Under the pieces are notes generated by a model. The model made no database searches. It was not told where the DNA came from and saw only the letters and a list, made by a program, of their open reading frames with translations. A stretch of DNA of 64,000 nucleotides. Source: Polyangia bacterium. GTDB lineage: Bacteria > Myxococcota_A > Polyangia > Fen-1088. The stretch is taken from assembly GCA_036268875.1 (NCBI GenBank), contig DATATI010000091.1, forward strand, positions 13,513-77,512, given 5' to 3'. How positions within the stretch are numbered: position 1 is the first letter of the stretch; every line of letters starts with the position of its first letter. Shown here piece after piece: positions 1 through 64,000 of this stretch. Made by a program: the position numbers and the translations under genes.

Positions 1-479
1 CGGTCAGCGAACCGATCGCCGTGCCCGCGCCGGAGCGCCGTCCCGGATATCAGCGCCGCCGCGTCCTGGCCGTCGACGACGAGGCGCTGCTGCTGAAGGC
101 CTATCGCCGTATGCTGGGCGACACGCACGACGTGGTCACCACCCTGGGCGCTGAGGAGGCGCTGCGGCTTTTGGAGACCGACGGCGACTTCGCTGTCGTC
201 TTGTGCGATCTGCAGATGCCGGACATGTCGGGGATGGATCTGTTCGCGGTGGTGCGGGCGCGCATGCCCGCCCTGGCCGATCGGTTCATCTTCGTCACCG
301 GCGGCGCATTTTCGGCGGACGCCAAGCGGTTCTTGGAGGAGACCAGCCCGGCGGTGGTGAACAAACCGTTCCGCCTCGACGAGCTTCTGGCCTTGATCGA
401 TCAGCAGGCCGAGCTGGCCCAGGCGCAGTCGGCGAAGGCCAAGATGCGCCAGGCGTCGTCGCGTCCAGCGGCGTCGTAG
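1..479 (+). CDS. Response-regulator receiver (REC) domain protein; probably 5'-partial (frame open to window start), alternatively GTG start at 21
   Basis: VLAVDDE...VVLCDLQMPDMSGMDL...VVNKPF receiver motifs; high GC3; no in-frame stop upstream of 21. Confidence 0.6.
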   Translation, partial: VSEPIAVPAPERRPGYQRRRVLAVDDEALLLKAYRRMLGDTHDVVTTLGAEEALRLLETDGDFAVVLCDLQMPDMSGMDLFAVVRARMPALADRFIFVTGGAFSADAKRFLEETSPAVVNKPFRLDELLALIDQQAELAQAQSAKAKMRQASSRPAAS

Positions 480-526
480 ACCGGCGCGCCAGCGTCGATG
501 CCGCGGCGATCTGCTAGCGTGGACCG

Positions 527-937
527 ATGTCATCGGAGCCGCGGGTTCGAAAGCTGGTGGTGGCGGCGCTGATCCGCGACGGCGGGCGGGTGCTGGTCTC
601 GCGGCGCCGGGCGGATCAGGCGATGCCGCTTTTGTGGGAGTTCCCCGGCGGTAAGGTCGAGCCTGGCGAATCTCCGGAGGTGGCTCTGGTCCGTGAGGTT
701 CGCGAGGAACTGGGCTGCGCCGTGTGCGTCGATCGCATCCACGAGGTGGTCTTTCACCCGTACGCCGAATTCGATCTGCTGATGCTGGTCTATTCGTGCA
801 CGATCACGGGCGGAGTTCCAGCGCCGGTCGAGGTGGCGGAGGTGGCGTGGGTCGAGGCGACGGATTTGCCGACGCTGGATTTGCTGCCAGCGGATTTCCC
901 CCTGGCCCGCGCGCTGGCCGCCGAGCCCCACCGCTGA
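527..937 (+). CDS. NUDIX (MutT-family) hydrolase
   Basis: Nudix box GGKVEPGESPEVALVREVREELG; 136 aa typical size. Confidence 0.85.
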   Translation: MSSEPRVRKLVVAALIRDGGRVLVSRRRADQAMPLLWEFPGGKVEPGESPEVALVREVREELGCAVCVDRIHEVVFHPYAEFDLLMLVYSCTITGGVPAPVEVAEVAWVEATDLPTLDLLPADFPLARALAAEPHR

Positions 938-971
938 GGGACAGCGTTTGGCCGCTCTTCGCCGCGCAGTT

Positions 972-2528
972 TTATGACGGGGAGTCGGCGGCAGGCGCGG
1001 ACGGGCCGTCTTCGGCAGCGGTCTCGTGCACGGGGGTGGCCAACGCGGCGGCGGGCGCTTCGTGATTGGCTTCGTGGCCGGGCAGGGGAGGGTGGCGCAA
1101 GGCCTCGCGTTGGGCCACGCGGGCGGCTTCGGTCGCGTCGCGCTTGCAGGCGCCACACAGACTGGGTTCGGCCCAGTTGCCAAGATGGGTTTGCAGCTGG
1201 CTCTCGGGCGGCCAGTAGATCGGCGTGCCGCAGGTCTTGCACGGGATCTCGCGGGTCTTTCGATCCTTGAGGAACTCGATGCAGGTCTCGCAGCGACGCT
1301 CGGGCGCGCGGACTTCGCGGCGCCGTTTCTTGTCGCGGCGGCGCGAATTGGCCGAGGCGCGCGGCTGGACGGGCAGGGGCGCGGCGCTGGCGATGGCGAT
1401 CTGTCCTTCGGCCGGCGGCGCATCAGGGGCGGCTGGCGCGCCATTGGACACCGGCTCCGCCGGCGCCGTCGTCTCGACCGGCGGCTCTTTTATTTGCGGC
1501 TTGACCCCGGCGGCTAACTGTTGCGCCTTGGTCCAGGTCCACGTCCCGGTGCAGTGGTCGGTCTTGCAAGCCACCAAGCGATCGTCGAGATCGCCCATCT
1601 CTTTTTCGCACTCTTCGCAGTAGTGCGGATAGGGATCGCCGGTCTTGCCGCGCACCGCGCGGGCCAGCTGGGCGCCGCGCTTGTCGCTCCAGGTGCGTTT
1701 GCAGCCGGAGCGGCGGCAGGGACGGTCGACGTCCTTCAGGCGCGAGTAGATGTCCAGGCAGCTCTGGCACATGCGGTGCGGCGCCTTGGGCGTCGGCTTG
1801 CCGGCGATGCAGGCGTCCAGCTGATCACCGCGCGCCCAGGACCAGGTCTTCTTGCAGCCCGATGTCCGGCAGCGCACGTCGCGATCGGCGATCCCGCCGA
1901 AGACGGTCTTGCACTCGTCGCACATGCGGCGCGGCGGTTCGTTGGGTTTGCCGGCGGCGTAATCCTGAATCTGTTCCTGCGCCGTCCACAGCCATTTGTG
2001 CTTGCAGCCGTTGATGCCGCAGCTGACCTGGCGGTCTTTCAGCTTCTTGAAGACGCCGTCGCAGGGGCCGCACATGGACGCAGGCGGTGTTGGTTCGACG
2101 TCGGGCGCGCCGGCGATGAGCTGCGCTCGCTTGCTGAACAGCGAGGTGCGGGTGCAGCCCTCGACAGAGCAGGGAATCGATTTGTCTTCCAGGGCGCCCA
2201 GTTTTTCCTCGCACGACGCGCACAGCATCGTCGGCGCCGGCCGCTTGGTGGCAAACGCTTCCAGCTGCGCGGGCACGGACCAGGTCCACGTGTGCTCGCA
2301 GCCGGCGCGATCACACTTGCGCTCCAGCGGCGAAAGCTTGGGCAGTTTGTCGCGGCACGAATCGCACATCGCCGACGTCGGGTCCGATGGATCGGGTGCG
2401 TTCCGTCCACCCAGCTTCAGTCCCTTTCCAGACGCAAGCGAGATCCAGGTGCGCGTGCACCCGGACACGGAACACGGAAAGGACTTTGCTCCCAATCGAT
2501 CGGCGAGCGTGAAACCGGCTGAACCCAT
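972..2528 (-). CDS. Tandem zinc-ribbon repeat protein (7 full + 1 terminal repeats of C-x3-GC-x2-[TK]W-x-W ... C-x2-C, ~47 aa each), Pro/Ala linker and basic stretch
   Basis: Longest ORF runs to 2630 but first 34 codons have low GC3 (~62 %); ATG at 2528 (MGSAGF...) preferred; highly regular Cys spacing seen directly in translation. Confidence 0.6.
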   Translation of the reverse strand: MGSAGFTLADRLGAKSFPCSVSGCTRTWISLASGKGLKLGGRNAPDPSDPTSAMCDSCRDKLPKLSPLERKCDRAGCEHTWTWSVPAQLEAFATKRPAPTMLCASCEEKLGALEDKSIPCSVEGCTRTSLFSKRAQLIAGAPDVEPTPPASMCGPCDGVFKKLKDRQVSCGINGCKHKWLWTAQEQIQDYAAGKPNEPPRRMCDECKTVFGGIADRDVRCRTSGCKKTWSWARGDQLDACIAGKPTPKAPHRMCQSCLDIYSRLKDVDRPCRRSGCKRTWSDKRGAQLARAVRGKTGDPYPHYCEECEKEMGDLDDRLVACKTDHCTGTWTWTKAQQLAAGVKPQIKEPPVETTAPAEPVSNGAPAAPDAPPAEGQIAIASAAPLPVQPRASANSRRRDKKRRREVRAPERRCETCIEFLKDRKTREIPCKTCGTPIYWPPESQLQTHLGNWAEPSLCGACKRDATEAARVAQREALRHPPLPGHEANHEAPAAALATPVHETAAEDGPSAPAADSPS

Positions 2529-2644
2529 GTGAGGAAGGCCCCTATGCTGAACGACAGACCCCCGCCTGGGCAAGGGCAAAGACGAGATAGTCCTCCCATC
2601 TTGCTTGGGAGCGGGGGCAGCGGTAGACATCGGGGCGCCTAACC

Positions 2645-4048
2645 ATGCAAATCACCATCGAAGACATTTCCCCGGTTGAAAAGCGTGTCGAGTTCGAGCT
2701 GCCGTGGACCGACGTGGCTCCCAAGCTGGATAAAGCATACAACGAGTTACGACGCGACGTGCGCCTGCCTGGCTTTCGCCCCGGCAAGGTGCCGCGCAAC
2801 CTGATCGAAAAGATGTACAAGCGCCAGGTCGAGGACGAAGTCGCCCGCGACCTGATTGAACACTCCATCGGCCAGGCCATCACCGAAAAGCAGATCCAGC
2901 CGGTGGCGCCGCCCACCGTCGACAAATTGCAGCTGCAATCGGGGTCGCCGTTCAAATTTTCGGCGCGCGTCGAGGTCCGGTCGCAGGTGGTGCCGACGGA
3001 CTATCTGGGCCTGCCGCTCACCCGCCGCGCACCCAAGGTCACCGACGAAGAGATCACCGAAGCGCTGGAGAGCTACCGCCGCCGCCTGACCGAGTACAAG
3101 CCCGTCGAGGGCCGCACCGAGACCCGCGACACCGACGTGGTGATGGTCGAACTGCACGGCCGGGTCGGCGAACACAAGGTGAAAAACCGCACCATCACCA
3201 TCGACCTTGGGGACGAGACCGGCGGCGGGTTGCCGGGGCTTTCGCAGCGCCTGCGCGGCGTGGCCACCAACGCCGACCACCTGGACGTCAAGTACACCAT
3301 CGCCGACGACGTCCCGCAAAAAGAGCTGGCCGGCAAGGCGGTGTCGTTGCACGTCACCATCAAGGAGACACGCGAAAAGAAGCAGCCGGCGCTGGATGAC
3401 GATCTGGCCAAGGACACCGGGGAGGCCGAGACCCTGTCCGGCCTCAAAGACAAGATCCGCGAGCGCCTGGTCGAGACCGACAAGCAGCGCATCCGCCGCG
3501 AGCTGACCGGCGCCATCGTCAAGGAGCTGATCAAGCGCAACGATTTTCCGGTGGCGCCGGCGCTGATCGACCGCCACGCCCAGGCCATCGTCAACCGCGC
3601 CAAGCAGCAGCTGGCCATGGCGGGGATCGACATGGAAGCGGCCGGCGCCAACCTCGACGACGAGAAGATGCGCGAGCAGTTTCGGGGCGAGGCCGAGGAA
3701 GAAGCGCGTGGCACCATCCTGATCCAGGCCATCGCCGAGCGCGAGGCGATCCTGGTCGGCGACGCCGACATTCAAAAGAGCATCGCCGAGATCGCCGCCG
3801 CCCGGCAGGAGAGCCCGAAGAAACTTCGCGCCGAGTTCGAGCGCGACCACCGCATCCACCAGGTGCGCAGTCAGATCCTGGAGCAGAAGACCCTTGATAT
3901 GCTGATCGCTCAGGCTAAGATCACCGACGAGACTCCACAGGATCCGGACAGCTTGATCGTCAGCCCCACTTCCGAGCGGTTGATCGTGACGCCGGAAGAG
4001 GCGCGGGCCGAGGCCGGAGCCACCGCCAAGAAACGGAAAACACCATGA
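2645..4048 (+). CDS. tig: Trigger factor
   Basis: [22 protein letters not shown]-terminus, 467 aa, FKBP-like middle; precedes clpP with ATGA overlap. Confidence 0.95.
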
Positions 4049-4716
4049 GTGACCGCGACCGCTTCCGCCTCTCTGCCCAGCCGATGATCGACAGCCCGCC
4101 GCCCGCCGTTGGCAACTTCATCATCCCGACCGTCATCGAGCAGACCCACCGGGGCGAGCGTGGCTGGGACATCTTCTCGCGCCTGCTCAAGGACCGGATC
4201 ATCTTCCTCGGCACGGCGGTCGATGATCAGGTGGCGAACATCGTCATCGCCCAGCTTTTGTTTCTGGAGAGTGAAGATCCCGACAAGGATGTGATGCTCT
4301 ACATCAACTCGCCGGGCGGCATGGTCACGGCGGGCATGGCCATCTACGACACCATGCAATATGTGCGGCCCGACGTGGCGACGTTCTGCATGGGCCAGGC
4401 GGCGTCGATGGGCGCCTTCCTGCTGGCGGCCGGCGCCAAGGGCAAGCGCTTCTCGCTGCCGCACGCCCGCATCCTGATCCACCAGCCGCTGGGCGGCTTC
4501 TCGGGTCAGGCGACCGACATCGACATCCACGCCAAGGAAATCTTGCGCACCCGCGACAAGCTGAACGAACTTCTGGTCAAGCACACCGGCCAGTCGATTG
4601 ACCGCATCAAATCAGACACCGAGCGCGATTACTTCATGAGCGCGATGGAGTCGAAAGAGTACGGAATCATCGACGAGGTGCTGGTGCAAAAGCCCTCGAC
4701 GCCGCCGGGCAAGTAA
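4045..4716 (+). CDS. clpP: ATP-dependent Clp protease proteolytic subunit
   Basis: [45 protein letters not shown]; Ser-His-Asp context. Confidence 0.95.
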
Positions 4717-4814
4717 AGCAGTGAACGGGCAGCCAAAGGGGTCGCCGTCGCGTCAGGATCGTGACAAATGTTCGTCCCTGACGTGACGCCTCCTCCTGTG
4801 CTACCTTTTTCCTA

Positions 4815-6092
<1,278 letters not shown>

Positions 6093-6148
6093 GCAATTTC
6101 CCGTGGGAGCGCAGGCAGCTTTGCCGACGAAGCTCCATCGCGGGAGGT

Positions 6149-6171
6149 CTGGAACCCTTCGAGGGTTCCAG
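6149..6171 (+). terminator. Perfect 9-bp stem / 5-nt loop hairpin (ctggaaccc ttcga gggttccag) downstream of clpX; no U-tract
   Basis: Read directly from sequence; position 57 nt after clpX stop. Confidence 0.3.
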
Positions 6172-6194
6172 ATGAAATGACGGGAGGTCAGCCG

Positions 6195-6521
6195 ATGCGT
6201 CGATGGTTTATGTGGATACCGGTGCTGATGGTGGCGTCGCTACTCTTTTGGACCCTGGCCTTGGCCCTGGGCGGAATGTCGCTGATGGCGGCGAACAAGA
6301 TCTCCCTTTTTGACGCCCACTGCCGGTTCGCCTCGCCAGAGGTGTCGGCGGACATCGACGTCGATGGCGCCGGTTCGCACAGCGGCTACGACCCCATCGT
6401 GGTCCACATCGAGGAATCGGGCGACCCGGACGACGTCGACGACCAGGCCACGACGGCCGCAGCCGACGACCCGGATTCGGCCGCGCAGACGTCCTCGCAG
6501 CCGGGCCAGACCGCGTTTTGA
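6195..6521 (+). CDS. Small membrane protein (one N-terminal TM helix, acidic C-terminal tail)
   Basis: ATG at 6195 preceded by GGGAGG (6182-6187); hydrophobic [24 protein letters not shown]; high GC3. Confidence 0.45.
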
Positions 6522-6677
6522 ATCGCCTCTGACTCCCGTTCAATAGCGTTGACCCGGCCCCGGCGCCGAAGGAAAATGAAGGGGACGCGCCGATAGGGAA
6601 ATTGGCTGGCGCGCGCCAGGCTTGCTACGATTTTCGTGCCTGCCTGGCCGCGCCGCTCTGCTCCCGAGGAGTCCTCA

Positions 6678-9311
6678 ATGTCCGACCGCCCTGACGACCG
6701 ACGCAACCCGCGCCGGATGCCGCTTCTGCCCCTGCGTGACATCGTGGTTTTTCCCCACATGGTGGTGCCGCTGTTCGTGGGCCGGGAAAAATCAATCAGC
6801 GCCCTGGAAGAGGCCACCGGCAAAGGTGGTTATAAAGAGATCTTCCTCAGCGCCCAGCGCAAAGCCAAGACCAACGAGCCGGTGCCGGACGACATCTTCA
6901 CCATCGGCACCGTCGGCACGATCATCCAACTTTTGCGCCTGCCCGACGGCACGGTGAAAGTTCTGGTCGAAGGCAAGCGGCGCGCGTCGATCAAGCGGTT
7001 CACCCAGACCGAAGGTTTCTTTACCGTCGAGATCGAGGAGATGCCCGACGTGGCCGAGAAATCGGTCGAGCTGGACGCATTGATCCGCGAGGTGCACGCC
7101 ACCTTCGAATCGTACGTAAAGCTGAACAAGCGCATCGCTCCGGAGATCTTGATCTCGGTGCAGACCATCGAAGATCCCGGGCAGCTGGCCGACACTATGG
7201 TCGGGCAGCTGCAGCTGAAGCTCGGCGACAAGCAATCCATCCTGGAGATGGACACGCCGTCAAAGCGCCTGTCTCGGCTTTACGAGCTGATGAAGGCGGA
7301 GATCGAGATCTTGCAGGTTGAGCGGAAGATCCGGACCCGCGTCAAAAAGCAGATGGAGAAGACGCAGAAAGAGTACTACCTCAACGAACAGATGCAGGCG
7401 ATCCAGAAGGAGCTCGGAGATCGCGACGAGTTCAAGAACGAGCTGACCGAGCTGGAAGACCGAGCCAAGCAGAAGAACCTGTCGAAAGAAGCGCAAGCCA
7501 AGGTCAAAAAAGAGCTGAAAAAGCTGCGCATGATGGCCCCGCTGTCGGCCGAGGCGGCGGTGGTGCGCAACTACGTCGACTGGGTGCTGGGCCTGCCCTG
7601 GGGTGAAAAGAGCGAGGAGAAACTGGACGTCGTCGAGGCGGAACGGATCCTGGACCAAGACCACTACGGCTTGAAGAAGGTCAAGGAGCGCATCCTTGAG
7701 TACCTGGCCGTGCAAGCATTGGTGAAGAAGCTCAAAGGACCGATCCTGTGCTTGGTCGGCCCGCCCGGCGTGGGCAAGACCTCGCTGGCGCGATCGATTG
7801 CCCATTCGACCGGACGCAACTTCGTGCGGCTTTCTTTGGGCGGCGTGCGCGACGAGGCGGAGATCCGCGGCCACCGCCGCACATACATCGGCGCGTTGCC
7901 GGGCAAGATCATCCAGTCGTTGAAGAAGGCCGGCACGCAGAACCCGGTCTTTCTGCTGGACGAGGTGGACAAGATGTCCACCGACTTTCGCGGCGACCCG
8001 TCGGCGGCGCTGCTGGAGGTGCTGGACCCCGAACAAAACGCCACCTTCAACGACCACTATCTGGATCTCGACTACGACCTTTCCGACGTGATGTTCATAA
8101 CCACGGCGAATTACCTGCAGGGCATCCCCATCCCGCTGCAGGACCGCATGGAGATCATCCAGCTGCCCGGCTACACCGAGTTCGAAAAGGTCTCCATCGC
8201 CGAGAAATATCTGATCCCGAAGCAAAAACGCGACAACGGGATCGACGCCGTGACGGTGGATTTTCTCGAGGACACCGTTCGCGACGTCATCCACTACTAC
8301 ACGAAAGAAGCGGGCGTGCGGAGCCTGGAGCGAGAGATCGCGACAGTGTGTCGCAAGATCGCCCGCGACGTGGTGGCGAAGAAAGTGGTGCCCGGTGCTG
8401 CCGCCGCCGCCCCGGGGGCCAGTGCCGGCAGCGTCGACGTGAAGATCAGCCCCAAGCGCCTGCCCCGTTACCTGGGCCCGCACCGATACCGGTACGGAAA
8501 ACAGGAAGGTGAGGACGAGATCGGGCTCGTCAATGGGCTGGCCGTCACCATGTACGGCGGCGATCTGCTGGCCACGGAGGTTTCGATCGTCGCCGGCAAG
8601 GGCAAGCTGGTCTTGACAGGCAAGCTGGGCGACGTGATGCAGGAGTCAGCGCAGGCGGCGCTGAGCTATGTGCGTTCGCGCGGCCCGTCGCTGGGGCTCG
8701 ATCGCGACTTTTACAACCGCGCTGACATCCACGTGCACCTGCCGGAAGGCGCCATTCCCAAGGACGGACCGTCGGCGGGGATCACCATGTGCACCGGCGT
8801 GGTGTCGGCCCTCTTGCGCGTGCCGGTCAGACGCAACGTGGCCATGACCGGCGAGATCACCCTGCGCGGGCGGGTGCTGGCCATCGGCGGTCTGAAAGAA
8901 AAGATCTTGGCCGCGCATCGATCGGGGATCACCACGGTGATCATGCCGAAGGAGAACGCCAAGGACTTGCGCGACATCCCCAAGCGCGTCCTGAAGGCGC
9001 TGCGCCTGGTGCCGGTCGAGCACATGGACGAGGTGCTGCGCGTGGCGCTGGTGTTGCCGAACCCGAGCGAGTTCCTGAAGGAGCGTTCGGTGGCCGTCGA
9101 CTGGCGGCAGCCGATCGAACGACGCGAACGAGAGCGCGAGCGGCGCGACGAATCGGCCAAGTTCCCGGTGGCCAGCGCGGTTCCGCCACCCGGCGTCAGC
9201 GACGAGCGGCCGGCCACGGAAGATGGCGAAAAGCCGGACGACAGCGATCGCCCGCGGCCGACTGATCCAGCGGGTTATCCGTTCCCGCAGCCGGCCATCC
9301 GCGAAGAGTAG
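6678..9311 (+). CDS. lon: ATP-dependent protease Lon (LonA) with ~90-aa low-complexity RE-rich C-terminal tail
   Basis: [24 protein letters not shown]-domain, Walker [10 protein letters not shown], catalytic PKDGPSAG; GAGGA SD 7 nt before ATG 6678 (longer ORF from 6636 rejected). Confidence 0.95.
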
Positions 9312-9328
9312 GGCGGACCCGGGCGCCG

Positions 9329-9865
9329 TCAATCGCCGGGCGGCTTCGTTGCGGCCGCGGCCGGCGGCGTGAGCATCGCGCGCAGCCAGCGGCCGAGGCG
9401 CGCCTGATAGCCGGGGCCCCACCCGCGGTTGATGTGGCGGACGATCCCGCCGGCGTCGATCAGGAACGTGGTGGGGAAGCGTTCTTGTCCCCAGCGCTGG
9501 GCGTTGGCGCCCGTACGGTCGAGGACCACCCGCGCGCCTTTCGGCAGATTGGCGCTGGCGAGAAAATGTCGGACCACTGCTGAGTCCTCACTGACGTCGA
9601 CGAACAACAGGGTCACGGCCTCGCCGAAGGTCGCGCTCAGCGCCGTCAGATCGTGGTGTGCGCGCTGGCAAGGCCCGCACCAGGTGGTGAAGAAATCGAC
9701 CACCGTGAGCCTGCCGGCGAATACCGGCGCGGGTGTCGCTCGCCCGTCGGGGTCGTCGACCGCCAGCGCCGGCGCCGGGTCGCCGAGCACCGGCGGCGGC
9801 GACGCCAACCCTTGCGCCAGCAGCGCCAGCAACGGAACCGCCGCGGCGGGTACACCAACCAGCAT
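9329..9865 (-). CDS. Secreted TlpA/ResA-like thiol-disulfide oxidoreductase (thioredoxin fold)
   Basis: WCGPC active site, N-terminal signal peptide. Confidence 0.75.
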   Translation of the reverse strand: MLVGVPAAAVPLLALLAQGLASPPPVLGDPAPALAVDDPDGRATPAPVFAGRLTVVDFFTTWCGPCQRAHHDLTALSATFGEAVTLLFVDVSEDSAVVRHFLASANLPKGARVVLDRTGANAQRWGQERFPTTFLIDAGGIVRHINRGWGPGYQARLGRWLRAMLTPPAAAATKPPGD

Positions 9866-9868
9866 GGT

Positions 9869-10642
9869 TCAGCGACGGTACAAGTAGCGTTGGTTGCGCA
9901 GCGCGGTCCGTTCAATCATCAGTTCGGGTTTGGTGAACAGCCGCACCAGCAGAAAGCCGGTCAGAAAACCACCGATGTGCGCGAAGACGGCTACGCCTGC
10001 CGAGATGTTCGGCCGCACCGACGAAAGCTCCGGCAGCCCGGTCACCACTTGCAACCCGAACCACCAGAGCAGCATCGCCCACGCCGGCACCTTGATCACC
10101 CGAATGAAGATGATGAAGATAAAAAGGACGTTCACCTTCACGCGCGGGTACAGCATCAGATAGGCGCCCAGCACGCCGGCGATGGCGCCCGACGCCCCCA
10201 CGATCGGCACCGGCGACGCCGGGCTCACCATCACTTGCGCCGCCGCCGCGCCGAGACCACACAAAAGGTAGAAGAAGGCAAAGCGCAGGCGGCCCATGCT
10301 GTCCTCGACGTTGTTGCCGAAGACCCAGAGGAAGAGGCCGTTGCCCAGGATGTGTCCCCAGCCGGCGTGCAGGAACATCGACGTCAACGGCGTCAGGTAG
10401 TTGATCGGATCGCGATCGACGATGCAGGCCATCCCGTTGCCCAGGGGAACGGCCGTGCCCAGCGCGGCGCGCCCGGTGATTTCGCCCGGCACCAGGCCCA
10501 GGTTGCAGACCATCATCGAGACTCGGTTGGGGTCCAGGCCGGCGCCTTCGCCGAAAACCCAGGCCGCACCCATCAGCAGCAGGATCGCAATGGTCACCAC
10601 CGGCGTGCGCAGGGTCGGGTTATCGTCGCTGATGGGGATCAT
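9869..10642 (-). CDS. Rhomboid-family intramembrane serine protease
   Basis: GASGAIAG (GxSG) and HxxxN motifs, 6 TM; start moved to ATG 10642 (MIPISDD, AAGGA SD) because the longer ORF to 10858 runs across the tRNA-Ser gene. Confidence 0.8.
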   Translation of the reverse strand: MIPISDDNPTLRTPVVTIAILLLMGAAWVFGEGAGLDPNRVSMMVCNLGLVPGEITGRAALGTAVPLGNGMACIVDRDPINYLTPLTSMFLHAGWGHILGNGLFLWVFGNNVEDSMGRLRFAFFYLLCGLGAAAAQVMVSPASPVPIVGASGAIAGVLGAYLMLYPRVKVNVLFIFIIFIRVIKVPAWAMLLWWFGLQVVTGLPELSSVRPNISAGVAVFAHIGGFLTGFLLVRLFTKPELMIERTALRNQRYLYRR

Positions 10643-10703
10643 CGGGCGTCCTTGGTCCTTGGGTCCTGGCGGTCTCTGACGTAGATTACCGCACGCCGCA
10701 TTC

Positions 10704-10786
10704 GGAGGAGTGGCCGAGTGGTCGAAGGCGACGGTCTTGAAAACCGTAGCGCGAAAGCGCCTAGGGTTCGAATCCCTACTCCTCCT
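10704..10786 (+). tRNA. tRNA-Ser (anticodon TGA), long variable arm, CCA not encoded
   Basis: GGAGGAG acceptor/CTCCTCC, anticodon loop CTTGAAA, TTCGAATCC T-loop. Confidence 0.8.
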
Positions 10787-10928
10787 CAAAAATGATATCG
10801 CTCGGGAATTCGGGGATGCGGATCGGGTGCGTGTGCCGTGTGCAGCCGGTCTCTCCAACGCCGCCCTGAATGCCCGTCTTCAGGTACCTCGGTTGACTCC
10901 GGGACGGCTTCCCCGGAAGGTACCGTCC

Positions 10929-11504
10929 GTGCCCATCGTGTTCTCGTCGCGAGTGCGGAGGACGGCGATAATCGTCGCTCTGGTGCTGGTGTCGGGGTGG
11001 AGTGAACTGGCGCACGCGCAGCGGGTGTGGGACACCGACCTCGGGGCCTATCTTTCGTATGACTTCGGCGGGCGGCGACCGGGCCACTTCGGTTTCGGGA
11101 TCGAGGTGCGCGAGATGTACTCGTATCATCGATTCAACTGCGGGACGCACGCCTATTGGTATGGGGGCGTTGCCACGCGCCTGGCGATGCTGGGATGGGA
11201 CCAGTTCCGGGTGCTCGTCGCACCGCAGTTTGGGCTGACCGGTTCCCTTCCGTATCCTTACCCTCCTGCGACCGCTTCCGCCGGCGGCGAACTAGGCCTT
11301 GGATACCGCTTCATGCGTGATCCCGGCCGGTTTCTGCAGCCGGGGATCGAGGTGAACTTCGCGAACGTGCCATTTCTCAGGGTCGACCACTCGTTCGGTC
11401 GCGAAAGCGGGACGCAAAGCTTCATTCATTCCGGGTCGATGGATCTTGGCGCGCGTCTGGCGCCCACGGGCACCCATGGGCTTTCGGGAAGCAGCTGCGA
11501 TTGA
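10929..11504 (+). CDS. Secreted Tyr/Gly-rich hypothetical protein (GTG start, signal peptide ending AHA)
   Basis: GGAAGG SD 8 nt upstream of GTG 10929; upstream part of the track ORF is translated tRNA. Confidence 0.4.
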   Translation: MPIVFSSRVRRTAIIVALVLVSGWSELAHAQRVWDTDLGAYLSYDFGGRRPGHFGFGIEVREMYSYHRFNCGTHAYWYGGVATRLAMLGWDQFRVLVAPQFGLTGSLPYPYPPATASAGGELGLGYRFMRDPGRFLQPGIEVNFANVPFLRVDHSFGRESGTQSFIHSGSMDLGARLAPTGTHGLSGSSCD

Positions 11505-11882
11505 GCCCGTCCACCCAATTCTTCGTCGTTCTCCGCGCGCTTCCAAGGCCACGCTCGATCGCATCGGGTCCTGCTCGAACTGCGCAGCGGATCTCTCCGC
11601 TCCCCCGGCGGTCATCGAGTGGGACGACCTCACCGCGACCGCGACCGAGCCGATCGAGGGCGCGGACGTGCCCCTGTAGATCCGCGCCTCCGTGAGCCTT
11701 CTGCGAGGACTGCTGAGGCCGGGCGAAGCCGGGTGACAAGGATCTGCCGCCTGGATAGTTGAGGCAGATACCACGAACATCCTGCGTACCGCGAGGTAGC
11801 GAATGATCGGAAAGGGATCTTGGATGAATCCTTTGCTTGTCTTCTGTCGACGGAACCGTGGTAAAAACCGCACGCAACACCT

Positions 11883-11973
11883 GGAGAGGTGGCCGAGAGG
11901 CCGAAGGCGGCGGTTTGCTAAACCGTTATACGGACCAAAATCTGTATCGAGGGTTCGAATCCCTCCCTCTCCG
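11883..11973 (+). tRNA. tRNA-Ser (anticodon GCT)
   Basis: GGAGAGGTGGCCGAGAGG...anticodon loop TTGCTAA...GGTTCGAATCCC...CCTCTCC-G. Confidence 0.8.
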
Positions 11974-12081
11974 CTGCTCATTCCTTTGGCCTGCGATCGT
12001 AAAGAGGTTTTGGCCGCCTGCGGTCACTCGTTTCTCTTGACGGCTTGGCACCGTCACGGCATACGTGTGGGCCACGTTTTT

Positions 12082-12155
12082 GCACCCGTAGCTCAATTGG
12101 ATAGAGCATCGGCCTACGAAGCCGGGGGTCGCCTGTTCGAATCAGGCCGGGTGCA
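12082..12155 (+). tRNA. tRNA-Arg (anticodon ACG)
   Basis: GCACCCGTAGCTCAATTGGATAGAGCA...CTACGAA...TTCGAATC...CGGGTGC-A; close match to canonical argV. Confidence 0.85.
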
Positions 12156-12163
12156 CAGCGACC

Positions 12164-13036
12164 TCAGAATAGGTCCTGCCAGCGGCAAAGAGTGATGCCT
12201 TGCCGTTCGAGCGCGCTGCGCACCTTGGTGGACGTCAGCGCGGTCATCTCGCGCGGCCGATCGTGGCGGGTGTCGCCGGCTTCGTTGGATTCGCCCGGAT
12301 GACAGATGAGCTCATGCACGCCGGGACCGAGGCGCCCGATGATCTCAAGGATGCGGACCTCATCCAGCTGGCCACTCTCGACGAAGCCCCAGCTTTGCGG
12401 TCCGTGGCGCAAGGTGCCCATCTGGCGACGGGTCAGCCAGGACAACCCGGCCAGGACCCCCGCCTCAAGACCACGGCGCGGCTCGGTGATCCAGGCCATG
12501 GTCGGCTGCTCGACGGCAATTCTGATCCCAGGAATGCCGTGCCGGCGCGCGGCGGCTTCCAGCGCTTGACCGATGGGCGGCAGGAAGCCCAGGTGGTGGT
12601 GGGTGTTCAGATGATCGGGCTTCAACCCGGTGGCGATGATGCGTTCGATCTGGCTGTTGATTTCGATTTCCACGTGGGCCCGAGCGACAGAGCCCTTAAA
12701 CCATAACTTTAAGAAATCGCGCGGCCGCGCCGGCAGCGCGCCGGCGCCGTCGACCAGCGATGGCACGTCAGCCGCTGGCGAGGTAGGTCTGCCTCCGACC
12801 AGCGCCAGGTGAACGCCCACGCCCAGCGCGGGCGCTTGATCCAGCAGCGCCTTGGCGGCGCGCAAATCGGTATCGGGGCAGTTTCCCAGCACCGACGTGC
12901 TGGTCACGCATCCTTCCCGGTGAGAGCGGATGATGCCGCGCGATATTTCGGGCGTCATGCCGAAGTCGTCGGCGTTGACCACCAGGCGGATGTTGGCGTC
13001 GTTCACGGTCGCGCATTCCTCGTCGGCAATCTTCAC
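12164..13036 (-). CDS. YdjC/ChbG/HpnK-family carbohydrate deacetylase
   Basis: VVNADDFGMT...GVHL...HxH signature of PF04794-like proteins. Confidence 0.7.
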   Translation of the reverse strand: MKIADEECATVNDANIRLVVNADDFGMTPEISRGIIRSHREGCVTSTSVLGNCPDTDLRAAKALLDQAPALGVGVHLALVGGRPTSPAADVPSLVDGAGALPARPRDFLKLWFKGSVARAHVEIEINSQIERIIATGLKPDHLNTHHHLGFLPPIGQALEAAARRHGIPGIRIAVEQPTMAWITEPRRGLEAGVLAGLSWLTRRQMGTLRHGPQSWGFVESGQLDEVRILEIIGRLGPGVHELICHPGESNEAGDTRHDRPREMTALTSTKVRSALERQGITLCRWQDLF

Positions 13037-13059
13037 CGACTTCTAACACTTTCCCGAAA

Positions 13060-14196
13060 TTGACCCCTCATGTTGAAGGTGATATTTCAGACAAAATGCC
13101 GAAGCGCATACTGATCGCCGACGACAGCGTGACGATCCAGAAGGCCTTCGCGATGACCTTCGGTGCTGAAGACGTCTCGCTGGTGGCGGCGCGCTCGGCC
13201 GACGAAGGGCTCAGTCTGGCGCGCCAGAATCGTCCCGACCTGATCATCGCCGACGCGACGATGCAGGGCCGTTCCGGCTACGATCTGTGCGCGGCCGTGA
13301 AAGCGGACGGCGGGCTGCGCGGCACGCCGGTCTACCTCCTCGCCTCAAGCCAGCAACCGTTCGACGAGGCCAGGGCGCGCCAGTCGGGCGCCGACGGACA
13401 CTTTATCAAGCCGTTCGAGACCAACGCGATCATCGAAAAGGTGCGCGAGGCGCTGGGCAAAGGCGGCGCCGCCACCGCGCAAGAACCGACGGTGAAGGCG
13501 GCCGTCCCGGTCGGGGCGGCGCGGGCGATGGCGCCGCCCCGAACCATGTCGTCGATGCCAGCGGTCTCCGAGGACGACTACGGCGAGATCAGCGTGGACG
13601 TTCCGGCGCGGGATGCGCCTCGGCCGACCGCGCCCTCTTTCCCCGTGCAGCGGCCGACGGCGCCGATGGCCATTCCCGTGGCGGCGTCGTCCGTGCCCGC
13701 TCCCCACGCGCCGCTGTCGACGGGCATGCGGCCGTCGCTGATTCCGGGCGTGCGTCCGGGGACCATGGCCCCGGCTCGTCCCGGCGCGCCGCCATTGGTG
13801 GCTCCGAACACGCGCCCGCTGGGCCCGGGCGCGGCGCCGCCCGCCCAGCGTCCAGCGCCGCCGCCGCGCACCTTGATGGGCTTGCCGGCGGCCAGCGCGG
13901 CGGGGCTTCCCGGTTCGCTGCGTCCTGCGCCTCCGTCGTATCCGGGAGCGATGCCGCAGCCGCGGCAGTCTCCGCCGATCATGTCGCGCCCGGCGCAGTC
14001 GGTCCCGCCCGCGGTCTCGGCGCTGGTGGGCAACGCCGTCGATCAAAAGATGGCCAGCTTCGCCGCCCGCGGCCCGGAATACGAAGCCATCGCCAAGCTA
14101 TCGCGCGAGATCATCGAACAGGTCGTCTGGGAGGTGGTCCCCGAACTGGCCGAGGCGATCATCCGCGAGCACGTCGAGAAGCGCGGTCGCGTCTAG
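13060..14196 (+). CDS. Response regulator with N-terminal REC domain, ~230-aa Pro-rich linker and conserved C-terminal helical tail (RomR-like architecture); alternative start ATG 13096
   Basis: KRILIADDSVTIQ..DLIIADATMQGRSGYDL..HFIKPF receiver; PxxP-rich middle; C-terminal EAIAKLSREIIEQVVWEVVPELAEAII. Confidence 0.8.
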   Translation: MTPHVEGDISDKMPKRILIADDSVTIQKAFAMTFGAEDVSLVAARSADEGLSLARQNRPDLIIADATMQGRSGYDLCAAVKADGGLRGTPVYLLASSQQPFDEARARQSGADGHFIKPFETNAIIEKVREALGKGGAATAQEPTVKAAVPVGAARAMAPPRTMSSMPAVSEDDYGEISVDVPARDAPRPTAPSFPVQRPTAPMAIPVAASSVPAPHAPLSTGMRPSLIPGVRPGTMAPARPGAPPLVAPNTRPLGPGAAPPAQRPAPPPRTLMGLPAASAAGLPGSLRPAPPSYPGAMPQPRQSPPIMSRPAQSVPPAVSALVGNAVDQKMASFAARGPEYEAIAKLSREIIEQVVWEVVPELAEAIIREHVEKRGRV

Positions 14197-14273
14197 TCCA
14201 CCTGCCCGACGCTGTTCGTGCGTGTCGTCGCTGGCGAGCAGAGGGCGATCCGCGCTAGATATTGACGTTTCCC

Positions 14274-17006
<2,733 letters not shown>

Positions 17007-17012
17007 TCCGGA

Positions 17013-18434
17013 TCAGCGTCTAGACGCCGACGGCTTGACGGCGCGGTGGCGCGGTGGCACGGCCGCCGGCGGGCCGGGATCCGTCTCCGGTTGCGGGTCG
17101 CTGGGCAGCGCCTCGGGAGCGGGGGATTCGGCGACTGGCGGCGGGGCGGACGGGCCGGCGGGCGGGTGGATCAGCGGTTCGGCATAGCGGTCCCAGGCGT
17201 CGGCGCCGAAGCGTTTCCACAGCTCGACGCCCAGCAAGGACGCGCCTGCCAGCACGGCCAAGGCGAACAAGGCCCGCAGGCGCACCCGCCAGCGGCCGCG
17301 CAGAAGGCGCGATCGCTCGGCGCTGCTGGCGCCGCGGAAACTCTCGGTCACCGGCTGCTCGCTGAGCGATGCCTGCGTGCCGGTCGGCTTGGCCGCGCCG
17401 GCGCCCGCCGGACGCGTCGTCTCGGCGACGGTGGACTGGTCCTCGTCGATGATGATCGATGGCTCTTCGGGCTGGTGATAAAGGCCGCGCAGCATCTTGG
17501 CCAGCTCGCCGCTGGTATGGCGGGCGGCGATCAGCGTGCGTTCGATGTCGTCGGCCATCGCCGCCGCCGACGGGTAACGCTGATTGGGATCGCGCTCCAG
17601 GGCGCGCAGCACGATGCGGTCCAGCTCGCGCGGGATGGTGGCGTCCACCGACGACGGCGGCGGCGTGGGCTTGGCTAGCAGCTGGCGCATCTTGGCGAGC
17701 TCGTTGTTGGTGTTGAACAGCTTCCGCCCGGTCAGCATCTCATGCAGCACCACGCCGGTGGCGAACACGTCCACCCGGCCGTCCATCGGCAGCCGGTTGA
17801 TCTGTTCGGGCGCCAAATAAGACACCTTTCCCTTGATGATCCCTTGGCGAATTTCTTCCTGGGCGAAGTACGCGGCGCGCGCGATGCCGAAATCCACCAC
17901 CTTGGCCGTGCCGCTCCACGCCAGCATGATGTTCGGCGGCGAGATGTCGCGGTGGATGATCTCCAGCGGCGCGCCGTCGGGCCCGGTCAACGTGTGCGCG
18001 TAATCGAGGCCGACGCAGATCTGGCGGGCGATGTCAGCGGCGATCAGAAAGGGGATCGAGCGTTTTTCGTTGCGCAGCTTGGCCATCACGTCGCGCAGGG
18101 AAGCGCCGCGCACGCTCTCCATGGCGATGAAGTACGTGCCCTCGGCCTGGCCGAACTCGTAGATCTGCACGATGTTCGGGTGGCTGAGCAGGGCGCAGAT
18201 CTTCGCCTCGTTGACGAACATGGTGACGAACTGGGTGTTGGCGGAGAACTTGGGCAGGATGCGCTTGAGGACCAGCTCGCGCTCGAAGCCTTCCGGGCCT
18301 TTCACGACGGCGCGAAAAACCTCGGCCATCCCGCCGGCGCCGATGCGCTCGGTCAGCTGGTAGCGGCTGTACGGAATGCGACCGTGAGCGAAAAGATCGC
18401 TCTCGTCGTGGTCCGCTGCGTGGGCTTCCGACAT
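17013..18434 (-). CDS. Hanks-type Ser/Thr protein kinase with C-terminal TM and Pro-rich tail
   Basis: GAGGMAEVF..VLKRI..HRDISPPNIM..DFGIA..YLAPEQ. Confidence 0.9.
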   Translation of the reverse strand: MSEAHAADHDESDLFAHGRIPYSRYQLTERIGAGGMAEVFRAVVKGPEGFERELVLKRILPKFSANTQFVTMFVNEAKICALLSHPNIVQIYEFGQAEGTYFIAMESVRGASLRDVMAKLRNEKRSIPFLIAADIARQICVGLDYAHTLTGPDGAPLEIIHRDISPPNIMLAWSGTAKVVDFGIARAAYFAQEEIRQGIIKGKVSYLAPEQINRLPMDGRVDVFATGVVLHEMLTGRKLFNTNNELAKMRQLLAKPTPPPSSVDATIPRELDRIVLRALERDPNQRYPSAAAMADDIERTLIAARHTSGELAKMLRGLYHQPEEPSIIIDEDQSTVAETTRPAGAGAAKPTGTQASLSEQPVTESFRGASSAERSRLLRGRWRVRLRALFALAVLAGASLLGVELWKRFGADAWDRYAEPLIHPPAGPSAPPPVAESPAPEALPSDPQPETDPGPPAAVPPRHRAVKPSASRR

Positions 18435-18482
18435 CCGGAAGCAGGTATCGGCATTTTCCCGACGAGCGTAAATCTTCGCCGC

Positions 18483-19829
18483 TCACGGGCGCGGGCGCGG
18501 TACCCCACTGTGCTCCGATGTGGGTTGCGCGTGGCCAGACTCGACCGATGACGTCTCGGTGTCGACGGGGGGCAAGGTGATAAGCCCGGTGACCACGTCG
18601 GGGTTGGCCAGCGCGGTGGGCGGGGCGCGCTCTTCGGGCAGCGGCTCCAGTCTCTGCTGGGTGCCGGTGATGATCTCCGGGGCGCGCACGGGCTCGGTCG
18701 GCGCGCCGCTGCCCAGGGCGTAGCCGCCCAAGAGACCCGCCACCCCGATGAAGCTGGTCCACACCCCGCCGGCCAGCGCCCACAAGAGATCGGCACCCAG
18801 CGCATGGCCAATCCCGCGCGGCCCGCTGCCCCCGTCGGTGATGACCGCGGCGACGGCGTCCCAGGATCCGATCACCGCCAGCACCGCGGCCGCCAGGATG
18901 AACGCCAGAGCGATCCCAGCGACCAAGCCAGGCGCGAACGTCCGCGCCGGCACCAACCCGCGCCGGCCCCACAGGCGCCGCGTCTCGACGGTGATCTGCA
19001 CGCTCAGGCGTCCGGTGGCGTAGGGCGTGACACCGGCGTGCACCAGCAGCGCGCCGACCATGGCCAGGATCGAAGCCAGCGCGGTCAGCATGCCGATGAT
19101 CTGCAGCGGCGCGCTGGCGCGCGAGAACAACGTGGCGGCGCCGCCGCGATCGCCGATGGCGATCATCGACGCCACAGCGATCACCGCCGACACGGCGCCC
19201 AGCGCATAAAGCAGGCTCTCGCGCATCGCCGCGCCCAACAGCGACCGCCGCCAGCGGAGCAGCGTGCGCAAGGCGGCGCCGAATGAAAGCGGACGGCTGT
19301 CGGCGACGACGTCGTGAATGGCGGCGGCGGCGGTCACCGCGCTGAGCGCGGCGCAAAGGGCGTACGCCACCAGCGCGGCGGCAAATTCCAGCAGGCGGGT
19401 CAGCGGCCCGCCGCCCGACAGCCAGCGCACCAGCCAGCGCAAAGACAGCGCGCCGAAACCCAGCGCCGCCGCCGGCAACGCCAGCCGTGGATCCCACGCC
19501 GCGCCCAGCGCCGGCCACAACAGCGCCGGTCGCGCGGCGCGCGCGGGATCGGGCAGGCCGCCGGCGCCGCTGGGCGCGTTCAGGCCCAGGCCCTCGCGCA
19601 GGCCGTTGTGGGCGCCATCGAACGAACGGGCGGTGCGTTCGACCCGAATGATGTAGCCCAGCGACACGATGTCGACGTTGGCCAGATCCGGCGACGAGAC
19701 CGGCCGGCGATCGCCCGGCGGATCGAGGATCAAGGTCGCGCCGCACCGACAAGGAACCCGCCCCGCCGCGTTCATCCGCGCGGCGGGGAAGGCATGTTTC
19801 CTCGCGCAGCGCGGACAGTGAAAATGCAT
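18483..19829 (-). CDS. Membrane protein with N-terminal zinc ribbon (CPRC..CRC) and multiple TM helices
   Basis: Hydrophobic segments, high GC3; upstream of kinase in same orientation (48-bp gap). Confidence 0.5.
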   Translation of the reverse strand: MHFHCPRCARKHAFPAARMNAAGRVPCRCGATLILDPPGDRRPVSSPDLANVDIVSLGYIIRVERTARSFDGAHNGLREGLGLNAPSGAGGLPDPARAARPALLWPALGAAWDPRLALPAAALGFGALSLRWLVRWLSGGGPLTRLLEFAAALVAYALCAALSAVTAAAAIHDVVADSRPLSFGAALRTLLRWRRSLLGAAMRESLLYALGAVSAVIAVASMIAIGDRGGAATLFSRASAPLQIIGMLTALASILAMVGALLVHAGVTPYATGRLSVQITVETRRLWGRRGLVPARTFAPGLVAGIALAFILAAAVLAVIGSWDAVAAVITDGGSGPRGIGHALGADLLWALAGGVWTSFIGVAGLLGGYALGSGAPTEPVRAPEIITGTQQRLEPLPEERAPPTALANPDVVTGLITLPPVDTETSSVESGHAQPTSEHSGVPRPRP

Positions 19830-19878
19830 TCCCTACGCATCCTAAGCCCTTTCTTCGGGCGCGGGGAGGGTGGGGCGG

Positions 19879-20712
19879 TCAGGGGTTGGCGCCGCTGTCG
19901 ATCCAGTTGGCCACCAGCCGCAGGTCCTCCGGTGGCAGCACCTCGCCGGGCGGATCGCGGTGGCCGGGCGTGGTCGGGATCGGCGGCGCCGCCGCGCCCT
20001 CACCGGTAGACGCGGGCAGAAGCTTGCGCAAAAGGAAGCTGCGCGACGAATCGTCGGGCTGCACGCGCAGCAGGCTCCCGACCTCGCGCGAGGGGACGCC
20101 CACCAGCGCGCCGAAAGCGTCGGCGTCGCACAACGACAGGCCGGCGGCCGGATTTTCCAGGCAGCCGCCGCCATCGTCGGCGCTTTGTCGGTGGCAACCG
20201 CTGCCGCCGCAAGAACGGGCGAACAGTGGCAGCACGGCGGCCAGCGCCGTCGGCGGCGTGGTGTCGCTGCCGCTGCCGCCGGCGATGCCGGCACCGGTCT
20301 CGAAGCTGCGCTGCTGGTTCGTGGTGGCGCAACCTTGCAGCGAGCGGATCGCCGACGAGACGTTCACCGTGTAGGAAAGAAACGGCCGCAGCGCCCCCGC
20401 GGTCTGGAACCGGACGCGCTTGCTGATGAGGTCGACGCTGTACGTGCCCACGTGCCAGTAAACGCCGGTGGTCAGCAGCAGCCCGGGCTTGCCCACGCTG
20501 TCGGGATCGGGATAGTCCGAGAAGATCAGATCGATGGGCGTGTTGGTAGGGACGTCGCGCGCGTCGTCGGCGGGCCGAAACGTCACCACCTCGAACGGCG
20601 TGCACTGACCGGCGAACGGCTGCGCGTCGGTCGGCTGGCTGCAGGCAGCGGCGCCCCCAGCCAAGAGCAAGAGCAAGAGAACGACCAGCAAGGCGGGCAG
20701 CCGGGCGGGCAA
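19879..20712 (-). CDS. Lipoprotein (signal LPALLVVLLLLLLAGGAAAC), hypothetical
   Basis: ORF extends to ATG 20790 but that part has low GC3 and overlaps neighbour; TTG 20712 gives canonical lipoprotein signal. Confidence 0.45.
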   Translation of the reverse strand: MPARLPALLVVLLLLLLAGGAAACSQPTDAQPFAGQCTPFEVVTFRPADDARDVPTNTPIDLIFSDYPDPDSVGKPGLLLTTGVYWHVGTYSVDLISKRVRFQTAGALRPFLSYTVNVSSAIRSLQGCATTNQQRSFETGAGIAGGSGSDTTPPTALAAVLPLFARSCGGSGCHRQSADDGGGCLENPAAGLSLCDADAFGALVGVPSREVGSLLRVQPDDSSRSFLLRKLLPASTGEGAAAPPIPTTPGHRDPPGEVLPPEDLRLVANWIDSGANP

Positions 20713-20743
20713 AACCCGACCAACGCGCCGGTCGTGCGGCGGC

Positions 20744-21103
20744 TCAGCTTTCGCTGTAAAGTCGGATCTGCTCGCGGATAACGTCCTCATTGAGGCCGGT
20801 CTTGAGATAGTCCTGCAGGCAGTCTGCCAGGGTCACGACCATGTCGTCCACGCCGCGCTCTTCGACCAGCTTGGCCAGCAGAGACCGGCCTTCGGTGCTG
20901 TCGTCGTCGCGCAGGAAGTCCCGCACCATGTCGAGCGAAAGGTCGCCGGAGAAGTCAAGTATCGCGTGGTCGAGTAGGTAAGCGATAAGTTGTTTCACCG
21001 GGGAACCTCCAGAGAGTGAGGAAAGGTCTGCGACGACAGGAACCGGGTTGCTCATATCGCGGATGACTTCGCTGCGCAAGAGTTCAGGGCAACGATTCTC
21101 CAC
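20744..21103 (-). CDS. Small acidic hypothetical protein (103-119 aa; alt start ATG 21055) with atypically low GC3
   Basis: Non-low-complexity sequence, GC3 ~68 % vs ~90 % genome norm. Confidence 0.45.
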   Translation of the reverse strand: MENRCPELLRSEVIRDMSNPVPVVADLSSLSGGSPVKQLIAYLLDHAILDFSGDLSLDMVRDFLRDDDSTEGRSLLAKLVEERGVDDMVVTLADCLQDYLKTGLNEDVIREQIRLYSES

Positions 21104-21140
21104 ATTTGACCCGACTCGACGGAGTTGTTACCGTCGCCGA

Positions 21141-21581
21141 GCCTTGCGCGGACATCGCACCCACCCGTGGCGGGCGCTGGCGTTCGGCGCCGCGCTTGCG
21201 GTTCCGTGCGCGACCGGCTGCGGCCCGATCGAATATCTGGACACGTCGGCGAAGGCCGGCGCGGCGCTGGCCGCGGCCAAGCAAGCGGACGCCGAACACC
21301 TGGCGCCGTACGAATACACCGCGGCCACCGAGTATTTGCACAAGGCGCGCGAGGAAGCCGGTTACTCGCAGTACCAGCAGTCGATCGAGTTCGGGCATCG
21401 CGCGGAAGCAATGGCTAGCCGGGCGCGCGCGCTGTCGACCGCCAACGCGCAGGAAAAAACCGCGCCCGCCGCGCCGCCGCCCGCGGCCGTTCCTCCCGCG
21501 CCGTCGCCGCCACCGGCCGCCGCGAATCCGTCATCACCCGCGCGTCCGGCCGTTGACGACGAGCAGCCGCGCAAACGATGA
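21141..21581 (+). CDS. DUF4398-like lipoprotein (TTG start; lipobox ..VPCATGC), Pro/Ala-rich tail
   Basis: Helical A/K/E-rich domain similar to N-terminus of following OmpA gene; ATGA overlap with next gene. Confidence 0.5.
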   Translation, partial: ALRGHRTHPWRALAFGAALAVPCATGCGPIEYLDTSAKAGAALAAAKQADAEHLAPYEYTAATEYLHKAREEAGYSQYQQSIEFGHRAEAMASRARALSTANAQEKTAPAAPPPAAVPPAPSPPPAAANPSSPARPAVDDEQPRKR

Positions 21582-22657
21582 CCACCCGCCGCTTACTCCC
21601 GCCGCTTGGTCGCCGCCTGGCGTGCGGCGCGATCCTGACGGTGATGGCCGGCGCCGGCTGCGCCGGGGTGCAGCTGGAACAAAACGTCCGCCAGGTGCGC
21701 CAGATCGCCAAGGAGGCGCGCGACAACGGCGCATACAAGTGCGCGCCCCGCCAGCTGGCGCTGGCCGACGTGAACATCGAATTCAGCGACGCCGAACTCT
21801 CCGAAGGCGATTACTTTCGCGCCCGCGAGCATCTGCAGATCGCCGACGAGAACGCCCGCGAAGCCTACCGCCTGTCACCGCGCGATCGCTGCGTGGGTCC
21901 GGGCGATCGCGACGGCGACGGCATTCCCGACGACATCGACAAATGTCCGAACGATCCGGAGGACAAGGACGGCTTTCAGGACGACGACGGCTGTCCGGAT
22001 CCAGACAACGACCAAGACGGTATCGTTGACGCCAAGGACAAGTGTCCGAACGATGCCGAAGATCGCGACGGTTTTGAAGACGCCGACGGCTGTCCCGATC
22101 CCGACAACGACAAGGACGGCATCCCCGACGTCAAGGACAAGTGCCCGAACGATCCGGAGGACAAGGACGGCTTTGAAGACGCCGACGGCTGCCCTGATCC
22201 CGACAACGACAAGGACGGTGTCCCCGACGTCAGCGATCAATGTCCGCTGGAACCTGGGCCGGCCGACAACCGCGGCTGCCCGAAGAAGTTCGAACACATC
22301 GTCGTCACTCAAGACAAGATCGAGCTCAAGCAGAAGATCTTCTTCGATACCGATAAGGCGACGATCTTGCCGCGCAGCTTTGGCCTGCTGGACGAGATCG
22401 GCGGCGTCTTGCGGGCGCGGCCCACCATGCGCGTGCGCATCGAAGGCCACACCGACGCGCGCGGCACGGCGGCCCATAACACGAAGCTGTCGCAGTCGCG
22501 CGCAGACTCCGTGCGCCAGCACCTGATCGGCCTCGGCGTCGACGGCGGGCGCATGGACGCCCAAGGCTTTGGATCGCAGCAACCGATCGAGACCAACAAG
22601 ACGGCGGCCGGCCGCGAACGCAACCGGCGCGTCGAATTCATAATTACCCAGCAATAG
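21578..22657 (+). CDS. OmpA-family protein with DUF4398-like N-domain and thrombospondin type-3 (TSP3) calcium-binding repeats
   Basis: DKCPNDPEDKDGFxDxDGCPDPDND repeats x3; C-terminal OmpA domain (..FDTDKATI..IEGHTDARGTAAHNTKLSQSRADSV..). Confidence 0.85.
   Translation: MTTRRLLPPLGRRLACGAILTVMAGAGCAGVQLEQNVRQVRQIAKEARDNGAYKCAPRQLALADVNIEFSDAELSEGDYFRAREHLQIADENAREAYRLSPRDRCVGPGDRDGDGIPDDIDKCPNDPEDKDGFQDDDGCPDPDNDQDGIVDAKDKCPNDAEDRDGFEDADGCPDPDNDKDGIPDVKDKCPNDPEDKDGFEDADGCPDPDNDKDGVPDVSDQCPLEPGPADNRGCPKKFEHIVVTQDKIELKQKIFFDTDKATILPRSFGLLDEIGGVLRARPTMRVRIEGHTDARGTAAHNTKLSQSRADSVRQHLIGLGVDGGRMDAQGFGSQQPIETNKTAAGRERNRRVEFIITQQ
21938..22246 (+). repeat. Three tandem ~117-bp intragenic repeats encoding TSP3 units
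   Basis: Near-identical DNA units visible in sequence. Confidence 0.7.
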
Positions 22658-22659
22658 CG

Positions 22660-24294
22660 ATGGATCTGAAAACGATGCGGGACAAAGCTCCGGCTTCTGT
22701 TCGGGCGTGGCGACGGCGAACCATTTTGGCGGCGACGTTGATCGCCGCGGGCGTGGCGACGGCGACGGCGCCGGCCCCGGCCCGCGCGCAGGCGGCGCCC
22801 AACCAGGCCGTCGTCGATCGACTGGTGCAGATGAACCAGAAGGCGCTGGACGACTACGACACGCTGGAGTTTGACTCGGCCAAACGGAGGCTGCTGGAAG
22901 CGCTGGTGATCGGGAAGAAGGCGGGCCTGGACAATCATCCGGTGCTGGCCCGCACCTACGTGCACCTGGGCGCGGTGTATCTCACCGGATACAAGGATCG
23001 GCAGAAGAGCCTGCAGAGCTTTATTCGCGCGCTGGAGATCGATCCCAGCATCACCATTCAAAAGAGCATGCTGTCGAGCGAGCTGGCCGACGTCTTCGCC
23101 CAGGCCACCCGGCAAGCCAAGCCCCGGGCCGCCGCCGCGCCGCCCCCGCCGCCTCCGCCGAAGCCCGCGCCGGTTGAGACCCCGAAGGCGGTCGTCGCGC
23201 CGCCACCGCCGCGTCCAGCACCGGCGACCCAGGCCCACCGGGGAACGCTGCCCGTCGAGGGCGAGGTGCCGCCGCCCCCGCTGCCTGCCAAAGCGTCGGG
23301 GAAAAACCAGGACAGCGATTCAGAGGAGCCGGATCTCCCGGTGCACATCAACGCTCTCGATTGTCCGGTCAACGATGAGACGCCGCCGGAAAAAAACGTG
23401 GCGGTACGCTGCGCGGTGGCGCCCGAGCTGGGCGCCACCAGCGTGACCTTGCTTTACCGCGTACCCGGCTCCGAGGACTTCGTCGAGTCGCCGATGAAGA
23501 AGACGCCCAAGGGATGGTTCGTCGGCCGCATCCCCAAGAAGGCGGTCAGCGGCAAGGCGGTGCAGTTCTATTTCGAAGCGCGCGACCGCGCCGGCAAAGC
23601 CCTCGCCTCCAACGGGCGCGGTGACAGCCCGAACCTGATCTTGATTCGCGAACACGCCGACGGCGACAGCGCTGACGGTGACGACGAGGGCCGTCGCCCC
23701 GAAGTGGAAGAAAATCCTTTGGAGGATACGCGCGACGTCCCGTCGCAATTCGGCCGCCGCCGGTGGTGGCTCGGCCTGATGGCTGGCTCGGGCATCGGGT
23801 ATGCGGGCGGCGACGGTCCGGAAGCGCGCACAGAATTGAGGGGCGTGTTCTTGCCCGGCATCGCCTTCTCGTCGCTCGGTCACCTGGCGCCCGAGATAGG
23901 CCTGCAGCTTGGCGCGCACCTGGCGCTGTCGCTGCAGGGCCGCAATCAATACATCCCGCAAGCAAAGAAGTACGAACGCTACGCCGCCACCGGGGCGCAG
24001 TCGGTGTTGCTGCGTGTCCTGCTGATGACCGGTCAACACCGCGTGCGGGCTTACGGCGCCGCGATGGTGGGCGGCGGCGAAGGCTTTCGACTGGTGATCT
24101 ATCCTGACCCGCAGGATCGCAACTTCAAAGACACCGTGCGCGGCGGCCCCGGCCTGGCGGGGCTGGGCGCCGGCGTCACCGTCGACGTCACCTCCGCGTT
24201 CTCGCTGGTGCTGGAGCTCAACGGCCTGGTCGGGTTTCCGCATTTTTCCGCCGTCGCCGACGGCCACGCCGGCTTCCAGGTGAATTTCAACTGA
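22660..24294 (+). CDS. Secreted (RRR signal) protein with TPR-like N-domain, Pro-rich linker and C-terminal beta-strand-rich domain ending in F (outer-membrane-like)
   Basis: Signal peptide, alternating hydrophobic C-terminus ...AGFQVNFN. Confidence 0.55.
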   Translation: MDLKTMRDKAPASVRAWRRRTILAATLIAAGVATATAPAPARAQAAPNQAVVDRLVQMNQKALDDYDTLEFDSAKRRLLEALVIGKKAGLDNHPVLARTYVHLGAVYLTGYKDRQKSLQSFIRALEIDPSITIQKSMLSSELADVFAQATRQAKPRAAAAPPPPPPPKPAPVETPKAVVAPPPPRPAPATQAHRGTLPVEGEVPPPPLPAKASGKNQDSDSEEPDLPVHINALDCPVNDETPPEKNVAVRCAVAPELGATSVTLLYRVPGSEDFVESPMKKTPKGWFVGRIPKKAVSGKAVQFYFEARDRAGKALASNGRGDSPNLILIREHADGDSADGDDEGRRPEVEENPLEDTRDVPSQFGRRRWWLGLMAGSGIGYAGGDGPEARTELRGVFLPGIAFSSLGHLAPEIGLQLGAHLALSLQGRNQYIPQAKKYERYAATGAQSVLLRVLLMTGQHRVRAYGAAMVGGGEGFRLVIYPDPQDRNFKDTVRGGPGLAGLGAGVTVDVTSAFSLVLELNGLVGFPHFSAVADGHAGFQVNFN

Positions 24295-25546
24295 GCGCGG
24301 CCAGCGCGGCGGCGGCGCTGGCGGGACGGCGAGCGGGATCGGGCTCGGTCAACTGCGCGATCAGCGCGGCCAGGCGGCGACCGTCGAGGGTCAGCGTGGC
24401 CAGGGCCTCGGGGTTCAACGTGGCGGGCCGGTAGATGCCGGTGACCAGATCGGCTTGACCACGCAGCGGCACGCCGGTCAGCACCTGCCACAGGATGGCG
24501 CCGGCGGCGAACAGATCAGTCGCGGGCGAGGCGCCGGCGCCCTGAAATTGTTCGGGCGCCAGATAAAGCGGCGTGCCGGCCGGCGCTTCCTCGCGGCCGG
24601 CGCGCGGGGCGTTCTCCTCGCGGCCGGGGGCAAGCTGGGCGATGCCAAAGTCCGCCAGCACCACCTGTCCGGGCGCGCGCAAAAGTAGATTCGACGGCTT
24701 CAGATCGCCGTGAACCACGCCCTGGCCGTGCACGTAGACCAGCGCCCCCAGCAAGCTGCGCGCGGTGCTCGCGATCTCCGCCGCGTCGAGCGCCGGCTGG
24801 GCGCGCAGGCGGGCGCGCAGCGTGCCGCCGGCCAGGTATTCCATCGACAGGGTGCGCGTCGGTTCGTCGAGATCGTAGATGGCGATCACGCCGGGATGGC
24901 GCAGGGCCGCGGCCAGGCGCGCTTCGGCGAAGAAGCGCCGTCGCATTTCTGACCGCGCCGGCGCCGCCAGCTGCGGGTGCAGCACCTTCAGCGCCACTGA
25001 GATCCCCAACATCTCGTCACGCGCCAGATAGACCGCCGACGTCGCCCCCCGGCCAAGCTCGCGCAGCAGGCGATAGCGCAAAGTCTCGACACCCTCGGGC
25101 GAGATCAGCGTCGCGGCCTCGCCGCCGACGGGCAGGTCGGCTTCGGCTTGCGGGCGCAAGGCACGCAGGCGGGCGCGCGCCTGGGGATCGTCGACGTCGT
25201 CGGCCAGCACCCGCTCCCAGCGCACCGCCGCCCGGCCCAGCTGACCTTCCGCCTCGTCCAGCTCGGCCAGCGTGCGGTTGGCCTGGCGGGCCGGCTCGTC
25301 GGCGAAGGTGCCGGGGCGATCCAGCGCCGTCAGCTGCCGGCGCGCCGCCGCCGCGTCGCCGGTCTGAAACAAGAGGCGACCCAGGCGCAACCGATTGGGC
25401 GCGTCGTCGGGATGCCCATCGACGTGGGCCCGCAGCGCCGCCGCCGCCGCCCCCAGATCGCCATGGCGTTCCAGTCGATCGGCAGCCCGCAACGGGTCTT
25501 CCGGCGTGGCCGTTGATCCATCGCGCCGCGAAAAAGCCGAGGCCAT
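24287..25546 (-). CDS. Ser/Thr protein kinase with N-terminal TPR region
   Basis: GRGATSAVY..ALKVL..HGDLKPSNLL..DFGIAQ..PLYLAPEQ. Confidence 0.85.
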   Translation of the reverse strand: MASAFSRRDGSTATPEDPLRAADRLERHGDLGAAAAALRAHVDGHPDDAPNRLRLGRLLFQTGDAAAARRQLTALDRPGTFADEPARQANRTLAELDEAEGQLGRAAVRWERVLADDVDDPQARARLRALRPQAEADLPVGGEAATLISPEGVETLRYRLLRELGRGATSAVYLARDEMLGISVALKVLHPQLAAPARSEMRRRFFAEARLAAALRHPGVIAIYDLDEPTRTLSMEYLAGGTLRARLRAQPALDAAEIASTARSLLGALVYVHGQGVVHGDLKPSNLLLRAPGQVVLADFGIAQLAPGREENAPRAGREEAPAGTPLYLAPEQFQGAGASPATDLFAAGAILWQVLTGVPLRGQADLVTGIYRPATLNPEALATLTLDGRRLAALIAQLTEPDPARRPASAAAALAALS

Positions 25547-26793
25547 CAGATCACCTCGAAGCGCAACGTCGGCGCGGTTGTCGCGGCGCCGGCCGGCCGC
25601 ACCTCGATGACGTCGCCGTGCAACAGATCGCAGCCGGCGCCGATCAGTTGCCCATCGACGCGCACCGCGACCTCGGCCGCGCGTCCGAGGCGCGCCACGC
25701 CGCTCGCAAATCCGATCGACAGGCCGGCCGCTTCGGCGAGCAACCGATCAAGCGGCAGCGGCCCGTCGCCGACCACCGCCAGCAACGCCCGATCGAGACC
25801 GGCGCCGCCCGTCAGCACCGCCGCGCCGTCGGCGTCGACGCTGAAGCGCAACGTGCACGTCGCGCCCAGCGACAGCTCGCCGTCGCCGTGCAGGGCCAGG
25901 GCCGCCGATACCAGCGCGCCGCCCAGGCGCACACCCGAACGCGAGCCGGCGTCCTCGATGGTCAGCGCGCCATCGCGGCGGGCCAGCAAGGCGTGGCGGC
26001 GCGACACGCCCGGATCGCGCAGCGGGATCTCTGCCGCCGGATCGCGTCCCAGCAGCGCCGGCGTGGCGGCGAAACGGACGCTGCGTCCGTCGGGCAAGCG
26101 AAGGGTGACGCCGCGGCCGCGGCAAAGCCGACTGTCCAGCCGATGCCCGAGCTCCCGCGCGCTGGCCGCCTCGGCGGTTCCTTCGGAGATGGCGGCCGCG
26201 GCGCTGACAGCGGCCAGGCGTTCGCCCGCGCCCAGCAACGTCTCGAACCGGCGCATGGCATCGACCGCCGTGGTCCGCGCGTGCTGCCGTCGCTCGATGC
26301 GGGCCAAAGCTTCTTCCATCTGCTCTATGTCGCCCAGGGCGGCGAAGGCGTCGGCGGCGTGGGTGTCGTCGCCCAACTCCTCGAAAAGGCCGGCCGCGCG
26401 CCGGTGCTCGGCGGCGGCGAACAGCAGCGTGGCGGCCAGGCGGACCGCGCGCTTGTCGACCTCGCTGTCCAGCGGCCTGCGCGTGAAGGTCAGCAGCGCG
26501 TTGGCGGCGGCGCAGCGGGGCGCGCGCAGCTCGCGATCGGCCGCCGCCGCTTCGCGCTTGCCGCGCCGACGGGTGCGCGCGACATCGTGAAAGGCCTGGG
26601 CCGCCGCCGTCAGATCCGCCAGCCCCACGCGCGGATTGGTCTGCGGCGTACCGGCCATCTTGAAAAGGAAGGTGATGGCCTCCCAGTTCTGCTGGGTGGC
26701 CAATCGTTCGACGAATCCACCGACGTCGTGCGCCTCCGCCGCTTGCAGGATCTCGCTTAGCGAGATGGTGCGTTCATCGGTGGGTCCCGGCAT
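25546..26793 (-). CDS. FHA-domain protein
   Basis: LGRDPAAEIPLRDPGVSRRHALLARRDGALTIEDAGSRSGVRLGG FHA signature; stop overlaps kinase start. Confidence 0.75.
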   Translation of the reverse strand: MPGPTDERTISLSEILQAAEAHDVGGFVERLATQQNWEAITFLFKMAGTPQTNPRVGLADLTAAAQAFHDVARTRRRGKREAAAADRELRAPRCAAANALLTFTRRPLDSEVDKRAVRLAATLLFAAAEHRRAAGLFEELGDDTHAADAFAALGDIEQMEEALARIERRQHARTTAVDAMRRFETLLGAGERLAAVSAAAAISEGTAEAASARELGHRLDSRLCRGRGVTLRLPDGRSVRFAATPALLGRDPAAEIPLRDPGVSRRHALLARRDGALTIEDAGSRSGVRLGGALVSAALALHGDGELSLGATCTLRFSVDADGAAVLTGGAGLDRALLAVVGDGPLPLDRLLAEAAGLSIGFASGVARLGRAAEVAVRVDGQLIGAGCDLLHGDVIEVRPAGAATTAPTLRFEVI

Positions 26794-28351
26794 GGAGTAT
26801 CATTTCATTATGCTCCAGCGTGTCGCGCTCGGGCAGGTGCGCTTCAACCTGCCGGGCCTGTCCACCGACGGGCGGGGCGTGGCCACTGGCCGGCAGTGCG
26901 CGATCCGGTTCGGAGCCATCGATCGGCTGGTGGCGTTCTTTCGCATCCTTTCGGCGCAGCGCAATCTGGATGATCTGCAGCCCGGCCTGCGCCTTTTGAA
27001 CGCCCGCGGCGCGGCTGGCCCGCGCGAGATGATCGTCATCCTGCCGACCGGATCGACGCACCTGGCGGACGCGATCGCGTCGGCGGCGCGCACCGCCGGC
27101 GGCCAGTGTTTCACCGGCGATTTGAAACATTTCGTGCAGTACCGCGACGGGCGCGCGCCGCTGGGCTACGACGCCGCCGAGGTGGCCACCGACCCGAGCG
27201 AAATCATTCTTTACGCCGCCGAGCAGACGGTGGCCTACCAGATCGAAAGTGAGCTGCCGTTTCCCAAGCTGCTTTTGCGGCTGCCCTTGCAGCGCCAGCA
27301 CGGCGTCCCCGCGGGGCCGCCCAGCGGCGGCCTGCTTTATGTGGTGGTGCGCCGGGGCCTGGGTCCGACGGTGGCGCAGTATCTTTACCGCGCGCAGCGG
27401 CTGGCGCCGCCCGGCGCCGGCGACGGGCGGCCTTGGCTGCGGGCCGCCGCCGCCTTGTGTGACGAGAGCAGCGACGGCAGCGCGTTTCAGCCCGGCCGAT
27501 CGTTCTGGTTGTTTCGTCTGGAAGGCCTTCCGGCGCGGATGATGGGCCTGCTGTCGTCGACGCCGGGGCTGGAACCATACGTGCCGGCGACGGACAACGT
27601 GGCCGTGGCTCTTGGCCATCGCCATCCGATTCATCTGGAGGCCTGCAAGTCCAGCTTTGCCGGCGATCGATTTTTTCTCTTCGCCGCCGGCGGGCGCGGT
27701 GTCACCGTGCTGTCTGCCCTGCCCACGCTGACCGCGCTGGAAGATCTGGTGCGCGTCGGCGGCGCCCGCGCGCAAGCGCCCGAGGTGACAGCGGCGCGCC
27801 TGGGTCCTCGTCCCGAGGTGGCCGTGCCGCTGCGGCTGGAAGCGGTCTCCGACGTCGAACGGCGGGCGGTGGCCACCTTGATTCCGTGGCGGCAGGTGTC
27901 GTGGTTGCGGCGCCTTTGTTACGCGCTGCCGGCGCCGGCGCTGCGCTCGCACCGGGTGGCCTTGCTGGATCGGGGCGTGCTGGTCCTGTCGTCGGGCGTG
28001 CTGGACGGAATTCCCTTCGGCATGTTGCTGGACAGCGCGGCGCCGGACGTGCTGGTGCCACTGGGGGCGCGGCTGCGACCGGCGGTTTCGCCGGCCCTGC
28101 TGGCGGCGAAGGTCGGCGCCAAGGACGGCGCGGTCGTCGTCTTCCCCGCGCTGGACGCCTTGCCCTTTCGCGTCCCGCCCGAAGTCATCGAGCCGCTGGA
28201 GCGACAGATCCTGGGCAGCGCCGAAGCCATCGCCGTCGACGCCGCCGAGCCGCGCCGCCACCCCACGCAAACAGTGGAGCCGGCGCCGGTGGAGATCGAA
28301 AACGACTGGCTGGGTCCCATGCCGCTGTGGGGACTGGGGCCGACGCGGTGA
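26792..28351 (+). CDS. Hypothetical protein A (519 aa, no recognisable motif); first gene of 4-gene module
   Basis: High GC3, AT-rich translation start; antisense ORF 26774..28270 is R/Q/H-rich junk. Confidence 0.6.
   Translation: MEYHFIMLQRVALGQVRFNLPGLSTDGRGVATGRQCAIRFGAIDRLVAFFRILSAQRNLDDLQPGLRLLNARGAAGPREMIVILPTGSTHLADAIASAARTAGGQCFTGDLKHFVQYRDGRAPLGYDAAEVATDPSEIILYAAEQTVAYQIESELPFPKLLLRLPLQRQHGVPAGPPSGGLLYVVVRRGLGPTVAQYLYRAQRLAPPGAGDGRPWLRAAAALCDESSDGSAFQPGRSFWLFRLEGLPARMMGLLSSTPGLEPYVPATDNVAVALGHRHPIHLEACKSSFAGDRFFLFAAGGRGVTVLSALPTLTALEDLVRVGGARAQAPEVTAARLGPRPEVAVPLRLEAVSDVERRAVATLIPWRQVSWLRRLCYALPAPALRSHRVALLDRGVLVLSSGVLDGIPFGMLLDSAAPDVLVPLGARLRPAVSPALLAAKVGAKDGAVVVFPALDALPFRVPPEVIEPLERQILGSAEAIAVDAAEPRRHPTQTVEPAPVEIENDWLGPMPLWGLGPTR
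26795..26812. promoter_or_regulatory. AT-rich island (gagtatcatttcattatg) at the junction of divergent genes; TATCAT -10-like box 6 nt before ATG 26810
   Basis: Only AT-rich stretch in ~2 kb of >70 % GC sequence. Confidence 0.3.
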
Positions 28352-29679
28352 CCGTCGACGCCGCTCACCTTCTGGCGGCTGGTGGCGGCGGCGAACTGGT
28401 CGACGCGGCCACCGACTTACCCGGCGGCGACCAAGGCGGCTCCGGCGCGGCCACCGACGACGCCGGCGCCGATCGCGCGCTGCTTCGATTCGTCACTCGG
28501 TTTTTGCTGCCGCTGGTGCGGGGAGGCGCGCTGCACGTCGGCCGACCGCTGGGACCGCGCCTGGTCGATCGGCTGTCGGCGCGCGTGGCCGTGGGCGGGC
28601 TGGCGTCGTCGGCCTGGTCGACGAAGGCGTTGGCGCCGGCGCCGGTGTCGTCCTCAGCATCGTCGGGTGTTCGTGGCGACGACGTGGTCGGCGCGCTGGC
28701 GGCGGGCCGTCACGCCGTGGCCTTGCGGTTGTTGTCGCGCGCGCGGGTGCCGGCGCTGGACCCGGCGACGGTGCGGCTGGGCGCGGCGCTGCACAACCTG
28801 CTGGCGCTGACCCACCCGGCGATCGAAGGCCGTGGCGCCGAGGGAAGGCAGGGCCGCATCGCCGTCGCCGCGCTGGAACTGGCCGCGCTGGGCCCGCCGC
28901 GCACCGTGGCCGAAGCGGTCGATCGTCATTCGCTGCTGGCGCGCCTGCCCGAGATCGGGCGCTCGGATCGTCTGGTTCACTATTGGCTGGGGCGCCAGGC
29001 GTTCGTTGGGCGGATGCCGCCGCGGCGGGTGACGGCGATGCCGCGTCTGCGGCAGGTGCGGGTCGAAACCTTCCGGCGTGGCTGGCTGCGCGAGATCGGG
29101 ATGCCGGTGTGCGCACGGCCGGCGTTCCTGGCCCTCAGCATCGCCAACCCGCTGGGCGAGACCGAAGATCTCTTTCGGCTGGAGCCGCCCGTCGGCTGGA
29201 GCCGCATCTTGCCGGCGCTGCGTTTTCCTGAACTGTCACGGGTAGTCGCCGGACGCGTGGTCGAGCAAGGGGTGCTGCGCGCGGGCGACGTGCTGGCGGA
29301 CGCGCTGTTTCGGTTTGCTTCGGGGCACGATCCGCCGGGCGGCGTCAGCCCCAGCGGGGCGGCCATCGCGTTCGCCATCCGTTTTTTATCGCATTGCCTG
29401 TGGCTGGATCTGCTGTTCGGCTCGCCGGCGGGCGCCGCCAGCGTCACGGCTGATCGTCCGCCGGGCCTAGATCTGGCGGTGATGCTGGTGGCGGCGCAGC
29501 GGATCTCGTCGGCGCTGGTTTGGCCGCCCGACGTGGCGCCCACCAGCGATCTCGGCCGGCGCTTCATCGATCGCATGGCGGCCATGGCGTCGCAGGTGCG
29601 CGAACGGCGCTCGCCGCGTTTTGACACCGCGGTGGGCGTGGCCAGCTTGGCCGCGCCGTCGCTGCGGTCGCCGCCGTGA
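28348..29679 (+). CDS. Hypothetical protein B (444 aa, GTG start overlapping stop of A: GTGA)
   Basis: Frame-1 ORF; only start compatible with upstream gene is GTG 28348. Confidence 0.5.
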   Translation: MTVDAAHLLAAGGGGELVDAATDLPGGDQGGSGAATDDAGADRALLRFVTRFLLPLVRGGALHVGRPLGPRLVDRLSARVAVGGLASSAWSTKALAPAPVSSSASSGVRGDDVVGALAAGRHAVALRLLSRARVPALDPATVRLGAALHNLLALTHPAIEGRGAEGRQGRIAVAALELAALGPPRTVAEAVDRHSLLARLPEIGRSDRLVHYWLGRQAFVGRMPPRRVTAMPRLRQVRVETFRRGWLREIGMPVCARPAFLALSIANPLGETEDLFRLEPPVGWSRILPALRFPELSRVVAGRVVEQGVLRAGDVLADALFRFASGHDPPGGVSPSGAAIAFAIRFLSHCLWLDLLFGSPAGAASVTADRPPGLDLAVMLVAAQRISSALVWPPDVAPTSDLGRRFIDRMAAMASQVRERRSPRFDTAVGVASLAAPSLRSPP

Positions 29680-29748
29680 ACGACGCGCGCTGCGATCGGA
29701 GGCGCGCGCCGGCCGCGCCGTCGGCATTCGTTATATAGTGAAGGCTCG

Positions 29749-30966
29749 ATGTCCGTCAGCGAAACAGCCCCCGGACGCATCCAATCGGTGCTGGATGCTG
29801 ACGCCTTGCGCGTGGGGCACAAGCTGCGCGAGGTGGGGCGCGAGCTGGACCAGCGTTACCTGGACAAGTCGGAGCTGGTGCGCCTGCTGCTGGTCACGCT
29901 GGTGGCCGGCGAGCACATGCTGATCGTCGGCCCGCCCGGCACCGCCAAATCGGCGCTGGTTCGGCACCTGGCGCGCCTCATCGATGCCCGCTATTTCGAA
30001 TATCTGCTGACCCGGTTCTCCGAGCCGAACGAGATCTTCGGCCCGGTGGACATCAAGGCTTTCCGCGAGGGCACCTACGTGCGGCGGGTGGAGGCGATGC
30101 TGCCGGAGGCGGAGATCGTTTTTCTCGACGAGATCTTCAAGTCGAACTCGGCCATCTTGAATGCGCTGCTGAGCATCCTGAACGAACGACGTTTCTTCAC
30201 CGGCAGCGTCAGCCTGAAGGTGCCGCTGTGCTCGCTGTTCGGGGCGACCAACGAAGTCCCGAACGACGACGCGCTGGGCGCGGTGTTCGATCGATTCTTG
30301 GTCCGGGCGCTGTCGGACAATCTGGACAGCTTTCATTTTCACGGGCTGGTCGAGCGCGGCATCCGCGGCGAGATCGCCGAGATCAGCGGCGCCGACGAGA
30401 TCCGCCGCCCGCTGCTGGCGCTGGCCGACATCCGCAAGCTGCAGACCCGTCTTGGTCAGTATCTGCAGTTCCCCGAAGAATGGATGGCCCGCTATAAAGG
30501 ATTCATCTTTCAGATCCGTTCGGAGGGCGTGACCATCAGCGATCGGCGGGTGGTCAAGCTGCTGAAGCTGTTCGCCGCCAGCGCCATCATCGACGGCCGC
30601 GCCACCGTCAACGACGGCGATTTTTTCGTTCTCAAGCACGTGTGGAACAGCGTCGATCAGGTGCCGATCCTGGCCGACGTCGTCGGGCCGGCGCTGGACA
30701 AGCACCACCGCGAGCACCCGGACGAAAGGCGCAGCGGCGCCACCGCAGCCGACCTTGACGGCATCCTGCGCGAGCTCGGGGTGATACGCGGCCTCTTGCT
30801 GGGCGGCGAGCCGCTGTCCGACGTGCAGCTTTTCTCGCAGCTGCGCAACCTGCAGGAGATCCGTTCGGCGCTGCAGGCGCTGGGCACTGACACCGCCAAG
30901 CAGATGGCCGGCGAGGTGGACAAGCTTTTGGAAGGCGTCTTCGAATCGAACCAATGGACCGGATGA
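29749..30966 (+). CDS. MoxR-family AAA+ ATPase, RavA-like (no LARA domain)
   Basis: Walker A GPPGTAKS; YFEYLLTRFSEPNEIFGPVDI and EAEIVFLDEIFKSNSAILNALLSILNERRF align with E. coli RavA. Confidence 0.85.
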   Translation: MSVSETAPGRIQSVLDADALRVGHKLREVGRELDQRYLDKSELVRLLLVTLVAGEHMLIVGPPGTAKSALVRHLARLIDARYFEYLLTRFSEPNEIFGPVDIKAFREGTYVRRVEAMLPEAEIVFLDEIFKSNSAILNALLSILNERRFFTGSVSLKVPLCSLFGATNEVPNDDALGAVFDRFLVRALSDNLDSFHFHGLVERGIRGEIAEISGADEIRRPLLALADIRKLQTRLGQYLQFPEEWMARYKGFIFQIRSEGVTISDRRVVKLLKLFAASAIIDGRATVNDGDFFVLKHVWNSVDQVPILADVVGPALDKHHREHPDERRSGATAADLDGILRELGVIRGLLLGGEPLSDVQLFSQLRNLQEIRSALQALGTDTAKQMAGEVDKLLEGVFESNQWTG

Positions 30967-32249
30967 AACGAAACCGCCGCGGACCCGATCGCGACGACAC
31001 CTTTGCCCCGTCACCCAAGCCCGTTCGCCAGCGCCGGGCGTTTTCCACGCTGGGCGGGCCGATCGAGCTCGGCGGCGCCAGCGCCGAGGCACGCCTGCTG
31101 GGAAGATTGCTGGACGTCGATCCCGGTTTGGCGCGCGCGCTGACCCACGGCTTTCACAGCTATGCCGGGCGCATGCACCCGTCGATCGCCCGCGGCGCCG
31201 TCGACGCTTTCAGCGCGGTGGGCGACACGGTGGTCGATCCGTTCTGCGGCAGCGGCACCGTGCTGGTCGAGGCGATGGGTCTCGGCCGGCGCGCGCTGGG
31301 CGTCGACGCCAGCCCCCTCGGCGTGGCCATCGCCGGCGTGCGCACCACCACCCTGGGTGAGGACGGCCGGGCGAAGCTGCAAGAGGAGGCGGTGCGCATC
31401 GCCGAGTCGTCGGGCGAGCAAGCGCGCAAACGCCAGCGGCCCGCCATGCCGGCCTGGTCGCAAAACGAGCTGTCGCGTTTTCACCCGCACGTTCTGCTGG
31501 AGCTTTTGGGCCTGCGCGCGCTGGTGATGGAGACCGACGCCGACGATGACGTGGGCCGCGCCTTGCGCCTGTGCCTGTCGTCGATCCTGGTCAAGTTCAT
31601 GAAGGCCGGCCCCGAGGCTCCGCGCGACGGCGAGACCAAGCGCATCGCCCGCGGGGTGCCGTCGCGCATGTTCGCCGATCGCGCGGCCGAGCTGGCGCAG
31701 GGCCTGGCCGCGCTGGAGCGGCGCACGCCGCCAGGGACGCCGGTGGCGCAGGCGCGCCTCGGGGACGCGCGCGATCTGTCCGCGATCAAACGCGGCTCCG
31801 TCAAGCTGGTGGTGTCGTCGCCGCCTTACGCCGGCACCTACGATTACGCCGCCCAGCACGACGTGCGGTTCACCTGGCTGGATCTGCCGCGCAAGCTGTT
31901 CCGAAAGACTCAGCTGGGCGCGCGCCACGCCAGCCTGGGCGCCGATCCCGACGCCTGGCGCGCCGGCCAGAAACAGTGGATCGCCGAGGTGGCGCGCGTG
32001 CTGGCGCCGGGCGGTCACGCCTTGTTGGTGGTGGGCGACGGCGTGGTGGGCGTGGAGGCCGAAGACGCGCCCGACGCCGTGGCCAGCGCCGCCGCGCCGG
32101 TGGGCCTCGAGCCGCTGGCGCGCGCCTCGCAGACGCGGCCGGTGATCGACAACCGTCTGCAGGCGATCTTCGCCAGCCGCCCGCGCCGCGAGCACTTGTT
32201 GCTGCTGCGTCGGTCGGGCGGCCGCGACGGCGTATCGTCGTCGCCCTGA
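30963..32249 (+). CDS. SAM-dependent amino-methyltransferase (UPF0020 / N6-adenine-N4-cytosine-like); ATGA overlap with ATPase gene (alt start 30954)
   Basis: Motif I VVDPFCGSGTVLVEA, motif IV VVSSPPYAGTYDY. Confidence 0.8.
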   Translation: MKRNRRGPDRDDTFAPSPKPVRQRRAFSTLGGPIELGGASAEARLLGRLLDVDPGLARALTHGFHSYAGRMHPSIARGAVDAFSAVGDTVVDPFCGSGTVLVEAMGLGRRALGVDASPLGVAIAGVRTTTLGEDGRAKLQEEAVRIAESSGEQARKRQRPAMPAWSQNELSRFHPHVLLELLGLRALVMETDADDDVGRALRLCLSSILVKFMKAGPEAPRDGETKRIARGVPSRMFADRAAELAQGLAALERRTPPGTPVAQARLGDARDLSAIKRGSVKLVVSSPPYAGTYDYAAQHDVRFTWLDLPRKLFRKTQLGARHASLGADPDAWRAGQKQWIAEVARVLAPGGHALLVVGDGVVGVEAEDAPDAVASAAAPVGLEPLARASQTRPVIDNRLQAIFASRPRREHLLLLRRSGGRDGVSSSP

Positions 32250-32292
32250 CACGGCAGCGGCATTCGCCTGCCTCCGTGATACCGTCCGCGCC

Positions 32293-32523
32293 ATGGCCAA
32301 ATCACCATGTCCGCTTTCGAAGACGCAATTTCTCGAAAAGGCCGAGTCGGTGAAGATCACCATCGGCAACACGGAGATCGTCGCTGACAAGCGCGAGTTC
32401 TCCACCGGGTCCTTCGGTTGGTACTACAACGGCAAGACCACCGTCACCGTCGACGGCAAACCGCTGTCGGTGCAGGTTGGATTGAACCTGACCGTGGTGG
32501 GCAGCAAGGAAGCAGAAAGGTAG
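32293..32523 (+). CDS. Small (76 aa) Lys-rich hypothetical protein, predicted all-beta, lower GC
   Basis: Clean ORF with decent codon bias in an otherwise intergenic gap. Confidence 0.45.
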   Translation: MAKSPCPLSKTQFLEKAESVKITIGNTEIVADKREFSTGSFGWYYNGKTTVTVDGKPLSVQVGLNLTVVGSKEAER

Positions 32524-32669
32524 AGCGGAAGGGGCCTCGCTCCTCCTGGAAAAGCAGAGTTTTGAAACGATCGTGACGCCGAGAGCAGGGCGGGCTTTCC
32601 GCTTTTCAGGGTTGCGCGTGGGGACTATGGTGCGCACTCGCATCTGACACTCGGCCTAGGAGATCTGTC

Positions 32670-34862
32670 ATGTCTTCACTTGGACTCTGCGTTTCGTCGA
32701 AGGCTGCCCGCGCGTGGTTGGCGGTTTTGGTTTCGTCTTCATTGATTGGGATCGGCTGCGGCGGATCGTCGGGCAATCCCACCGACGGCGCGGTCGACCG
32801 GGTGAAAGACGGCGGCGGCAGCGGCGGCGCTGATGCACGCGGCAGCGGCGGCAGCGGCGGTGGAACCGGCGGCGGGTTCGGCAGCGGCGGCGCGTCCGGG
32901 ACCGGCGGCGGATTCGGCAGCGGCGGCGCGTCCGGGACCGGCGGCGCCAGCGTCGACGCGCCCGTCGACCACGCCGATGCCACCCTCGACATGCCGGCGA
33001 TGGATGCGGTGAAGCCGGTCGACGTTTCGGTCGATCACGGGCCGGATATGGCCATGGACACCACCGTTCCCAAGGACGTGGCGGCCGATGTGCCGCGCGA
33101 CGTTCCGGTGGACATGCCGCCTCGTTGCGCCGCCGGCGCGGCCTGCACGCTGCGCGGGGCGCCGGCCATCTGCAAGGCCAACGCCTGCGCTGCTTGCGTC
33201 GACACCACCGACGACGGCGCCTGCGTGACGGCGTACGGCGCGGCCCACGTCTGCGTGCGCGCCCGTTGCATTTCTGGCGATTGCCACACCTCGGCCACCT
33301 GCACGGCGGGCGAGATCTGCGGCGCCCGCACGGCCAACACCTGCGGCGCGTGCACGTCGGACGCGCAGTGCCGCAACGACACGCGCTATGGTTCGGCGTT
33401 CGTTTGCTTCACCACGCCGGGACAGGCCAACACCGGCAAGTGCGTGGCGGCGATGTGCACCGGCGCCGGCGTCGCCTGCGGCGCCAACAGCAGCGACGTC
33501 TGTTGCAACGCCAGCTGCGTGACCGGCAACTGCTGCACCGACGACGACTGCCGCAACAACCCCAAGTTCGGAGCCGGCTTTGCTTGCGGCACCAACCACA
33601 CCTGCTCGCGCTGCGACGGCGTCACCGGCAATCACTACTTCGTTGATCCCGCCGGCGGCAACGATTCCACCGCCACGGGCAGCGGACAGAGCGCCAATGC
33701 CGCCGTCCCCAGTTGCAGCTTCAAGACCATCACCCGCGCCCTGCAGATCATCGGCAACAACGCGCCCGTCGGCACCACCGTCACGGTGGTGGGAAAGACT
33801 GGCGCGACCACCAGCTTGCAGACGGCGGCGGGCCCGGCTGGCTCGCCGGCGCCGGAAGATCTGCCGATCACCGTCGGGACCAACGTGAAGATCACCACCT
33901 CGGGTGGCGCGATCTCGCTGGTGCTGCCGGCGGGAGCGGACGGATTCAAGCTGGCCGGCAACGGCGCCTCGCTGACACCGACGGCGACGGCGGCGCTGAT
34001 CATCGACGGATCGACCAGCACGTCAGGCTCGGGGATCGTGGTCGCGCCGGGCGCGGCGGGCACGGTCTCGATCAGCGACCTCACGGTGCAGAACACCGGC
34101 GATGACGGCATCACCATCAGCGAAGGCACCCTGAACATCGGCGCCGGCGTGGTGGTCAAGGGCGTCGGCTTGCCGTCGGAAACCGGGCGGCGCAGCGGCC
34201 TCAACGTCGCCGGCGGCACGGTGAAGATCGCCGTGCCGAACGGTCAGACGCAGACGTCGTTCAACGCGAACACGGAGAACGGCATCCGCGTCACCGTTTT
34301 GGGCACGCTGACCATCAACGGCGTCGCCACCGGCGAGGGCACGGTGGTGGCCAAGTCGAACACGCTGGCCAACATCTTCATCAATCACACCCCGGGGGCG
34401 GCGCCCGCGGTCAGCAGCATCGACGGCGTCATCGCCACCGGCAGCACCAACGGCGACGGCGGCTTCCAGATCCTGGGCGGGTCACGCGTGAAGCTCAGAA
34501 ACAGCATGGTGCTGGGCAACGCCAAGGCGGGCGTGGCCATCGGCGCGGCGGACGCCACGGCGGCGGGCAGCGCCTTGGCGGGGATCGATCTCGGCACGGC
34601 GCAGGATCCGGGGCGGAACGTGTTGCAGGCGGCGTTGGGGTCGAACTCGAACACCGGCGCAGGGCTGTGTGTTCAGCTTGACGCTGATGCCGGCAACCAG
34701 ACCCTAGCCGCCGCCGGCAACACCTTCGCCGGTCCGCGCGACTGCGCCGCCGTCGCGCCCGGGGCCATCACCAAAGGCATGGACTGCGGCGCCCGCGTCG
34801 ATGAGGCCGTGGTGCCGGCCACCGGAACCACCGTCACTGTCACAATCAGCAACTGCCAGTAA
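32670..34862 (+). CDS. Lipoprotein with Gly-rich linker, Cys-rich domain and right-handed parallel beta-helix (pectate-lyase-like) domain
   Basis: Lipobox LIGIGC; AGGAG SD; beta-helix rungs ..GDDGITISEGTLNIGAGVVV.. Confidence 0.7.
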   Translation: MSSLGLCVSSKAARAWLAVLVSSSLIGIGCGGSSGNPTDGAVDRVKDGGGSGGADARGSGGSGGGTGGGFGSGGASGTGGGFGSGGASGTGGASVDAPVDHADATLDMPAMDAVKPVDVSVDHGPDMAMDTTVPKDVAADVPRDVPVDMPPRCAAGAACTLRGAPAICKANACAACVDTTDDGACVTAYGAAHVCVRARCISGDCHTSATCTAGEICGARTANTCGACTSDAQCRNDTRYGSAFVCFTTPGQANTGKCVAAMCTGAGVACGANSSDVCCNASCVTGNCCTDDDCRNNPKFGAGFACGTNHTCSRCDGVTGNHYFVDPAGGNDSTATGSGQSANAAVPSCSFKTITRALQIIGNNAPVGTTVTVVGKTGATTSLQTAAGPAGSPAPEDLPITVGTNVKITTSGGAISLVLPAGADGFKLAGNGASLTPTATAALIIDGSTSTSGSGIVVAPGAAGTVSISDLTVQNTGDDGITISEGTLNIGAGVVVKGVGLPSETGRRSGLNVAGGTVKIAVPNGQTQTSFNANTENGIRVTVLGTLTINGVATGEGTVVAKSNTLANIFINHTPGAAPAVSSIDGVIATGSTNGDGGFQILGGSRVKLRNSMVLGNAKAGVAIGAADATAAGSALAGIDLGTAQDPGRNVLQAALGSNSNTGAGLCVQLDADAGNQTLAAAGNTFAGPRDCAAVAPGAITKGMDCGARVDEAVVPATGTTVTVTISNCQ
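32865..32948 (+). repeat. Tandem 36-bp duplication (x2.3) encoding TGGGFGSGGASG in Gly-rich linker
   Basis: Units 32865-32900 and 32901-32936 differ at one base. Confidence 0.7.
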
Positions 34863-34928
34863 CGGGCGTTTCGGCTCGTTCACCGCCGTTTGTTTTCGTC
34901 CGTCCATCCGTCGCGCTAACCTAAACGT

Positions 34929-36344
34929 GTGACGGTCACGGACGCCCGCGGCGACGACGGCGAGACGGAGCTCGGGCGCCAGCTCGCCACGCTGGCGCTG
35001 TCATGTGTGCGGCCCTCGGGATCGATGGAGGCCATCGCGGCGGTGTCGTGGTGGAACATGCTGGCGCGCCTGGGACTGCAGCTGCCGCTGGTGGTGGTGC
35101 ACGACCTCGGCTTGTTGCTGTCGCGCGGCCGGGAAGGGCGAGGGCGCGAGGTGGTGCGCCCCCCGGGCGCCGCGGCGGTGGTGGGGCGGTACCACGCGCT
35201 GCTGACGACGGTGGCCGCGTCGGAGATCATCGACGAACTCGGGGCGGCGCCGCTGCACGACGACGCGGTGGCGGTGATCCTGGCGCGGGTCCTGGGCGAC
35301 GTGTACCTGCGCTGGCCGGCGCGGCCGCGCCTGGGGCCGCGCAGCGACATCGATCAATTGCCGTCGGCGTCGCCGCTTTACGACCGCGACCGGGCGGCAC
35401 CCGGCGGCGAACGGGATGCCGGGTGGGCACTGCCGTTTCTGCAGCGGCTGTGCGATCTGGAACGGCCGGTGCTGGCCCGCTTTGATCAGATTGATGCGGC
35501 GGCGCTGCGCCTTCTGGGGTTGTTCTCCGTCGACGCCGGGCTGGCCGACCTGGCCGATCTCTACCAGTTGGTGGCTACGCCGGGCACCGCCGACGTGGTG
35601 GATTTTTCACTGCAACTGCTGCCGTCCCTGCTGGAGACCAAGCGGCGGCCGGCGGCGCAGCGGTTCTCCATCGACGGTTACGCGTCGGTCGAACGGCGCG
35701 GCAGCCTGGACGCGCTTTTGCCCGGAGAGCTGGCCCACGACGACGACAGCTTCGCCCTGAAGGCGCTGTCCGACGATCTGCTGTTTTACGGCCACGAGCG
35801 CCAGCAAGAGACCGGACGCAAGCTGCACTATGTGCTGGTCGACGCCAGCGCATCGATGCGCGGGACGCGGCAGGTCTTCGCCCGCGGGCTGGCCCTGGCC
35901 CTGTGCAAGAAAGTTTCGCTGATGGGCGGCGAGGTGTGGGTGCGCTTCTTCGACAGCCGCCTTTATGATCGACTGGACATCGGCGGCGCCGGCCGCCGCG
36001 ATCTGCCGCGGTTTCTGTGCTTTCGTTCCGAACGCGGGCGCAATTACACCCGGGTGTTCTCCGACCTGGCGGTCGAGGTGACGCGGTTGCGGCGCGAGCG
36101 CGGGCGCGACATCGCGCTGACCTTCATCACCCACGCGGAATGCCACATCCCGCTGCCCATCGTCGAAGCGCTGGCGCGCGAGGCGTATCTCTACGGAATC
36201 TTCGTGCAGCCGTCGAAGCCGCTGGAGCTGGAATACCTGCCCAAGCTGCACCGCCATCAGGTGGTCACCGCCGATTCGCTGTCGCGTTCGGCGGACAAGC
36301 GGCGCCGGGCCCTGGACATCGTCGAGGACGCGGCGATCGGCTGA
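34929..36344 (+). CDS. VWA-domain protein, ViaA-like architecture (N-domain + C-terminal VWA with MIDAS VLVDASASM)
   Basis: DxSxS MIDAS at ~aa 305; GTG start; stop overlaps next gene (TGATG). Confidence 0.75.
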   Translation: MTVTDARGDDGETELGRQLATLALSCVRPSGSMEAIAAVSWWNMLARLGLQLPLVVVHDLGLLLSRGREGRGREVVRPPGAAAVVGRYHALLTTVAASEIIDELGAAPLHDDAVAVILARVLGDVYLRWPARPRLGPRSDIDQLPSASPLYDRDRAAPGGERDAGWALPFLQRLCDLERPVLARFDQIDAAALRLLGLFSVDAGLADLADLYQLVATPGTADVVDFSLQLLPSLLETKRRPAAQRFSIDGYASVERRGSLDALLPGELAHDDDSFALKALSDDLLFYGHERQQETGRKLHYVLVDASASMRGTRQVFARGLALALCKKVSLMGGEVWVRFFDSRLYDRLDIGGAGRRDLPRFLCFRSERGRNYTRVFSDLAVEVTRLRRERGRDIALTFITHAECHIPLPIVEALAREAYLYGIFVQPSKPLELEYLPKLHRHQVVTADSLSRSADKRRRALDIVEDAAIG

Positions 36345-38158
36345 TGGCCACGCGCGACGAGATCGACACCAAGGATCGCGCCGACCGAGCGCTGCGCGGC
36401 GGGCGGGCGCGCGAGGCGCTGGGCCTTTACAGCACACTGCTCGGGCGCGTGCAGGTCTTCGAGGCGGGGCTTTACGACAGCTGGCTGGAGGGCGCGCTGG
36501 CGGCGTACCAGGCGCTGCGCCGCGGGCGCGAGGCGGGTTATGTGCTGCTGGCCTTGCGCCGGTTCGCCGAGGCCCAGCGGCATTTTCCCGTCGACGTCTA
36601 CCCGCACGAATGGGCGCTGTGCGCGTCCAAGCTGGGGCGCCACGGCGAGGCGGCGCGCGTGCTCAGCGACGCCGGCCACCCGGCGCTGGCAGCGGTCGAG
36701 CTGGAATCGTCGGGCGCACACACGGCAGCCCGCCTCGAGTGGGAGCGCGTGCTGCGCGATCCGCGCCTGACCGGCCAGCCGTATGAAACCGCGCTGGCGC
36801 ACTTCAACCTGGGAGAGGCCCTGCTGCGCACGTACGAACGTGCCGGCGCCGAGCGCGCGCTGACCATCACCCAGCGCCTGCTGGAAGAGCTGGCCGACGA
36901 GTTCGAGACCCGTGGCGAGCGCGAGCGCGCCTTCGACTGCTACAGCATCCTTTTGCGCCTGGGTCGGGACACCGGATCCTTCGAGAACGTCGCCGAGGGT
37001 TACTTGAACGGCATCCGCATCCTGGCCAGCGACGATCAAAAATTCTATGTCCTGCAGTACTACGAAGACTTTCTGGCCTTCGCGGTCGAACAGAAGGAAT
37101 GGTACGCCGCCGCCACCCTGGCCCGCGAGGCGGCGGATTTCAGCCTGAAAGCCGGGCTGGTCTACGATCGGCATTACCTGCAGCGCGCCGCCACGCTGTG
37201 GGGGGAGACCGCGCGCCACAACGAAGCCAGCGGCGGGCCACCCGAACTGTCGGAGAATGCCTTGCACGCCGGCATCGACGCCGGCACCTCGGCCGGCGAT
37301 CTGTCTTTGTGCGGACGCCTGTACACGCAGCTGGCGGCGTTGCCGCTGACGCCGAAGAAACGCGCCCGCTACCGCCTGCTGGCCCAGCGGTACGGCAGCG
37401 TCACGGTCGAAGCGCCGCCGGCGCCGGCGCTGCCGGAATATCTGCGGCGGTCCGGCGCCTATCAGGACGTCTGGCGGCAGGATCTGATCGAATGGGAGCT
37501 GGACGGCGATCCCAAGTCGGTGCTGGCACGCCTGGTGGTCGATCGCACCGACCACGCGCGCTTCTCGCGTCTGGCATTGCGCGCGCTGTTGCTGTGCGCG
37601 GCCCCCGGCGATGACCAGGCGGCCGACGATCCCGTCGCCATCAGCGAGGTGGCGATGGCCTTGGGCCGCATCCAGGTCTACGAAGTGCTGCGCCCGCTGG
37701 AGCGGCTTTACTTGCACCCCTCGTCGCAGGTGCGCGCCGCCGTGATGGGCGGCGTGGGCCAGGTGTATTGCAAGCGCAGCTTCGTGCTGGTGCGCAAGGG
37801 CCTTGGCGATCCCGCGCCGCTGGTGCAGGACGAAGCCCTGCGCGCCTTGCGCGGCCTGCGTTTCCGCGATGGCTTCGATCCGCTGGTGCGCATCTTCCGC
37901 GAATCCACCGACGAGCGCGTGCGCGTGGCGGCGCTGGAGACCATCGCTGACATCGGTTCGTTGGAAGCCGGCCTTTTCTTGCTGGACGTCATGCGCCATG
38001 AGACCGGCGTCCTGCGCAACACCGCCGAGGCCCGCCTGACCGTCTTCTCGGGCGACGACATCACCGCCACAGTCCGTCAGTACCTGGACCGCGAGACCGG
38101 CGAGCGCCGCGAGAGCCTGCAAGCGATCTTGAAGTCGCTGACCACGTCCAGCGTGTGA
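36344..38158 (+). CDS. TPR/HEAT-repeat protein (PBS-lyase-like HEAT repeats at C-terminus)
   Basis: Start ATG 36344 (MATRDEID) overlapping upstream stop; longer track ORF from 36017 is out-of-context. Confidence 0.6.
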   Translation: MATRDEIDTKDRADRALRGGRAREALGLYSTLLGRVQVFEAGLYDSWLEGALAAYQALRRGREAGYVLLALRRFAEAQRHFPVDVYPHEWALCASKLGRHGEAARVLSDAGHPALAAVELESSGAHTAARLEWERVLRDPRLTGQPYETALAHFNLGEALLRTYERAGAERALTITQRLLEELADEFETRGERERAFDCYSILLRLGRDTGSFENVAEGYLNGIRILASDDQKFYVLQYYEDFLAFAVEQKEWYAAATLAREAADFSLKAGLVYDRHYLQRAATLWGETARHNEASGGPPELSENALHAGIDAGTSAGDLSLCGRLYTQLAALPLTPKKRARYRLLAQRYGSVTVEAPPAPALPEYLRRSGAYQDVWRQDLIEWELDGDPKSVLARLVVDRTDHARFSRLALRALLLCAAPGDDQAADDPVAISEVAMALGRIQVYEVLRPLERLYLHPSSQVRAAVMGGVGQVYCKRSFVLVRKGLGDPAPLVQDEALRALRGLRFRDGFDPLVRIFRESTDERVRVAALETIADIGSLEAGLFLLDVMRHETGVLRNTAEARLTVFSGDDITATVRQYLDRETGERRESLQAILKSLTTSSV

Positions 38159-38169
38159 ACGTTGATCGC

Positions 38170-38481
38170 CTAACGCCGCCGCCGGTAAATCGCCCACGCC
38201 GCCAGCGTTGCGATCATCACGACTGGCACCACCAGCCGCGGCCCTTGGTGAGCGGCGACGTTGCCGCTGACCCACAAAACGCAGAAGAGCGACGCCATCC
38301 CGACCACCAGCCAGCGCAGGTATCGTTGCGATGAAGCCAGTTTTTGCTGTTGTTCCTGGCGCACGCGGCCGAGCTCGGCGCGCACCCAGTCGACGTCGAT
38401 CGGTTCGCCGCGCTGCTGGCGGGCCACCTGTTCGTCCAGGTAGGCCTGGCGGTCGCGGCGATCGTGGTTGCCGGGTGGCAT
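38170..38481 (-). CDS. Small 2-TM membrane protein
   Basis: Two C-terminal hydrophobic helices; downstream of PLD-like gene same strand. Confidence 0.45.
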   Translation of the reverse strand: MPPGNHDRRDRQAYLDEQVARQQRGEPIDVDWVRAELGRVRQEQQQKLASSQRYLRWLVVGMASLFCVLWVSGNVAAHQGPRLVVPVVMIATLAAWAIYRRRR

Positions 38482-38502
38482 CGGCCCATCATAGCGCCAT
38501 CG

Positions 38503-39537
38503 TCAGGGCGGCGCGCCGGCGGCGGCGTCGGCGGCGATCGTCGCGCTGACGCGCGCGGCGGCGGTCGAATCGTCGACGATGATTCCCACCTCGCGGTTGT
38601 GGTCCATCGACGCGGCGGTGAGGTTGACCGAACCGACGTACAGCCGCCGGTGGTCCGCGACGATGGCCTTGGCGTGTACGGCCGGCGCACCAACGGTCCG
38701 CACGCGCACGCCGGCCGCGACCAGCCGGGCCAGCGCCGATTTGGTGGCCGACGATTGATCGGCGGCCGGTGCCACCACCGTGAGCGCCACGCCGGCCGCC
38801 GTCGCGTTGGCCAGCGCAGCGACCACCCCGGCATCGGAGAGTTCTTCCATTTCCACGTCGAGCTGGCTCTGCGCGCCGTCGATCAAGGCCAGCAGTGACG
38901 CCCGCGCGTTCTCCGGCGCGCTCAGCAGGCGCCCGCCGGGCGCCGCCGTCGCTGTGTCGTTCCGATCGGCGGCGATCATTGCCTGCGCCGCGGCGACGTC
39001 GGCGGGTGCTTGGTCCACGACGGCGAACTCCCGGTTGGTGGTCAGTCCGGCGTGGGTGAGGTTGCAGGTCATCAGCACCGCTTCCTGGCCGTCGACGACC
39101 AGCAGCTTGGTGTGGGTCAAGGCGAAGCGCGCGCTCGACCAAACGACGTCGACACCGGCCGCTTGCAAGCGATCGTGCGCGCCGCGGTTGGCGGTCTCGG
39201 CGCCGAAGGGATGAGGCTCTATCACCACCGTGACGGCGCGGCCGGCGGTGGCGGCGTCGACCAGCGCGGCGATCACCTGATCGTCGGTCAGCAGATAGAT
39301 CTCCAGCGCCACTGTGCGGGTGGCGGCCCGAATCAGCGTCGCGATCGGCGGTGGGCCGTCGTCGGGTTGCACCCGCAGCTCGACGGGGAGACCAGACCCA
39401 TTGCCGGCGGCGCCTGAAGTGTCGAATGACGGCGGCGCGCACGACGTTCCCGCGACGGCGAACGCCAACCAGCCGATCGCACCCAAGGCCGGTACAAGCG
39501 CAGCCAACCGCGACGGTGGACGCAGGAAGTGAATCAC
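38503..39537 (-). CDS. Phospholipase D-family protein with two HKD motifs (cardiolipin-synthase-like), secreted/lipoprotein
   Basis: LTHTKLLVVD...N and VHAKAIVAD...N; GTG 39537 preferred over 39681 (upstream part low GC3). Confidence 0.7.
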   Translation of the reverse strand: MIHFLRPPSRLAALVPALGAIGWLAFAVAGTSCAPPSFDTSGAAGNGSGLPVELRVQPDDGPPPIATLIRAATRTVALEIYLLTDDQVIAALVDAATAGRAVTVVIEPHPFGAETANRGAHDRLQAAGVDVVWSSARFALTHTKLLVVDGQEAVLMTCNLTHAGLTTNREFAVVDQAPADVAAAQAMIAADRNDTATAAPGGRLLSAPENARASLLALIDGAQSQLDVEMEELSDAGVVAALANATAAGVALTVVAPAADQSSATKSALARLVAAGVRVRTVGAPAVHAKAIVADHRRLYVGSVNLTAASMDHNREVGIIVDDSTAAARVSATIAADAAAGAPP

Positions 39538-39706
39538 GCCAGTCTCTTCGGCCGCCGCTGCCCGCGGGTTGCGCGCCGGCTGCTTGAAATTGGCGTGATC
39601 ACGGTTTGATCCGCGCTGAATCTCTGCCCCCTTGCCGGCGTTGCGAATCTCCATCGATCGGATAAGGTGATCGACCGTCACGAACCCTGGACTTGACCTT
39701 GCTCCG

Positions 39707-39737
39707 TTCGATTCTTTCGATCGTCCTTCTTTCGATC
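39707..39737. promoter_or_regulatory. Three TTCGAT(C) direct repeats (two full TTCTTTCGATC copies) in low-GC intergenic island
   Basis: Hexamers at 39707, 39716, 39731. Confidence 0.3.
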
Positions 39738-40049
39738 CTTATGCCTCCCTGGGCCCGGATTTTTCCCCATGCAACGAGTCGCCATGGTCGCGGCCGGGCA
39801 ACTGGGGCGCGAGCAGATTGATCTCGTGCCGCTGTCGCAATCGGGATGGTCGCCGCCGCCTTCGACGGCTGAACTGCCCGCGGCGGGGCGAATGAACAGC
39901 GGTGGATCTGCCACGCCGACGGCTGAGGCGGGTCCGGCCGCTTTGTTCGGCCGCCCCACTGCGAAGACAAGGTGCTTCGCCGGAGGCCGCGGCGGCTGGG
40001 CATGCGCCGTCGCGACTGCACGCGCTCGGGTGGGGTCCGGAATCTGTCA

Positions 40050-41975
40050 ATGGGGTTTTGCCTGTGGGGGATTGTTTTGAAAATTAATAAAGCGCTGGGT
40101 GTTCGTCGATTCTTGGTGGCGGGTCTTCTTCTGGTCGCCGCTGGCTGCTCGTCGCCTCATGCAGACATCTCGCCGGATGGCGCCGCCGATCGCCCCAAAA
40201 CCATCGATCAGGCGGGGCTGCCCGACGCGCCCACCGAGACGAATGACGTCCCCGCAGATTTCGCTGTTGCCGGTGACACGGCCGTGATCGACACCGAGCC
40301 GCCCGCCGACGGGAGCCCCGTGCCGGCGGTGGCGATCACCACCGCCGGGCCGCTGATGCGCGCCACCGTCGGCGTGAAATACGCCACCACCATCACCGCG
40401 TCGGGCGGCGTGCCGCCTTACACGTTCACGCTGCCTGGCCTGCCCGCCAGTCTGTCCTGGCTGTCCATCGACGGCGACGGAACGCTGGGCGGAACGCCTT
40501 CGCAAGCCATCGCCAACCCGGTGAACCTCACGGTGACGGTGCACGATTCGCGCAGCGATAAGACGCCCGAATCGACGGCCATGCGGACCTATGCGCTGTC
40601 CGTGGGCGCCTGCGCGGAAGGAACGCAGATCGATTGCGCGGGAGCGCTGGCCGGCGGAATGGCCTGCGGGTTCGGAAAGAGCACCTGCACCGGTGGCGTC
40701 CCCGCCGCCTGCGTCGCCACCACGCCCTCGACCGACACCTCCCGCTGCGGGGCTACCTGCGGCGCCTGCGACGCCAACACGGCCAAGACATGCGCCGGCG
40801 GTGTCTGCCAATGCGGCGGCGCCAACGCCTGCACCGGCGGCGCCACCTGCTGTGGCAACGGCGCGACAGCCGGCTGCTTTGACACCACCACCAGCATCGA
40901 CAACTGCGGCGGGTGCGGCCTCAAGTGTCCGGCCGGCGGATATCACTGCGACCACGGGTGCAAGTGCGGGGCGGGCGGCGTGTGCGGCGCGGGAGAGACC
41001 TGTTGCGGCTCCGGCGCCGGCGCCAGCTGCATCGCGCTCGGGCAGAGCATGAGCAACTGTGGCGCCTGTGGCCTGGTCTGCGATGCCACGCGCTCCAACG
41101 CCTGCTCTGGCGGCGCTTGCAAGTGCGGCGCGGCGGCGCAGTGCGCGGCCGGGCAGACCTGTTGCGGGGAAAGCTGTTTCGACCTGGCCCACGACGTCGA
41201 CCACTGCCTGGCCTGCGGGTCGACCTGCGATCGCAACAAGGCGGACAACTGCCTGAACGGCTGCCGCTGCGGCAACAACGCCGCCTGCGGAAACGGACAG
41301 ACCTGCTGCGGCGGCGCCTGCGTCGACACGTCGACCAACACGAACCACTGCGGTGGTTGTGGCAAGGTTTGTCCGGCCGGCACCAACGCTTGTTTGACCG
41401 GAACGTGCAGCTGCGGCTCGCACGTCGGCGTCTGCGGCGCGGGAACCACGTGCTGCACTGACAACTGTTACAACCTGACGATGTCGGCCTCCAGCTTCAA
41501 CTGCAAGACCTGCGGCCACTCGTGCCTGGGCGACGCCTGCAGCACGGGCGCCTGCCAGCCGACCCCGGTGTCGGGAGCCGCCGCTGCTCCCTACAACTTT
41601 CCCGCCAGCAGCTCGGCGACCTCGTTCGGCGGCCATACCTATACCCTCAATTACGCCACGGCGCCGGACGGGAACCAGGATCCGGCGATCTTCAAGGACG
41701 GCAGCACGACGGCGTTGTGTATCTGGGCCACATACAGCGGCGCCAACGAAGAAGTCGCGTTCGAAGGCCTTGTCGCTGACGCCAACTTTATTTACGGCCT
41801 GCTGAACGGCGGTCCGGAGGGACTGTTCAAGTGCCCTGTGGGCGGCGGCCCCGGTGTCACTCTGTTTGAATCGTCCGCAGATTATGCGCGCAACGGACTG
41901 GTCGATACCGGCACGGCGCTGTACTGGGAGGCCTTCAACGGCACCACCGAACAGGTCTATCGCCTGGTGAAGTGA
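40050..41975 (+). CDS. Lipoprotein with He_PIG-like Ig domain and ~7 tandem Cys-rich repeats (C-x-C-G..TCCG..C-x-D..NCGxCGxxC)
   Basis: Signal/lipobox LVAAGC; alt start TTG 40077 with GGGGGA SD; PPYTFTLPGLPASLSWLSIDGDGTLGGTP motif. Confidence 0.7.
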   Translation: MGFCLWGIVLKINKALGVRRFLVAGLLLVAAGCSSPHADISPDGAADRPKTIDQAGLPDAPTETNDVPADFAVAGDTAVIDTEPPADGSPVPAVAITTAGPLMRATVGVKYATTITASGGVPPYTFTLPGLPASLSWLSIDGDGTLGGTPSQAIANPVNLTVTVHDSRSDKTPESTAMRTYALSVGACAEGTQIDCAGALAGGMACGFGKSTCTGGVPAACVATTPSTDTSRCGATCGACDANTAKTCAGGVCQCGGANACTGGATCCGNGATAGCFDTTTSIDNCGGCGLKCPAGGYHCDHGCKCGAGGVCGAGETCCGSGAGASCIALGQSMSNCGACGLVCDATRSNACSGGACKCGAAAQCAAGQTCCGESCFDLAHDVDHCLACGSTCDRNKADNCLNGCRCGNNAACGNGQTCCGGACVDTSTNTNHCGGCGKVCPAGTNACLTGTCSCGSHVGVCGAGTTCCTDNCYNLTMSASSFNCKTCGHSCLGDACSTGACQPTPVSGAAAAPYNFPASSSATSFGGHTYTLNYATAPDGNQDPAIFKDGSTTALCIWATYSGANEEVAFEGLVADANFIYGLLNGGPEGLFKCPVGGGPGVTLFESSADYARNGLVDTGTALYWEAFNGTTEQVYRLVK

Positions 41976-42159
41976 CGACCAGCCTGCGGCCGTCGGATGA
42001 CGCTGCCGTGCGATGCCCTACTTCAAACGGGTCTGGCCGTGGGTCAGCGGCGCGTCGGTTTTGCCGCGGGTTTGTCGATCGACCGGGAAGGTTTCGCCGG
42101 ACCCGGGTCTCAAAGGCCGCGTGTTGGTTTTTCCGGACGCCTATCGAAAGGAACCCCTC

Positions 42160-43089
42160 ATGCGCGCAGCGAAGACATTCTTGCACCCAGTTCTTCCGTA
42201 TCTAGCTAGCCTTGGTTTGACGGTGGCGGCCATCGGCTGTGCGCCCACTCCGCCGCCTTCGTCTGGCAGCGGCAGTGGCGGCAGCAGCGGATCGGGTGGC
42301 AGCAGCGGGTCGGGCAGCGGCGGCAGCAACGCGACGGGCGGCAGCAGCGGGTCGGGTGGCAGCAGTGGATCGGGTGGCAGCAGCGACGGGACCGGCGGCA
42401 GCGGGTCCGGTGGGACCGACGGCGCCGACGCAGGCACGGGCGGCACCATCGTCGAGGGCACGGGCGGCAGCAGCGGCACCGGCGGCGTCATGTTCAACCC
42501 GCAGTTGCCGTTGCCGTTGATCGTCACCACTGTCTTCAACAACCAAGGTTGGTTCGGCGATGCCGCCGAGATGACCGCCTTCATTCCCGGATCCACCATC
42601 ATCAGCCAGACCGTTTCGACGGCCGGGCCGTGCGCGACGCGTGTGGCGAACGCGCAGGGCAACTGCTTGAAGGTCGTCTTCACCCCACCGACGAACATCA
42701 CGCCGCTGACCACCAACGCGTACGTCGGCGTCTTCTTCTTGACCACCGTGAAAGCCGCGCACGCGGACGCCACGCCGCCCGAAGCGATCGGCGATCCCAA
42801 CTGGGGCATGGTCGAACCCGGCGCCAATATCGCGCCCGGGGCGACGAAAATTTCGTTCTCGGTGGCCACCGATACGCCGGGCCTGAAAGTTTCCTTCAAG
42901 GCGGGCGCCGGCGACATCTTCCAAGTGCCGGAGACGGTCATGATGCCGACCAGCGCCTGGAGCACCGGATCGCTGTCCTTGACCGGCCTCGACTATGGCA
43001 TGTCGGTGGTCGGCGGATTTGCCTGGGTCCTCACCGACACCACCAAGGCGGCGACGTTCTATCTGGACAACATCGTCTGGACGATGTGA
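42160..43089 (+). CDS. Lipoprotein with (GGSSGSG)n linker and C-terminal beta-rich domain
   Basis: AAGGAA SD 8 nt before ATG 42160; lipobox VAAIGC. Confidence 0.65.
   Translation: MRAAKTFLHPVLPYLASLGLTVAAIGCAPTPPPSSGSGSGGSSGSGGSSGSGSGGSNATGGSSGSGGSSGSGGSSDGTGGSGSGGTDGADAGTGGTIVEGTGGSSGTGGVMFNPQLPLPLIVTTVFNNQGWFGDAAEMTAFIPGSTIISQTVSTAGPCATRVANAQGNCLKVVFTPPTNITPLTTNAYVGVFFLTTVKAAHADATPPEAIGDPNWGMVEPGANIAPGATKISFSVATDTPGLKVSFKAGAGDIFQVPETVMMPTSAWSTGSLSLTGLDYGMSVVGGFAWVLTDTTKAATFYLDNIVWTM
42263..42420 (+). repeat. Imperfect ~21-bp tandem repeats encoding Gly/Ser linker
   Basis: ggcggcagcagcggatcgggt-like units. Confidence 0.6.
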
Positions 43090-43123
43090 GCGCCGGGCGC
43101 GGACGGACGTGCATAATGGCCGC

Positions 43124-44272
43124 GTGCCGCCCCTGCGCACGCTTGTCGCCGTCACCATTGCGTTAGGTTTCGGCGCCGTTTGCGGGGCGGCGCCGGCGCG
43201 CGCCGCGGAGTCCGCCGGGATCGCCGTCGAAACCAACACCGACGGCTGTCCCGATCGCGCCGAGGTGATCGCGGCGCTGGACGTTCGCGTGCCGAGCGCC
43301 GCCGCCGGTCTGGGAGGGCAGACCGGCGGCCGGCGGCTGGTGCTTGAACGCTTCGACGGTGAAGGGCAGGGCGTACGCTTGCAGCTTTTCGACCAGACCG
43401 GCGTGGTCGAGCTGGAGCGCCGGTTGCAATCGCCGCCATCGGATCCGCACGGGCGGCGGTCGGTAGGCGTGTGCGCGGCGCTGGCCGAGGCGACCGCCCA
43501 GGTGGTCAGCCGTTATTTGAAAGAGCTCGGGTATCACCCGCCCGCGGCGCTTCCACCCCCGCCGGTGACTTCGTCCGTGGTGCCGACGCCGTCGCCGCAA
43601 CCGGAGACGCCGCCGCCGAAGCAAACCGAAACCGCGCCGCCGCCGGCGGCTGTGCCTGCGCCTGAGCCCAAACCGCCGCCGCCGAGAGAAAATCCGTTGG
43701 CGCCCCTGCGCTCGTCAGTGCGGGTGGGCGCGGCCAGCGAGTGGTTGATCGTGCCGGGGTTGTCCGTCGGTGGTCGCGTGGGCCTGGGCGTCGGCGATCG
43801 CTGGCCGCGCGGCGAGCTGGCCCTGTCGCTGCTGGTCCGGCGGCGCTGGCTGGCGCTTTCGTTGACGGGCGGGGTTTCGGGTGAGACGCAGGCGCCGGTG
43901 ACGGGCACGCAGCCGGACGCGTATCTGGCGTTGCGCGCGTATCCGGTTCGGGCGTCAGCGGGCGGCGCGTTTCGTCTGCCGGTCGGCGGTCTCTTGTTGC
44001 CAGCGGTCGGTGTCAGCCTGGACTGGTTGACCTTCTCGGCGTACGGCTTGGACCAAAAACAAAGCGCCCGGCGTCTCGACAGCGCGCTCGAAGGCGGCGT
44101 CGGTTACCTGCGGCTTTTCGGCAGGGTCGGCGTCGGGTTGCGGCTGGCCGCGGGCTGGGCGCTCGGCCCGCGCGACTTCGACGCGGGCCGCTCAACGCCG
44201 GTATTTCGCACGCCGGGCGCCTATTTGCGAGGCGAGCTGCAGGTGGGGTTCGCTCTGGGGAAGGATTCGTGA
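43124..44272 (+). CDS. Secreted Pro-rich hypothetical protein (GTG start, signal ..AAPARAAE)
   Basis: Signal peptide; C-terminal beta-rich region. Confidence 0.5.
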   Translation: MPPLRTLVAVTIALGFGAVCGAAPARAAESAGIAVETNTDGCPDRAEVIAALDVRVPSAAAGLGGQTGGRRLVLERFDGEGQGVRLQLFDQTGVVELERRLQSPPSDPHGRRSVGVCAALAEATAQVVSRYLKELGYHPPAALPPPPVTSSVVPTPSPQPETPPPKQTETAPPPAAVPAPEPKPPPPRENPLAPLRSSVRVGAASEWLIVPGLSVGGRVGLGVGDRWPRGELALSLLVRRRWLALSLTGGVSGETQAPVTGTQPDAYLALRAYPVRASAGGAFRLPVGGLLLPAVGVSLDWLTFSAYGLDQKQSARRLDSALEGGVGYLRLFGRVGVGLRLAAGWALGPRDFDAGRSTPVFRTPGAYLRGELQVGFALGKDS

Positions 44273-44318
44273 CCGCCAGTGCTCTAAACTGACCAGGTAC
44301 GCCCGCTTGTTTCCCGCC

Positions 44319-44957
44319 ATGCGTCTCATCTCACGGAACGACCCCGCTGCTGCCGACGGCGTGGCGGCCGATCGCGCGCTGGTGGCGCGTTGTCTGGCGC
44401 GCGACACGACGGCCTGGCGGGCGCTGTACGACGCGCACCAGGCGCGGGTGGCCCGGCTGATCGCCGGGCTGGGCATCGCCAACGCTGAGGCCGACGACGT
44501 CTGTCAGGAGATCTTCGTGATCGTGTATCGCCATTTGAAAACCTTCCGCGGCGAGGCGCGCCTGTCGACCTGGATTCATCGCCTCGCCACCCGGTGTGCC
44601 TTGCGCTTTGCCAAGCGCCGTCGCCTGCGCCGCGCGGTGCTGGATGTGCTGGTGCGCGCGGCGCCGCCGCAGCTGCCACACGACTGGAGCGAGAACGCCG
44701 CCGCCCGTCGTCAGTACCTGATGCAGCTCCTGGGCAAGTTGCCGCCCGAGCGGCGGCTGGCCCTGGTGCTGACGGAGATCGAAGGACGATCGGCCGAAGA
44801 GATCGCCGCGCAATGTGGCTGCAGCGTGGCGACGGTGTGGACGCGGGTGCACCGCGCGCGGGTGCAACTGGAAGCGCTGGCCAAGGAAGCCGAACGCGGC
44901 ATGGTGGTGGCGACGGGCGGGCCGGCCAGTCCGTCCCCGCGGGAGGGGAAGGCTTGA
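44319..44957 (+). CDS. ECF-subfamily RNA polymerase sigma-70 factor
   Basis: Region 2 (DDVCQEIFVIVYRHLKTFRGEARLSTWIHR) and region 4 (LPPERRLALVLTEIEGRSAEEIAAQCGCSVATVWTRVHRAR). Confidence 0.85.
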   Translation: MRLISRNDPAAADGVAADRALVARCLARDTTAWRALYDAHQARVARLIAGLGIANAEADDVCQEIFVIVYRHLKTFRGEARLSTWIHRLATRCALRFAKRRRLRRAVLDVLVRAAPPQLPHDWSENAAARRQYLMQLLGKLPPERRLALVLTEIEGRSAEEIAAQCGCSVATVWTRVHRARVQLEALAKEAERGMVVATGGPASPSPREGKA

Positions 44958-46327
44958 AGGATTCGTCAAAGTCGGGACCGCGCTGGTTGGAGACGTCCGC
45001 GTCCGCCGGTGATCAAGCGTTGCGGCGCGCTCTGGATGACGCCGCCGAGATGCCGGAGGTGCAGCCGAACAAGCAACGGGTGTGGACCCGCGTGCAGGTG
45101 CCGTGGGCGCCGTCGCGGGGGCGCTGGGCGCTGGGCATCGGTTTGACGACAGCGGCGGTGGCGGGTGTGGTGGCGTTCGCGATTTTGCATCGCGCGCCGA
45201 CGAACCGCGAAACCGTGGCGGGTGTGGCGGGTGTGGTGGCGCCGTCGGCGAACGCGCCGGCGTTTGCCACCGGCACCTTGCTGACCGGTCCGGGCGAAAA
45301 ACTGGAGCGCCGCCTGGCGCGCGGTGTGGACGTGGTGCTGGCGCCGCTGGGCGCTCTGCTGGCCGGCGACAACGAGACGCCGCCCGAAGTGAAAAGCGGG
45401 AAAGCGCACTTCTCCGTTCCTCATCAGTCGCCAGGGCAGCGCTATGTGGTGCGCGCCGCCGGTTATCGGGTGGTGGTGCTGGGGACGGTCTTCGACGTGG
45501 GCGTCGAATCGACCGGGGTCAGCGTCAATCTGCAGACCGGCGTGGTCGATGTGGAGGATGCACAAAGTGGCCAGCGCCTGGCGCACCTTTCGGCCGGCCA
45601 ACATTGGTCCAGCGCCGAAGGACCGGCAGTCAGTACGACGCCGCCGCCGCCGACGGCGCCACCACGATCGCTGCGCCGAGCGAACACCCGCTTGCTGGCC
45701 ACCGCGGACACCGCGCCGGAGGCCGCGGCCATCCTGGCGTCGGCGCGCCAGGCCCGGCAGGCGGGCGCTGCGCGTCAGGCGCTGGCCTTGTACGGTCGGC
45801 TGGCCCACGCCGGCGGTCAGCTGGCGGAAAGCGCGCAGTACGAGATGGCCTCGATCGAAGACGAAGATCTTCACGATCCGGCGCGCGCACTGCGTTCGTG
45901 GGAGCGTTACCGAGAGCAGCACCCGCGCGGCGTGCTGCGCGCCGAGGCCGATCTCTCGATCATCGAGATGCTCACCGAGCTCGGCCAGGACGGCCGCGCC
46001 CTGGACGAAGCGCGCGGCTTCCTGCGCCGCAACCCAGGCAGCGAACGGCGGGGCGAGGTGGCGCGCGTGGCCGGCGATCTGTCACGCACCCGCGGCGACT
46101 GCCCCCAGGCCTTATTGTTCTATGATCAGGCGCTTGCCAGCCGCCTATCACCCGCCGACGCCGACGACGCCGCCTTCCAGCGCGCGGGTTGCCTGGTCGC
46201 GCTGCCCGACGGCCGCGCCGCCGCCGCCGCGGTGGCCGCGTATCTCGGCCGGTATCCGCACGGTCGTCACGTCGGCGAAGCGCGACGCCTGCAAGCCAGC
46301 GCGGCGTCACCGGCGGCCGCTCCCTGA
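44954..46327 (+). CDS. Anti-sigma factor, FecR-domain, single TM, TPR-like C-terminus (TTG start overlapping sigma stop)
   Basis: GGGAGGGGA SD; TM WALGIGLTTAAVAGVVAFAIL; FecR-like YVVRAAGYRVVVLGTVFDV. Confidence 0.7.
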   Translation: MKDSSKSGPRWLETSASAGDQALRRALDDAAEMPEVQPNKQRVWTRVQVPWAPSRGRWALGIGLTTAAVAGVVAFAILHRAPTNRETVAGVAGVVAPSANAPAFATGTLLTGPGEKLERRLARGVDVVLAPLGALLAGDNETPPEVKSGKAHFSVPHQSPGQRYVVRAAGYRVVVLGTVFDVGVESTGVSVNLQTGVVDVEDAQSGQRLAHLSAGQHWSSAEGPAVSTTPPPPTAPPRSLRRANTRLLATADTAPEAAAILASARQARQAGAARQALALYGRLAHAGGQLAESAQYEMASIEDEDLHDPARALRSWERYREQHPRGVLRAEADLSIIEMLTELGQDGRALDEARGFLRRNPGSERRGEVARVAGDLSRTRGDCPQALLFYDQALASRLSPADADDAAFQRAGCLVALPDGRAAAAAVAAYLGRYPHGRHVGEARRLQASAASPAAAP

Positions 46328-46331
46328 TGGC

Positions 46332-48083
46332 ATGAACCGAAAGCCGCCCGCCGCGCGCGCGTCGCGCTTGATTCGCGGGTGGGTCGGTGGGGCGGTCCTC
46401 GGCGCGCTGGTCGTCGTCGGGGTCGGCTTTGCCGGCGCCGGTTGTCAGCGCACCCGGGCGATCGAATTCATCGGCTACGCCTGCGGCGCGCCGCCACCGC
46501 TGCCGATGGTGGCCAGCAACCCGTGGAACTGCGACGACGGCGGAGGTCGCTGCTTCGTCGACGACAACCTGGTCGGCCTTCCCGGCGGCCCGGCGCCGCT
46601 GTTCATGCGGCCGGAGGATCCATCAACCGCCGCGCAGCCGACCATCGTCTACCCGCGGGCCGGCGCGATGTTTCCGCTGAACCTGGGCGGGATCGATCTG
46701 CAGTGGCGGCGCGGCACGCACTTGTACTTTCGCGCCCAGCTGACCGCGGTGTCCGATCCGACGCGTGTCTACACATTGTATCTGCCGTGCCGGATGCCGC
46801 CGCCCGTTCCCAGCCCGCCGCCGCCGGACGCGTGCTTCTATCCGCTGTCCCGCGCGCTGTGGACCACCATCGCCGCCGAGAACCCCGACGGCGCGCTGGA
46901 TCTGCAAATCACCGGCGCCGATGCGGCCGGCACCACCATCGCGATGTCACCGCCGGTGCGCATCTCGTTTGCTCCGTCGTCGGTGCACGGCGGAATTTAT
47001 TACTGGTCCAGCGACGGCCAGGGCGTGTTTCGCGCCCTGCTGGGCGGCGGACCGGGGTTGCCGTTTCTGACCCCGCCGCTGGGCGGTCGGTTTCCCTGCG
47101 GTGGTTGCCACAGCGCCAGCGACGACGGTCGCTTTCTGTCGTTCAGCGGCACCACGAATGACTACGGCCAACCGGGAACACTGATCGTCACCGACGTGCA
47201 AAGCCCCAGCACGCCCATGCTGGGCCCGGCGCCCGGTGAGGGCGGCGACGGCGCCACCACCAGCTTGAACCGCGACGGCAGCTTGGTGCTGGCCAGCTTT
47301 GGCACCGCGATCGATCCCGGCCACCTGGACGTGCGTGAGACCGCCACCGACCGTGAGCTGGCCCGGCGGGATCCGGATCCCACCGCCGTCGGGGGCGGCC
47401 GCTATTTTTTCCCGCAGTGGTCGCCCGACGGCCGCGAGATCGCCGCCACCGCTTCCGAGGGCAGCACGACCCCATGGTCGGTCGACAGCGGATCGATCGT
47501 CGTGCTGCCGTATGGCGGCGGCGGCTTCGGTACGCCGCGGGTGGTGGTTCCCCAGGACGACGCGAACGGGCTTTTTCACTACTACCCGACCTGGTCACCC
47601 GACGGCGCGTGGATCGCCTTCGTATCAGCGCCGCTGCCAGGGCCAAGCTACGGCAACGCGCAAAGCCGGCTGCGCCTGGTGTCGCGCGCCGGCGGGCGCA
47701 TCTACGAGCTGGCCAAGGCCACGCAAAAGATCGGCGTGACGTCGACCTATCCGCGCTTCGCGCCGGTGATGCAGGATCAGTGCAACGTCCTTTACCTGAC
47801 GTTCCAGTCGAAGATGGACTACGGCTATCTGGTCGCCAACAGCGCGCAGCCGACGCAAGGCCAGGCACCGCAACTTTGGATGACGGCGATCGATCTGCGC
47901 GCCCTGGACACCGGTGATCCCTCGCGGGTGCCGGTGTGGCTGCCGTTTCAGGCGCCGCAGCAGAAAAATCTGCTCGGCACCTGGGCCGAGCGGATCCTCT
48001 GTCGCGGGCAAGCCGACTGCGGCGCCGTCACCGACGCCACCTGCGAGACGACTTTGGGCGAGTGCGTGCCGGCGCCGCCCTGA
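46332..48083 (+). CDS. Lipoprotein with TolB/PD40-like beta-propeller repeats
   Basis: YFFPQWSPDGREIA, YYPTWSPDGAWIAF; lipobox FAGAGC. Confidence 0.65.
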   Translation: MNRKPPAARASRLIRGWVGGAVLGALVVVGVGFAGAGCQRTRAIEFIGYACGAPPPLPMVASNPWNCDDGGGRCFVDDNLVGLPGGPAPLFMRPEDPSTAAQPTIVYPRAGAMFPLNLGGIDLQWRRGTHLYFRAQLTAVSDPTRVYTLYLPCRMPPPVPSPPPPDACFYPLSRALWTTIAAENPDGALDLQITGADAAGTTIAMSPPVRISFAPSSVHGGIYYWSSDGQGVFRALLGGGPGLPFLTPPLGGRFPCGGCHSASDDGRFLSFSGTTNDYGQPGTLIVTDVQSPSTPMLGPAPGEGGDGATTSLNRDGSLVLASFGTAIDPGHLDVRETATDRELARRDPDPTAVGGGRYFFPQWSPDGREIAATASEGSTTPWSVDSGSIVVLPYGGGGFGTPRVVVPQDDANGLFHYYPTWSPDGAWIAFVSAPLPGPSYGNAQSRLRLVSRAGGRIYELAKATQKIGVTSTYPRFAPVMQDQCNVLYLTFQSKMDYGYLVANSAQPTQGQAPQLWMTAIDLRALDTGDPSRVPVWLPFQAPQQKNLLGTWAERILCRGQADCGAVTDATCETTLGECVPAPP

Positions 48084-48229
48084 ACGGCTTCTTCGCGCGC
48101 GCGAAGGATCGGACGGCGCCTGGCGGTCGTGCACCCTTTCCGTAGGCTGTGCCGCGGACGAAGACCATCAGTGCCGCAGCCGCGACTGTCGCCGTCGGGC
48201 AAACACACCAGGCAGGCAGGCAGGCGCTG

Positions 48230-49162
48230 TCAGCGCTGCAGCGCCGCCAGCGTGGCGTCGTACCCGGCCTTCACCGTGTCGTCGAAGGCGGCTTGCAGCT
48301 TGAACACCGCTTCCGGGTTCACGGCGCCGACGGGGACGCGCACCTCGCGCAGCGGGCAGGTCATGTCGCCGCGGTAGAACGCCGGTTGATCGGTGACGTT
48401 GATGGCCAGCAGATTGGCGCCCGGGAACAGCCGGCACGCTTCGTCGACCGGCGTCATCGCGGCGCGGTCGGCGCCGGGATCGATGTCGGGCGTCTTGGCC
48501 AGATCCAGATTGTCGAAGATGTACGGGTTGGCCAGGCTCTTGCCGATGGTGGCGGCCAGGTTGCCTTCCTTCGCCACCACCAGCTCCAACCCGTCGCCGG
48601 CGCGGCGCTGGAACGACGTCGCGTAGCGGACGGGCAGGGCTTCGATGGCGACGCCGCCGAACTCGCCGTTCAGCACCTTCACCAATCGATCGCGATCCAT
48701 GGTCGAGGTCAGACCGGCGCCCAGGGCGAAGCCGCCACCGGCGGCGACGATCGGCGCCACCTTGTTATCGGTCACCGCGGCGGCTACCGCGCCTAGCACC
48801 GCGCCCAGCAACAAGCCGTTCTCGCCGGCCTGCAGCCTGGACGCGGCGACGTAGGCGGCGGCCATGTGCCGAAAGCGTTCGGTGGTGTCCTTGTCAGGCG
48901 CGCTGGCATAAAGCCCGCCCACCAGCGAGCCCATGCTGTTGCCGACCACGCAGTCGACGTGAATGCCGGCTTGCTTGGCGGCGGCGATGGCGCCCAGGTG
49001 CGCGACGCCTTTCGCGCCACCGACGGACAGCACCAGACAGGTCTGGCGCGTCTTCGGATCGAAAGATGGCGGCTTGTGCGCGCAGCCGGTGGCCAGCGCT
49101 GATGCGACCAGCGCCAGCGCCAACACGCCCGCGGTGGCGCCCCCTCGCCAGCGTTTACGCAC
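48230..49162 (-). CDS. Patatin-like phospholipase lipoprotein
   Basis: Oxyanion SVGGAKG, nucleophile GNSMG (GxSxG). Confidence 0.85.
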   Translation of the reverse strand: MRKRWRGGATAGVLALALVASALATGCAHKPPSFDPKTRQTCLVLSVGGAKGVAHLGAIAAAKQAGIHVDCVVGNSMGSLVGGLYASAPDKDTTERFRHMAAAYVAASRLQAGENGLLLGAVLGAVAAAVTDNKVAPIVAAGGGFALGAGLTSTMDRDRLVKVLNGEFGGVAIEALPVRYATSFQRRAGDGLELVVAKEGNLAATIGKSLANPYIFDNLDLAKTPDIDPGADRAAMTPVDEACRLFPGANLLAINVTDQPAFYRGDMTCPLREVRVPVGAVNPEAVFKLQAAFDDTVKAGYDATLAALQR

Positions 49163-50312
49163 GCTCGATCAGCCCGGCGGCGCCCATCCCACCGCCCACG
49201 CACATGGTCAGCACGGCGTAACGAGCCTTGCGGCGTTCCAGTTCGTGCAGGGCGGTGGCGATCTGGCGCGCGCCGGTGGCGCCCAGCGGGTGGCCGAGCG
49301 CGATCGCGCCGCCATTGACGTTCACGCGATCGACTGGCAGGCCCAGCTCGCGGATGCAGTACACGGCCTGCGACGCGAAGGCCTCGTTGACCTCGAACAG
49401 ATCGATCTGGTCGATCTTCAAGCCGGCCTTGGCCAAGAGCTTGCGCACCGCCGGCACCGGACCGATGCCCATGATCGCGGGCGGCACGCCGGCCACGGCG
49501 AAGCCGCGAAAATACGCGCGGATCTTTTTCCCTTCGGCGCGCGCTTTGTCCGCCGCCATCAGGACCACCGCCGCTGCCCCGTCGTTCAGCGGCGAGGCGT
49601 TGCCGGCGGTGACGCTGCCGGAGGGATCGAAGACCGGCTTCAGCGACGCCAGCTTCTCCAGCGAGGTGTCGGCGCGCGGGCCCTCGTCTTTGTCGACAGT
49701 GACCGCGCGCCAGCCGTTTTCATAGACGCGCGTCGGGACGGGGACGATCTCCGCCGCCATGTCGCCGCGGGTCCAGGCGGCGACCGCCTTCTGGTGGCTC
49801 CACAACGCGAACTGATCTTGCTCGCTGCGGGTGACGTTGAACTGGCGGGCGACGTTCTCCGCGGTGTTGCCCATCGGGATGTACGCGTCGGGGAAGGTCT
49901 CGACCAGGGTCGGGTTCAGCGAGATCTTGTTGCCGCCCATCGGCACCAGCGACATCGATTCGACGCCGCCGCCGATGCCGGCATCCAGCGCGCCAACCGC
50001 GATGCGATCGGCGACCATCGACGTCGCCTGCAACCCCGACGAGCAAAACCGGTTGATGGTCATGCCCGCGGTCTCGTCGGGAAGGCCGGCCAGGTGGCCG
50101 ATCACCCGCCCGATGTTCAAGCCTTGTTCGGCCTCCGGCATCGCGCAGCCGAGGACCAGATCCTCCATCGCCGCCGGGGACACCTCGGCGCGGCGCATGG
50201 CTTCCTTGACCACCAGCGCGCCCAGATCGTCGGGGCGGGTGTTGCGCAGGATGCCTTTGGGGGCGCGCCCGATGGGGGTGCGGACCGCCGACAGAATCGC
50301 TACGTCGCGCAT
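49155..50312 (-). CDS. fadA: Acetyl-CoA C-acyltransferase (thiolase)
   Basis: MRDVAILSAVRTPIGR..NRFCSSGLQA..; GAGGAA SD before ATG 50312. Confidence 0.9.
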   Translation of the reverse strand: MRDVAILSAVRTPIGRAPKGILRNTRPDDLGALVVKEAMRRAEVSPAAMEDLVLGCAMPEAEQGLNIGRVIGHLAGLPDETAGMTINRFCSSGLQATSMVADRIAVGALDAGIGGGVESMSLVPMGGNKISLNPTLVETFPDAYIPMGNTAENVARQFNVTRSEQDQFALWSHQKAVAAWTRGDMAAEIVPVPTRVYENGWRAVTVDKDEGPRADTSLEKLASLKPVFDPSGSVTAGNASPLNDGAAAVVLMAADKARAEGKKIRAYFRGFAVAGVPPAIMGIGPVPAVRKLLAKAGLKIDQIDLFEVNEAFASQAVYCIRELGLPVDRVNVNGGAIALGHPLGATGARQIATALHELERRKARYAVLTMCVGGGMGAAGLIERA

Positions 50313-50314
50313 GG

Positions 50315-52723
50315 TTAGTTCCTCAGGGGTTTGCTGGTGGTCAACATGTGTTGGATGCGTTCGCGGGTCTTGGGTTCCCCGCACAGCGACAGGAAGGCCT
50401 CGCGTTCGAGATCAAGAATCGTCTGCTCGCTGACCAGCGCGCCGGCCGGCACGGCGCCACCGGACAGCACGCGCGCCAGAGCCGAGCCGATTTTTGCGTC
50501 GTGTTCGCTGATCTGGTGGGCGCCGGTGAGGTTCTTCATCGATGCACCGATGGTGGCGGCGCCCGCCTCGCCGATGACCCGGATTCGCCGCGGCGGCGGC
50601 GGGCGATAACCGGCGCGGGCCAATCCCAGCACCGTCTCCTTGGCGTCGGCAAGCTGCGTCTCGCGCGACATCGACACCGCGTCGGACGGGCGCAGATAGC
50701 CAAGGTCACGGCCTTCCTCGGCGCTGGTCGAGACGCGGGCGCGGGCCAGCGTCTCGAACGGCACGCGCACCAGCGACAGCAGATCGAACGTCGGATCGTC
50801 GGTGGCCTTCGCCGCCGCACGCGCCGCCAGCTCCATGCAGCCACCGCCGGCGGGGATCAAACCGACGCCGACCTCGACGCAGCCGATGTAAAGCTCGGCC
50901 GCCGCGCGCACGTTCTGGCAGCCCAGCACCACCTCGGCGCCGCCGCCTAATGTCAGCCCGAACGGCGCTGCTACCACAGGCACGCGCGCATAGCGGGTCC
51001 GCTGGCAGGCGTTCTGAAATCCGAGGACCATCTCGGCGACGCCGGCCATGTTGCCCTGGCCCAGGGCCACCATCAGGCCGAAGAGGTTGGCGCCGGCGCA
51101 GAACGCGTCGGGCGACTGGTTGCCGATCACCAGGCCGACGCCGTCGCGCTCCGCCTTGTCGACCGCCTTCATCGTCATGGCGATGATCTCCGGATCGATG
51201 GCGTTCATCTTGGCGTGGTATTCCAGGCAAAAAACGCCGTCGCCGAGATCCAGCAGCGACGCGCTGCCGTTGCGTTCCACCTCGCCGCCGCTGGCACGAA
51301 CGGCGTCCAGCGAGATCTCGCGCGCGTCGGTCGGGACGGGTTTGAAGCCGCCGCGTCCGCCCAGTTGCAACACGCGGCCGGGTTTTTCCTGTTTGTAAAA
51401 ACGCATCCCTTCGCCCTGGGCGGCGATCTGTTCCTTCACCCAGCCAGGCACGGTGTAGCCGGCCGCTTCCATCTTCGCCGCGGTGGCCTTCACGCCCAAC
51501 GCGTCCCAGGTCTCGAACGGCCCACGCTCCCAGCCGAAGCCCCAGCGCAGGGCGCGATCGATCTCGACGATGTCGTCGGCGATCTCGCCCAGCCGGTTGG
51601 CCGAATAGATCAGCGTCTCGTACAGCACCGTGCGGGCCAGGGCCGACGCGCGGTCGTCGCCGCTGACCACCCGGCGCAGTTTCTCGTCGACGTCCTCGGT
51701 GCCGCGGGCCGCGCCGAGCGACGGGTAGCGCGGCTTTTTCTGCGGGCCGTACTCCAGCGTCTTGAGATCAATCTGCAGAATGTCGTCGCCGACCTTCTTG
51801 TAGAAACCCTGCTTGGTTTTGCTGCCTAGCCACCGCTTGTCGACCAGCTTGACCAGGACCTCGGGCGGGTTGAAGACCTCGCGCCGTTCGTCGGTGGTCA
51901 AGGCGTCGTAGCAGTTCTTGGTCACGTGCATCAGCGTGTCCAGGCCCACCACGTCGGCAGTGCGAAACACCGCGCTCTTCGGGCGGCCGGTGGCGGGGCC
52001 AAAGATGGCGTCGACCTCCTCGACCGTGTAGCCCTGTTTCACCGCTTCATCCAGCGTGCGCATCAAGGCGAAGGTCCCGATGCGGTTGGCGATGAAGTTG
52101 GGCGTGTCCTTGGCCCGCACCAGGCCCTTGCCCAGCAGGCGCCCGCAGAGATCTTCCACCCGCTCCAGCGTTTCGGGCGCGGTGTCGGCGCCGGCCACGA
52201 TCTCCACCAGGCGCAGATAACGGGGCGGATTGAAGAAATGGGTGATGCAGAACCGTTTCTTGAAGCCGTCGCTTCGTCCGGTCATGAGATCGGCGATGCG
52301 CAAACCGGAGGTGTTCGACGTGACCACCGCGTGGCCGCCGAGTTCGTCCAGGCGGGCATAAAGCTTTTGTTTGATGGCCAGGTTTTCAACGATCGCTTCG
52401 ATGATGACGTCGCTGCTGGCGGCCGCTGCCGCCAGGTCGTCTTCCAGATTGCCGGTGCTGACCAAGGCGTCGAAGCGGCCGGCGAAGAAGGCCGCCGGCC
52501 GCGCCTTGCGTGCGCCTTCCAATCCGGTGTCAGCGATCTTGTTGCGCGCCCGTTTGCTTTCCGCTGCTGCGCCCGGCGCGGCGTCCTTGGCAGCATCCTT
52601 GGCAATGATGTCCAGCAGGCGCACCCGCAGGCCGGCGTTGGCCATGTGGGCGGCGATGGCAGCTCCCATGACACCGGAGCCAAGCACAGTGACCTCACCG
52701 ACCGGAGCGCGATGACTTGCCAT
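50315..52723 (-). CDS. Multifunctional fatty-acid oxidation protein: 3-hydroxyacyl-CoA dehydrogenase (N) + enoyl-CoA hydratase (C)
   Basis: Rossmann VTVLGSGVMGAAIA; crotonase fold C-terminal; 2-nt gap to thiolase. Confidence 0.9.
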   Translation of the reverse strand: MASHRAPVGEVTVLGSGVMGAAIAAHMANAGLRVRLLDIIAKDAAKDAAPGAAAESKRARNKIADTGLEGARKARPAAFFAGRFDALVSTGNLEDDLAAAAASSDVIIEAIVENLAIKQKLYARLDELGGHAVVTSNTSGLRIADLMTGRSDGFKKRFCITHFFNPPRYLRLVEIVAGADTAPETLERVEDLCGRLLGKGLVRAKDTPNFIANRIGTFALMRTLDEAVKQGYTVEEVDAIFGPATGRPKSAVFRTADVVGLDTLMHVTKNCYDALTTDERREVFNPPEVLVKLVDKRWLGSKTKQGFYKKVGDDILQIDLKTLEYGPQKKPRYPSLGAARGTEDVDEKLRRVVSGDDRASALARTVLYETLIYSANRLGEIADDIVEIDRALRWGFGWERGPFETWDALGVKATAAKMEAAGYTVPGWVKEQIAAQGEGMRFYKQEKPGRVLQLGGRGGFKPVPTDAREISLDAVRASGGEVERNGSASLLDLGDGVFCLEYHAKMNAIDPEIIAMTMKAVDKAERDGVGLVIGNQSPDAFCAGANLFGLMVALGQGNMAGVAEMVLGFQNACQRTRYARVPVVAAPFGLTLGGGAEVVLGCQNVRAAAELYIGCVEVGVGLIPAGGGCMELAARAAAKATDDPTFDLLSLVRVPFETLARARVSTSAEEGRDLGYLRPSDAVSMSRETQLADAKETVLGLARAGYRPPPPRRIRVIGEAGAATIGASMKNLTGAHQISEHDAKIGSALARVLSGGAVPAGALVSEQTILDLEREAFLSLCGEPKTRERIQHMLTTSKPLRN

Positions 52724-52800
52724 GGCCCAGACGATAACCGAGAAACGCGAATTGCGCTCGACCGCGCTCGCCCTTTGGCTGCGGACACCTGGACGGAAAA

Positions 52801-54306
52801 GTGAATCCGGTCCTTAATAGATGCTCGGTGTTGTCGGTTCGCACGCAGCTTAAATTCTGGTGTTTGGCGATGGTCGCGTTGGCGGCGGTCGGTTGTCGGA
52901 ACAATTCGGTCCTGACCGGCCTCAGCGTGCAAGTCTCAATGAGCGGCCTCACCGTTGATCAGCTGGCGTTCACGGTCTCGAACTCCAGTGGCAAGCTGGT
53001 CGATCACACTCCGCGGCCGAAGATGGCGGCTGGCCGGTTGTCTGATCCTCAGACCATCGAAATCTACCTGCGCGACGACCTGGGCAACACGAGGGTCACA
53101 TGCGAAGTGGATGGACTATCGGCGAACCGGCTTCTGGCCACCTTTTCGGAGAACGTGCAGCTGGAGACCGGCAAGTTGGTGCCGGTGGTGATCTGTTTGG
53201 GAAACGATTGTCACCGCGATGCCGGCACTGACGGCACGGGCCTTGATGCCAAGGCGGACGCGGGGGTCGATGCCGACGCCGCCCGGGTCGATGTGCCCGT
53301 CGATCTGTCCGCCGACGCCTCGGCCGACAGAGTCGACGCCGATCCGGTTGACGTGGCGCCCGATGTGTCCGCTGATGGACCCAAGGCCCTCGGGGTTTCG
53401 TGCCAGATCGCCGACGAGTGCGACAGCGGCGTCTGCGTCGACGGTGTCTGCTGCGAATCGACCTGCGGCATCTGCCAGGCCTGCAACGTCCCCGGCTCGC
53501 TGGGACGGTGCGCGCCGGTGGCGGTAAAAACACCGAGCACCCTTTGCGTCGATCAAACCGCAGCCTTGCCTTGCGGCTACAACGGAACCTGCGACGGTCA
53601 CGGCGGCTGCTTCCGGCCGGCCGCCGGGCAGATGTGCGCGCCAGCGTCGTGCGCCGGATCGACGTTCAACCCGGTGCGGGCCTGCGATGGGCAGGGCGCC
53701 TGCGTGGCGGCGGTGCCGGTCAGCTGCGCACCGTTCAATTGCGATCCCACCGGCGGCTCGCATTGCCGCACCACCTGCTCGGGCGCCGGTGACTGCGTAT
53801 CCACCGCTCAGTGCAACAACAATAGTTGCGGCGTCAAACCGAAGAAGAACAACGGCGCGGGCTGCACCGCCGACGGCGACTGCAATTCCAATATTTGTTC
53901 TGATGGCGTCTGCTGCGACGGTCGCTGCGGCGGCCAATGCCAGTCCTGCACGCTGGCCGGGACCGTCGGACAGTGCAAGCCCGTCCCCAACTTGAAGGGC
54001 GATCCGCACGGCATCTGCAAGGACAACGGCGCCGCCACCTGCGGCACCAATGGCCTCTGCGACGGGGCCGGCGGCTGCGCGAAGTATCCCGTCGGCAGCG
54101 TCTGCGAGGCGGCCCAGTGCGTGGCCCACGCCATCGTCGGCGCCCGACACTGCGACGCCGCCGGAACCTGCGGCGCGCCGGCGCTCAGCGACTGCGCGCC
54201 GTACCGATGCGACCCGGTGACCACCACCTGCTTCACCAGCTGCACCATCGATGCCCAGTGCGCCATCGCCAGCGGAAATAGCTGCAAAAAAGACATGTGC
54301 CGCTGA
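52801..54306 (+). CDS. Secreted lipoprotein with tandem Cys-rich repeats (C..DxDC.SG.C.DGVCC...CG.C.SC)
   Basis: Lipobox AAVGC; ~4 repeats. Confidence 0.65.
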   Translation: MNPVLNRCSVLSVRTQLKFWCLAMVALAAVGCRNNSVLTGLSVQVSMSGLTVDQLAFTVSNSSGKLVDHTPRPKMAAGRLSDPQTIEIYLRDDLGNTRVTCEVDGLSANRLLATFSENVQLETGKLVPVVICLGNDCHRDAGTDGTGLDAKADAGVDADAARVDVPVDLSADASADRVDADPVDVAPDVSADGPKALGVSCQIADECDSGVCVDGVCCESTCGICQACNVPGSLGRCAPVAVKTPSTLCVDQTAALPCGYNGTCDGHGGCFRPAAGQMCAPASCAGSTFNPVRACDGQGACVAAVPVSCAPFNCDPTGGSHCRTTCSGAGDCVSTAQCNNNSCGVKPKKNNGAGCTADGDCNSNICSDGVCCDGRCGGQCQSCTLAGTVGQCKPVPNLKGDPHGICKDNGAATCGTNGLCDGAGGCAKYPVGSVCEAAQCVAHAIVGARHCDAAGTCGAPALSDCAPYRCDPVTTTCFTSCTIDAQCAIASGNSCKKDMCR

Positions 54307-54366
54307 CGTCCACCGTCAGCCACCCCCGCGCTTAAGTCGCCCCCGCTCTCTGCCGATCCAGCTTGT

Positions 54367-55128
54367 GTGTTGCAGGCTGAACGGCGCCCCCGATGGGCGG
54401 AGTCCGGCGCCATCGCCGTGCTGATGGCGAACTATTCGGCGATGAGGGCGCTGTGGAAAGGCGACGGGCTCAGCGCGGTGACGTCGGCGCACACCAGAGG
54501 AATCGGCGCCTGCCAGAAGTCGGGCCTGATGATGACCGTCAACTACACTCAGTGTCCAGGCGGTAGCCAGTGGCCCAATCAAGCCAACGTCGCGCCGGGG
54601 ATCGCCAGCCTTTCCTGTTCGGCCGGAGATTTTCATTATTCGCCGACCACCACGGTCTTTGGCGGAACGAACCTCGGGGCCGGGATCAAAAGCGGCCTGA
54701 ACCCGCTGAACGCCGTCGCCAATACGGGTGAGGTGCGATCCATCGTGGTGTTCACCGACGGTGGCCCGATGTGCTGCGAGAGCCCCGCCGGCGGCGGCAC
54801 CTGCGGCACCATAAACGGCGGCACCGGGAAGCCCTGGAATCCGTGCTGCGCCGACGGCACCATCACGCCGTGTTCTGACAACACCGGCGGCGCGGCCTGC
54901 AAGTGCGCCACCGACATCGCCACGTACGGCGTCTCGCAAGCCAGCGCCGCCCAGGCCGCCGGGGTCGACGTCCATATCCTCGCCTTCGGCAACCAGCCCG
55001 GTTGGATCAGCTACGACAAGACGCTCCCGCGCGGGCGCGGCTTCGAGCTCGACACCAGCGACTCGACCAAGCTGTCCGCCAACCTGCTGCAGATCACGAA
55101 CAACATCCCCGTGGCCTTGGTGAAATGA
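54367..55128 (+). CDS. VWA-like domain protein lacking obvious MIDAS/N-terminal strand (TadG-like fragment?), GTG start
   Basis: GTNLGAGIKSG...SIVVFTDGGP VWA-core motifs. Confidence 0.4.
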   Translation: MLQAERRPRWAESGAIAVLMANYSAMRALWKGDGLSAVTSAHTRGIGACQKSGLMMTVNYTQCPGGSQWPNQANVAPGIASLSCSAGDFHYSPTTTVFGGTNLGAGIKSGLNPLNAVANTGEVRSIVVFTDGGPMCCESPAGGGTCGTINGGTGKPWNPCCADGTITPCSDNTGGAACKCATDIATYGVSQASAAQAAGVDVHILAFGNQPGWISYDKTLPRGRGFELDTSDSTKLSANLLQITNNIPVALVK

Positions 55129-55568
55129 TGAACCTGAGAAACCTTCTGAGACGCGCCGGGCACCCGCTGGCCAAGCGCGACGGCCGTCGAGGCGCCGCCG
55201 CCGTCGAGTTCGCCTTGGTGCTGCCCCTGTTCGTGGCGGTCCTGTTCGGCGTCATCGAATACGGCTGGGTCTTTTATCAGAACTTCAGTGTGGCCAGCGC
55301 CGTCCGCGACGGCCTGCGGGTGGGCGTCACCGTCGCCGCGGCGGCCACGCCCGATCCGGGGACGACGGCGGTGAAGAGGACGCAGGATCTCCTGACCGGC
55401 GTGGGCATCAATCCGGCCGGGGTGACCATCAATGCCATCTACAACGGCTCGACGCCGTCGAAGACCCTGACCTTGAGTGCGACCATGCCTTACAAGGCCT
55501 TGATCGGGTTCGTTCCGGTGCCGTCAAAGATCGCCTATTCGATGACCATGCTGCTCGAGCTGCAATAG
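55125..55568 (+). CDS. TadE-like pilus-assembly protein
   Basis: GAAAVEFALVLPLFVAVLFGVIEYG TadE N-terminal signature; ATGATG overlapping upstream stop. Confidence 0.7.
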   Translation: MMNLRNLLRRAGHPLAKRDGRRGAAAVEFALVLPLFVAVLFGVIEYGWVFYQNFSVASAVRDGLRVGVTVAAAATPDPGTTAVKRTQDLLTGVGINPAGVTINAIYNGSTPSKTLTLSATMPYKALIGFVPVPSKIAYSMTMLLELQ

Positions 55569-55653
55569 AGACAGCGACGGAGCCAGCGACGACGCCCGCC
55601 GCTGGCAATGACGCTTGATCCGGCGAGGGCATTCTTGCACTCTAATCGCGGCC

Positions 55654-57183
55654 ATGACCGTACCGCCTCTTCCTTATGTCCGTCCGAGACTGACTTTGCT
55701 CCTTGCCTTGGCTTTTTCGGCGACGGCGACAGTGGGAAGCAGCCGGTCCGCCGCCGCCGAGGACAGCGCGCCCGATCCGGCGCTGCAAGCGGCGAAAGAA
55801 TTTTTCGAGACCGCCCAGACGCTGTTTCTGAAAGAACAGTACGAAGCCGCCGCCGAAAAATTCCTGGCCGCGTTCGACAAGAAACCGTTCGCGGCGTTCT
55901 TGTTCAACACCGCCGTCTCGTACGAGAAGGCGAAGAAGCTGGACCTGGCCAAGCAGTACTTCGAGCAGTACCTGGAAAAGGATCCGCAAGCTTCAGACGC
56001 CGCGCAGGTCAAGGCGCGCATCGAGACCATCAAGACGCTGCTGGAGCCGCCGGCGCCGGCGGTGCCGCCGCCACCCGCGCTCGGACCTGAGGGGACGCCG
56101 CTCGGGCCGCCGGCTGGCGCCGCGCCAGGGACGCCGCCGGTAGCACCGCTGGCGGTGTCTGCGCCGTCGCTGCCGGCCATCGACACCAAAGGCCTGGTGG
56201 TGATCGATTCGAAACCGCAGGGCGCGACGATTTATTTGAACGACAAGAAGAACGGCGCGTTCGCCCATACGCCCTGGCAGGGCTCGCTGGAATCGCAGCC
56301 GGTGCGCTTGTTGCTTGAGTCAAAAGGGTTCAAGCCCGAGCAGCGGCAGATCAGCCCCCGCTCCGACAAGCTGGTCGACGTATACATCGCGCTGTCGGAA
56401 GAGCACTACCTCGGTTGGATCGAGATCATCTCCAACGCGCAGGGCGCGCTGGTCTACATCGACAAGAAAGAGATCGGGGCCATCGGCCGCACGCCGTACA
56501 CCGGCCACCTGAAGCCGGGCAAACACACGATCTATCTCGAGAAGATGGGCTTCAAGCCAGCGGAGATGGTCCTGGACGTCTCGCCGGGCACCGCCACCCA
56601 GCACACCATCACCATGCAGCAGGCCGACAACGGCTGGATCAACGTCGTCGGACGCGGGACCTCCGGTGGCCGTTTGCTGATCGACAAGAAGCTCGCCTGC
56701 GCCACGCCTTGCCGTGCCGAGGTGTCACCCGGCAAGCACGCGGTGGTGGTGGCCAAGGACGGCATGGAGAACTTCGAGTCGGATCTGGTCGTCGCGCGCA
56801 CCGTCGAGACCACCATCGAAGTCCAGTTCGTCGCGCGCCCGCCGCGCACCAAGGCGATCACCGCGGCGATCATCGGCGCGGCGCTGCTGGGCATCGGCGG
56901 CTACGTTGGTCACCTCGGCCAGTCCACCCGCGACGAGATCAAAAGCGACATCGCCGCCAACAAGCTGATCGACAACGGCGACCCGCGGTACCGGCGCGCC
57001 AAGCTGGAGTTCATCGGCGCCGACGTGTTGTTCGGCCTGGGCGCCATCGTCGGCATCTCGGCGGTGGTCAGCTTCATCTATCACGGCGCGGACAGCGTCG
57101 GCGTCGTCGACCAGAAGTCCATCTCGCTGGCGCCCGAGGTGATGTCGGGCGGCGCGGGGCTGACCGCGGCGGGGAGGTTCTGA
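55654..57183 (+). CDS. Secreted TPR + three PEGA-domain protein with C-terminal TM
   Basis: Signal peptide; PEGA-like VVIDSKPQGATIYLNDKKNG..TPW repeats. Confidence 0.7.
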   Translation: MTVPPLPYVRPRLTLLLALAFSATATVGSSRSAAAEDSAPDPALQAAKEFFETAQTLFLKEQYEAAAEKFLAAFDKKPFAAFLFNTAVSYEKAKKLDLAKQYFEQYLEKDPQASDAAQVKARIETIKTLLEPPAPAVPPPPALGPEGTPLGPPAGAAPGTPPVAPLAVSAPSLPAIDTKGLVVIDSKPQGATIYLNDKKNGAFAHTPWQGSLESQPVRLLLESKGFKPEQRQISPRSDKLVDVYIALSEEHYLGWIEIISNAQGALVYIDKKEIGAIGRTPYTGHLKPGKHTIYLEKMGFKPAEMVLDVSPGTATQHTITMQQADNGWINVVGRGTSGGRLLIDKKLACATPCRAEVSPGKHAVVVAKDGMENFESDLVVARTVETTIEVQFVARPPRTKAITAAIIGAALLGIGGYVGHLGQSTRDEIKSDIAANKLIDNGDPRYRRAKLEFIGADVLFGLGAIVGISAVVSFIYHGADSVGVVDQKSISLAPEVMSGGAGLTAAGRF

Positions 57184-58526
57184 TGCGCCGGCGAGGATTG
57201 ACGTCGCTGCTGGCGGTGTTGAATTTGGCCGCGGTCGGCTGCAACTGGCAGGACGTGGACAAGGATTCGCAGAACACCCCGGTGCTGAGCCTGGGCGCGC
57301 CCGGAAACTTCGGGACCAGGGACGACTTCGGCCGCATCGTCATTCCCATCGCCGCCCCGTCGGAGAACGACGGCGTGGCCAGTCGATTCCTGGTCTCGGG
57401 CGCCACCGGCACGGCGCTGGCGCTGGTCGAACTCGGCCCCGCCGGCAAGGCCATCGCCACCAACATCGCCTCGCCGGTGTTCACCGGACCGAACAAGACC
57501 GACGGTTTTCCGCTGAACGCCATCGCCGAGATCCCGGGACCGAAACCGGGCAAGGTGCTGGCGGCGGCCAAGGCGATCCAGAACGGATCGACGGTGATTT
57601 ACACCGCGACCCTGGGCGGAACCTTCGACGGCACGGTGTTTCTGGCCAGCGGCGACGAAGCGTGGCTGGGCATCGGAGTGGCGGCCGGCGATTTGAAGGT
57701 CGGCGACCCCACCCTGCCGGAATACGTCGTGGCCAGCACCGACCACCTGCATGTCTACGTCGACGGCAAGGTGGACAGCCCGCTGACCTGGCCGGCCGGC
57801 GACAGCACCGACTGCCCGGTGGTGCTGCCGGGCATGAACGACACCTCCAAGATTCCGCTCAATCGTCCGATCTTGGTCGGCCACTTCTGGGGGCCGGGCG
57901 TCGATCCGCAGATCGCCATCTCGAACTTCGGGATGCACAGCGCGGGCATGGCCTCGATTCAAGGCACCGTATCGTTCTTGGGCGTCAGCGCCACCGGTCT
58001 TTCCTGCCTGGGAACGATCACTGGCGCGGAAGAATATTTCGGTCAGGCGATCGCCGTCGGCGATTTCAACGGCGACCTCAAGACGGATCTGATCGTCGGG
58101 GCGCCGCCGCAGAACGCGTACGTATTCCTGGGCCCGCTGACGGGCGCGCCGCTCGGGATCAAGCTGCAGAGCGATCCCGCCGTGGCCACGCAGTTCGGGG
58201 CGTCGGTTGGTTCGATCAATCTCGACGGCGCCGGTCCGGACCTGGCCATTGTCGGCGATCCCAGCGCGGCGGTGTCCGGCAATCTGGGGGCGGGGATGGC
58301 CCAGCTCTACAGCCTTGGCGGCAGCGCGCCGACGGTCACCACCGGGATGTTGCTGGCGGCGCACGATCCGGCAGCCAACGCCGCTTACGGCGCCAGCGTC
58401 ACCGGTCTTCCGTTCTGCGGCACCTGCGTCACCGGATCGGCGCCGCGCATTCCGGTGGTGGGTGCGGGCGGGCGCGTCCTGACGTACTTCACGCTGGGCA
58501 AGACCGATCTGCGAATGAAGCCCTAG
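57183..58526 (+). CDS. FG-GAP (integrin-alpha-like) repeat lipoprotein
   Basis: FGQAIAVGDFNGDLKTDLIVGAP; lipobox LAAVGC; TGATG overlap upstream. Confidence 0.7.
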   Translation: MRRRGLTSLLAVLNLAAVGCNWQDVDKDSQNTPVLSLGAPGNFGTRDDFGRIVIPIAAPSENDGVASRFLVSGATGTALALVELGPAGKAIATNIASPVFTGPNKTDGFPLNAIAEIPGPKPGKVLAAAKAIQNGSTVIYTATLGGTFDGTVFLASGDEAWLGIGVAAGDLKVGDPTLPEYVVASTDHLHVYVDGKVDSPLTWPAGDSTDCPVVLPGMNDTSKIPLNRPILVGHFWGPGVDPQIAISNFGMHSAGMASIQGTVSFLGVSATGLSCLGTITGAEEYFGQAIAVGDFNGDLKTDLIVGAPPQNAYVFLGPLTGAPLGIKLQSDPAVATQFGASVGSINLDGAGPDLAIVGDPSAAVSGNLGAGMAQLYSLGGSAPTVTTGMLLAAHDPAANAAYGASVTGLPFCGTCVTGSAPRIPVVGAGGRVLTYFTLGKTDLRMKP

Positions 58527-58549
58527 CCGCGGCCCTCAACGAACGCACC

Positions 58550-59905
58550 ATGCGCGTCTCCAGCCTCCTGCGCCCGGACCTGGAAGAGACGCTGCGCACG
58601 AACCCGGCCCACGTCGCCGCGTTAGCCGACGAGCTGCATGCCTCCGATCTGGCCGAGCTGATCGAACAGCTGGCGGACGAGCAGGCCGGACTGATGCTGG
58701 CGGCGCTGCCGGTTCCGCAGGCGGCGGCCACGCTGGATGTGATGGACCACGCGCGCCGCCAGCAGCTTGTGCCGCTTTTGGACAAGGCGCTGGCCGCGCG
58801 CATCGCCGACGCCATGTCGGCCGACGAACGCGCCGATCTGTTTCAGGCTCTGCCCGAAGAGCTGCAGGCCGACTTGCTCGGACGCCTGCCCAATGCGGCG
58901 TCGAAAGATGTCCGCGAGCTGATCCGTTATCCCGAGACGTCCGCCGGCGGTCTGATGACCACCGACTATGTCGCGTTGGATCCGCAGATGACCGTCGAAC
59001 GCGCCATCGACGAGGTCCGGCGCACCGCCGCGCAGAAGGAGACCATCTACGAAGCCTACGCCGTCGATCCCAACGACACGCTGCTGGGCGCGGTGTCGTT
59101 GCGTGATCTGGTGCTGGCGCGCGCCGGCCAGCCCATCTCGGCGGTGATGAACCCGGACGTCATCTCGGTGCCGCCGGAGATGGATCAGGAAGAAGTGGCC
59201 CGCCTGTTCGAGCACTACAACATGCTGGCGCTGCCGGTGGCGGACGCCACGCGCAAGCTGCTGGGCATCGTCACCGTCGACGACGTGGTGACGGTGATGA
59301 AAGAAGAGCAGGCCGAGGACATCCAGAAGCTGGGTGCCGTCGCGCCAACCGAGGAGCCGTACTTCAAGACCGAGTTCTGGACCTTCGTGCGCAAGCGGGC
59401 CGGCTGGCTGATCGCCATCTTCATGGGCGAGATCCTCACCGCCAGCGTGCTGGAACACTATGAAGGGGCGCGCAAGGCCTTCTCGGCCATCGAGGTGTTC
59501 GTCCCGCTGATCATTTCGTCGGGCGGCAACACCGGCAGCCAGGCCTCGGCGCTGGTGATTCGCGGCATCGCGCTGGGCGAGTTCGGACCGTGGGACGCCT
59601 TCAGGATCCTGTGGCGCGAGGTGCGGATGGGATTTGTGCTGGGCTTGTTCCTGGGGCTGATCGGTTTCACGCGCGCGCTGGTGGTCGGCCACAGCGGCGG
59701 CGGCGGCATGGCCTCGGCGGTCGGTCTGGCGCTGGTGGCGTGCGTGACGTTCGGGTCGGTCGTCGGCGCCGGGTTGCCGCTGCTGATCAAACGCCTCGGC
59801 CTGGATCCCGCGGTCTCGTCGGGGCCGTTCATCGCGTCGCTGGTCGACGTGTTGGGGATCGTGATCTATTTGAAGATCGCGATTTTTATTCTCGGCAGCA
59901 GCTGA
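58550..59905 (+). CDS. mgtE: Magnesium transporter MgtE
   Basis: MgtE N-domain, CBS pair, TM signature PFIASLVDVLGIVIYLKIA. Confidence 0.9.
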   Translation: MRVSSLLRPDLEETLRTNPAHVAALADELHASDLAELIEQLADEQAGLMLAALPVPQAAATLDVMDHARRQQLVPLLDKALAARIADAMSADERADLFQALPEELQADLLGRLPNAASKDVRELIRYPETSAGGLMTTDYVALDPQMTVERAIDEVRRTAAQKETIYEAYAVDPNDTLLGAVSLRDLVLARAGQPISAVMNPDVISVPPEMDQEEVARLFEHYNMLALPVADATRKLLGIVTVDDVVTVMKEEQAEDIQKLGAVAPTEEPYFKTEFWTFVRKRAGWLIAIFMGEILTASVLEHYEGARKAFSAIEVFVPLIISSGGNTGSQASALVIRGIALGEFGPWDAFRILWREVRMGFVLGLFLGLIGFTRALVVGHSGGGGMASAVGLALVACVTFGSVVGAGLPLLIKRLGLDPAVSSGPFIASLVDVLGIVIYLKIAIFILGSS

Positions 59906-59951
59906 GGCCGCGAGGGAATCTTGTGGCCTGCGCCGGCTACGCCAGATCGGA

Positions 59952-60479
59952 TCAGCGCATGCGCGTGCGGCGCGAATGCTTGCCGCGGCGGCTTTTGTCG
60001 CTGCGGTTACTGGCACCACTGCTGGCGGCTGCCGGATGTTCGCTGCCGTTCATGGCCAGGAAGTCGTCGATGGCATCGTGCTGCTTGGGCGCTTCGGCGT
60101 GAGCGGCCGGCTTCTTCACCGGCAGCTTCACCGACCCGGCGGGCGCCGGTTTCTCGATGTCCATGGTGGGCAGGGTCGATGACGCCGGGGCGGCCACGCC
60201 TTGCGGGCGGACCGGCTTGCGGCTGGGCGCCACCTTCGGCTTGGCGGCCTCATCGCGGCGCGCTTGCTCCTGCAGCGCGGCGATCTTGGCGTGATCGATC
60301 TTCTTGTCGTTGTTGGGACCGACGACCTTGTCTTCCCACTGCAACGTCTTGTGGATGCCGTCGGCACCCACCTCTTTTTCTTTGCTGGAATCCCCGGCCC
60401 GGACAGGCGCCGCGCGCAAGGAAACCAAGAACAAAGTCAGGCTAGCAAGAACCACTGCCGAGACGGACTTCGACCGCAT
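59952..60479 (-). CDS. Secreted Lys-rich hypothetical protein
   Basis: Signal peptide MRSKSVSAVVLASLTLFLVSLRAAPVRA. Confidence 0.5.
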   Translation of the reverse strand: MRSKSVSAVVLASLTLFLVSLRAAPVRAGDSSKEKEVGADGIHKTLQWEDKVVGPNNDKKIDHAKIAALQEQARRDEAAKPKVAPSRKPVRPQGVAAPASSTLPTMDIEKPAPAGSVKLPVKKPAAHAEAPKQHDAIDDFLAMNGSEHPAAASSGASNRSDKSRRGKHSRRTRMR

Positions 60480-60549
60480 GGGGGACCTCCGCGGTGTGAA
60501 GTGACCATTATCACCCACAGAGATCCGGTTTCAACCACAATGTGGCGCC

Positions 60550-61338
60550 CTAACCACCCCCCAGGCGATTAACCAGGTCATTCAGCATGTTTTCGCCCAG
60601 TCCGGCCGGGGTGCAGCCACCATGCGCCGTGCAGACCCGGTCGATGGTCTGATCGGCCAGCTGTTTCTTCAGCGCCCGGATGGACGCCCGATTCTCCTCT
60701 GGATGCGCGTCGAACATCGACGGTGTCGGCTCCAGGCGGCCTTCCTTCAAGAGCATGATGTCGCCCGGGAACAGCACGCCGTCGAACAGGTAGGCGAACG
60801 ATCCGCGGGTGTGTCCGGGAACCGGGATGGCCAGCACCGACTTGCCGCCGCCCACGTCGACGGCGGCTTTTTCCTTCAGCGGATTGGTGATGCGCGGCAG
60901 GGGAGGCGCCGCCAGGACCGCGGTCATCAGCTTGACCAGCAGCCCATCCGGCGATTCCTTGCCCGTGGCCAGGCCGACGTCGCCGGCGCCCAGGTAAGTC
61001 CTGGCGTCCGGAAACTGCAGCGCGCCGGCCACGTGGTCAAAGTGTCCGTGGGTCAGAAAGATGTCCTTCACGTCGGCGTGGCTGGCCTTGAGCTGGGTCA
61101 AGATGGCGTCGACAGGATGCGCGGCCGAGTCGGCGCCGCTGTCGAACAGGATGACGTGGTCACCGACGCGCGCGCCGTAGACGTAAATGCTGCCCATGTG
61201 TTTGGTGGCCACCAGGTTCGGCTTCACCTCGATGACCGGAGCGACCTTGTCGCGTGAATAGCGCAGCCCGATGACGCCGCCACCGACGACCGCGGCCAGC
61301 ACCAGCAGGAAAAACAGAAACCCCTTCAGCTTGCCCAT
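60550..61338 (-). CDS. Membrane-anchored MBL-fold metallo-hydrolase
   Basis: THGHFDHVAG (HxHxDH) motif; N-terminal TM. Confidence 0.8.
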   Translation of the reverse strand: MGKLKGFLFFLLVLAAVVGGGVIGLRYSRDKVAPVIEVKPNLVATKHMGSIYVYGARVGDHVILFDSGADSAAHPVDAILTQLKASHADVKDIFLTHGHFDHVAGALQFPDARTYLGAGDVGLATGKESPDGLLVKLMTAVLAAPPLPRITNPLKEKAAVDVGGGKSVLAIPVPGHTRGSFAYLFDGVLFPGDIMLLKEGRLEPTPSMFDAHPEENRASIRALKKQLADQTIDRVCTAHGGCTPAGLGENMLNDLVNRLGGG

Positions 61339-61372
61339 CTTGGCGGCAGAATCCGTCCTTGTGGCGGCGGAA

Positions 61373-62713
61373 TCAAGCTGTCAGTCGCATCGCCAGCGCG
61401 GCCGCCGCGGCGATGCAATCATTGACGCCGACGCCGAACAAGGTCTGACCAATCAAGTGCAGGTGCGGCTGGCGCGCCAGATCGGCCTCGGCGGCAGCGA
61501 CCAGCGCGGCGTGGCCCGGCCGATACTGCGGCAGGCCGGCTGGGTGGCGCCAGACGCGGACGAAGTCGGGATCGCGGTTGAGGCCGGCCACCCGCCCGAT
61601 GTCATCGACGGCGATGGCGGCGATGGTGTCGTCGCTCTTGTTCACCACGTCGGGGCAGAACGTGCCGCCCAAGATCGCCCGCAATAAAACGGCGCCTTCG
61701 GGGGCGCGGTGCGGGAAGATCGACGTCTCATACTGGCAGCCGAGCAGGTAATCGATGCCTTGCTCGCGCGGGACGATAAAGCCATAGGCAGCGAGATCCA
61801 TTCCCAGCGCCGGCTCTGCGCTGTGAAAGCCGAGCGACACCACCGCGGCCGGCGCGTGCGGCACCGCGCGGAGAGACGCCGCGGCGCGCGGAGCCAGGTC
61901 ATCCAGCAAGGCCGCGCTGGCCGCACCCGAGGCGGCGATCACCACCGCGTCGGCGTCGACGGAAGCGGGACCACCATCGATGGCGATCGACCAGCGATTC
62001 TGGCGTCGTTCGATCGCCCGTGCGCTGCCGGCAATCAGGCGATCGCCGAGGCGGGTGGCGATGGCGCCGGTCAGTTCTTGCAAGCCATCCGGGAACGAGA
62101 CGGTCTTGCCGGCGCCGCCGCCCTGTTTGCGCGCGGCGATGGCCCCGCGCAGGATGCTGCCGGCTTCGCGCTCGAAGCCAGCGATGCGGGGCAGCGCGGC
62201 TTGCACGGCCAGCGTGGCGGCGTCGGCGGCATAAATTCCGATCACCGCCGGCGCCAGCAGGTGTCGCGCCGCTTCCAGGCCGAAACGGCGCGTGCCGAAG
62301 GCCAGCACCGTCTCGTCGGGATCGACGGCCTTCGGCCGCTTGATGAATGGTTCGCGCAGCAGACGCAGCTTGCCGCGCCAGCTGAGCAGCGACGAACGCA
62401 GCAGCGCCGGTGGGCTCAGCGGCAACGGTTGCAGGCGGCCATCGCGATACAGAAACCGCCGCTTGGCCGTCGGCAGCGTGGCCAGCACGCGCGCCGACAA
62501 GCCCAGGTCTTCGATCAACCGCCGCGTGGCCGGCGCGCTGTCCAGCAAGGCCTGCGGTCCGGTCTCGCAGAGAAATCCATCGTGCCGTTCGCTGCGCACC
62601 ACGCCGCCCGGTGGCGTGCCCGGTTCGATGCACGCCACGTCATGGCCGCTGGTGCCGAGGGCGTGGGCGGCGGTCAGGCCCGAGATGCCGCCGCCGATCA
62701 CTGCCACCCGCAC
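61373..62713 (-). CDS. hemY: FAD-dependent protoporphyrinogen/coproporphyrinogen oxidase (HemY family)
   Basis: VAVIGGGISGLTAAHAL dinucleotide fold; in heme operon. Confidence 0.75.
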   Translation of the reverse strand: MRVAVIGGGISGLTAAHALGTSGHDVACIEPGTPPGGVVRSERHDGFLCETGPQALLDSAPATRRLIEDLGLSARVLATLPTAKRRFLYRDGRLQPLPLSPPALLRSSLLSWRGKLRLLREPFIKRPKAVDPDETVLAFGTRRFGLEAARHLLAPAVIGIYAADAATLAVQAALPRIAGFEREAGSILRGAIAARKQGGGAGKTVSFPDGLQELTGAIATRLGDRLIAGSARAIERRQNRWSIAIDGGPASVDADAVVIAASGAASAALLDDLAPRAAASLRAVPHAPAAVVSLGFHSAEPALGMDLAAYGFIVPREQGIDYLLGCQYETSIFPHRAPEGAVLLRAILGGTFCPDVVNKSDDTIAAIAVDDIGRVAGLNRDPDFVRVWRHPAGLPQYRPGHAALVAAAEADLARQPHLHLIGQTLFGVGVNDCIAAAAALAMRLTA

Positions 62714-62725
62714 GCGCGTTTGCTC

Positions 62726-63730
62726 CTAGGCCCAGCCCTGCGCGCGCGCCACGTCGGCGGTCAGCTCGGCCAGCGCGCCGATGAAGGCCGGGTGGCAACC
62801 GACGGTTTTCGCGCGGGCAAAATGGGTGATGCCACGTTTTGTGGCTCGCTCGCGATAGAGGATGTCGATCTCTTGCAGCGTCTCGATGTGTTCGCCGGTG
62901 AAGGCCACCGGCACCACCACCACCGCCCGGTGCCCGTTTGCGGCCAGGGCGTCGAGTGCTTCTTCGGTGTACGGCCCCAGCCACTTTTGGCGGCCGACCC
63001 GGCTTTGAAACGCCAGCTGCGATCGGTTGCCCAGGTTCAACTGCCGGCTGACCGCCGCCACCGTTTTTCTGATCTCGTCCAGATACGGATCGCCGCGCCG
63101 GATGTACGCCTCGGGCAAGCCGTGGGCCGAGAACAGCACCGGCGCCTCGGCACGTGACGTCTCTGGCAGCGTGGCGATGGCGTCGCGCACCCGATCGCAC
63201 AACGCCTCGATGTAACCGGGCGCGTCCGGATAATTGCGCACCGCCGCCAAGGCGATCGAACTTTTCGTCTGGGCCAGCGCCCGCGCCAGCAATGTCATCG
63301 ACGAGCCGGTGGTGGTCTTTGAATAGTGGGGATAAAGCGGCAAGGCGATGGCCCGGGTGATGCCATCGCCGATCATCGCGGCGACCGCCTCTTCCGACAG
63401 CGGATGCCAGCAGGCCATCGCCACGTAGGGACGGGCGGCGATTCCTCGATCGCGTAGCGCGGTCGCCACGGCGGCGATCTGCCGGGCGGTCTCCTCGCCG
63501 ATGGGCGATTTGCCGCCGATCTGTTGATAGGCGGCCCGTGAAAACGGCGCCCGCCGCTTGGCGATCAGCCAGGCCAGCAGCGGCTGCAGCGGTTGCGCCC
63601 AGCCGAGTTGAATCACCTCCGGATCGCCGAACAGCCGGCGCAGGAACGGCTCGACCGCCTCCGGTGAGTCGGGACCGCCCAGGTTCAAAGCGACCACCCC
63701 GATGGGCACTGGGTTCTGGTGCGCGCTCAT
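62726..63730 (-). CDS. hemH: Ferrochelatase
   Basis: PIGVVALNLGGPDSPEAVEPFLRRLFGD; ATGA overlap with hemE. Confidence 0.9.
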   Translation of the reverse strand: MSAHQNPVPIGVVALNLGGPDSPEAVEPFLRRLFGDPEVIQLGWAQPLQPLLAWLIAKRRAPFSRAAYQQIGGKSPIGEETARQIAAVATALRDRGIAARPYVAMACWHPLSEEAVAAMIGDGITRAIALPLYPHYSKTTTGSSMTLLARALAQTKSSIALAAVRNYPDAPGYIEALCDRVRDAIATLPETSRAEAPVLFSAHGLPEAYIRRGDPYLDEIRKTVAAVSRQLNLGNRSQLAFQSRVGRQKWLGPYTEEALDALAANGHRAVVVVPVAFTGEHIETLQEIDILYRERATKRGITHFARAKTVGCHPAFIGALAELTADVARAQGWA

Positions 63731-64000
63731 GCGCCGCGCACGGCGCGCACCAGCGCCTCGACGCTGGCGATCGGCGTTTCCGGCGTGATGCCGTGGCCCA
63801 GGTTGAAGATGTGCCCGCGTCGCCCGCCGCGCCGGACCACGTCCGCGGCGCGCGCTTCGATCTGATCAATCGGGCCCAGTAACACGGCCGGATCGAGGTT
63901 GCCTTGCACCGCTGCCGCGCCGCCCAAACGGGCCCGCGCCTCGTCGAGGGGCAGGCGCCAGTCGACGCCGTAGACATCGGCGCCGATGCGTCCGATGCGA
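63727..64000 (-). CDS. hemE: Uroporphyrinogen decarboxylase, C-terminal part (gene continues past window end)
   Basis: GVDWRLPLDEARARLGGAAAVQGNLDP...NLGHGITPETP. Confidence 0.85.
   Translation of the reverse strand, partial: RIGRIGADVYGVDWRLPLDEARARLGGAAAVQGNLDPAVLLGPIDQIEARAADVVRRGGRRGHIFNLGHGITPETPIASVEALVRAVRGA

Follow-up and report, generated by a model that had tools for sequence, protein, structure and literature searches.

Positions 972–2528 of the window (the whole 64,000-nucleotide stretch of DNA analysed here) contain a genuine gene for a conserved bacterial protein with eight putative zinc-binding modules in series. The protein belongs to a rare, uncharacterised family known from uncultured myxobacteria of soil and from a few further lineages, for which we found no family-level Pfam model, solved structure or literature. 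Long tandem zinc-finger arrays characterise eukaryotic regulators and are seldom seen in bacteria. In this family, an array fixed at eight Cys4 modules is about as conserved as trigger factor within a Polyangia lineage of uncultured bacteria from soil and peat, and it recurs, with or without an SGNH-like domain, in metagenome-assembled 'Deltaproteobacteria' and Lentisphaerota genomes. We tentatively favour, at slightly less than an even chance, a cytoplasmic, non-enzymatic protein whose stiff, zinc-stapled array would offer a docking or scaffold surface to an extended partner.

Module map of the zinc protein

The coding sequence runs on the minus strand from an ATG at 2528 to a stop codon at 972–974 and specifies 518 aa according to the ORF list and its translation, in agreement with the frame given in the original prediction. 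A 552-aa ORF starting from an ATG at 2630 was rejected, as homologs begin at the residue encoded at 2528. Since the N-terminus MGSxGFTLADRLGAKS is kept in 33 homologs, 2528 is taken as the true start. At least 366 homologs of the zinc protein were retrieved at E ≤ 1e-3. Two terminator-like matches occur on the plus strand within the gene (1465–1485 and 1578–1594), against 2.0 expected by chance.

The repeats were delimited with a repeat HMM trained exclusively on repeats from other clades, those of the window protein having been taken out. This model scored a total of 266 bits on the 518-aa protein, whereas the best of 200 shuffled versions reached 6.9 bits. Nine stretches were matched: R1 (aa 15–67), R2 (69–115), R3 (116–165), R4 (166–209), R5 (216–266), R6 (269–316), R7a (319–350), R7b (401–421) and R8 (426–467). 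The tandem Cys repeat noticed in the original prediction is therefore well supported by its score, but the count of seven, or "7.5x", has to be revised to eight modules. The eight first knuckles comprise seven C-x4-C motifs, starting at Cys19, 72, 120, 170, 220, 271 and 321, and a C-x2-C motif starting at Cys430, and the eight second knuckles are C-x2-C motifs starting at Cys55, 103, 153, 203, 254, 304, 413 and 458. The features of the locus are as follows.

527–937, plus strand: MutT-like NUDIX hydrolase gene, convergent with the zinc-protein gene (NCBIfam matches below cut-offs)
972–2528, minus strand: CDS of the eight-module zinc protein (518 aa plus stop; ORF list and translation)
975–1112, minus strand: C-terminal tail, aa 473–518, the end of a long helix followed by a disordered acidic Pro/Ala segment (model)
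1113–1253, minus strand: module 8, aa 426–472, C430-x2-C433 ... C458-x2-C461, zf_Tbcl type (HMM 426–467)
1254–1304, minus strand: module 7, second half, aa 409–425, C413-x2-C416 at a helix start (HMM; helix 414–422)
1314–1343, minus strand: polybasic patch RRRDKKRRRE, aa 396–405, kept in Polyangia as RRxRKRRRE
1344–1493, minus strand: disordered Pro/Ala-rich insertion in the module 7 loop, aa 346–395 (pLDDT 30–60)
1494–1580, minus strand: module 7, first half, aa 317–345, C321-x4-C326, TWTW and QL helix (HMM)
1581–1730, minus strand: module 6, aa 267–316, C271-x4-C276 ... C304-x2-C307 (HMM 43.6 bits)
1731–1883, minus strand: module 5, aa 216–266, C220-x4-C225 ... C254-x2-C257 (HMM 53.5 bits)
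1884–2033, minus strand: module 4, aa 166–215, C170-x4-C175 ... C203-x2-C206 (HMM 51.6 bits)
2034–2183, minus strand: module 3, aa 116–165, C120-x4-C125 ... C153-x2-C156 (HMM 38.2 bits)
2184–2327, minus strand: module 2, aa 68–115, C72-x4-C77 ... C103-x2-C106 (HMM 45.1 bits)
2328–2486, minus strand: module 1, aa 15–67, C19-x4-C24 ... C55-x2-C58 (HMM 26.3 bits)
2487–2528, minus strand: N-terminal cap, aa 1–14, MGSAGFTLADRLGA (helix aa 8–11 in the models)
2529–2644, no strand: 116-bp divergent intergenic region in common with tig (conserved blocks, ~50 loci)
2645–4048, plus strand: tig (trigger factor), followed by clpP, clpX, a 114-aa ORF and lon (Pfam assignments, synteny)

Module 7 departs from the regular pattern first described. 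The polybasic RRRDKKRRRE stretch is present and preceded by a Pro/Ala linker as proposed, but this linker sits inside repeat 7, between the first helix and the CxxC motif, and not after the repeats. The expected spacing of ~25 aa to the second CxxC likewise fails in this repeat, where the motif (CETC) falls beyond the polybasic patch, 86 residues past the first knuckle. Of the two HMM stretches involved, 319–350 covers profile positions 3–34 only and 401–421 covers positions 26–46; in the compact homologs, repeat 7 is continuous and has no insertion. The sequence of the insertion is not conserved (0.33), and it is also missing from the SGNH-fused forms. Other lineages carry basic insertions comparable to the polybasic patch in different loops (L168, L141). 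The W-x-W motif attributed to each repeat is missing from R1 (TWIS), R6 (TWSD) and R3, where the Trp pair has been lost (TSLF).

Module 6 is the most conserved module in Polyangia (KRTWxDKRGAQLARAVRGK), with a mean top-residue frequency of 0.89, and repeat 8 aligns with repeats 1–7 at an hhalign E of 4.7e-5. The N-terminal cap is kept across clades as F-x-x-L-x-D-x-L, and its short helix would mimic the 'L-x-D-x3-P-C' end of a preceding module, which suggests a capping role. At the other end, a helix spans aa 459–478, pLDDT drops below 50 past about aa 490, and conservation is poor (0.44).

Conservation, family forms and predicted fold

The 32 knuckle Cys residues show little or no variation in 91 sequences drawn from three clades (26–79% identity), the exception being C106 of module 2, replaced by Asp in some Polyangia homologs; in the 11 compact forms, all knuckle Cys are invariant. 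Because all 32 positions are conserved across the three clades, C106 excepted, they imply eight predicted Zn(Cys)4 sites. The eight-module layout is fixed across lineages, with 7–9 matched stretches in nearly all full-length matches, and each module is nearer to its own ortholog than to its neighbouring modules. The identity of the zinc protein tracks that of trigger factor (43–94% vs 53–98%). The family is rare: with clustering at 50% identity, no more than 185 clusters match the repeat profile in a set of 1.84 billion representatives, so the regularity is indeed as unusual as had been claimed. None of these 185 clusters carries a functional name, save automatic labels for a fused domain.

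Three forms of the protein were recognized: the Polyangia form with the insertion, a compact form of ~400 aa, and a Lentisphaerota form fused to an SGNH-like domain. The polybasic patch is conserved in the Polyangia clade only. A C-terminal SGNH/GDSL-like domain is fused in dozens of clusters (e.g. P0137, P0275, P0282, P0299 and P0300), which makes an SGNH-like hydrolase domain, and not a nucleic-acid domain, the commonest fusion partner elsewhere. The window protein contains no C-terminal PF13472 or PF00657 domain and ends in the disordered tail. By eye, the SGNH-like domains seem to have Asp or Glu at the nucleophilic Ser of the GDS motif, an observation that makes it doubtful what the array would deliver in these forms. 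In P0223, TPR and DEAD/Helicase_C domains are fused to the array, whose last repeat ends in C-x2-H. Two further candidates were rejected as ORF-caller artefacts: an apparent NAD synthetase fusion in L168, where translation reveals a stop just past the array, and in L141 an N-terminal extension of 590 aa, which is a wrong-frame GC-rich ORF before the true start. The database proteins P0205, P0251, P0260 and P0263 were set aside as wrong-frame gene calls over orthologs.

Searches with the whole protein against Pfam, NCBIfam, PADLOC and PDB sequences returned nothing meaningful; a match to an already well-characterised family, which the original prediction had named as its possible undoing, did not appear. 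No catalytic family in Pfam, NCBIfam or PADLOC matched the array itself. A search with a 47-residue module-8 profile yielded four fragments, all of the same family, from only five word-index candidates. Literature searches found nothing on PF13451, zf-trcl, zf_Tbcl or IPR025306, and a wider one covering tandem treble-clef fingers of bacteria returned no work on the zinc-protein family.

The AlphaFold prediction from a deep alignment had a pLDDT of 85.7 (93–97 in the modules) and a pTM of 0.52, with about 20% of the protein disordered. Every module shows the same predicted pattern, strand-knuckle-strand-helix-loop-helix, in which the first Cys pair lies between two strands and the second CxxC lies at the N-terminus of an alpha-helix, as exemplified by C55/C58 with helix 56–64 and C413/C416 with helix 414–422. 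A treble clef draws one pair of ligands from a beta-hairpin zinc knuckle and the other pair from the N-terminal turn of a helix (PMC4999995), an arrangement that the predicted secondary structure of the modules reproduces. The primary beta-hairpin between knuckle and helix is replaced in the models by a short helix and a Pro-rich loop, and the modules are therefore termed treble-clef-like. The zinc ribbons of the original prediction do not agree with the models: a classical zinc ribbon takes both ligand pairs from beta-hairpin knuckles and has a three-stranded sheet, whereas the second CxxC is helical in all eight AlphaFold modules, and no zinc-ribbon Pfam family was significant.

The proposed Cys pairing and inter-module geometry draw on predicted secondary structure, domain boundaries and pTM. 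Pairing of the second knuckle of one module with the first knuckle of the next was rejected. Because every family member opens with a first knuckle and closes with a second one, and PF13451 spans the two knuckles of module 8, the zinc unit appears to be a single module; the C-x2-H ending of the last repeat of P0223 provides further evidence against pairing between modules. Each module of ~50 residues would thus consist of a beta-hairpin carrying the first Cys pair (C-x4-C, or C-x2-C in module 8), a short helix starting with an invariant Gln-Leu, a Pro-rich loop of variable length, and the second Cys pair (C-x2-C) at the start of a second helix, with one structural zinc predicted to be held by the two pairs, giving eight Zn(Cys)4 centres. 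The residues common to all modules (Arg-x-x-Gln-Leu and Pro-Pro-x-Arg-Met-Cys) may be purely structural.

Gene context and candidate functions

The tig gene is transcribed divergently from the zinc-protein gene, as originally described, and the divergent tig-clpP-clpX arrangement was found in 81 of 83 Polyangia loci. A family-wide functional link to trigger factor was rejected, since the association is Polyangia-specific and was not found in other lineages. The intergenic region contains blocks conserved in about 50 loci (GGTAGAC, CTTGC and CTTGCCC..GGCGGGGG..GGTCAGCATA). The predicted 6-bp hairpin CTCCCA/TGGGAG exists at 2593–2611 and sits within a larger imperfect C5/G5 inverted repeat. The RNA fold of the whole region is weakly better than that of shuffled sequences (z = -2.3), and no canonical sigma-70 match was detected in its 116 bp. 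The hairpin would belong to two back-to-back promoters rather than constitute a regulatory RNA or DNA structure. On the other side of the zinc-protein gene, the product of the NUDIX gene matches the NCBIfam models MutT, NudG and PRK08999, each under its cut-off. This gene is the sole neighbour common to two phyla; it adjoins the zinc-protein gene in most Polyangia loci and comes after an OmpA-like gene in ~22 Lentisphaerota-type loci. The zinc-protein gene sits in core-genome neighbourhoods, and, because these vary between lineages (tig-clpPX in Polyangia, OmpA-NUDIX in Lentisphaerota, cdsA in a third lineage), gene context gives no single theme.

Under the docking or scaffold reading, the second helix of each module would enter the first strand of the next after three residues. 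As the helix runs into the next strand and the variable loops are intra-module, the array is most likely continuous and fairly stiff, not beads on a string. An N-terminal helix imitating a preceding module would cap the array, and in Polyangia the module 7 loop bears the disordered Pro/Ala insertion of ~50 residues that ends in the conserved polybasic patch. The array would present a docking or scaffold surface to an extended, conserved partner, and the basic patch could tether the protein electrostatically to a polyanion (nucleic acid or acidic membrane lipid). Elsewhere in the family, the array may deliver an attached domain, SGNH-like in Lentisphaerota or a DEAD-type helicase in one protein.

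Nucleic acid could also be the principal target, as the original prediction suggested from the basic stretch, with eight fingers wrapping DNA or RNA and the polybasic patch adding backbone contacts, a possibility that we regard as unlikely. TFIIIA aligns nine fingers along nucleic acid, bacterial topoisomerase I does so with its tandem Cys4 zinc ribbons, and the fixed number of individually conserved fingers in our family follows the TFIIIA pattern; the first knuckle, C-x3-G-C-x3-[WFY], resembles TFIIIA-type C2H2 fingers. The best Foldseek matches against the PDB with both models were the CTCF, TFIIIA and ZFP568 arrays, but none was significant (E 0.09–0.7, probability at most 0.06). The patch is kept in Polyangia and similar basic insertions appear in loops of other lineages, yet the patch itself is restricted to one clade. 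Similarly, each of the 25 members examined has an array with a positive formal net charge (+3 to +33), but eight Zn(Cys)4 centres would carry about -16 and largely offset it; after this correction the window protein would be close to neutral and the Lentisphaerota forms would be negatively charged. A DEAD/Helicase_C helicase is fused to one relative, and the MutT-like nucleotide pyrophosphatase gene is adjacent in two phyla; however, the main fusion partner is SGNH-like, the neighbours include envelope and lipid genes (OmpA/Pal-like and cdsA), and, that helicase excepted, no HTH or other nucleic-acid domain co-occurs with the array.

In a broader and quite improbable version, the family would be the bacterial analogue of the poly-zinc-finger proteins of eukaryotes, its rigid array of eight Cys4 fingers reading a polymer through one equivalent surface on each finger. 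The target may be an extended nucleic acid or another polymer, the eight units may be fixed across at least two bacterial phyla, and the origin may be independent of C2H2 fingers. If true, this would reveal a new modular recognition scaffold.

The cysteines and the Polyangia neighbourhood bear on a thiol-zinc redox switch or stress holdase, in which oxidised thiolates would free zinc and the unfolded protein would signal or buffer, as in Hsp33, DnaJ or RsrA. Such a function would account for 32 conserved Cys in Zn(Cys)4-type motifs and for the promoter region shared divergently with tig-clpP-clpX-lon in those 81 of 83 loci, where similar spacers in the two putative promoters hint at co-regulation. 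MutT enzymes remove oxidised nucleotides, and a MutT-like NUDIX gene is the recurrent neighbour, but its product scores under every NCBIfam cut-off. The tig-clp link was not found outside Polyangia, searches of Pfam, NCBIfam and PDB sequences did not relate the array to the zinc motifs of Hsp33, DnaJ or anti-sigma factors (Hsp33 Foldseek E 2.7), and a strict eight-module fold with conserved non-Cys surface residues exceeds what a redox sensor needs. We therefore hold a redox or holdase role to be very doubtful. Eight predicted zinc sites per chain could also suggest a zinc store or buffer, a metallothionein-like sponge. This is barely credible for a protein with only about one Zn per 50–65 residues, a highly ordered predicted fold, conserved non-ligand residues, individually conserved modules and fusions to enzyme-like domains; in addition, no Zur-type or zinc-uptake genes were present in the neighbourhoods examined.

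Should the array bind a defined polymer, the family would provide a new scaffold for recognition and an engineering candidate; a role in redox control or proteostasis would mean a further component in the myxobacterial tig-clp-lon neighbourhood. Either way, the eight-module array deserves its own domain model.

Comparison with known zinc-binding arrays and domains

Hsp33, the Cys-rich region of DnaJ and the N-terminal zinc domain of ClpX are also Zn(Cys)4 centres in cytoplasmic proteostasis proteins, and the zinc-protein gene adjoins tig, clpP, clpX and lon, but this proteostasis neighbourhood is found only in Polyangia and neither sequence nor fold searches matched these zinc domains. In bacterial topoisomerase I, the C-terminal domain strings together several Zn(Cys)4 modules, which bind ssDNA and a protein partner. 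These three to five zf-C4_Topoisom modules are genuine zinc ribbons, each built from two hairpin knuckles, and are attached to an enzyme core; no Pfam match to zf-C4_Topoisom was obtained.

PF13451, zf_Tbcl ('Probable treble clef domain'), resembles module 8 in its C-x2-C, aromatic residue, ~25 residues and C-x2-C. Two CxxC pairs within about 45 residues are found in module 8, whereas modules 1–7 begin with C-x4-C. The module 8 of Lentisphaerota orthologs passes the PF13451 cut-off of 24 bits (P0299, 30.5 bits; P0303, 25.6 bits), while that of the window protein stays below this gathering threshold and the whole window protein gives no match. Among 48 scanned repeats, zf_Tbcl was the commonest weak Pfam match, with seven sub-threshold matches (best E 0.003) that are probably the seven repeat-8 sequences. 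PF13451 is itself uncharacterised, its model misses modules 1–7, and its definition does not include a fixed eight-module array.

Modules 7–8 of one ortholog, P0314, pass the threshold of the Pfam FYVE model (43.2 bits vs 27.8), with weaker matches in P0137 and P0275. The modules have the treble-clef ligand geometry in common with FYVE and RING domains, and the match to FYVE tracks how the Cys residues are spaced where modules 7 and 8 meet. The basic RRHHCR lipid-binding motif of FYVE is absent here, as judged by eye, and the domain boundaries suggest that the zinc sites are sequential, one per module, rather than cross-braced as in FYVE and RING.

The C2H2 arrays of TFIIIA, CTCF and ZFP568 are likewise rows of small zinc modules in which a beta-hairpin knuckle is followed by a helix, and TFIIIA also shares the fixed number of individually conserved fingers. 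The Pfam TFIIIA_zf-C2H2 model matched one repeat only (E 0.083). The helix lacks the H-x3-5-H half of a Cys2His2 ligand set: no His is conserved, and all ligands are Cys. C2H2 arrays thus differ in having a Cys2His2, one-helix module of ~28 residues, whereas the modules of this bacterial family are Cys4 units of ~50 residues with two helices, carry the second ligand pair on a separate helix, and follow one another with no TGEKP-type flexible linker.

Gene and repeat architecture

The gene of the zinc protein comprises 518 codons plus a stop, as an ORF on the minus strand at 972-2528 of the window (G+C 67.8%). A 552-codon version from an ATG at 2630 was rejected, because every full-length protein among 33 aligned homologs begins at MGSxGFTLADRLGAKS, the residues encoded from the ATG at 2528; thus, the coordinates of the original prediction are right. 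The nearest relative (94% identity) is found in a 'Polyangia bacterium' metagenome-assembled genome. Cutting the protein ahead of each C-x4-C set the module borders.

Modules of the zinc protein (aa positions)
15-67: module 1
68-115: module 2
116-165: module 3
166-215: module 4
216-266: module 5
267-316: module 6
317 onwards: module 7, broken after the QL helix and resuming with PERRCETCIEFLKDRKT at 409-425
426-472: module 8, with C-x2-C instead of C-x4-C

A control HMM, trained exclusively on 15 repeats from other clades and leaving out those of the window, recovers all module stretches in the window protein with a total of 266 bits, against a best score of 6.9 bits in 200 shuffles of the same protein; the repeat was not found in any other ORF of the window. 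These results confirm the tandem Cys repeat protein, whereas the proposed seven and a half repeats become eight modules. In module 7, a Pro/Ala stretch followed by RRRDKKRRRE breaks the repeat, which the HMM sees as two pieces (profile positions 3-34 and 26-46). Since module 7 is uninterrupted in the compact homologs (~400 aa), the linker is an insertion into its loop, and does not join a block of seven repeats to a last finger standing apart.

The loop ahead of the second CxxC is a recurrent insertion site, occupied by lineage in module 3, 5 or 6, and in module 7 of the window protein. The insertions are long, disordered and often acidic, with a polybasic run at the end (e.g. KRRRRRGRRRGE in locus L168).

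Loop insertions in other family members
L168, 3899-5300
L141, ~3850-5317
Database proteins P0300, P0141 and P0127

None of the 32 knuckle Cys varies among 11 compact homologs, and across 91 sequences 26-79% identical to the window protein each is fully or almost fully conserved, the exception being C106 (module 2), replaced by Asp in some Polyangia proteins. The Gln at the start of the first helix is kept in every module, usually as Q-L, and the Trp after the first knuckle in most; P-P-x-R-M ahead of the second knuckle and L-x-D at the module end recur in many. Conservation of the modules follows their position in the array: module 6, for example, is closer to module 6 of other species than to its own neighbours. 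Constraint within Polyangia is strongest in module 6 (conservation score 0.89), followed by module 8 (0.86) and the N-terminal half of module 7 (0.84), against 0.72 for the basic patch and only 0.33 for the linker.

Distribution and genomic neighbourhoods

A search of the repeat profile against 1.84 billion representative proteins returned only 185 clusters at E<=1e-3, bearing out that the repeat is unusual, and nearly all full-length matches carried 7-9 matched stretches.

Forms of the family
Polyangia form: 460-640 aa, insertion in module 7
Compact form: 400-450 aa, 'Deltaproteobacteria bacterium' assembled genomes and metagenomes
Fused form: 620-780 aa, Lentisphaeria and Victivallales assembled genomes, eight modules and then an SGNH/GDSL-like domain (PF13472 or PF00657)

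Among GTDB species-representative genomes, 92 stretches were confirmed to carry the Polyangia form, and 80 loci were kept; the genomes concerned are all uncultured, go by the names 'Polyangia', 'Myxococcales' or 'Deltaproteobacteria', and come from samples of soil, fen and the like. No member bears a functional name, the fused forms being auto-labelled after their SGNH-like domain. This domain (P0137, P0282, P0299, P0300, P0303, P0130; e.g. L087 8001-10232) also matches Pfam 'NonGDSL' and, by eye, appears to read G-D-[ED] at the position expected for GDS with its nucleophilic Ser (e.g. CIGDELTLS, LGDDLVCS); it may be inactive or use another nucleophile. P0223 (1769 aa) carries five or six N-terminal modules, the last ending in C-x2-H, then TPR repeats and a DEAD/Helicase_C helicase, the sole helicase fusion seen in the family. 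P0205, P0251, P0260 and P0263 are long wrong-frame gene calls over orthologs, Arg/Ala/Pro-rich with islands of true sequence; they probably stem from frameshifted assemblies and inflate the apparent diversity of the family. The assembled genome fen_1138 holds two gene copies on separate contigs (L049, L051); no match to tig, clp or NUDIX was found anywhere on the 6.7-kb contig of L051, whose copy could be a paralog or reflect a strain mix in the bin.

Of the 83 Polyangia loci compared, 81 have the gene in divergent orientation to tig-clpP-clpX, and in the window clpX is followed by a 114-aa ORF and then lon. Zinc protein identity tracks trigger factor identity (43-94% vs 53-98%), so the gene behaves like a core, single-copy gene; the tig link is lost outside Polyangia. 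The small ORF between clpX and lon (114-131 aa; window 6177-6521, plus strand) occupies the same place after clpX in related loci (L001 4087-4455, L002 3901-4281) and has no Pfam match, nor has the gene that follows it in L001. The one neighbour common to two phyla is a NUDIX hydrolase gene (MutT/NudG-like). About 22 Lentisphaerota-type loci carry, on one strand, the zinc-finger-SGNH gene, an OmpA/Pal-like lipoprotein gene and the NUDIX gene; in L089, one base is common to the OmpA/Pal-like stop and the NUDIX start. The NUDIX proteins of the two phyla are 34% identical, and both score under all NCBIfam cut-offs. In the most divergent lineage, cdsA (phosphatidate cytidylyltransferase) lies directly upstream on the same strand at seven loci.

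Conserved neighbours
Window 527-937, plus strand: MutT-like NUDIX gene, convergent and directly downstream of the zinc protein gene, as in most Polyangia loci
L087 10992-11564, L089 10829-11302 and ~20 more among L091-L120: NUDIX genes of Lentisphaerota-type loci
L161, L163, L164, L165, L166, L168, L169: cdsA, a third, different conserved neighbourhood

As these contexts differ by lineage, they point to core-genome positions and not to one pathway. A thiol-zinc redox or holdase role, suggested by tig-clp-lon and MutT, is in our judgement improbable.

The 6-bp hairpin predicted at 2593-2611 is present, with arms able to pair (CTCCCA, 2593-2598; TGGGAG, 2606-2611), but as part of a longer imperfect inverted repeat (CCCCCGC, 2560-2566, with GCGGGGG, 2611-2617), and for the 116-nt spacer the gain in folding over shuffled sequences is marginal (z = -2.3 for either strand). 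Across ~50 Polyangia loci, conserved blocks comprise GGTAGAC near the tig start, a central CTTGC and, just before the zinc protein start, CTTGCCC...GGCGGGGG...GGTCAGCATA. Because a consensus scan of the spacer gave no canonical sigma-70 site, we only infer that 2529-2644 holds a pair of promoters facing away from each other, both with a very short leader and with G-rich spacers that resemble each other. Their putative form is TTGC(C/T)(C/T), ~17 nt containing GCGGGGG, then TAGACA or CAGCAT. The similarity of the two spacers would account for the C5/G5 inverted repeat and hints at co-regulation of tig and the zinc protein gene.

Candidate functions

The array shows no catalytic signature. Together with its strong constraint, fixed length and the domains attached in other lineages, this makes a docking or scaffold role the most economical reading: the array would be a zinc-stapled module for an extended partner. 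A docking array in general is a tentative proposal, given slightly less than an even chance. Specific nucleic-acid binding would fit the conserved basic patch, the similar basic insertions in other loops of L168 and L141, the helicase fusion, the NUDIX neighbour and a TFIIIA-like logic in which each of a fixed set of fingers is conserved individually; we nevertheless consider it rather unlikely, as eight Zn(Cys)4 centres would add about -16 to the formal array charge of +3 to +33. Corrected for zinc, the window protein would be near neutral and the Lentisphaerota forms negative; many basic residues adjoin the knuckles, where thiolate compensation would occur, and the prevailing fusion partner, like several of the neighbours, has an envelope or lipid connection. 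Zinc storage is given hardly any weight beside the docking reading. We regard the protein as unusual and cleanly delimited, but nothing so far ties it to a specific process.

Predicted fold and relation to known families

With 33 close homologs, AlphaFold reached a pLDDT of 73.8; with 91 sequences from three clades, the pLDDT was 85.7 (93-97 in the modules) and the pTM 0.52, the linker (~aa 346-400) and the tail (from ~aa 480) still being disordered. The modules share a pattern of strand, first Cys pair, strand, short helix, loop and second helix, which starts at the second Cys pair and lies three residues from the next module's first strand. The array is probably stiff, because connections between modules are short and the variable loops lie inside modules, the N-terminal helix mimics a preceding module's end, and the pTM is 0.52 despite ~20% disorder. 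The two Cys pairs of a module are predicted to pair with each other, since all proteins open with a first and close with a second knuckle, Pfam PF13451 extends over module 8 exactly from its first knuckle to its second, and C-x2-H closes the final repeat of P0223.

The originally proposed zinc-ribbon type does not stand, since the second Cys pair sits at a helix start in every module of the model. Treble clefs place one knuckle in a hairpin and the other ligands at a helix N-terminus (PMC4999995); the predicted modules have this ligand geometry, but a helix and loop in place of the 'primary hairpin', and for this reason we name them treble-clef-like.

Searches of the whole protein against Pfam, NCBIfam, PADLOC and PDB sequences gave no match, so no well-characterised family accounts for it; with the restriction to 185 clusters, this upholds the idea of unusual, predicted metal-binding repeats of an uncharacterised family. 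Foldseek against the PDB with both models returned nothing significant, the top matches being the C2H2 arrays of CTCF, TFIIIA and ZFP568, a likeness below significance (E 0.09-0.7, probability <=0.06). The sole family link is PF13451 (zf_Tbcl, 'probable treble clef domain'), on which a literature search found no paper. In two orthologs of the Lentisphaerota type, module 8 scores above the 24-bit threshold of PF13451 (30.5 and 25.6 bits), and two further orthologs fall slightly under it. In a single-repeat Pfam scan (n=48), zf_Tbcl was the commonest weak match (seven matches, best E 0.003), these probably being the seven repeat-8 sequences. Compared by hhalign, the profile of module 8 and the joint one of modules 1-7 have 39 aligned columns (E 4.7e-5, probability 68%). 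Among known systems, the protein is thus placed as a bacterial array of treble-clef-like Cys4 modules, fixed at eight, the last of which connects with a Pfam family that is itself uncharacterised.

Follow-up and report, generated by a model that had tools for sequence, protein, structure and literature searches.

Gene content of the locus

The window, as we call the whole stretch of 64,000 nucleotides that was analysed, covers positions 13,513-77,512 of the forward strand of the Polyangia bacterium contig DATATI010000091.1 (GCA_036268875.1); coordinates below are those of the window, and related loci are cited by number (L003 and so on). It contains four co-oriented, tightly packed open reading frames (ORFs) on the + strand, which a preliminary description had read as a candidate for an undescribed four-gene system of two large orphan proteins (A and B), a RavA-like ATPase and an amino-methyltransferase (MTase). 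Every sequence feature that it described is present: the strong codon bias is seen in all four ORFs as a third-position GC of 0.84-0.89, a coding signal; A and B share a GTGA stop/start overlap at 28348-28351; the 69-bp gap between B and the ATPase gene (29680-29748) contains TTATATAGTGAAGG; and the ATPase and MTase genes share an ATGA overlap at 30963-30966. The four genes are real, because all of them have many homologues, and the A-B-MoxR-MTase neighbourhood recurs in dozens of Polyangia contigs. However, the module continues past 32249, where it had been supposed to end. Genes for a kinase, an FHA-domain protein, a vWA protein of the ivWA type and a TPR/HEAT-repeat protein belong to the conserved unit too, which extends from 24287, in the kinase gene, to 38158, where the HEAT gene ends. 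Start/stop overlaps join the A-B, MoxR-MTase and ivWA-HEAT pairs, and no protein of the cluster has a convincing transmembrane segment.

Gene A was originally called at 26792-28351 (+), giving 519 aa. The ORF stands, but the family consensus begins at M7 of that call, and none of 42 orthologues departs from M7 and L8. The ATG of M7, at 26810, is the likelier start and gives a protein of 513 aa (26810-28351, +). Neither A nor B had been credited with a recognisable motif. This fails for A, whose orthologues score above the Pfam thresholds of fvmX7 and bpX2 and whose HMM matches the fvmX7 gene of L167 (5.6e-54) and the equivalent 644-aa gene of L166, a canonical FtsH ternary operon (2.3e-22); A is a member of the fvmX7/bpX2 accessory family and no orphan. 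Its fold is alpha+beta with ferredoxin/ACT-like sub-domains. The statement holds for B (28348-29679, +; 443 aa, with a conserved core of about 380 aa), for whose confident, all-alpha model no solved-structure match was found. B is lineage-restricted and mostly helical, and it always comes next after A, in distant systems as well. Its first ~45 residues are low-complexity (pLDDT < 50) and common to the closest relatives only.

The ATPase (29749-30966, +; 405 aa) is a MoxR-class AAA+ protein of the bpMoxR type (PF20030, 2.3e-73; AAA_5 and AAA_lid_8 also match), with GPPGTAKS as Walker A and IVFLDE as Walker B. The likeness to E. coli RavA is borne out over residues 25-309, which match RavA structures with E = 9.4e-44, although the protein is not a RavA orthologue (177.5 bits against an NCBIfam equivalog cut-off of 681) and lacks the RavA C-terminal region (405 versus 498 aa). 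It had also been thought to lack a vWA partner, but one is encoded at 34929-36344 (+), and in relatives the ivWA and TPR/HEAT genes directly follow the MTase. The window's copy of this partner, a 471-aa protein with an N-terminal helical region and a divergent vWA domain, has no significant Pfam or PDB match. Among the 62 members of its family, 23 match PF19997 (ivWA; best 2.6e-6), and further members match VWA_CoxE, VWA_2, CobT_C and ivWA-helical_N. The family HMM matches the WD40-ivWA gene of L166 at 2.6e-58, and the MIDAS motif, D305-A-S-A-S309 (DASAS; family consensus LVDASASMRG), has nearly invariant D305 and S309. On the strength of these family-level matches, the MIDAS motif and the operon homology, we assign the protein to a putative divergent ivWA type, whose family matches probably fall below the Pfam gathering score of 35 bits.

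The TPR/HEAT gene (36344-38158, +; 604 aa; HEAT_2 2.2e-12, with TPR matches in an orthologue) has a start codon that shares 1 nt with the stop codon of ivWA (TGATG). Among the partners of ivWA its product is the one that persists best, being encoded directly after ivWA in nearly all loci with sufficient downstream sequence, and distant loci without MoxR still keep HEAT after ivWA. In the window, this pair is shifted 2.7 kb from the MTase by a lineage-specific insertion carrying a Gly/Ser-rich, lipoprotein-like protein (32670-34862, +; 730 aa) with a signal/lipobox-like N-terminus and no Pfam match. That gene lies between MTase and ivWA only in the window and L003; elsewhere, similar sequences are found several kb downstream and in the other orientation, and the protein is probably outside the system.

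Divergently transcribed from A, across an intergenic region of almost zero length, is the FHA-domain protein (25546-26793, -; 415 aa; Pfam FHA 1.2e-10, residues 248-302), beside which lies the TPR and Ser/Thr protein kinase (24287-25546, -; 419 aa; Pkinase 1e-38, TPR_19), of the non-RD type with VALK, HGD, DFG and APE motifs. FHA stands divergent beside A in 21 listed loci and in the distant L145 and L162, and in L167 the FHA and kinase genes are about 4.5 kb upstream. The kinase gene occurs wherever FHA, A and B do and is missing wherever they are missing. The order valS, kinase, Big_5, OmpA, a 551-aa gene and then the cluster is constant across contigs, at 55-70% protein identity.

Relation to MoxR-vWA systems

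Kaur, Burroughs, Iyer and Aravind (eLife 2020, 9:e52696, PMC7159879) read the whole MoxR-vWA class as conflict systems. The preliminary description, in naming such systems as the conceptual neighbourhood of its genes, had chosen the right kind of system. The GxxxTAKS P-loop is the MoxR variant of their FtsH and beta-propeller MoxR-vWA ternary systems (section 22). The FtsH-containing systems are a computational prediction, of which we found no experimental study in the literature. Their canonical operon is represented by L166, with WD40-ivWA, bpMoxR, fvmX2, fvmX3 and a Cdc48/FtsH-type double AAA+ protein.

The cluster shares with the FtsH systems the P-loop, a vWA protein that is highly divergent and helical in its N-terminal region (ivWA/ivWA-helical_N), an fvmX7-family accessory protein alongside helical proteins found nowhere else, an occurrence in Myxococcota (formerly Deltaproteobacteria), and profile homology of both A and the vWA protein with genes of L166. 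Unlike them, it has no FtsH/Cdc48-type double AAA+ protein (no FtsH-type AAA+ gene was found in the window or the other 167 loci) and lacks effector genes of the NEFF1, radical SAM, Ubl-conjugation and caspase kinds; the position of the third component is filled by a TPR/HEAT protein, FHA and kinase genes are linked, and an MTase is embedded in one sub-lineage. With the beta-propeller systems it has in common the fit of its ATPase to the Pfam model of that class, the bpX2 matches of the A family, the lack of conventional effectors and a third component with TPR-type repeats, but its vWA protein has no C-terminal beta-propeller, and its third component has HEAT repeats, and neither a propeller nor a membrane-spanning N-terminus. 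In RavA-ViaA of E. coli, too, such an ATPase shares an operon with a vWA protein that bears a MIDAS; here the vWA partner is from another family, and A, B, HEAT, FHA and kinase are additional.

Loci of other composition are informative in this respect. L167 has the order fvmX7, B-like, bpMoxR, ivWA, HEAT without an MTase, and L162 has FHA followed by divergent A-B-MoxR-ivWA, again without one. L157, L159, L161 and L163 carry MoxR-ivWA-HEAT and no MTase, L163 being located beside rpsP-trmD at 49% GC. Because of the bpMoxR, ivWA and fvmX7/bpX2 assignments, these MTase-less relatives and the stand-alone occurrence of the MTase, we consider it reasonably probable that a larger conserved cluster has the four genes as its upstream half and is a variant, without FtsH, of the predicted MoxR-vWA ternary systems. 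In other words, the four genes are indeed conserved together, but as part of a larger cluster of a kind predicted in 2020 rather than as a self-contained novelty. The conserved core consists of five cytoplasmic proteins, A, the helical B, bpMoxR, ivWA and TPR/HEAT, with FHA and kinase accompanying A-B. This core is not universal, since ivWA-HEAT pairs occur without MoxR within 10 kb in L095, L100, L108, L151 and L164.

By analogy with what is established for the RavA-ViaA and CoxD-CoxE MoxR-vWA pairs, we hypothesize that the MoxR hexamer would drive ATP-dependent remodelling of a complex in which the MIDAS site of the vWA protein holds a client peptide or an acidic residue. The TPR/HEAT protein would serve as a platform and A-B as adaptors, and the kinase, together with the phospho-threonine-binding FHA protein, may act as a gate on assembly. 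A vertically inherited regulatory or assembly role seems somewhat more likely to us than that of a mobile anti-phage system, a preference that comes from two observations, the synteny and the absence of recognisable effectors.

Place of the methyltransferase

The MTase (30963-32249, +; 428 aa) has both of the motifs attributed to it, motif I (FCGSG, residue 94) and motif IV (SPPY, residue 286). It matches Pfam N6_N4_Mtase (1.2e-14) and PADLOC models of Type II MTases (with values as low as 7.9e-24), and its profile matches PDB 2zie in permuted order, N4-cytosine MTases ranking next. Motif I (FxGxG), a motif-X region before it and SPPY are shared with orphan and Type II N4/N6 DNA MTases (TTHA0409, which is PDB 2zie; M.RsrI; CcrM). 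Unlike in the beta-class structures, motif X-I is N-terminal and motif IV C-terminal, so that the order is circularly permuted with respect to beta-class N4/N6 DNA MTases; the protein differs further in an insert of ~190 residues between motifs I and IV, and in its operonic association with a MoxR ATPase in one clade.

An RlmL/Trm11-type RNA methyltransferase identity, raised earlier as an alternative, is ruled out by score, but the accompanying suggestion of a gene conserved in all relatives was right in spirit. The gene is widely conserved and also occurs in relatives without the ATPase, A and B. MTase orthologues have no MoxR upstream in 55 of 72 informative species loci, their hosts including Sorangium cellulosum So ce56, Minicystis rosea, Labilithrix luteola and Planctomycetota, and the neighbours of these copies are unrelated housekeeping genes. 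Orphan methyltransferases are typically conserved as stand-alone genes across a lineage, and this one is alike in being so conserved. The gene is DNA-(N4/N6)-methyltransferase-like, occurs lineage-wide and stands alone; it is separable from the system and not a core component of it. Only in one Polyangia (myxobacterial) sub-lineage is it found between MoxR and ivWA and translationally coupled to MoxR, and in the MTase tree stand-alone copies nest within this MoxR-linked clade.

One alternative, which we regard as possible but unlikely, is that the MTase was recruited in this sub-lineage, as a client of the MoxR-ivWA chaperone or as its output (a kinase/FHA-gated orphan DNA MTase), or else as a protein MTase modifying a component of the complex. 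Of all junctions in the cluster, only MoxR-MTase never varies: wherever the clade has both genes, they are adjacent, in 17 of 17 genome loci and in 20 of 20 informative metagenome loci, and several loci show the start/stop overlap. ABC-transporter genes replace A/B in L004, L021 and L023, the MTase-ivWA junction tolerates insertions in the window and in these same three loci, and L015 and L016 retain MoxR-MTase though A/B and ivWA/HEAT are absent. The MTase is also the better conserved, at 65-80% identity versus 50-60% for A or B over the same contigs. Retention of the adjacency in every such locus could reflect functional coupling instead of passive linkage. However, genes may stay adjacent in a single clade by descent, with no function behind it, and the MTase has outlived the loss of MoxR at least twice within the clade (L014; L017-L020 and L026). 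Outside it, MoxR without MTase and MTase without MoxR both occur, and the words "methylase" and "methyltransferase" are absent from PMC7159879, which therefore offers no precedent. Against a protein MTase in particular, the fold family points to a DNA rather than a protein substrate.

Less probable still, to a degree that makes us doubt it strongly, is a self-contained and undescribed NTP-dependent defence system in which the MTase would mark self DNA, as in R-M, BREX and MADS, while the ATPase, A and B sense or restrict unmodified invaders. The ATGA coupling and the 37 of 37 adjacent pairs suit this idea, as do the closeness of the MTase to DNA N4/N6 methyltransferases, the published prediction of MoxR-vWA conflict systems, and weak PADLOC MADS-like matches (mad8 3.5e-4, mad2 1.5e-10, mad6 2.7e-50). 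Yet for MADS6 the kinase reaches 135.8 bits where the cut-off is 460, and mad2 is outscored on the MTase by numerous generic Type II models. The search for effectors yielded no nuclease, helicase, phosphatase or other candidate, and the neighbouring genes gave no match to a nuclease, peptidase or TIR domain. The MTase mostly stands alone, the system dispenses with it in L157, L159, L161-L163 and L167, and the setting of the locus is one of conserved chromosomal synteny, beside valS, instead of a variable island. We can discount almost entirely the view that there is no single system, and that shared ancestry holds unrelated genes together in a slowly rearranging region, for although the synteny covers the whole ~25-kb neighbourhood from valS on, including unrelated OmpA, Big_5 and other kinases, and some genomes have ivWA-HEAT without MoxR, this view is opposed by the identical order of gene families in the distant and differently placed L167, L163 and L166, by the gene overlaps within the A-B, MoxR-MTase and ivWA-HEAT pairs, and by the definition of the fvmX7, bpMoxR and ivWA families from just such co-occurrence (PMC7159879).

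A coupled gene block with a probable MoxR-vWA core

The gene cluster studied here is most likely a version, lacking FtsH, of the MoxR-vWA ternary systems that have been predicted. It includes four open reading frames on the plus strand at 26792-32249 of the window, which had been described as translationally coupled, with strong codon bias in A and B; their third-position GC of 0.84-0.89 is what genuine genes show here (window G+C ~69%). The junctions also read as claimed: gene A (26792-28351) overlaps gene B (28348-29679) through a GTGA stop/start at 28348-28351, a gap of 69 bp (29680-29748) precedes the gene for a MoxR ATPase (29749-30966), and an ATGA at 30963-30966 joins the latter to a methyltransferase (MTase) gene (30963-32249). 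Homologue searches returned many homologues for A, B, the ATPase and the MTase alike. The initiation codon of A is most likely the ATG at 26810, since the family consensus and the invariant residues of the aligned sequences begin there. The observation made in the preliminary description is solid, and its interpretation as a self-contained four-gene module is partly right: every sequence feature is present, but a probable location has now been given to the “missing” vWA partner and protein A has been assigned a family.

Within the gap between B and MoxR, a scan for terminator-like structures picked out a GC-rich hairpin, GCCGGCCGCGCCGTCGGC followed by ATTCGTTATA, at 29708-29725 (+), which may be a weak attenuator or meaningless. 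Promoter and terminator scans were uninformative, an Rfam scan of 24-39 kb of the window gave no match, and a transmembrane check of the cluster proteins found no convincing segment in any of them.

The ATPase has its best Pfam match in PF20030 (bpMoxR, 2.3e-73), described there as “MoxR domain in the MoxR-vWA-beta-propeller ternary systems”. Its P-loop, GPPGTAKS at residue 61, is of the GxxxTAKS variant, which is typical of the MoxR-vWA ternary systems with FtsH and of those with a beta-propeller (Kaur et al. 2020, PMC7159879, section 22). The resemblance to Escherichia coli RavA that had been noted is genuine, with RavA structures aligned at E = 9.4e-44. Orthology with RavA was rejected: the ATPase scores 177.5 bits against an equivalog cut-off of 681 for NF010054, in an alignment limited to profile positions 9-297 of 498, the AAA+ part alone. 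Tested as a RavA-ViaA system, the cluster did not qualify.

The MoxR gene had been thought to lack a vWA partner. A candidate vWA protein of 471 aa is in fact encoded at 34929-36344 (+), and its gene overlaps by 1 nt (stop/start) that of a TPR/HEAT protein at 36344-38158 (+). Related contigs share the order kinase and FHA gene on the minus strand, then A, B, bpMoxR, MTase, a ~470-aa protein and a ~600-aa HEAT protein on the plus strand; in the window, the MTase and the 471-aa protein are set apart by a small ORF and by a gene whose 730-aa product is Gly/Ser-rich and lipoprotein-like.

On its own, the 471-aa protein has no significant Pfam match and no PDB match, and a PDB profile search with its family likewise found no real match. 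That family comprises 523 members in a search of 1.84 billion representatives, and its consensus LVDASASMRG contains the DxSxS MIDAS motif, with D305 and S309 nearly invariant; the window copy reads DASAS. PF19997 (ivWA), described in Pfam as “vWA domain found in the FtsH ternary systems”, is matched by 23 of the 62 members scanned (best 2.6e-6, probably below the 35-bit cut-off), and other members among the 62 match VWA_CoxE, VWA_2, CobT_C or ivWA-helical_N. The family HMM also matches, at 2.6e-58, the vWA gene of locus L166, one of the loci compared from other genomes and metagenome contigs. L166, which encodes the distant family member P0492, has the classic make-up of an FtsH ternary operon: a double AAA+ protein of the Cdc48/FtsH type, bpMoxR, fvmX2, fvmX3, a WD40-ivWA protein, a 213-aa protein and a 644-aa protein. 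Taken together, the MIDAS motif, the family-level Pfam matches, the fusions of distant members and the match to L166 strongly indicate, at the level of sequence, a vWA fold for the 471-aa protein, a candidate vWA partner that we refer to as ivWA.

In those distant homologues from other bacteria (P0492, P0510, P0507, P0499, P0506 and P0503), an ivWA-type module is fused to WD40 propellers, an FGE-sulfatase, an Lcl_C (lectin-like) domain or a beta-helix. Among them is a 1196-aa protein from Blastocatellia. Their architectures are similar to those of the sensor type that have been discussed in connection with MoxR-vWA conflict systems.

A different vWA protein at first looked like the ancestral partner. 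In two related loci (L025, 7574-8719; L043, 7574-8665), a classical vWA gene (PF00092) has been inserted in the space between B and MoxR. It was rejected as cognate: given the lipoprotein signal (LAACS) of its product and a C-terminus rich in Cys, the protein is probably secreted and not a MoxR partner. In hhalign, just the 10-residue MIDAS motif aligned between these proteins and the 471-aa family. We also observed ivWA-HEAT pairs with MoxR absent up to 10 kb upstream (L095, L100, L108, L151, L155, L156, L164 and L165); either these genomes have MoxR at another site or the pair does not need it.

When scanned directly with Pfam, NCBIfam and PADLOC models, neither A and B nor the 730-aa and 471-aa proteins gave a hit, and scans at the level of whole families were therefore needed. 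The earlier statement that neither A nor B bears a recognisable motif holds for direct scans of the window copies and fails for A, whose orthologues match fvmX7 and bpX2. Members of the A family match fvmX7 at 3.6e-14 and 1.9e-10 (53.1 and 40.8 bits against a Pfam cut-off of 24), and orthologues match bpX2 at 25.9 and 40.7 bits (cut-off 23.6). For bpX2, the A family reaches 2.9e-10 in the L162 orthologue and 1e-5 in P0072, and the window copy E = 0.024. The A HMM matches the 644-aa gene of L166 (2.3e-22) and an annotated fvmX7 gene (PF20005) of L167 (5.6e-54). The AlphaFold (AF2) model of A is too poor for fold assignment (pLDDT 57.8), with just several ferredoxin/ACT-like alpha+beta units visible; B opens with ~45 residues of low complexity, for which its model is poor.

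Relation to known systems

The closest known systems are the FtsH ternary systems. The window cluster shares with them a MoxR ATPase with the GxxxTAKS P-loop, helical accessory proteins and, via A, the fvmX7 family among their fvmX1-7 accessory domains; a putative counterpart of their highly divergent vWA component (ivWA), with its optional N-terminal helical domain, is indicated by the family-level PF19997 matches, and the window copy itself has no significant match. What sets the cluster apart is the absence of the third component, with two FtsH-type AAA+ domains, and of the effectors (NEFF1/radical SAM, or a Ubl-conjugation apparatus plus caspase). A tblastn search with the L166 double AAA+ protein found no match in the 64-kb window or the other 167 loci, and Pfam scans of neighbouring genes found no FtsH-type AAA+ gene. 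None of those effector Pfam domains occurs in any gene at 17-48 kb of the window, nor was any recognised effector domain found in the cluster or neighbouring genes. With neither the FtsH component that defines them nor the effectors present, we do not file the cluster as a member of the FtsH ternary systems.

The beta-propeller ternary systems share bpMoxR and bpX accessory domains with the cluster, but in them the vWA domain is strictly fused to a C-terminal beta-propeller. No propeller match was found in the 471-aa protein or in 62 relatives of similar length, and N-terminal WD40 domains occur only in distant, longer relatives. Membership in MADS or BREX was rejected: MADS6 scores 135.8 against 460, PglW 82 against 990 and mad8 3.5e-4 (18 bits), PglZ and PglX were not found, and A, B, ivWA and HEAT have no PADLOC matches.

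The methyltransferase and its association with MoxR

The MTase motifs were correctly described, with FCGSG at 94 and SPPY at 286, neither of which varies among 20 orthologues. The protein matches Pfam PF01555 at 1.2e-14, a search with its profile gave PDB 2zie, aligned in circular permutation, with N4-cytosine methyltransferases next, and several Type II MTase models align across both motifs. By these comparisons it is most similar to DNA N4/N6 amino-methyltransferases. A check for RlmL/Trm11-type orthology indicated that it is not an RNA m2G methyltransferase: all scores lie far below the family cut-offs (TIGR01177, 34.3 against 316.6; Trm14, 19.4 against 280; RlmKL, 15.9 against 466), and the matches are confined to the motif I region.

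Does this enzyme belong to the system? In a scan anchored on the MTase, with one genome per GTDB species (80 loci, 72 informative), MoxR lies directly upstream in 17 of the 72 (MTase identity 55-96%) and is absent from that position in 55 (34-58%). MTase genes of the latter kind occur in Sorangium cellulosum So ce56, Minicystis rosea, Labilithrix luteola, Polyangium, Nannocystis and several Planctomycetota; their neighbours are unrelated housekeeping genes, and no conserved MTase partner was found in distant genomes. One genome group has the same synteny as the window, with OmpA, a homologue of the ~550-aa gene p544 (window 22660-24294) and then directly the MTase, and lacks the kinase, FHA, A, B, MoxR, ivWA and HEAT genes. 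In a neighbour-joining tree these stand-alone MTase copies are nested inside the MoxR-linked clade; the MTase was therefore retained when the system was lost.

The converse test, anchored on ivWA in metagenome contigs, gave 33 informative loci, 20 with MoxR and MTase and 11 with neither. Among more distant loci the system occurs without an MTase, as FHA divergent from A-B-MoxR-ivWA (L162), as MoxR-ivWA-HEAT (L157, L159, L161 and L163), or as fvmX7, a B-like gene, MoxR, ivWA and HEAT, upstream of which lie genes for a kinase and an FHA protein (L167). In the L162 contig the FHA/A region lies in an apparently exact inverted duplication (1323-4277 (-) and 4742-7696 (+), with identical HMM scores), which most likely arose by chimeric assembly and does not affect the order A-B-MoxR-ivWA to its right. 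Since each is found without the other, MTase and system are separable in both directions, and the comparison shows the MTase to be a lineage-wide orphan enzyme, a conservation that is of interest in its own right.

A purely passive linkage is counted against by one observation: within the clade, MoxR-MTase is the sole junction never broken. It is kept where ABC-transporter genes replace A and B (L004, L021 and L023) and where ivWA/HEAT are not adjacent (L015 and L016). We nonetheless consider it unlikely that the coupling in this clade is functional; were it so, AAA+ chaperone switching would be linked to DNA methylation. Also unlikely is the fuller proposal that, in this one Polyangia clade, translational coupling joins the MoxR AAA+ chaperone and the orphan DNA methyltransferase into a functional pair, through which a kinase/FHA-gated, ATP-dependent MoxR-vWA switch would control genome methylation. 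If true, this would place an epigenetic switch under the control of signalling, in bacteria whose lifestyle is multicellular. To our knowledge, the pairing of a MoxR AAA+ chaperone with an orphan DNA methyltransferase has not been described before. No methylase is mentioned in the paper defining the ternary systems (PMC7159879).

Kinase, FHA, A and B genes are all missing from L004, L021 and L023, which after the nearest relative, L003, are the window's closest MTase/MoxR relatives. Upstream of MoxR these loci have two genes that were considered as divergent A/B and rejected; they are an ABC-transporter pair. The same loci carry an MshEN-domain gene and a 323-aa gene inserted between MTase and ivWA, a junction that is evidently an insertion hot spot.

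Proposed role

By analogy with established MoxR-vWA pairs, among them RavA-ViaA and CoxD-CoxE (PMC7159879, section 8), we propose that ATP would power a MoxR hexamer in remodelling a client bound at the vWA MIDAS site, with the TPR/HEAT protein as a putative scaffold and A-B as candidate adaptors. The divergent kinase (24287-25546 (-)) and FHA protein (25546-26793 (-)) could impose phospho-dependent gating. The kinase carries the motifs VALK, HGD, DFG and APE, and both genes co-vary with A-B.

The cluster adjoins valS in conserved chromosomal synteny, and in a distant genome it adjoins rpsP-trmD; no mobile-element signature or variable effector was seen at the cluster. On these grounds we lean toward a regulatory or assembly role over a mobile defence island, contrary to the source paper, which reads such systems as conflict systems (PMC7159879). 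Literature searches on the Pfam family names returned nothing relevant, and MoxR-vWA ternary systems were found in the literature as computational predictions only. The cluster offers a compact FtsH-less, effector-less version, with an fvmX7 protein, helical B, bpMoxR, ivWA, TPR/HEAT and FHA/kinase linkage, and its vertical conservation in soil Polyangia makes it easier to test what the class needs as a minimal working core.

The insert between methyltransferase and ivWA

The 420-bp gap after the MTase, a stretch of lower G+C, contains a 76-aa ORF (32293-32523, +; MAKSPCPLSKTQFLEK...FSTGSFGWYYNGK...) with no Pfam match. The 730-aa gene that follows (32670-34862, +) stands between MTase and ivWA in the window and L003 only. 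In relatives, a sequence similar to it (38-45%) is found downstream of HEAT, at a distance of a few kb and on the other strand; in L002 (19365-21506, -) it appears to lie inside a 1156-aa PLD-domain gene, and the window has a shorter PLD-like gene of 392 aa at 38503-39681 (-). This arrangement suggests that a local rearrangement split or moved the 730-aa gene.

Follow-up and report, generated by a model that had tools for sequence, protein, structure and literature searches.

The MoxR ATPases of the NorQ-NorD, CbbQ-CbbO and RavA-ViaA systems are encoded, together with a vWA adaptor, along with the protein on which they act. Solitary DNA methylases offer another point of comparison for the locus described here: CcrM is a beta-order member of PF01555 and Dam belongs to PF02086, and neither of them is known to be linked to an AAA+ chaperone. 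A further group is formed by the beta-propeller/FtsH-type MoxR-vWA ternary systems, for which a GxxxTAKS P-loop has been described (Kaur, Burroughs, Iyer, Aravind 2020, PMC7159879). Their canonical order is bpX4-MoxR-bpX2-vWA-bpX3, and MoxR-vWA systems of this type have been called enigmatic because they lack a recognisable effector (PMC7159879). The text of that paper makes no mention of a methylase, and we found no paper in the literature linking MoxR-vWA with a methyltransferase.

In this work, we analysed a locus within 64,000 nucleotides of DNA from a Polyangia bacterium (contig DATATI010000091.1 of assembly GCA_036268875.1; the whole stretch is hereafter called the window). The operon in the window shares with the systems of Kaur et al. 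a bpMoxR protein with the GxxxTAKS P-loop, a homologous divergent vWA protein, a TPR-bearing protein encoded after the vWA gene and possibly, on a weak signal, a bpX2/fvmX7-like accessory protein. It differs from them in having no beta-propeller, an intact MIDAS and no detectable bpX0, bpX1, bpX3 or bpX4, and in its order, A-B-MoxR-MTase-(variable slot)-vWA-TPR/HEAT, in which kinase/FHA neighbours and a methylase (MTase) are added. By these sequence features, the operon appears to be a propeller-less relative of the Kaur/Aravind ternary systems.

Results

Organisation of the operon

Table 1. Genes of the MoxR-methylase locus, in window coordinates.
Feature	Coordinates	Strand	Length	Remarks
Ser/Thr kinase	24287-25546	-		Pfam; divergently transcribed
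FHA-domain protein	25546-26793	-		Pfam; divergently transcribed
Protein A	26810..28351	+	~513 aa	Start from ortholog alignment; bpX2-like domain in C-terminal half
Protein B	28348..29679	+	~443 aa	GTG start overlaps protein A stop (GTGA)
bpMoxR-type AAA+ ATPase	29749..30966	+	405 aa	PF20030, AAA_5, AAA_lid_8
Methyltransferase	30963..32249	+	428 aa	Stop codon 32247-32249
Small ORF	32293..32523	+	76 aa	Variable slot 3' of methylase
Secreted Cys/Gly-rich protein	32670..34862	+	730 aa	Inserted in variable slot
Divergent vWA component	34929..36344	+	471 aa	Helical N-terminal region, C-terminal Rossmannoid vWA domain
TPR/HEAT-repeat protein	36344..38158	+	604 aa	HEAT_2 2.2e-12

The ATPase scored 246 bits (2.3e-73) against Pfam bpMoxR (PF20030) and carries the Walker A sequence GPPGTAKS, a GxxxTAKS variant, and the Walker B sequence FLDE. 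A preliminary description of this DNA had called it RavA-like rather than McrB-like, which holds at the level of the MoxR class; orthology to RavA itself was rejected, the NCBIfam RavA equivalog giving 177.5 bits (cut-off 681). Alignment of orthologues places the true start of protein A at MLQRVALGQ, not at the ORF start 26636. The bpX2 signal of this protein is weak, with matches to PF19918 in 11 of 13 orthologues (best 1.3e-4) and an hhalign E value of 0.011, and its distant orthologues match fvmX7 or BpX2_N in Pfam. Protein B had no match in Pfam, NCBIfam, PADLOC or PDB and nothing significant against bpX4 in hhalign; it is always found with protein A and MoxR, and 411 cluster representatives of it are contained in a library of 1.84 billion proteins.

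The vWA protein, whose sequence profile, like those of A and B, had no match in the PDB, also has no Pfam match of its own and gave weak ivWA matches. Its MIDAS motif, DASAS, is intact after strand 1, hhalign aligned it with the Hymenobacter bpX0/bpX1 vWA protein (probability 95.8%, E 7e-9) and with nothing significant in an ordinary VWA lipoprotein, and Foldseek searches with its AF2 model returned vWA-domain matches that include NorD of NorQD. No beta-propeller was found in it by Pfam or AF2 secondary structure, the vWA domain running to residue 471, the end of the protein. The start of the TPR/HEAT gene overlaps the vWA stop (TGATG), an overlap kept in nearly all loci, and its product, whose similarity to the canonical bpX3/TPR protein is weak and not significant in hhalign, takes, by position, the place of the "third component".

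The slot 3' of the methylase is open to unrelated insertions, and thus the operon accepts passengers. In the window, the 76-aa ORF found there is limited to this genome and its two closest relatives, and the Cys/Gly-rich protein is encoded downstream on the opposite strand in most relatives; neither probably belongs to the core system. The kinase and FHA genes are conserved operon neighbours by synteny, also in a methylase-less relative (L097, see below). Nearby lies a PLD-family gene (38503-39681) whose product has a lipoprotein-type signal; L097 and another related locus, L093, lack this gene. A scan for promoter and terminator consensus sequences was uninformative in this GC-rich genome.

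The methyltransferase

The methyltransferase reading frame given in the preliminary description is real, with its coordinates confirmed, and an alternative in-frame ATG is present at 30954. The junction with the MoxR gene reads CAATGGACCGGATGAAACG, so that the methylase start (ATG, 30963) shares bases with the MoxR stop (TGA, 30964-30966), which bears out the ATGA overlap reported earlier. We rejected the possibility that the frame is open by chance in GC-rich DNA, in view of the Pfam scores given below, a GC3 of 0.89 similar to that of the adjoining genes, the number of homologues (1454 with E<=1e-5, the best 120 of them 65-97% identical) and the invariance of motifs I and IV throughout the family alignments. 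Motif I, DPFCGSGT, occupies residues 92-99 and is present in 33/33 aligned family members; motif IV, SPPY, occupies residues 286-289, and its S-P-P-Y is invariant in the Polyangia family and in restriction-modification (R-M) homologues. The two motifs thus follow each other as first noticed, with a spacing of 194 residues instead of ~220.

The order motif X-I-II-III, helical insert, motif IV SPPY and motifs V-VIII is that of an alpha-order amino-methyltransferase, as had been proposed, and is seen both in the motifs and in the AF2 model (pLDDT 86.9), where strand 3 and motif IV are separated by an insert made up entirely of helices (about residues 132-254). The profile comparison on which the preliminary description had left the choice of family gave 55.2 bits for Pfam N6_N4_Mtase (PF01555; cut-off 26.7) and 35 bits for UPF0020 (PF01170; cut-off 22.3), the latter over residues 72-115 only. 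PF01555 matches both halves of the protein, as two stretches in swapped order, and phmmer against 2zie confirmed the swap (query 78-127 on chain residues 224-273; query 266-295 on 23-53), while the Type II MTase HMMs of PADLOC are colinear with residues 64-328. From its sequence, we assign the enzyme to the PF01555 N6/N4 DNA-methylase superfamily, in permuted alpha order and, judging by its motifs, catalytically intact.

Its closest described counterparts would be Type II alpha-order PF01555 methylases, such as those paired with TdeIII-family or Bpu10I-family endonucleases, and the giant-virus enzymes named below, which have the same motifs X-I-III, helical insert and (S/T)SPPY and are colinear across the insert. 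Unlike them, the window enzyme has no endonuclease partner, carries at its N terminus (RQRRAFST) and C terminus (REHLLLLR) extra conserved segments that mark the Polyangia subfamily, is vertically inherited and slow-evolving in one bacterial class and is tightly tied to a MoxR gene. The best full-length fold match came from the giant-virus enzymes annotated as N4-cytosine methylases, namely a Pandoravirus "cytosine-N4-specific DNA MTase" (E 1.4e-14, TM 0.60/0.53). Among solved structures, Foldseek against the PDB ranked the tRNA m2G enzymes archaeal Trm11 and Trm14 highest; Trm11, with a TM of 0.33, was judged non-decisive.

Several observations bear on the substrate. Distant colinear homologues adjoin RE_TdeIII and RE_Bpu10I genes and are also found in a resolvase/SIR2 island; homologues on rhizobial plasmids carry the annotation DNA MTase. 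Between a DNA amino-methyltransferase and a UPF0020 RNA methyltransferase, the two options of the preliminary description, the former is favoured by the two PF01555 halves, the colinear Type II models, the R-M-linked homologues and the fold match. Neither a THUMP nor another RNA-binding domain was detected by Pfam or NCBIfam, as expected from the first reading of the sequence. Orthology to RlmL/RsmD-type enzymes was not found, the RNA-methylase equivalogs of NCBIfam scoring far below their cut-offs (TIGR01177, the top match, 34 bits vs 316; Trm14, 19 vs 280; RlmK/L, 16 vs 466), and an identity as rRNA methylase was rejected on these scores and on the missing THUMP. The methyltransferase therefore probably acts on DNA. 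Sister lineages and R-M homologues carry [VI][IF]TSPPY, which we take to match the PROSITE N4-MTase signature; motif IV of the window enzyme reads VSSPPY, not TSPPY. An N4-cytosine methylase is the most likely identity and an N6-adenine methylase a less likely one, a call made on database annotation and that signature. No methylome study of myxobacteria covering this family was found in the literature.

Conservation of the MoxR-methylase pair

Metagenome loci were sampled by MoxR alignment, protein B alignments being too divergent as a seed. Within this sample, which is a single MoxR clade (56-69% identity to L093) and not independent of phylogeny, MoxR and methylase are adjacent in 66/67 informative loci: the methylase follows on the same strand in 64 and inverted in two, and the vWA gene follows in the remaining one. 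The pair is kept in loci whose vWA/HEAT genes (12 loci) or A/B genes (5-11 loci) are not its neighbours, and it is the most stable adjacency of the whole locus. The hosts are a group of uncultured soil myxobacteria. Among the MAGs with the locus, the MFD MAGs L010, L019, L025 and L030 have contigs on the Mb scale and may thus be assemblies of long reads. The overlap of the two genes is also conserved in the GTDB loci. In L093, which reads A-B-MoxR-MTase with 61% (MoxR), 50% (MTase) and 36% (A) identity to the window, the same 13-nt overlap is found, with the junction WTV*/VDRL in place of WTG*/MDRM, and the junction is, by this comparison, homologous across deep lineages. Overlapping frames are mechanically hard to separate, and part of the persistence of the pair may therefore be inertia. 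For all components, the pairwise distances are correlated with one another (rho 0.8-0.96); the methylase is slow-evolving, with a p-distance of 0.24. A horizontal origin of the locus was rejected on its native GC3 and these co-varying distances.

The coupling of the methylase to an AAA+ gene put forward in the preliminary description is thus borne out by the overlap and the kept adjacency; that the two genes sit in a MoxR-vWA operon, with the vWA gene 2.7 kb downstream, had escaped it. Each partner also occurs alone. The distant relative L097 has the kinase and FHA genes and A-B-MoxR-vWA-HEAT with no methylase within 21 kb, L177 has the MoxR system without a methylase, and no methylase was found in canonical systems or in other MoxR-vWA pairs. 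Conversely, homologues in Labilithrix/Polyangiaceae (38% identical) lie in the order yebC-ruvC-lolA-x-MTase-fdx without MoxR, and the L027 methylase (59% identical) adjoins parB-parA, also without MoxR; parAB adjacency is limited to the L093 and L027 lineages. This distribution indicates that a single event brought the methylase into an operon that already existed, at a position downstream of MoxR.

Pfam, NCBIfam and PADLOC found no restriction-endonuclease family in the neighbouring proteins, in agreement with the earlier remark that no such gene is adjacent, and no nuclease family was found near the methylase in about 100 related loci. PADLOC returned the generic MTase_II call only, with weak matches to mad2 (1.5e-10, in the motif I region) and mad8 (3.5e-4) and no signature partners of BREX, DISARM or MADS; membership in these three systems was rejected, the hits being generic and further components missing. 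The PLD protein was likewise rejected as nuclease partner, being an exported lipoprotein absent from L093 and L097. The locus is very probably not restriction-modification, and the likeness to ATP-dependent modification-dependent restriction suggested in the preliminary description found no support, given the vertical and slow evolution, the generic PADLOC hits and the lack of a nuclease or McrC-like partner.

Discussion

The reading that we prefer, with a confidence that stops a little short of even, is that a nuclease-less, likely m4C DNA methylase was captured once into a MoxR-vWA operon and is either controlled by MoxR or set in its dosage by the operon. The original operon, flanked by the kinase and FHA genes, would have been A-B-bpMoxR-vWA-TPR/HEAT; capture would have put the methylase between the MoxR and vWA genes in the lineage of the window, and the gene would since have been co-transcribed with and translationally coupled to MoxR. 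The methylase would mark chromosomal DNA by its own chemistry, with SAM bound at DPFCGSGT and the flipped base in the SPPY pocket, and the helical insert would confer its target specificity. The MoxR machine, with the vWA adaptor where present, may control the methylase as its client or output, and at a minimum MoxR would affect methylase dosage via the shared transcript. That MoxR acts on the methylase, physically or through regulation, is plausible; NorQ-NorD, CbbQ-CbbO and RavA-ViaA offer an analogy, here with a DNA methylase as the candidate client beside MoxR and vWA, although the window MoxR is no RavA orthologue. The pair hints at a protein-remodelling machine and a DNA-marking enzyme working together. 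It is tempting to speculate further that it constitutes an AAA+ chaperone-gated DNA methylation module, in which the MoxR ring, acting with the vWA/TPR-HEAT adaptor and the kinase/FHA input, would load or activate its dedicated m4C methylase, or recycle it; this bolder version we regard as doubtful.

Slightly less probable still, and in our view unlikely, is that the enzyme is a passenger held in place by the overlapping frames: a solitary DNA methylase that serves housekeeping or epigenetic ends autonomously, and on which MoxR-vWA neither acts nor depends. It resembles the orphan methylases of the CcrM/Dam type in being nuclease-less, lineage-wide, conserved and chromosomal, with sister-lineage copies near ruvC or parAB, and several of the findings above would fit a passenger: the homologues that stand alone in housekeeping neighbourhoods, the L097 operon that lacks the methylase, the adjoining slot that takes unrelated genes and the vertical inheritance of the entire block. 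Against this, the MoxR-methylase adjacency is kept where vWA/HEAT or A/B have been lost or have moved away, and even where the methylase is inverted, a persistence greater than that of the genuine partners of the system. The passenger hypothesis shares with our preferred reading a DNA substrate, which would be wrong if the enzyme modified guanine-N2 of tRNA or rRNA in the manner of Trm11, Trm14 or RlmL, or a glutamine or lysine residue in one of the MoxR-complex proteins. The UPF0020 enzymes do resemble the window enzyme in the SAM-binding segment and in having a pocket of the NPPY type, they provide the top solved structures and the top NCBIfam match, and PF01170 exceeds its threshold; strong conservation and the housekeeping contexts in sister lineages would also suit such an enzyme, and proteins are the usual targets of MoxR systems. 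However, the window enzyme has no THUMP domain, its PF01170 match is confined to residues 72-115, the equivalog scores are a small part of their cut-offs, the Trm11 TM is well below that of the match annotated as DNA m4C methylase, and the helical insert is common to restriction-endonuclease-linked methylases, so that we consider an RNA or protein substrate improbable.

A methylation-based defence, in which A, B or a linked protein would be a cryptic nuclease or effector driven by MoxR, as in BREX, DISARM, MADS or a Type II R-M system whose endonuclease has escaped recognition, is to us the least credible of these explanations and very improbable. The combination of a methylase, an ATPase and the uncharacterised proteins A and B invites it, as do the PLD-family gene, the weak mad2 and mad8 matches and the prediction that MoxR-vWA ternary systems are conflict systems (Kaur et al., PMC7159879). 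Nonetheless, nuclease, PglZ, helicase and specificity-subunit families all went undetected, the PLD protein has its lipoprotein-type signal and is missing in L093 and L097, and the locus is single-copy, vertical, slow-evolving and not patchy, with native GC3. Moreover, the L097 system dispenses with the methylase and the sister-lineage methylases dispense with the system, and MADS differs in being an 8-gene operon of ~22 kb whose products include a kinase and a specificity subunit.

Altogether, within a family of systems considered effector-less, one clade carries a conserved enzyme that is translationally coupled to MoxR and placed exactly at the MoxR-to-vWA junction. Should this coupling have no function, there would remain a previously uncharacterised methylase of Polyangia, class-wide, without a nuclease and probably forming m4C. 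If the coupling is functional, it would represent a new control of DNA methylation via an AAA+ remodeller, and the methylation motif would give the MoxR-vWA family a testable biochemical read-out, with the methylase-less L097 as a natural comparison. Were the gated module to be true, it would tie signalling to epigenetic state in multicellular myxobacteria and provide the first enzymatic output for the "effector-less" beta-propeller/FtsH-type MoxR-vWA systems.

Results

The methylase ORF (Table) is a real gene: third-position GC (0.89) matches that of neighbouring genes in a window of 68% GC, whose nearest relatives are uncultured Polyangia (Myxococcota) MAGs, and there are 1454 homologues, with 65-97% identity among the best 120 of them. 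A second possible ATG lies at 30954. Motif I (DPFCGSGT, from residue 92) precedes SPPY (from residue 286), so that the order I to IV given in the preliminary description stands, with a spacing of 194 residues rather than about 220; its statement that a THUMP domain is missing agrees with the Pfam and NCBIfam profiles. N6_N4_Mtase (PF01555; 55.2 bits, threshold 26.7) and UPF0020 (35 bits, threshold 22.3) both exceed the Pfam thresholds, and motif order, fold and relatives favour a DNA methylase. PF01555 matches as two stretches in swapped order, and phmmer aligns residues 78-127 and 266-295 with residues 224-273 and 23-53 of the beta-class chain 2zie, which makes the protein a circular permutant of beta-class enzymes with alpha order. 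PADLOC Type II methylase models are colinear with residues 64-328. The AlphaFold model (pLDDT 86.9) has a Rossmann methyltransferase fold in which an all-helical insert, about residues 132-254, separates strand 3 from motif IV.

The methylase starts on the stop codon of the upstream ATPase gene (junction CAATGGACCGGATGAAACG), the ATGA overlap noted previously. This ATPase is a bpMoxR (PF20030, 2.3e-73), in keeping with its initial reading as RavA-like rather than McrB-like, and its P-loop has the GxxxTAKS form described for beta-propeller and FtsH MoxR-vWA ternary systems (Kaur et al. 2020, PMC7159879). Synteny across about 30 GTDB species representatives defines an operon A-B-MoxR-methylase-slot-X-TPR/HEAT, the slot being the gap before the vWA gene X, with kinase and FHA genes divergent upstream. 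Protein A (true start 26810) has orthologues that match bpX2 weakly (11/13) and distant ones that match fvmX7 or BpX2_N; profile and sequence searches detected no family for protein B. X has no Pfam match; its C-terminal domain is Rossmannoid, with DASAS behind the first strand. Fold matches of its model are nearly all vWA domains, one of them that of NorD in the NorQD complex, and profile comparison pairs X with the vWA component of a canonical bp system from Hymenobacter at 95.8% probability.

Slot contents vary, from none to a conserved four-TM ORF; the window has a 76-aa ORF and a secreted 730-aa protein there. The 76-aa ORF, of unusually low GC (57% versus ~70% in neighbours), recurs in the two nearest relatives (L001, L002) at 100% and 97% identity, and is missing from every other locus examined and without Pfam, NCBIfam, PADLOC or phage matches. 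The 730-aa protein occupies this position in the window and L001 only; most relatives carry its homologue on the other strand, downstream and past the PLD lipoprotein, which implies a local rearrangement into the slot.

Coordinates of features in the window and in related loci (L numbers)
Feature	Sequence	Position	Strand	Remarks
tRNA-Ser(TGA), tRNA-Ser(GCT), tRNA-Arg(ACG) cluster	window	10704-12156	+	
Kinase	window	24287-25546	-	
FHA gene	window	25546-26793	-	
A	window	26810-28351	+	
B	window	28348-29679	+	
MoxR ATPase	window	29749-30966	+	
Methylase	window	30963-32249	+	428 aa
76-aa ORF	window	32293-32523	+	slot
Secreted Cys/Gly-rich protein	window	32670-34862	+	730 aa, slot
X (vWA)	window	34929-36344	+	
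TPR/HEAT	window	36344-38158	+	
Small membrane protein (103 aa), lipoprotein with two PLD domains (392 aa)	window	38170-39681	-	syntenic with operon across window's lineage; absent in distant L093, L097
Conserved protein with four predicted TM segments, 167 aa	L010	11313-11813		fills slot in sub-clade, 59-95% identity; also in 11 loci (L012, L013, L016, L017, L020, L021, L024, L025, L028-L030); absent from window
FHA-TPR-kinase gene, 842 aa	L084	2135-4663		single call; two genes in window
Overlapping vWA-like and TPR/HEAT genes	L085	10001-13221		isolated; adjoin gltX, radical-SAM, GNAT genes
Inverted methylase beside MoxR	L129	6170-7378		tblastn only
Inverted methylase beside MoxR	L134	1559-2800		tblastn only
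Convergent parB-parA 3' of methylase	L093	9759-12520		PilZ gene in between (L093 type)
Convergent parB-parA 3' of methylase	L175	10695-13140		
Convergent parB-parA 3' of methylase	L027	11255-12972		
CxxC-rich ORF, 207-252 aa, no known family	L081	9246-10004		stop overlapped by methylase start
CxxC-rich ORF, as in L081	L083	9381-10004		

The CxxC-rich ORFs belong to the Labilithrix-type lineage, lie inside a conserved yebC-ruvC-lolA block and have no kinship to any window protein. The single L084 call may be a sequencing artefact, since MoxR and methylase calls on that contig are frameshifted. The parB-parA pairs, found in two other lineages and not seen in the window's, place the methylase near a chromosome partition locus there.

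Discussion

Taken together, no adjacency in the locus is as stable as that of MoxR and the methylase. In L093 (GC 60%; identity to window MoxR 61%, methylase 50%, A 36%) PilZ and parBA come after A-B-MoxR-methylase, and neither a vWA nor a HEAT gene lies in the vicinity; its MoxR-methylase junction (WTV*/VDRL; window WTG*/MDRM) is homologous, with a 13-nt overlap, pointing to one ancient capture of the methylase. Among 67 informative metagenome loci, a phylogenetically clustered sample drawn by MoxR similarity, the methylase adjoins MoxR on the same strand in 64 and inverted in two, and a vWA gene takes its place in one, L097-like. The pair persists in 12 metagenome loci where no vWA gene lies within 3.5 kb, and also in 5-11 that lack A or A+B upstream; L085 has the vWA-HEAT pair by itself, with no MoxR, methylase, A or B within 10 kb. 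The methylase-ATPase coupling proposed earlier thus holds as a gene arrangement, the overlap being retained in nearly all GTDB loci and the adjacency in 66/67 metagenome loci.

The methylase could nevertheless be a passenger orphan, which we consider rather unlikely. Evidence against its integration in the MoxR system comes from slot contents and three settings: L097 (GC 57%; identity to window MoxR 55%, vWA 44%, A 31%) has A-B-MoxR-vWA-HEAT with kinase and FHA adjoining and no methylase found within 21 kb; Labilithrix/Polyangiaceae homologues (38% identity to the window methylase, 61-72% to each other) lie in a yebC-ruvC-lolA-x-methylase-ferredoxin context; and the L027 methylase (59% identity) adjoins parB-parA with no MoxR there. 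That the locus is a cryptic defence system based on methylation, or a cryptic R-M system, is very improbable. Pfam, NCBIfam and PADLOC profiles detected no restriction-endonuclease family among the neighbouring proteins. Divergence of all operon components co-varies (rho 0.8-0.96), and few of them evolve more slowly than the methylase (p-distance 0.24; MoxR 0.15, A and B 0.33), which indicates vertical inheritance under purifying selection, unlike typical R-M or defence islands. MADS membership was rejected: the mad2 and mad8 PADLOC matches are weak and generic, and the MADS operon comprises eight genes, a kinase and a specificity subunit among them.

An RNA or protein methyltransferase is improbable. 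Archaeal Trm11 and Trm14 head the Foldseek matches in the PDB, at low TM (0.33/0.43); among viral models the best match, full-length (438 columns, TM 0.60/0.53, E 1.4e-14), is to a Pandoravirus protein that bears the annotation cytosine-N4 DNA methylase, and further DNA methylases rank next. TdeIII- or Bpu10I-family endonuclease genes directly follow some distant colinear homologues, and others have a resolvase/ParA/SIR2 island context. Rhizobial plasmid homologues are annotated as DNA methylases; the island around one of them also encodes another methylase, a PLD protein and a UvrD helicase. Orthology to rRNA methylases, envisaged in the preliminary description, is contradicted by RNA-methylase equivalog profiles, on which the methylase falls far below every cut-off. 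The motif IV region reads [VI][IF]TSPPY in sister lineages and R-M homologues and [VI][VL]SSPPY in the window's lineage; TSPP[FY] is the PROSITE N4-methylase signature. Judging from sequence and fold model, the methylase derives from DNA methylases and is probably an m4C enzyme, and DNA is its likely substrate.

Our preferred reading, tentative as a whole, is that a nuclease-less, probably m4C DNA methylase entered a MoxR-vWA operon with associated kinase and FHA genes by a single capture and has stayed with MoxR as a translationally coupled pair. On this reading the methylase is likely a client of the MoxR machine, or its output; functional coupling beyond co-expression has, in our estimate, an even chance. 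Canonical systems differ in order (bpX4-bpMoxR-bpX2-[bpX0-vWA-bpX1]-[bpX3-TPR]) and lack a methylase, and other MoxR relatives have the VWA gene directly after MoxR. Since the window system has no beta-propeller, unlike the family of Kaur et al., it is a relative rather than a full member of that family. The text of that paper (PMC7159879) does not mention a methyltransferase in beta-propeller or FtsH MoxR-vWA systems, and our literature search found no paper tying MoxR-vWA systems to one. Both parts, the alpha-order amino-methylase and the MoxR-vWA ternary-type system, belong to known kinds, and what sets the locus apart is the conserved pairing of MoxR with the methylase. Its chief value is that it offers an "effector-less" family of systems an enzymatic read-out open to testing.

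Follow-up and report, generated by a model that had tools for sequence, protein, structure and literature searches.

A vWA protein of 471 aa, called X here, is likely the adaptor of the bpMoxR ATPase encoded 4 kb upstream. We found it in a 64,000-nt stretch of a Polyangia bacterium genome (the window). The TPR/HEAT repeat protein encoded directly after X would be its coupled partner, and the whole would form a reduced relative of the MoxR-vWA systems described by Kaur et al. We assign the X-HEAT pair to this ATPase on the ground that, in related myxobacteria, the genes for ATPase and adaptor lie side by side. The system would be an uncharacterised relative of a chaperone-type machinery, broken up in the window by inserted genes.

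Gene pair and locus

X is encoded by the ORF at 34929-36344 (+), which starts with GTG and bears VLVDASASM at 35832-35858. An independent gene call in a JGI assembly gave the same 471-aa protein (P0001). The stop codon TGA (36342-36344) and the start codon ATG (36344-36346) of the 604-aa ORF that follows overlap by a single base, giving TGATG. The ATPase gene (29749-30966) ends 3.96 kb before the X start, and the gap contains a methyltransferase gene, a 76-aa ORF and a 730-aa ORF. Thus, the layout proposed in the earlier note –a VWA protein with this motif, coupled to a 604-aa TPR/HEAT protein, and an ATPase 4 kb upstream with a methyltransferase, a 76-aa ORF and a putative lipoprotein gene in the gap– was confirmed as described. 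The full cluster is larger than the pair and includes up1, up2, MoxR, X and the HEAT protein, together with a divergent FHA protein and a kinase:

24287-25546, minus strand: Ser/Thr protein kinase with an N-terminal TPR region, 419 aa, divergent (Pfam Pkinase, 1e-38)
25546-26793, minus strand: FHA-domain protein, 415 aa, back to back with up1, position conserved (Pfam FHA, 1.2e-10)
26792-28351, plus strand: up1, conserved protein, 519 aa, fvmX7/bpX2-related by the Pfam scores of its orthologs
28348-29679, plus strand: up2, conserved protein, about 443 aa; its GTG start overlaps the up1 stop (GTGA)
29749-30966, plus strand: MoxR-class AAA+ ATPase of the bpMoxR family, 405 aa (Pfam bpMoxR, 2.3e-73; AAA_5; AAA_lid_8)
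29929-29952, plus strand: Walker A motif GPPGTAKS of the ATPase, residues 61-68, read from the translation
30954-32249, plus strand: SAM-dependent methyltransferase, 431 aa, overlapping the ATPase gene by 13 nt (N6_N4_Mtase, 1.2e-14; UPF0020)
32293-32523, plus strand: 76-aa ORF with counterparts in two related loci (L011 and L013)
32670-34862, plus strand: putative lipoprotein, 730 aa, with a lipoprotein-like N-terminus
34929-36344, plus strand: X, putative vWA adaptor of ViaA-like architecture, ivWA-related, 471 aa (AF2, Foldseek, hhalign)
34938-35636, plus strand: predicted all-helical N-terminal domain of X, residues 4-236 (DSSP on the AF2 model)
35820-36338, plus strand: predicted vWA domain of X, residues 298-470 (AF2 model and Foldseek)
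35841-35855, plus strand: DxSxS part of the X MIDAS site, D305-A-S307-A-S309, conserved across relatives (coding sequence)
36344-38158, plus strand: TPR/HEAT repeat protein, 604 aa, translationally coupled to X (one-base stop/start overlap; Pfam)
38170-39681, minus strand: 103-aa membrane protein (38170-38481) and PLD-family protein (38503-39681), membership doubtful

X has more than 1,400 homologs, which form at least 523 clusters at 50% identity among the matches listed, so X and the 604-aa gene are far beyond chance ORFs. A promoter and terminator scan of 29.5-38.6 kb, uninformative at 69% G+C, returned none in the gap between the methyltransferase gene and X.

In 51 of 68 related loci, at most 10 nt separated the X and HEAT genes. 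HEAT_2 matched residues 485-563 of the window protein (2e-12) and all of the 26 orthologs, and TPR_2 matched the N-terminal part in 18 of them. The protein is conserved over its whole length, without a variable region; at its N-terminus, M1 and A13 are invariant and the mean column identity is 52%.

Upstream of the ATPase, up1 was present in 37 of the 48 loci whose upstream flank reached 8 kb or more, and an up2 ortholog followed it in 36. On Pfam fvmX7 (cut-off 24), the scores of the up1 orthologs were 53-55 bits; the window up1 matched only bpX2 (E 0.024), and 37 columns were invariant across 24 orthologs. Its AF2 model (pLDDT 72.5) suggests tandem alpha+beta modules; the best Foldseek matches in the PDB (E about 0.02, to ferredoxin-like designed proteins and AcrB subdomains) were non-informative, and a sequence search of the PDB gave no relative. 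For up2, none of 23 orthologs had a Pfam match. In Polyangia loci and several loci of Haliangiales/Kofleriaceae, kinase orthologs occupy the same place beside up1. Downstream, the 103-aa membrane protein and the PLD gene are syntenic in the Polyangia clade only.

The predicted adaptor and its ATPase

At the protein level, X matched nothing in Pfam, NCBIfam or PADLOC, and neither single-sequence nor profile searches of the PDB yielded a meaningful match. Since sequence models miss X, its fold had to be approached with structure prediction and Foldseek. The AF2 model reached pLDDT 89.7 and pTM 0.85, with the vWA residues 298-470 above 90. Foldseek returned probability 1.00 to C2a, NorD (in the NorQ-NorD complex), MDN1 (its MIDAS domain), BatB and integrin I domains. 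The vWA fold is a Rossmann-like alpha/beta domain with six strands, and X is predicted to possess it. For the earlier description as a ViaA-like VWA protein, the fold held, with the correction that sequence models do not recognise X as a vWA protein. In hhalign, X and E. coli ViaA were colinear (probability 92.8%, E 3.9e-7, X 253-421 on ViaA 255-442).

Regarding family, Pfam ivWA (PF19997) matched 18 of 49 X relatives weakly (best 1.2e-5) and did not match the window X at E up to 1. VWA_CoxE touched two of the 49 (E 0.016), and the window X failed both this model and all those of NCBIfam. A link to known systems came from phmmer, which joined X to P0251, a protein with WD40, helical and vWA domains (E 1.3e-24). 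The helical N-terminal domain of X aligned with the P0251 segment between the WD40 and vWA domains, and P0251 lies in a canonical FtsH ternary system (L095) beside bpMoxR, fvmX2 and fvmX3.

A complete MIDAS consists of DxSxS, a Thr and the beta-4 Asp. Among 49 X sequences, D305 was kept in 48, S307 in 44 and S309 in 45. R371 (46/49) occupies the position aligned with the ViaA MIDAS Thr, and T401-H402 replaces the [T/S]-D motif at the position of the beta-4 Asp, with H402 present in all 49; the Thr and Asp positions were assigned from the alignment and the secondary structure of the model, not from coordinates. Therefore, the C-terminal MIDAS motif that had been claimed is borne out for DxSxS and not for the other two elements. 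As judged from alignment and model, the site appears partial or degenerate, with two canonical ligands absent, so metal-dependent peptide capture by X is uncertain.

The ATPase scored 246.1 bits on Pfam bpMoxR (PF20030; threshold 27), a model named after the beta-propeller ternary systems (PMC7159879). Its Walker A motif fits the GxxxTAKS variant, which is that of the MoxR proteins of the FtsH and beta-propeller ternary systems (Kaur et al., PMC7159879). By family, we assign the ATPase to bpMoxR and tentatively describe X as ivWA-like.

Could the two proteins be true orthologs of E. coli RavA and ViaA with the same role, in maturation or modulation of respiratory complexes and in aminoglycoside sensitivity? 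Among solved structures, RavA is nearest to the ATPase: it came first in the PDB search (1e-43, next match 1.8e-7), with 36% identity over 290 aa, and the RavA-type module –MoxR-type AAA+ with lid (AAA_5, AAA_lid_8)– is present. X resembles ViaA in length and architecture and aligns with it colinearly. However, the alignment ends at RavA residue 297 of 498, the 405-aa ATPase lacks the LARA domain and the RavA C-terminal region, and it scored 177.5 bits on the RavA equivalog model (NCBIfam NF010054), far below the cut-off of 681. X fails the models named above and differs from ViaA in its MIDAS ligands, and the E. coli ravA-viaA operon contains nothing equivalent to up1, up2 or the HEAT protein. 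We regard a shared role by orthology as highly improbable. The labels "RavA-like" and "ViaA-like" are fair as a statement of the nearest characterised relatives, and fail as a statement of orthology. An adaptor of a bpMoxR ATPase is the reading that we prefer.

Linkage in related genomes

To count linkage, we took species-representative genomes in which the sequence upstream of X extended for 5 kb or more (n=53). The same ATPase family was encoded upstream of X and on the same strand in 43 of the 53 loci; it was missing within 5-10 kb in 10. The earlier note had set a lack of conserved linkage against its own idea; linkage was found, and the idea survives. Comparison with related loci, also proposed there, showed direct adjacency in Haliangiales/Kofleriaceae, where X is 43-48% identical: the alignment gap between ATPase and X was below 500 bp in 15 of 22 loci, and by ORF ends the two genes lay 7 nt or less apart in 7 of 27, start/stop overlaps included.

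The genes between ATPase and X differ in their history. The methyltransferase gene lay between MoxR and X in 24/24 Polyangia-clade loci and in none of the Haliangiales/Kofleriaceae loci, and is thus a clade-wide operon member and not a private insertion. Only its SAM-binding motif matches DNA N4/N6 and tRNA m2G methyltransferases. The 76-aa ORF has 100% amino acid identity in L011 and 90% in L013, where it lies immediately upstream of X; it was found in no other related loci compared and had no family match in Pfam, NCBIfam or PADLOC. Besides the window, only L011 has the 730-aa putative lipoprotein gene at the junction (89% identity), and many other loci encode relatives of its product downstream and on the opposite strand (38-45% identity). 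The window protein, labelled beta-helix in the earlier note, had no Pfam match. Together, the 76-aa ORF and the lipoprotein gene are a recent insertion upstream of X.

Comparison of gene order shows an ancestral arrangement up1-up2-MoxR-X-HEAT, which the methyltransferase gene joined, between MoxR and X, in the Polyangia clade of the window; the 76-aa ORF and the lipoprotein gene were added at the MoxR-X junction in the closest relatives of the window. The earlier note had offered either an insertion into an ancestral operon or a larger multi-component locus, and both turned out to be true: insertions break the adjacency, and the system has many genes.

The junction upstream of X has been rearranged repeatedly in the window subclade; therefore, X-HEAT can be expressed as a separate unit. 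One alternative is an autonomous two-protein module for which the ATPase is not needed, its proximity being an inherited order within one class. X-HEAT is the tightest pair of the locus, and in several lineages it stands alone amid GluRS, radical SAM, FolD, QueG and GAPDH genes. MoxR was absent within 10 kb of X in 5/5 loci of a group at 49-56% identity, where the pair also sits amid housekeeping genes. In addition, the X search gave at least 1475 matches listed and the up1 search at least 284, about a fivefold difference. However, the adjacency of ATPase and X, often with a near-zero gap, recurs across orders in which X is only 43-48% identical, and is kept although the flanking genes differ and gene order is otherwise broken. 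Distant X homologs in other phyla-level systems also adjoin bpMoxR, and vWA proteins of X-type architecture are the classical partners of MoxR ATPases. On balance, an autonomous module is quite improbable.

A second alternative is an anti-phage or conflict island, in which a MoxR-vWA threshold switch would act with a self-marking methyltransferase and a PLD nuclease-like effector as in DISARM. The families bpMoxR, ivWA and fvmX7/bpX2 take their definition from predicted conflict systems. In PADLOC, the PLD protein (PLDc_2, 1.7e-39) matches DrmC models (1.2e-33); for the methyltransferase, the matches are to type II MTase models. Moreover, FHA and kinase domains occur in conflict-type MoxR-vWA systems (PMC7159879). 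Against this, the cluster is locally syntenic and conserved over its full length in Polyangia, Haliangiales and Kofleriaceae, none of its components has a hypervariable region, and PADLOC found no DrmA, DrmB or other defence core gene among the nine proteins of 26.6-39.7 kb. The PLD gene is on the opposite strand and linked in one clade only, the methyltransferase is absent from ancestral-type loci, and some X-HEAT pairs sit amid housekeeping genes. We consider a defence island unlikely, and retain X as the putative adaptor of the upstream ATPase.

Proposed mechanism and comparison with known systems

We infer physical MoxR-X and X-HEAT interactions. The mechanism that we propose is drawn from the MoxR-vWA paradigm, represented by RavA-ViaA, NorQ-NorD, CbbQ-CbbO and midasin. 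The ATPase would assemble a hexameric ring, and X would dock on it, its modified MIDAS face gripping a peptide of the client protein; ATP hydrolysis would then remodel or release the client. The TPR/HEAT protein would most likely be a scaffold or a client-recruiting platform, stoichiometric with X, and up1, up2, the FHA protein and the Ser/Thr kinase could be clients or phosphorylation-dependent regulators.

As a tentative extension, which we hold as possible and short of probable, the locus may represent a fifth MoxR-vWA class in Polyangia-class myxobacteria: a vertically inherited, probably housekeeping remodelling machine, phospho-regulated through the FHA protein and the Ser/Thr kinase. 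Its parts would be a ViaA-like adaptor with a His/Arg-substituted, possibly metal-independent MIDAS, a TPR/HEAT scaffold, and up1 and up2 as new folds. If so, MoxR-vWA modules of the Kaur type, seen as conflict systems, would also hold a conserved cellular role.

MoxR-vWA pairs are widespread and, to our knowledge, the client is unknown for most. The locus defines a large, well-conserved and uncharacterised vWA family without a Pfam model, with a fixed set of partners (the bpMoxR ATPase, the TPR/HEAT protein, up1, up2, the FHA protein and the kinase), and shows that families catalogued from conflict systems can occur in a syntenic, vertically inherited setting. With its invariant His and near-invariant Arg, X offers a testable vWA adaptor that may have given up metal-dependent binding. 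The series of loci –adjacent, with the methyltransferase inserted, with further insertions, and fully unlinked– is a natural experiment that could tell which contacts depend on coupled expression. Until a phenotype is known, the practical impact stays modest.

Among known systems, NorQ-NorD and CbbQ-CbbO consist of an AAA+ ring and a vWA adaptor that remodel a client, and serve as the model for MoxR-vWA activases. X shares the predicted vWA fold with them, and the NorD vWA domain was among its best Foldseek matches. They differ in their MoxR subfamily, their canonical MIDAS and their known clients (NO reductase, Rubisco), and we detected no relation to the window proteins at the sequence level.

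E. coli RavA-ViaA is the closest characterised pair, with the similarity of the AAA+ module and lid given above. ViaA (483 aa) resembles X in its layout, helical at the N-terminus and vWA at the C-terminus, and in an 'LLPxELA' stretch before the vWA domain. ravA and viaA are adjacent, as are the ATPase and X genes in distant relatives of the window locus. Unlike the E. coli operon, that of the window clade holds a methyltransferase gene and the additional genes up1, up2 and HEAT. Orthology was rejected on the equivalog score, the missing LARA domain, the lack of a VWA_CoxE match and the different MIDAS ligands.

A DISARM-like defence system was also rejected, as the DrmA helicase and DrmB (DUF1998) are absent; in the nine proteins scanned with PADLOC, only generic MTase_II and DrmC-like PLD matches appeared. 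A literature search on the Pfam family names returned nothing relevant.

The nearest systems are the FtsH-type ("subsystem 3") and beta-propeller-type ("subsystem 4") MoxR-vWA ternary systems (Kaur, Burroughs, Iyer and Aravind, eLife 2020, PMC7159879). The beta-propeller systems share with the window locus a vWA protein with a long N-terminal helical domain, TPRs in the third component, extra conserved alpha and alpha+beta proteins of unknown fold, and the lack of a conventional effector. However, X stops after its vWA domain (the last predicted helix runs to residue 470 of 471) and lacks the C-terminal propeller of about four blades. The third component there has a membrane segment, a variable N-terminus, TPRs and a propeller, whereas that of the window ends in HEAT repeats, has no propeller among its listed Pfam matches and has an N-terminus that is not variable.

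The FtsH-type systems share the bpMoxR ATPase with a GxxxTAKS Walker A and a predicted divergent vWA protein that is helical at its N-terminus and has lost canonical metal ligands; the X homolog P0251 belongs to the canonical example, and by the Pfam scores of its orthologs up1 may correspond to an fvmX7/bpX2-like accessory protein. Unlike them, the window locus lacks a protein with two FtsH AAA+ domains, fvmX2/fvmX3, ubiquitin-like conjugation genes and a recognisable effector, and X carries no beta-propeller. No AAA family besides MoxR was found among the tested genes of 22.6-42 kb, nor within 10 kb on either side in related loci, and no fvmX2/fvmX3 was seen at the window locus; L095, in contrast, has a component with two FtsH-type AAA+ domains. 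When the HEAT and up1 profiles were compared by hhalign with the proteins that flank the L095 system, no relation emerged. On the other side, the window locus has a TPR/HEAT partner, up2, the divergent FHA protein and kinase, and an inherited, conserved synteny, an arrangement that is not described in the text of PMC7159879. Thus, by family the cluster appears as a reduced relative of the FtsH- and beta-propeller-type systems, and with neither FtsH nor beta-propeller parts it is new among MoxR-vWA ternary systems.

Gene order in the window and linkage of the ATPase to X

The window has a G+C content of ~69%, and its nearest matches are metagenome-assembled Polyangia (myxobacteria) genomes. The + strand genes of the locus were taken from the ORF list and from family scans, and are listed with their neighbours.

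Features of the locus (positions in the window, strand, description)
24287-25546, -, TPR-Ser/Thr kinase, divergent from up1
25546-26793, -, FHA protein, divergent from up1
26792-28351, +, up1, conserved gene 5' of the ATPase
28348-29679, +, up2, conserved gene 5' of the ATPase, overlapping up1 via GTGA
29749-30966, +, MoxR-class ATPase
30954-32249, +, SAM methyltransferase, 13-nt overlap with the ATPase gene
32293-32523, +, 76-aa ORF
32670-34862, +, 730-aa putative lipoprotein
34929-36344, +, X, 471-aa vWA protein
36344-38158, +, 604-aa repeat (TPR/HEAT) protein, here the HEAT protein
38170-39681, -, 103-aa membrane protein and PLD-family protein, 3' of the HEAT gene
39972-41975, 667-aa putative lipoprotein, Cys-rich and carrying an Ig-like (He_PIG) domain

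The earlier note read the ATPase and X as a split RavA/ViaA pair, and noted a vWA motif in X and its coupling to the next gene. Both features were found: VLVDASASM is encoded in X at 35832-35858, and the stop of X and the ATG of the 604-aa gene have one base in common (TGATG). The FHA ORF and up1, with listed starts at 26793 and 26792, have no intergenic space between them, so one of these starts is probably wrong.

We compared every window protein with 80 species-representative loci surrounding X homologs and with several metagenome contigs, and counted linkage in loci with at least 5 kb upstream of X. The linkage, which the earlier note had proposed to check in related genomes, is conserved: the ATPase lies upstream of X in 43 of the 53 species-representative loci. 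In group A (the window's Polyangia clade, X at least 60% identical), it does so in 24/26, the methyltransferase stands between the two in all 24 ATPase-bearing loci, and the HEAT gene is immediately 3' of X in 35/35. In group C (Haliangiales/Kofleriaceae, X 43-48% identical), the ATPase is upstream in 19 of 22 loci, with an alignment gap below 500 bp in 15; measured by ORF ends, the gap is at most 7 nt in 7/27 loci, start/stop overlaps counted in. No group C locus has the methyltransferase.

Group B (five loci, X 49-56% identical) has no ATPase within 5-10 kb of X (0/5), and its X-HEAT pair sits amid housekeeping genes, as it does in one group A subclade. The idea that X and the HEAT protein form an autonomous module appears quite improbable to us. 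The ATPase, X and the TPR/HEAT partner belong to a conserved cluster that comprises five genes and two divergent ones; in the window it is interrupted by the methyltransferase and a recent two-gene insertion.

Both proposals made earlier for the gap between ATPase and X are borne out. The two genes often adjoin in group C and are separated by inserted genes in group A, the window included; an insertion into an ancestral operon is the right idea, since the inserts at the junction are limited to a clade or to the window and one relative. The locus is also a larger multi-component one, with up1 and up2 5' of the ATPase and a conserved divergent FHA protein and kinase. The earlier interpretation was thus essentially correct, and we refine it to a bpMoxR ATPase, a ViaA-like vWA adaptor and a TPR/HEAT partner.

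In L093, a long-read contig with fragmented genes and possible assembly errors, up1-up2 (10001-12884) have a fused FHA-kinase ORF upstream, and the ATPase, methyltransferase, X and HEAT genes do not lie downstream. Because of this arrangement, the cluster seems breakable between up2 and the ATPase as well.

Regarding the inserted genes, the methyltransferase was gained earlier and is shared by the whole clade, and the 76-aa ORF and lipoprotein are recent additions. Their position between methyltransferase and X is found only in the window and in one 95%-identical relative; other close relatives have different inserts or unrelated genes at the junction 5' of X. The 76-aa ORF, without a match in family scans, has a G+C of 0.57 vs. 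~0.70 in its neighbours. It presents 100% amino acid identity in locus L011, compared with 89-98% for the neighbouring proteins, and is immediately upstream of X in L013. The 730-aa lipoprotein is Gly/Cys-rich, with relatives 38-45% identical in many related loci. Since these relatives (L020, L022, L026 and others) are found past the PLD gene, on the - strand and ~4.6 kb 3' of the X start, the copy 5' of X may be a relocated or duplicated neighbour.

In the methyltransferase, the SAM-binding motif DPFCGSGT (near residue 95) precedes the catalytic SPPY (near residue 290), an order permuted with respect to the Pfam N6_N4_Mtase model. Matches to DNA N4/N6 and tRNA m2G methyltransferases are about equal and confined to the surroundings of the SAM motif, so DNA, RNA and protein are all candidate substrates.

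The ATPase and the vWA protein X

The ATPase belongs to Pfam bpMoxR (246 bits vs. a threshold of 27), with further matches to AAA_5 and AAA_lid_8. RavA is by far the nearest solved structure (1e-43 vs. 1.8e-7 for the next match), with 36% identity over 290 residues. However, the ATPase scores below the RavA equivalog model (177 bits vs. a cut-off of 681), and its 405 aa contain no counterpart of RavA past residue 297, LARA domain included. Its Walker A, GPPGTAKS, fits the GxxxTAKS variant reported for FtsH-type and beta-propeller-type systems (Kaur et al. 2020, PMC7159879).

X was unmatched in Pfam, NCBIfam and PADLOC, and in PDB searches by sequence and by profile. Its family is large and real: a word-indexed search gave at least 1475 matches, and an exhaustive one 523 clusters at 50% identity. 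In a confident AlphaFold2 model (pLDDT 89.7, pTM 0.85), based on 49 diverse members, residues 4-236 make up an all-helical N-terminal domain, which a short linker joins to an alpha/beta C-terminal domain (residues 298-470). Against the PDB, Foldseek returned only vWA domains at probability 1.00, including complement C2a, NorD of the NorQ-NorD complex, the MDN1 MIDAS domain, BatB and integrin I domains. When its profile was compared with E. coli ViaA (sequence from NC_000913), X gave a colinear match at 92.8% probability (X 253-421 to ViaA 255-442), beginning N-terminal to the vWA domain at an 'LLPxELA' stretch common to both. On this model, these fold matches and this alignment, 'ViaA-like' fairly describes the architecture of X and a remote relationship, but the protein falls outside every ViaA/CoxE sequence model. 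Its distant relatives P0258, P0262, P0265 and P0266, from other lineages, have the helical-plus-vWA module fused to other domains: a right-handed beta-helix, a small GTPase-like region plus Lcl_C, Lcl_C alone, or an FGE-sulfatase domain.

The MIDAS of X is canonical in part only. Of 49 sequences, 48 retain the DxSxS residue D305, 44 retain S307 and 45 retain S309. R371 (46/49) is aligned with the metal-binding Thr of ViaA, and T401-H402, with H402 invariant, occupies the [T/S]-D motif position at the end of strand 4. A similar MIDAS loss was noted in vWA proteins of FtsH-type and beta-propeller-type systems (Kaur et al. 2020, PMC7159879).

Conserved partners and possible mechanism

Among the 48 loci with enough flank, up1 is found 5' of the ATPase in 37 and up2 in 36. 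Orthologs of up1 score 53-55 bits against the Pfam fvmX7 model ('FtsH ternary system domain X7', threshold 24) and touch bpX2; many of their polar residues are invariant. The up1 model consists of tandem alpha+beta modules, without a solved counterpart in the PDB by Foldseek. No Pfam family match was found for up2.

The position of the FHA protein and kinase is kept in group A and several group C loci; the pair adjoining up1 is also conserved in distant relatives. Kofleriaceae loci L080-L083 have kinase-like matches ~1.6-2.4 kb 3' of the X start. In L080 and L081 a Ser/Thr-kinase-like ORF (688 aa in L080, just 3' of X) separates X from the HEAT gene; the X-to-HEAT gap is 2-7 kb in L080, L081 and L090. 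This ORF is a second, independent kinase association with the cluster.

The HEAT protein carries TPR-like repeats in its N-terminal part and C-terminal HEAT repeats, and is conserved over its full length (mean column identity 52%). Its gap to X is 10 nt or less in 51/68 loci, which favours coupled synthesis of the two and a stable complex. Among 26 orthologs (alignment A5), the central motif EEVADDFETRGERERAFDCY...GSFENVAEGY is almost invariant, and weak family matches were observed to SNAP in nine and to RPN7 in five. SNAP, the soluble NSF attachment protein, is an adaptor for the AAA+ ATPase NSF.

In the whole Polyangia clade, the 103-aa membrane protein and the PLD protein lie 3' of the HEAT gene; the pair was not detected near X in Haliangiales/Kofleriaceae. 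Read from an internal start codon, the PLD protein has a hydrophobic stretch resembling a signal peptide. One Polyangia subclade (L003, L007, L092) presents three conserved genes (~565, 540 and 247 aa), without family match and absent in the window, between the HEAT gene and this pair. The 667-aa lipoprotein has repeated CxxC-type, Stig1-like modules.

With its DrmC-like PADLOC matches, the PLD protein could, together with the nearby methyltransferase, suggest a defence system, and the Pfam families of the cluster derive from predicted conflict systems. We consider a defence role unlikely: PLD protein and methyltransferase are each linked in one clade only, PADLOC found no defence core gene among the nine proteins encoded at 26.6-39.7 kb, synteny is conserved with no variable region, and some X-HEAT pairs have housekeeping surroundings.

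The system most likely works by remodelling a client. Besides what is observed (fold of X, ATPase family, conserved linkage, insertion history), we infer from the general MoxR-vWA paradigm that the ATPase would form a ring, with X as an adaptor whose altered MIDAS face would hold a client peptide, and that ATP hydrolysis would remodel the client. More speculatively, the TPR/HEAT protein could provide a scaffold or a platform for the client, and gating of the system via phosphorylation could fall to the FHA protein and the kinase.

Comparison with known MoxR-vWA systems

A distant X homolog, P0251 (E 1.3e-24 over X residues 15-366) has an N-terminal WD40 propeller and lies in a textbook FtsH ternary system, in the order FtsH-type AAA protein, bpMoxR, fvmX2, fvmX3, P0251, TPR protein and bpX2-like protein. 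Moreover, 18 of 49 X relatives weakly match Pfam ivWA. The cluster thus has common ground with subsystems 3 (FtsH-type) and 4 (beta-propeller-type) of Kaur et al. (2020, PMC7159879): the ATPase family is shared, and so, probably, are the vWA family and one accessory family. However, it lacks the third components that define them (the double FtsH AAA+ protein, the beta-propellers, the variable N-terminal effector region and the ubiquitin-like conjugation genes) and has a set of its own: the TPR/HEAT partner, up2, the FHA protein and the kinase. We class the cluster as a variant within the MoxR-vWA systems, a member of neither subsystem and not categorically new. As an uncharacterised but well-defined variant it is of moderate interest, in part for the unusual MIDAS site of X.
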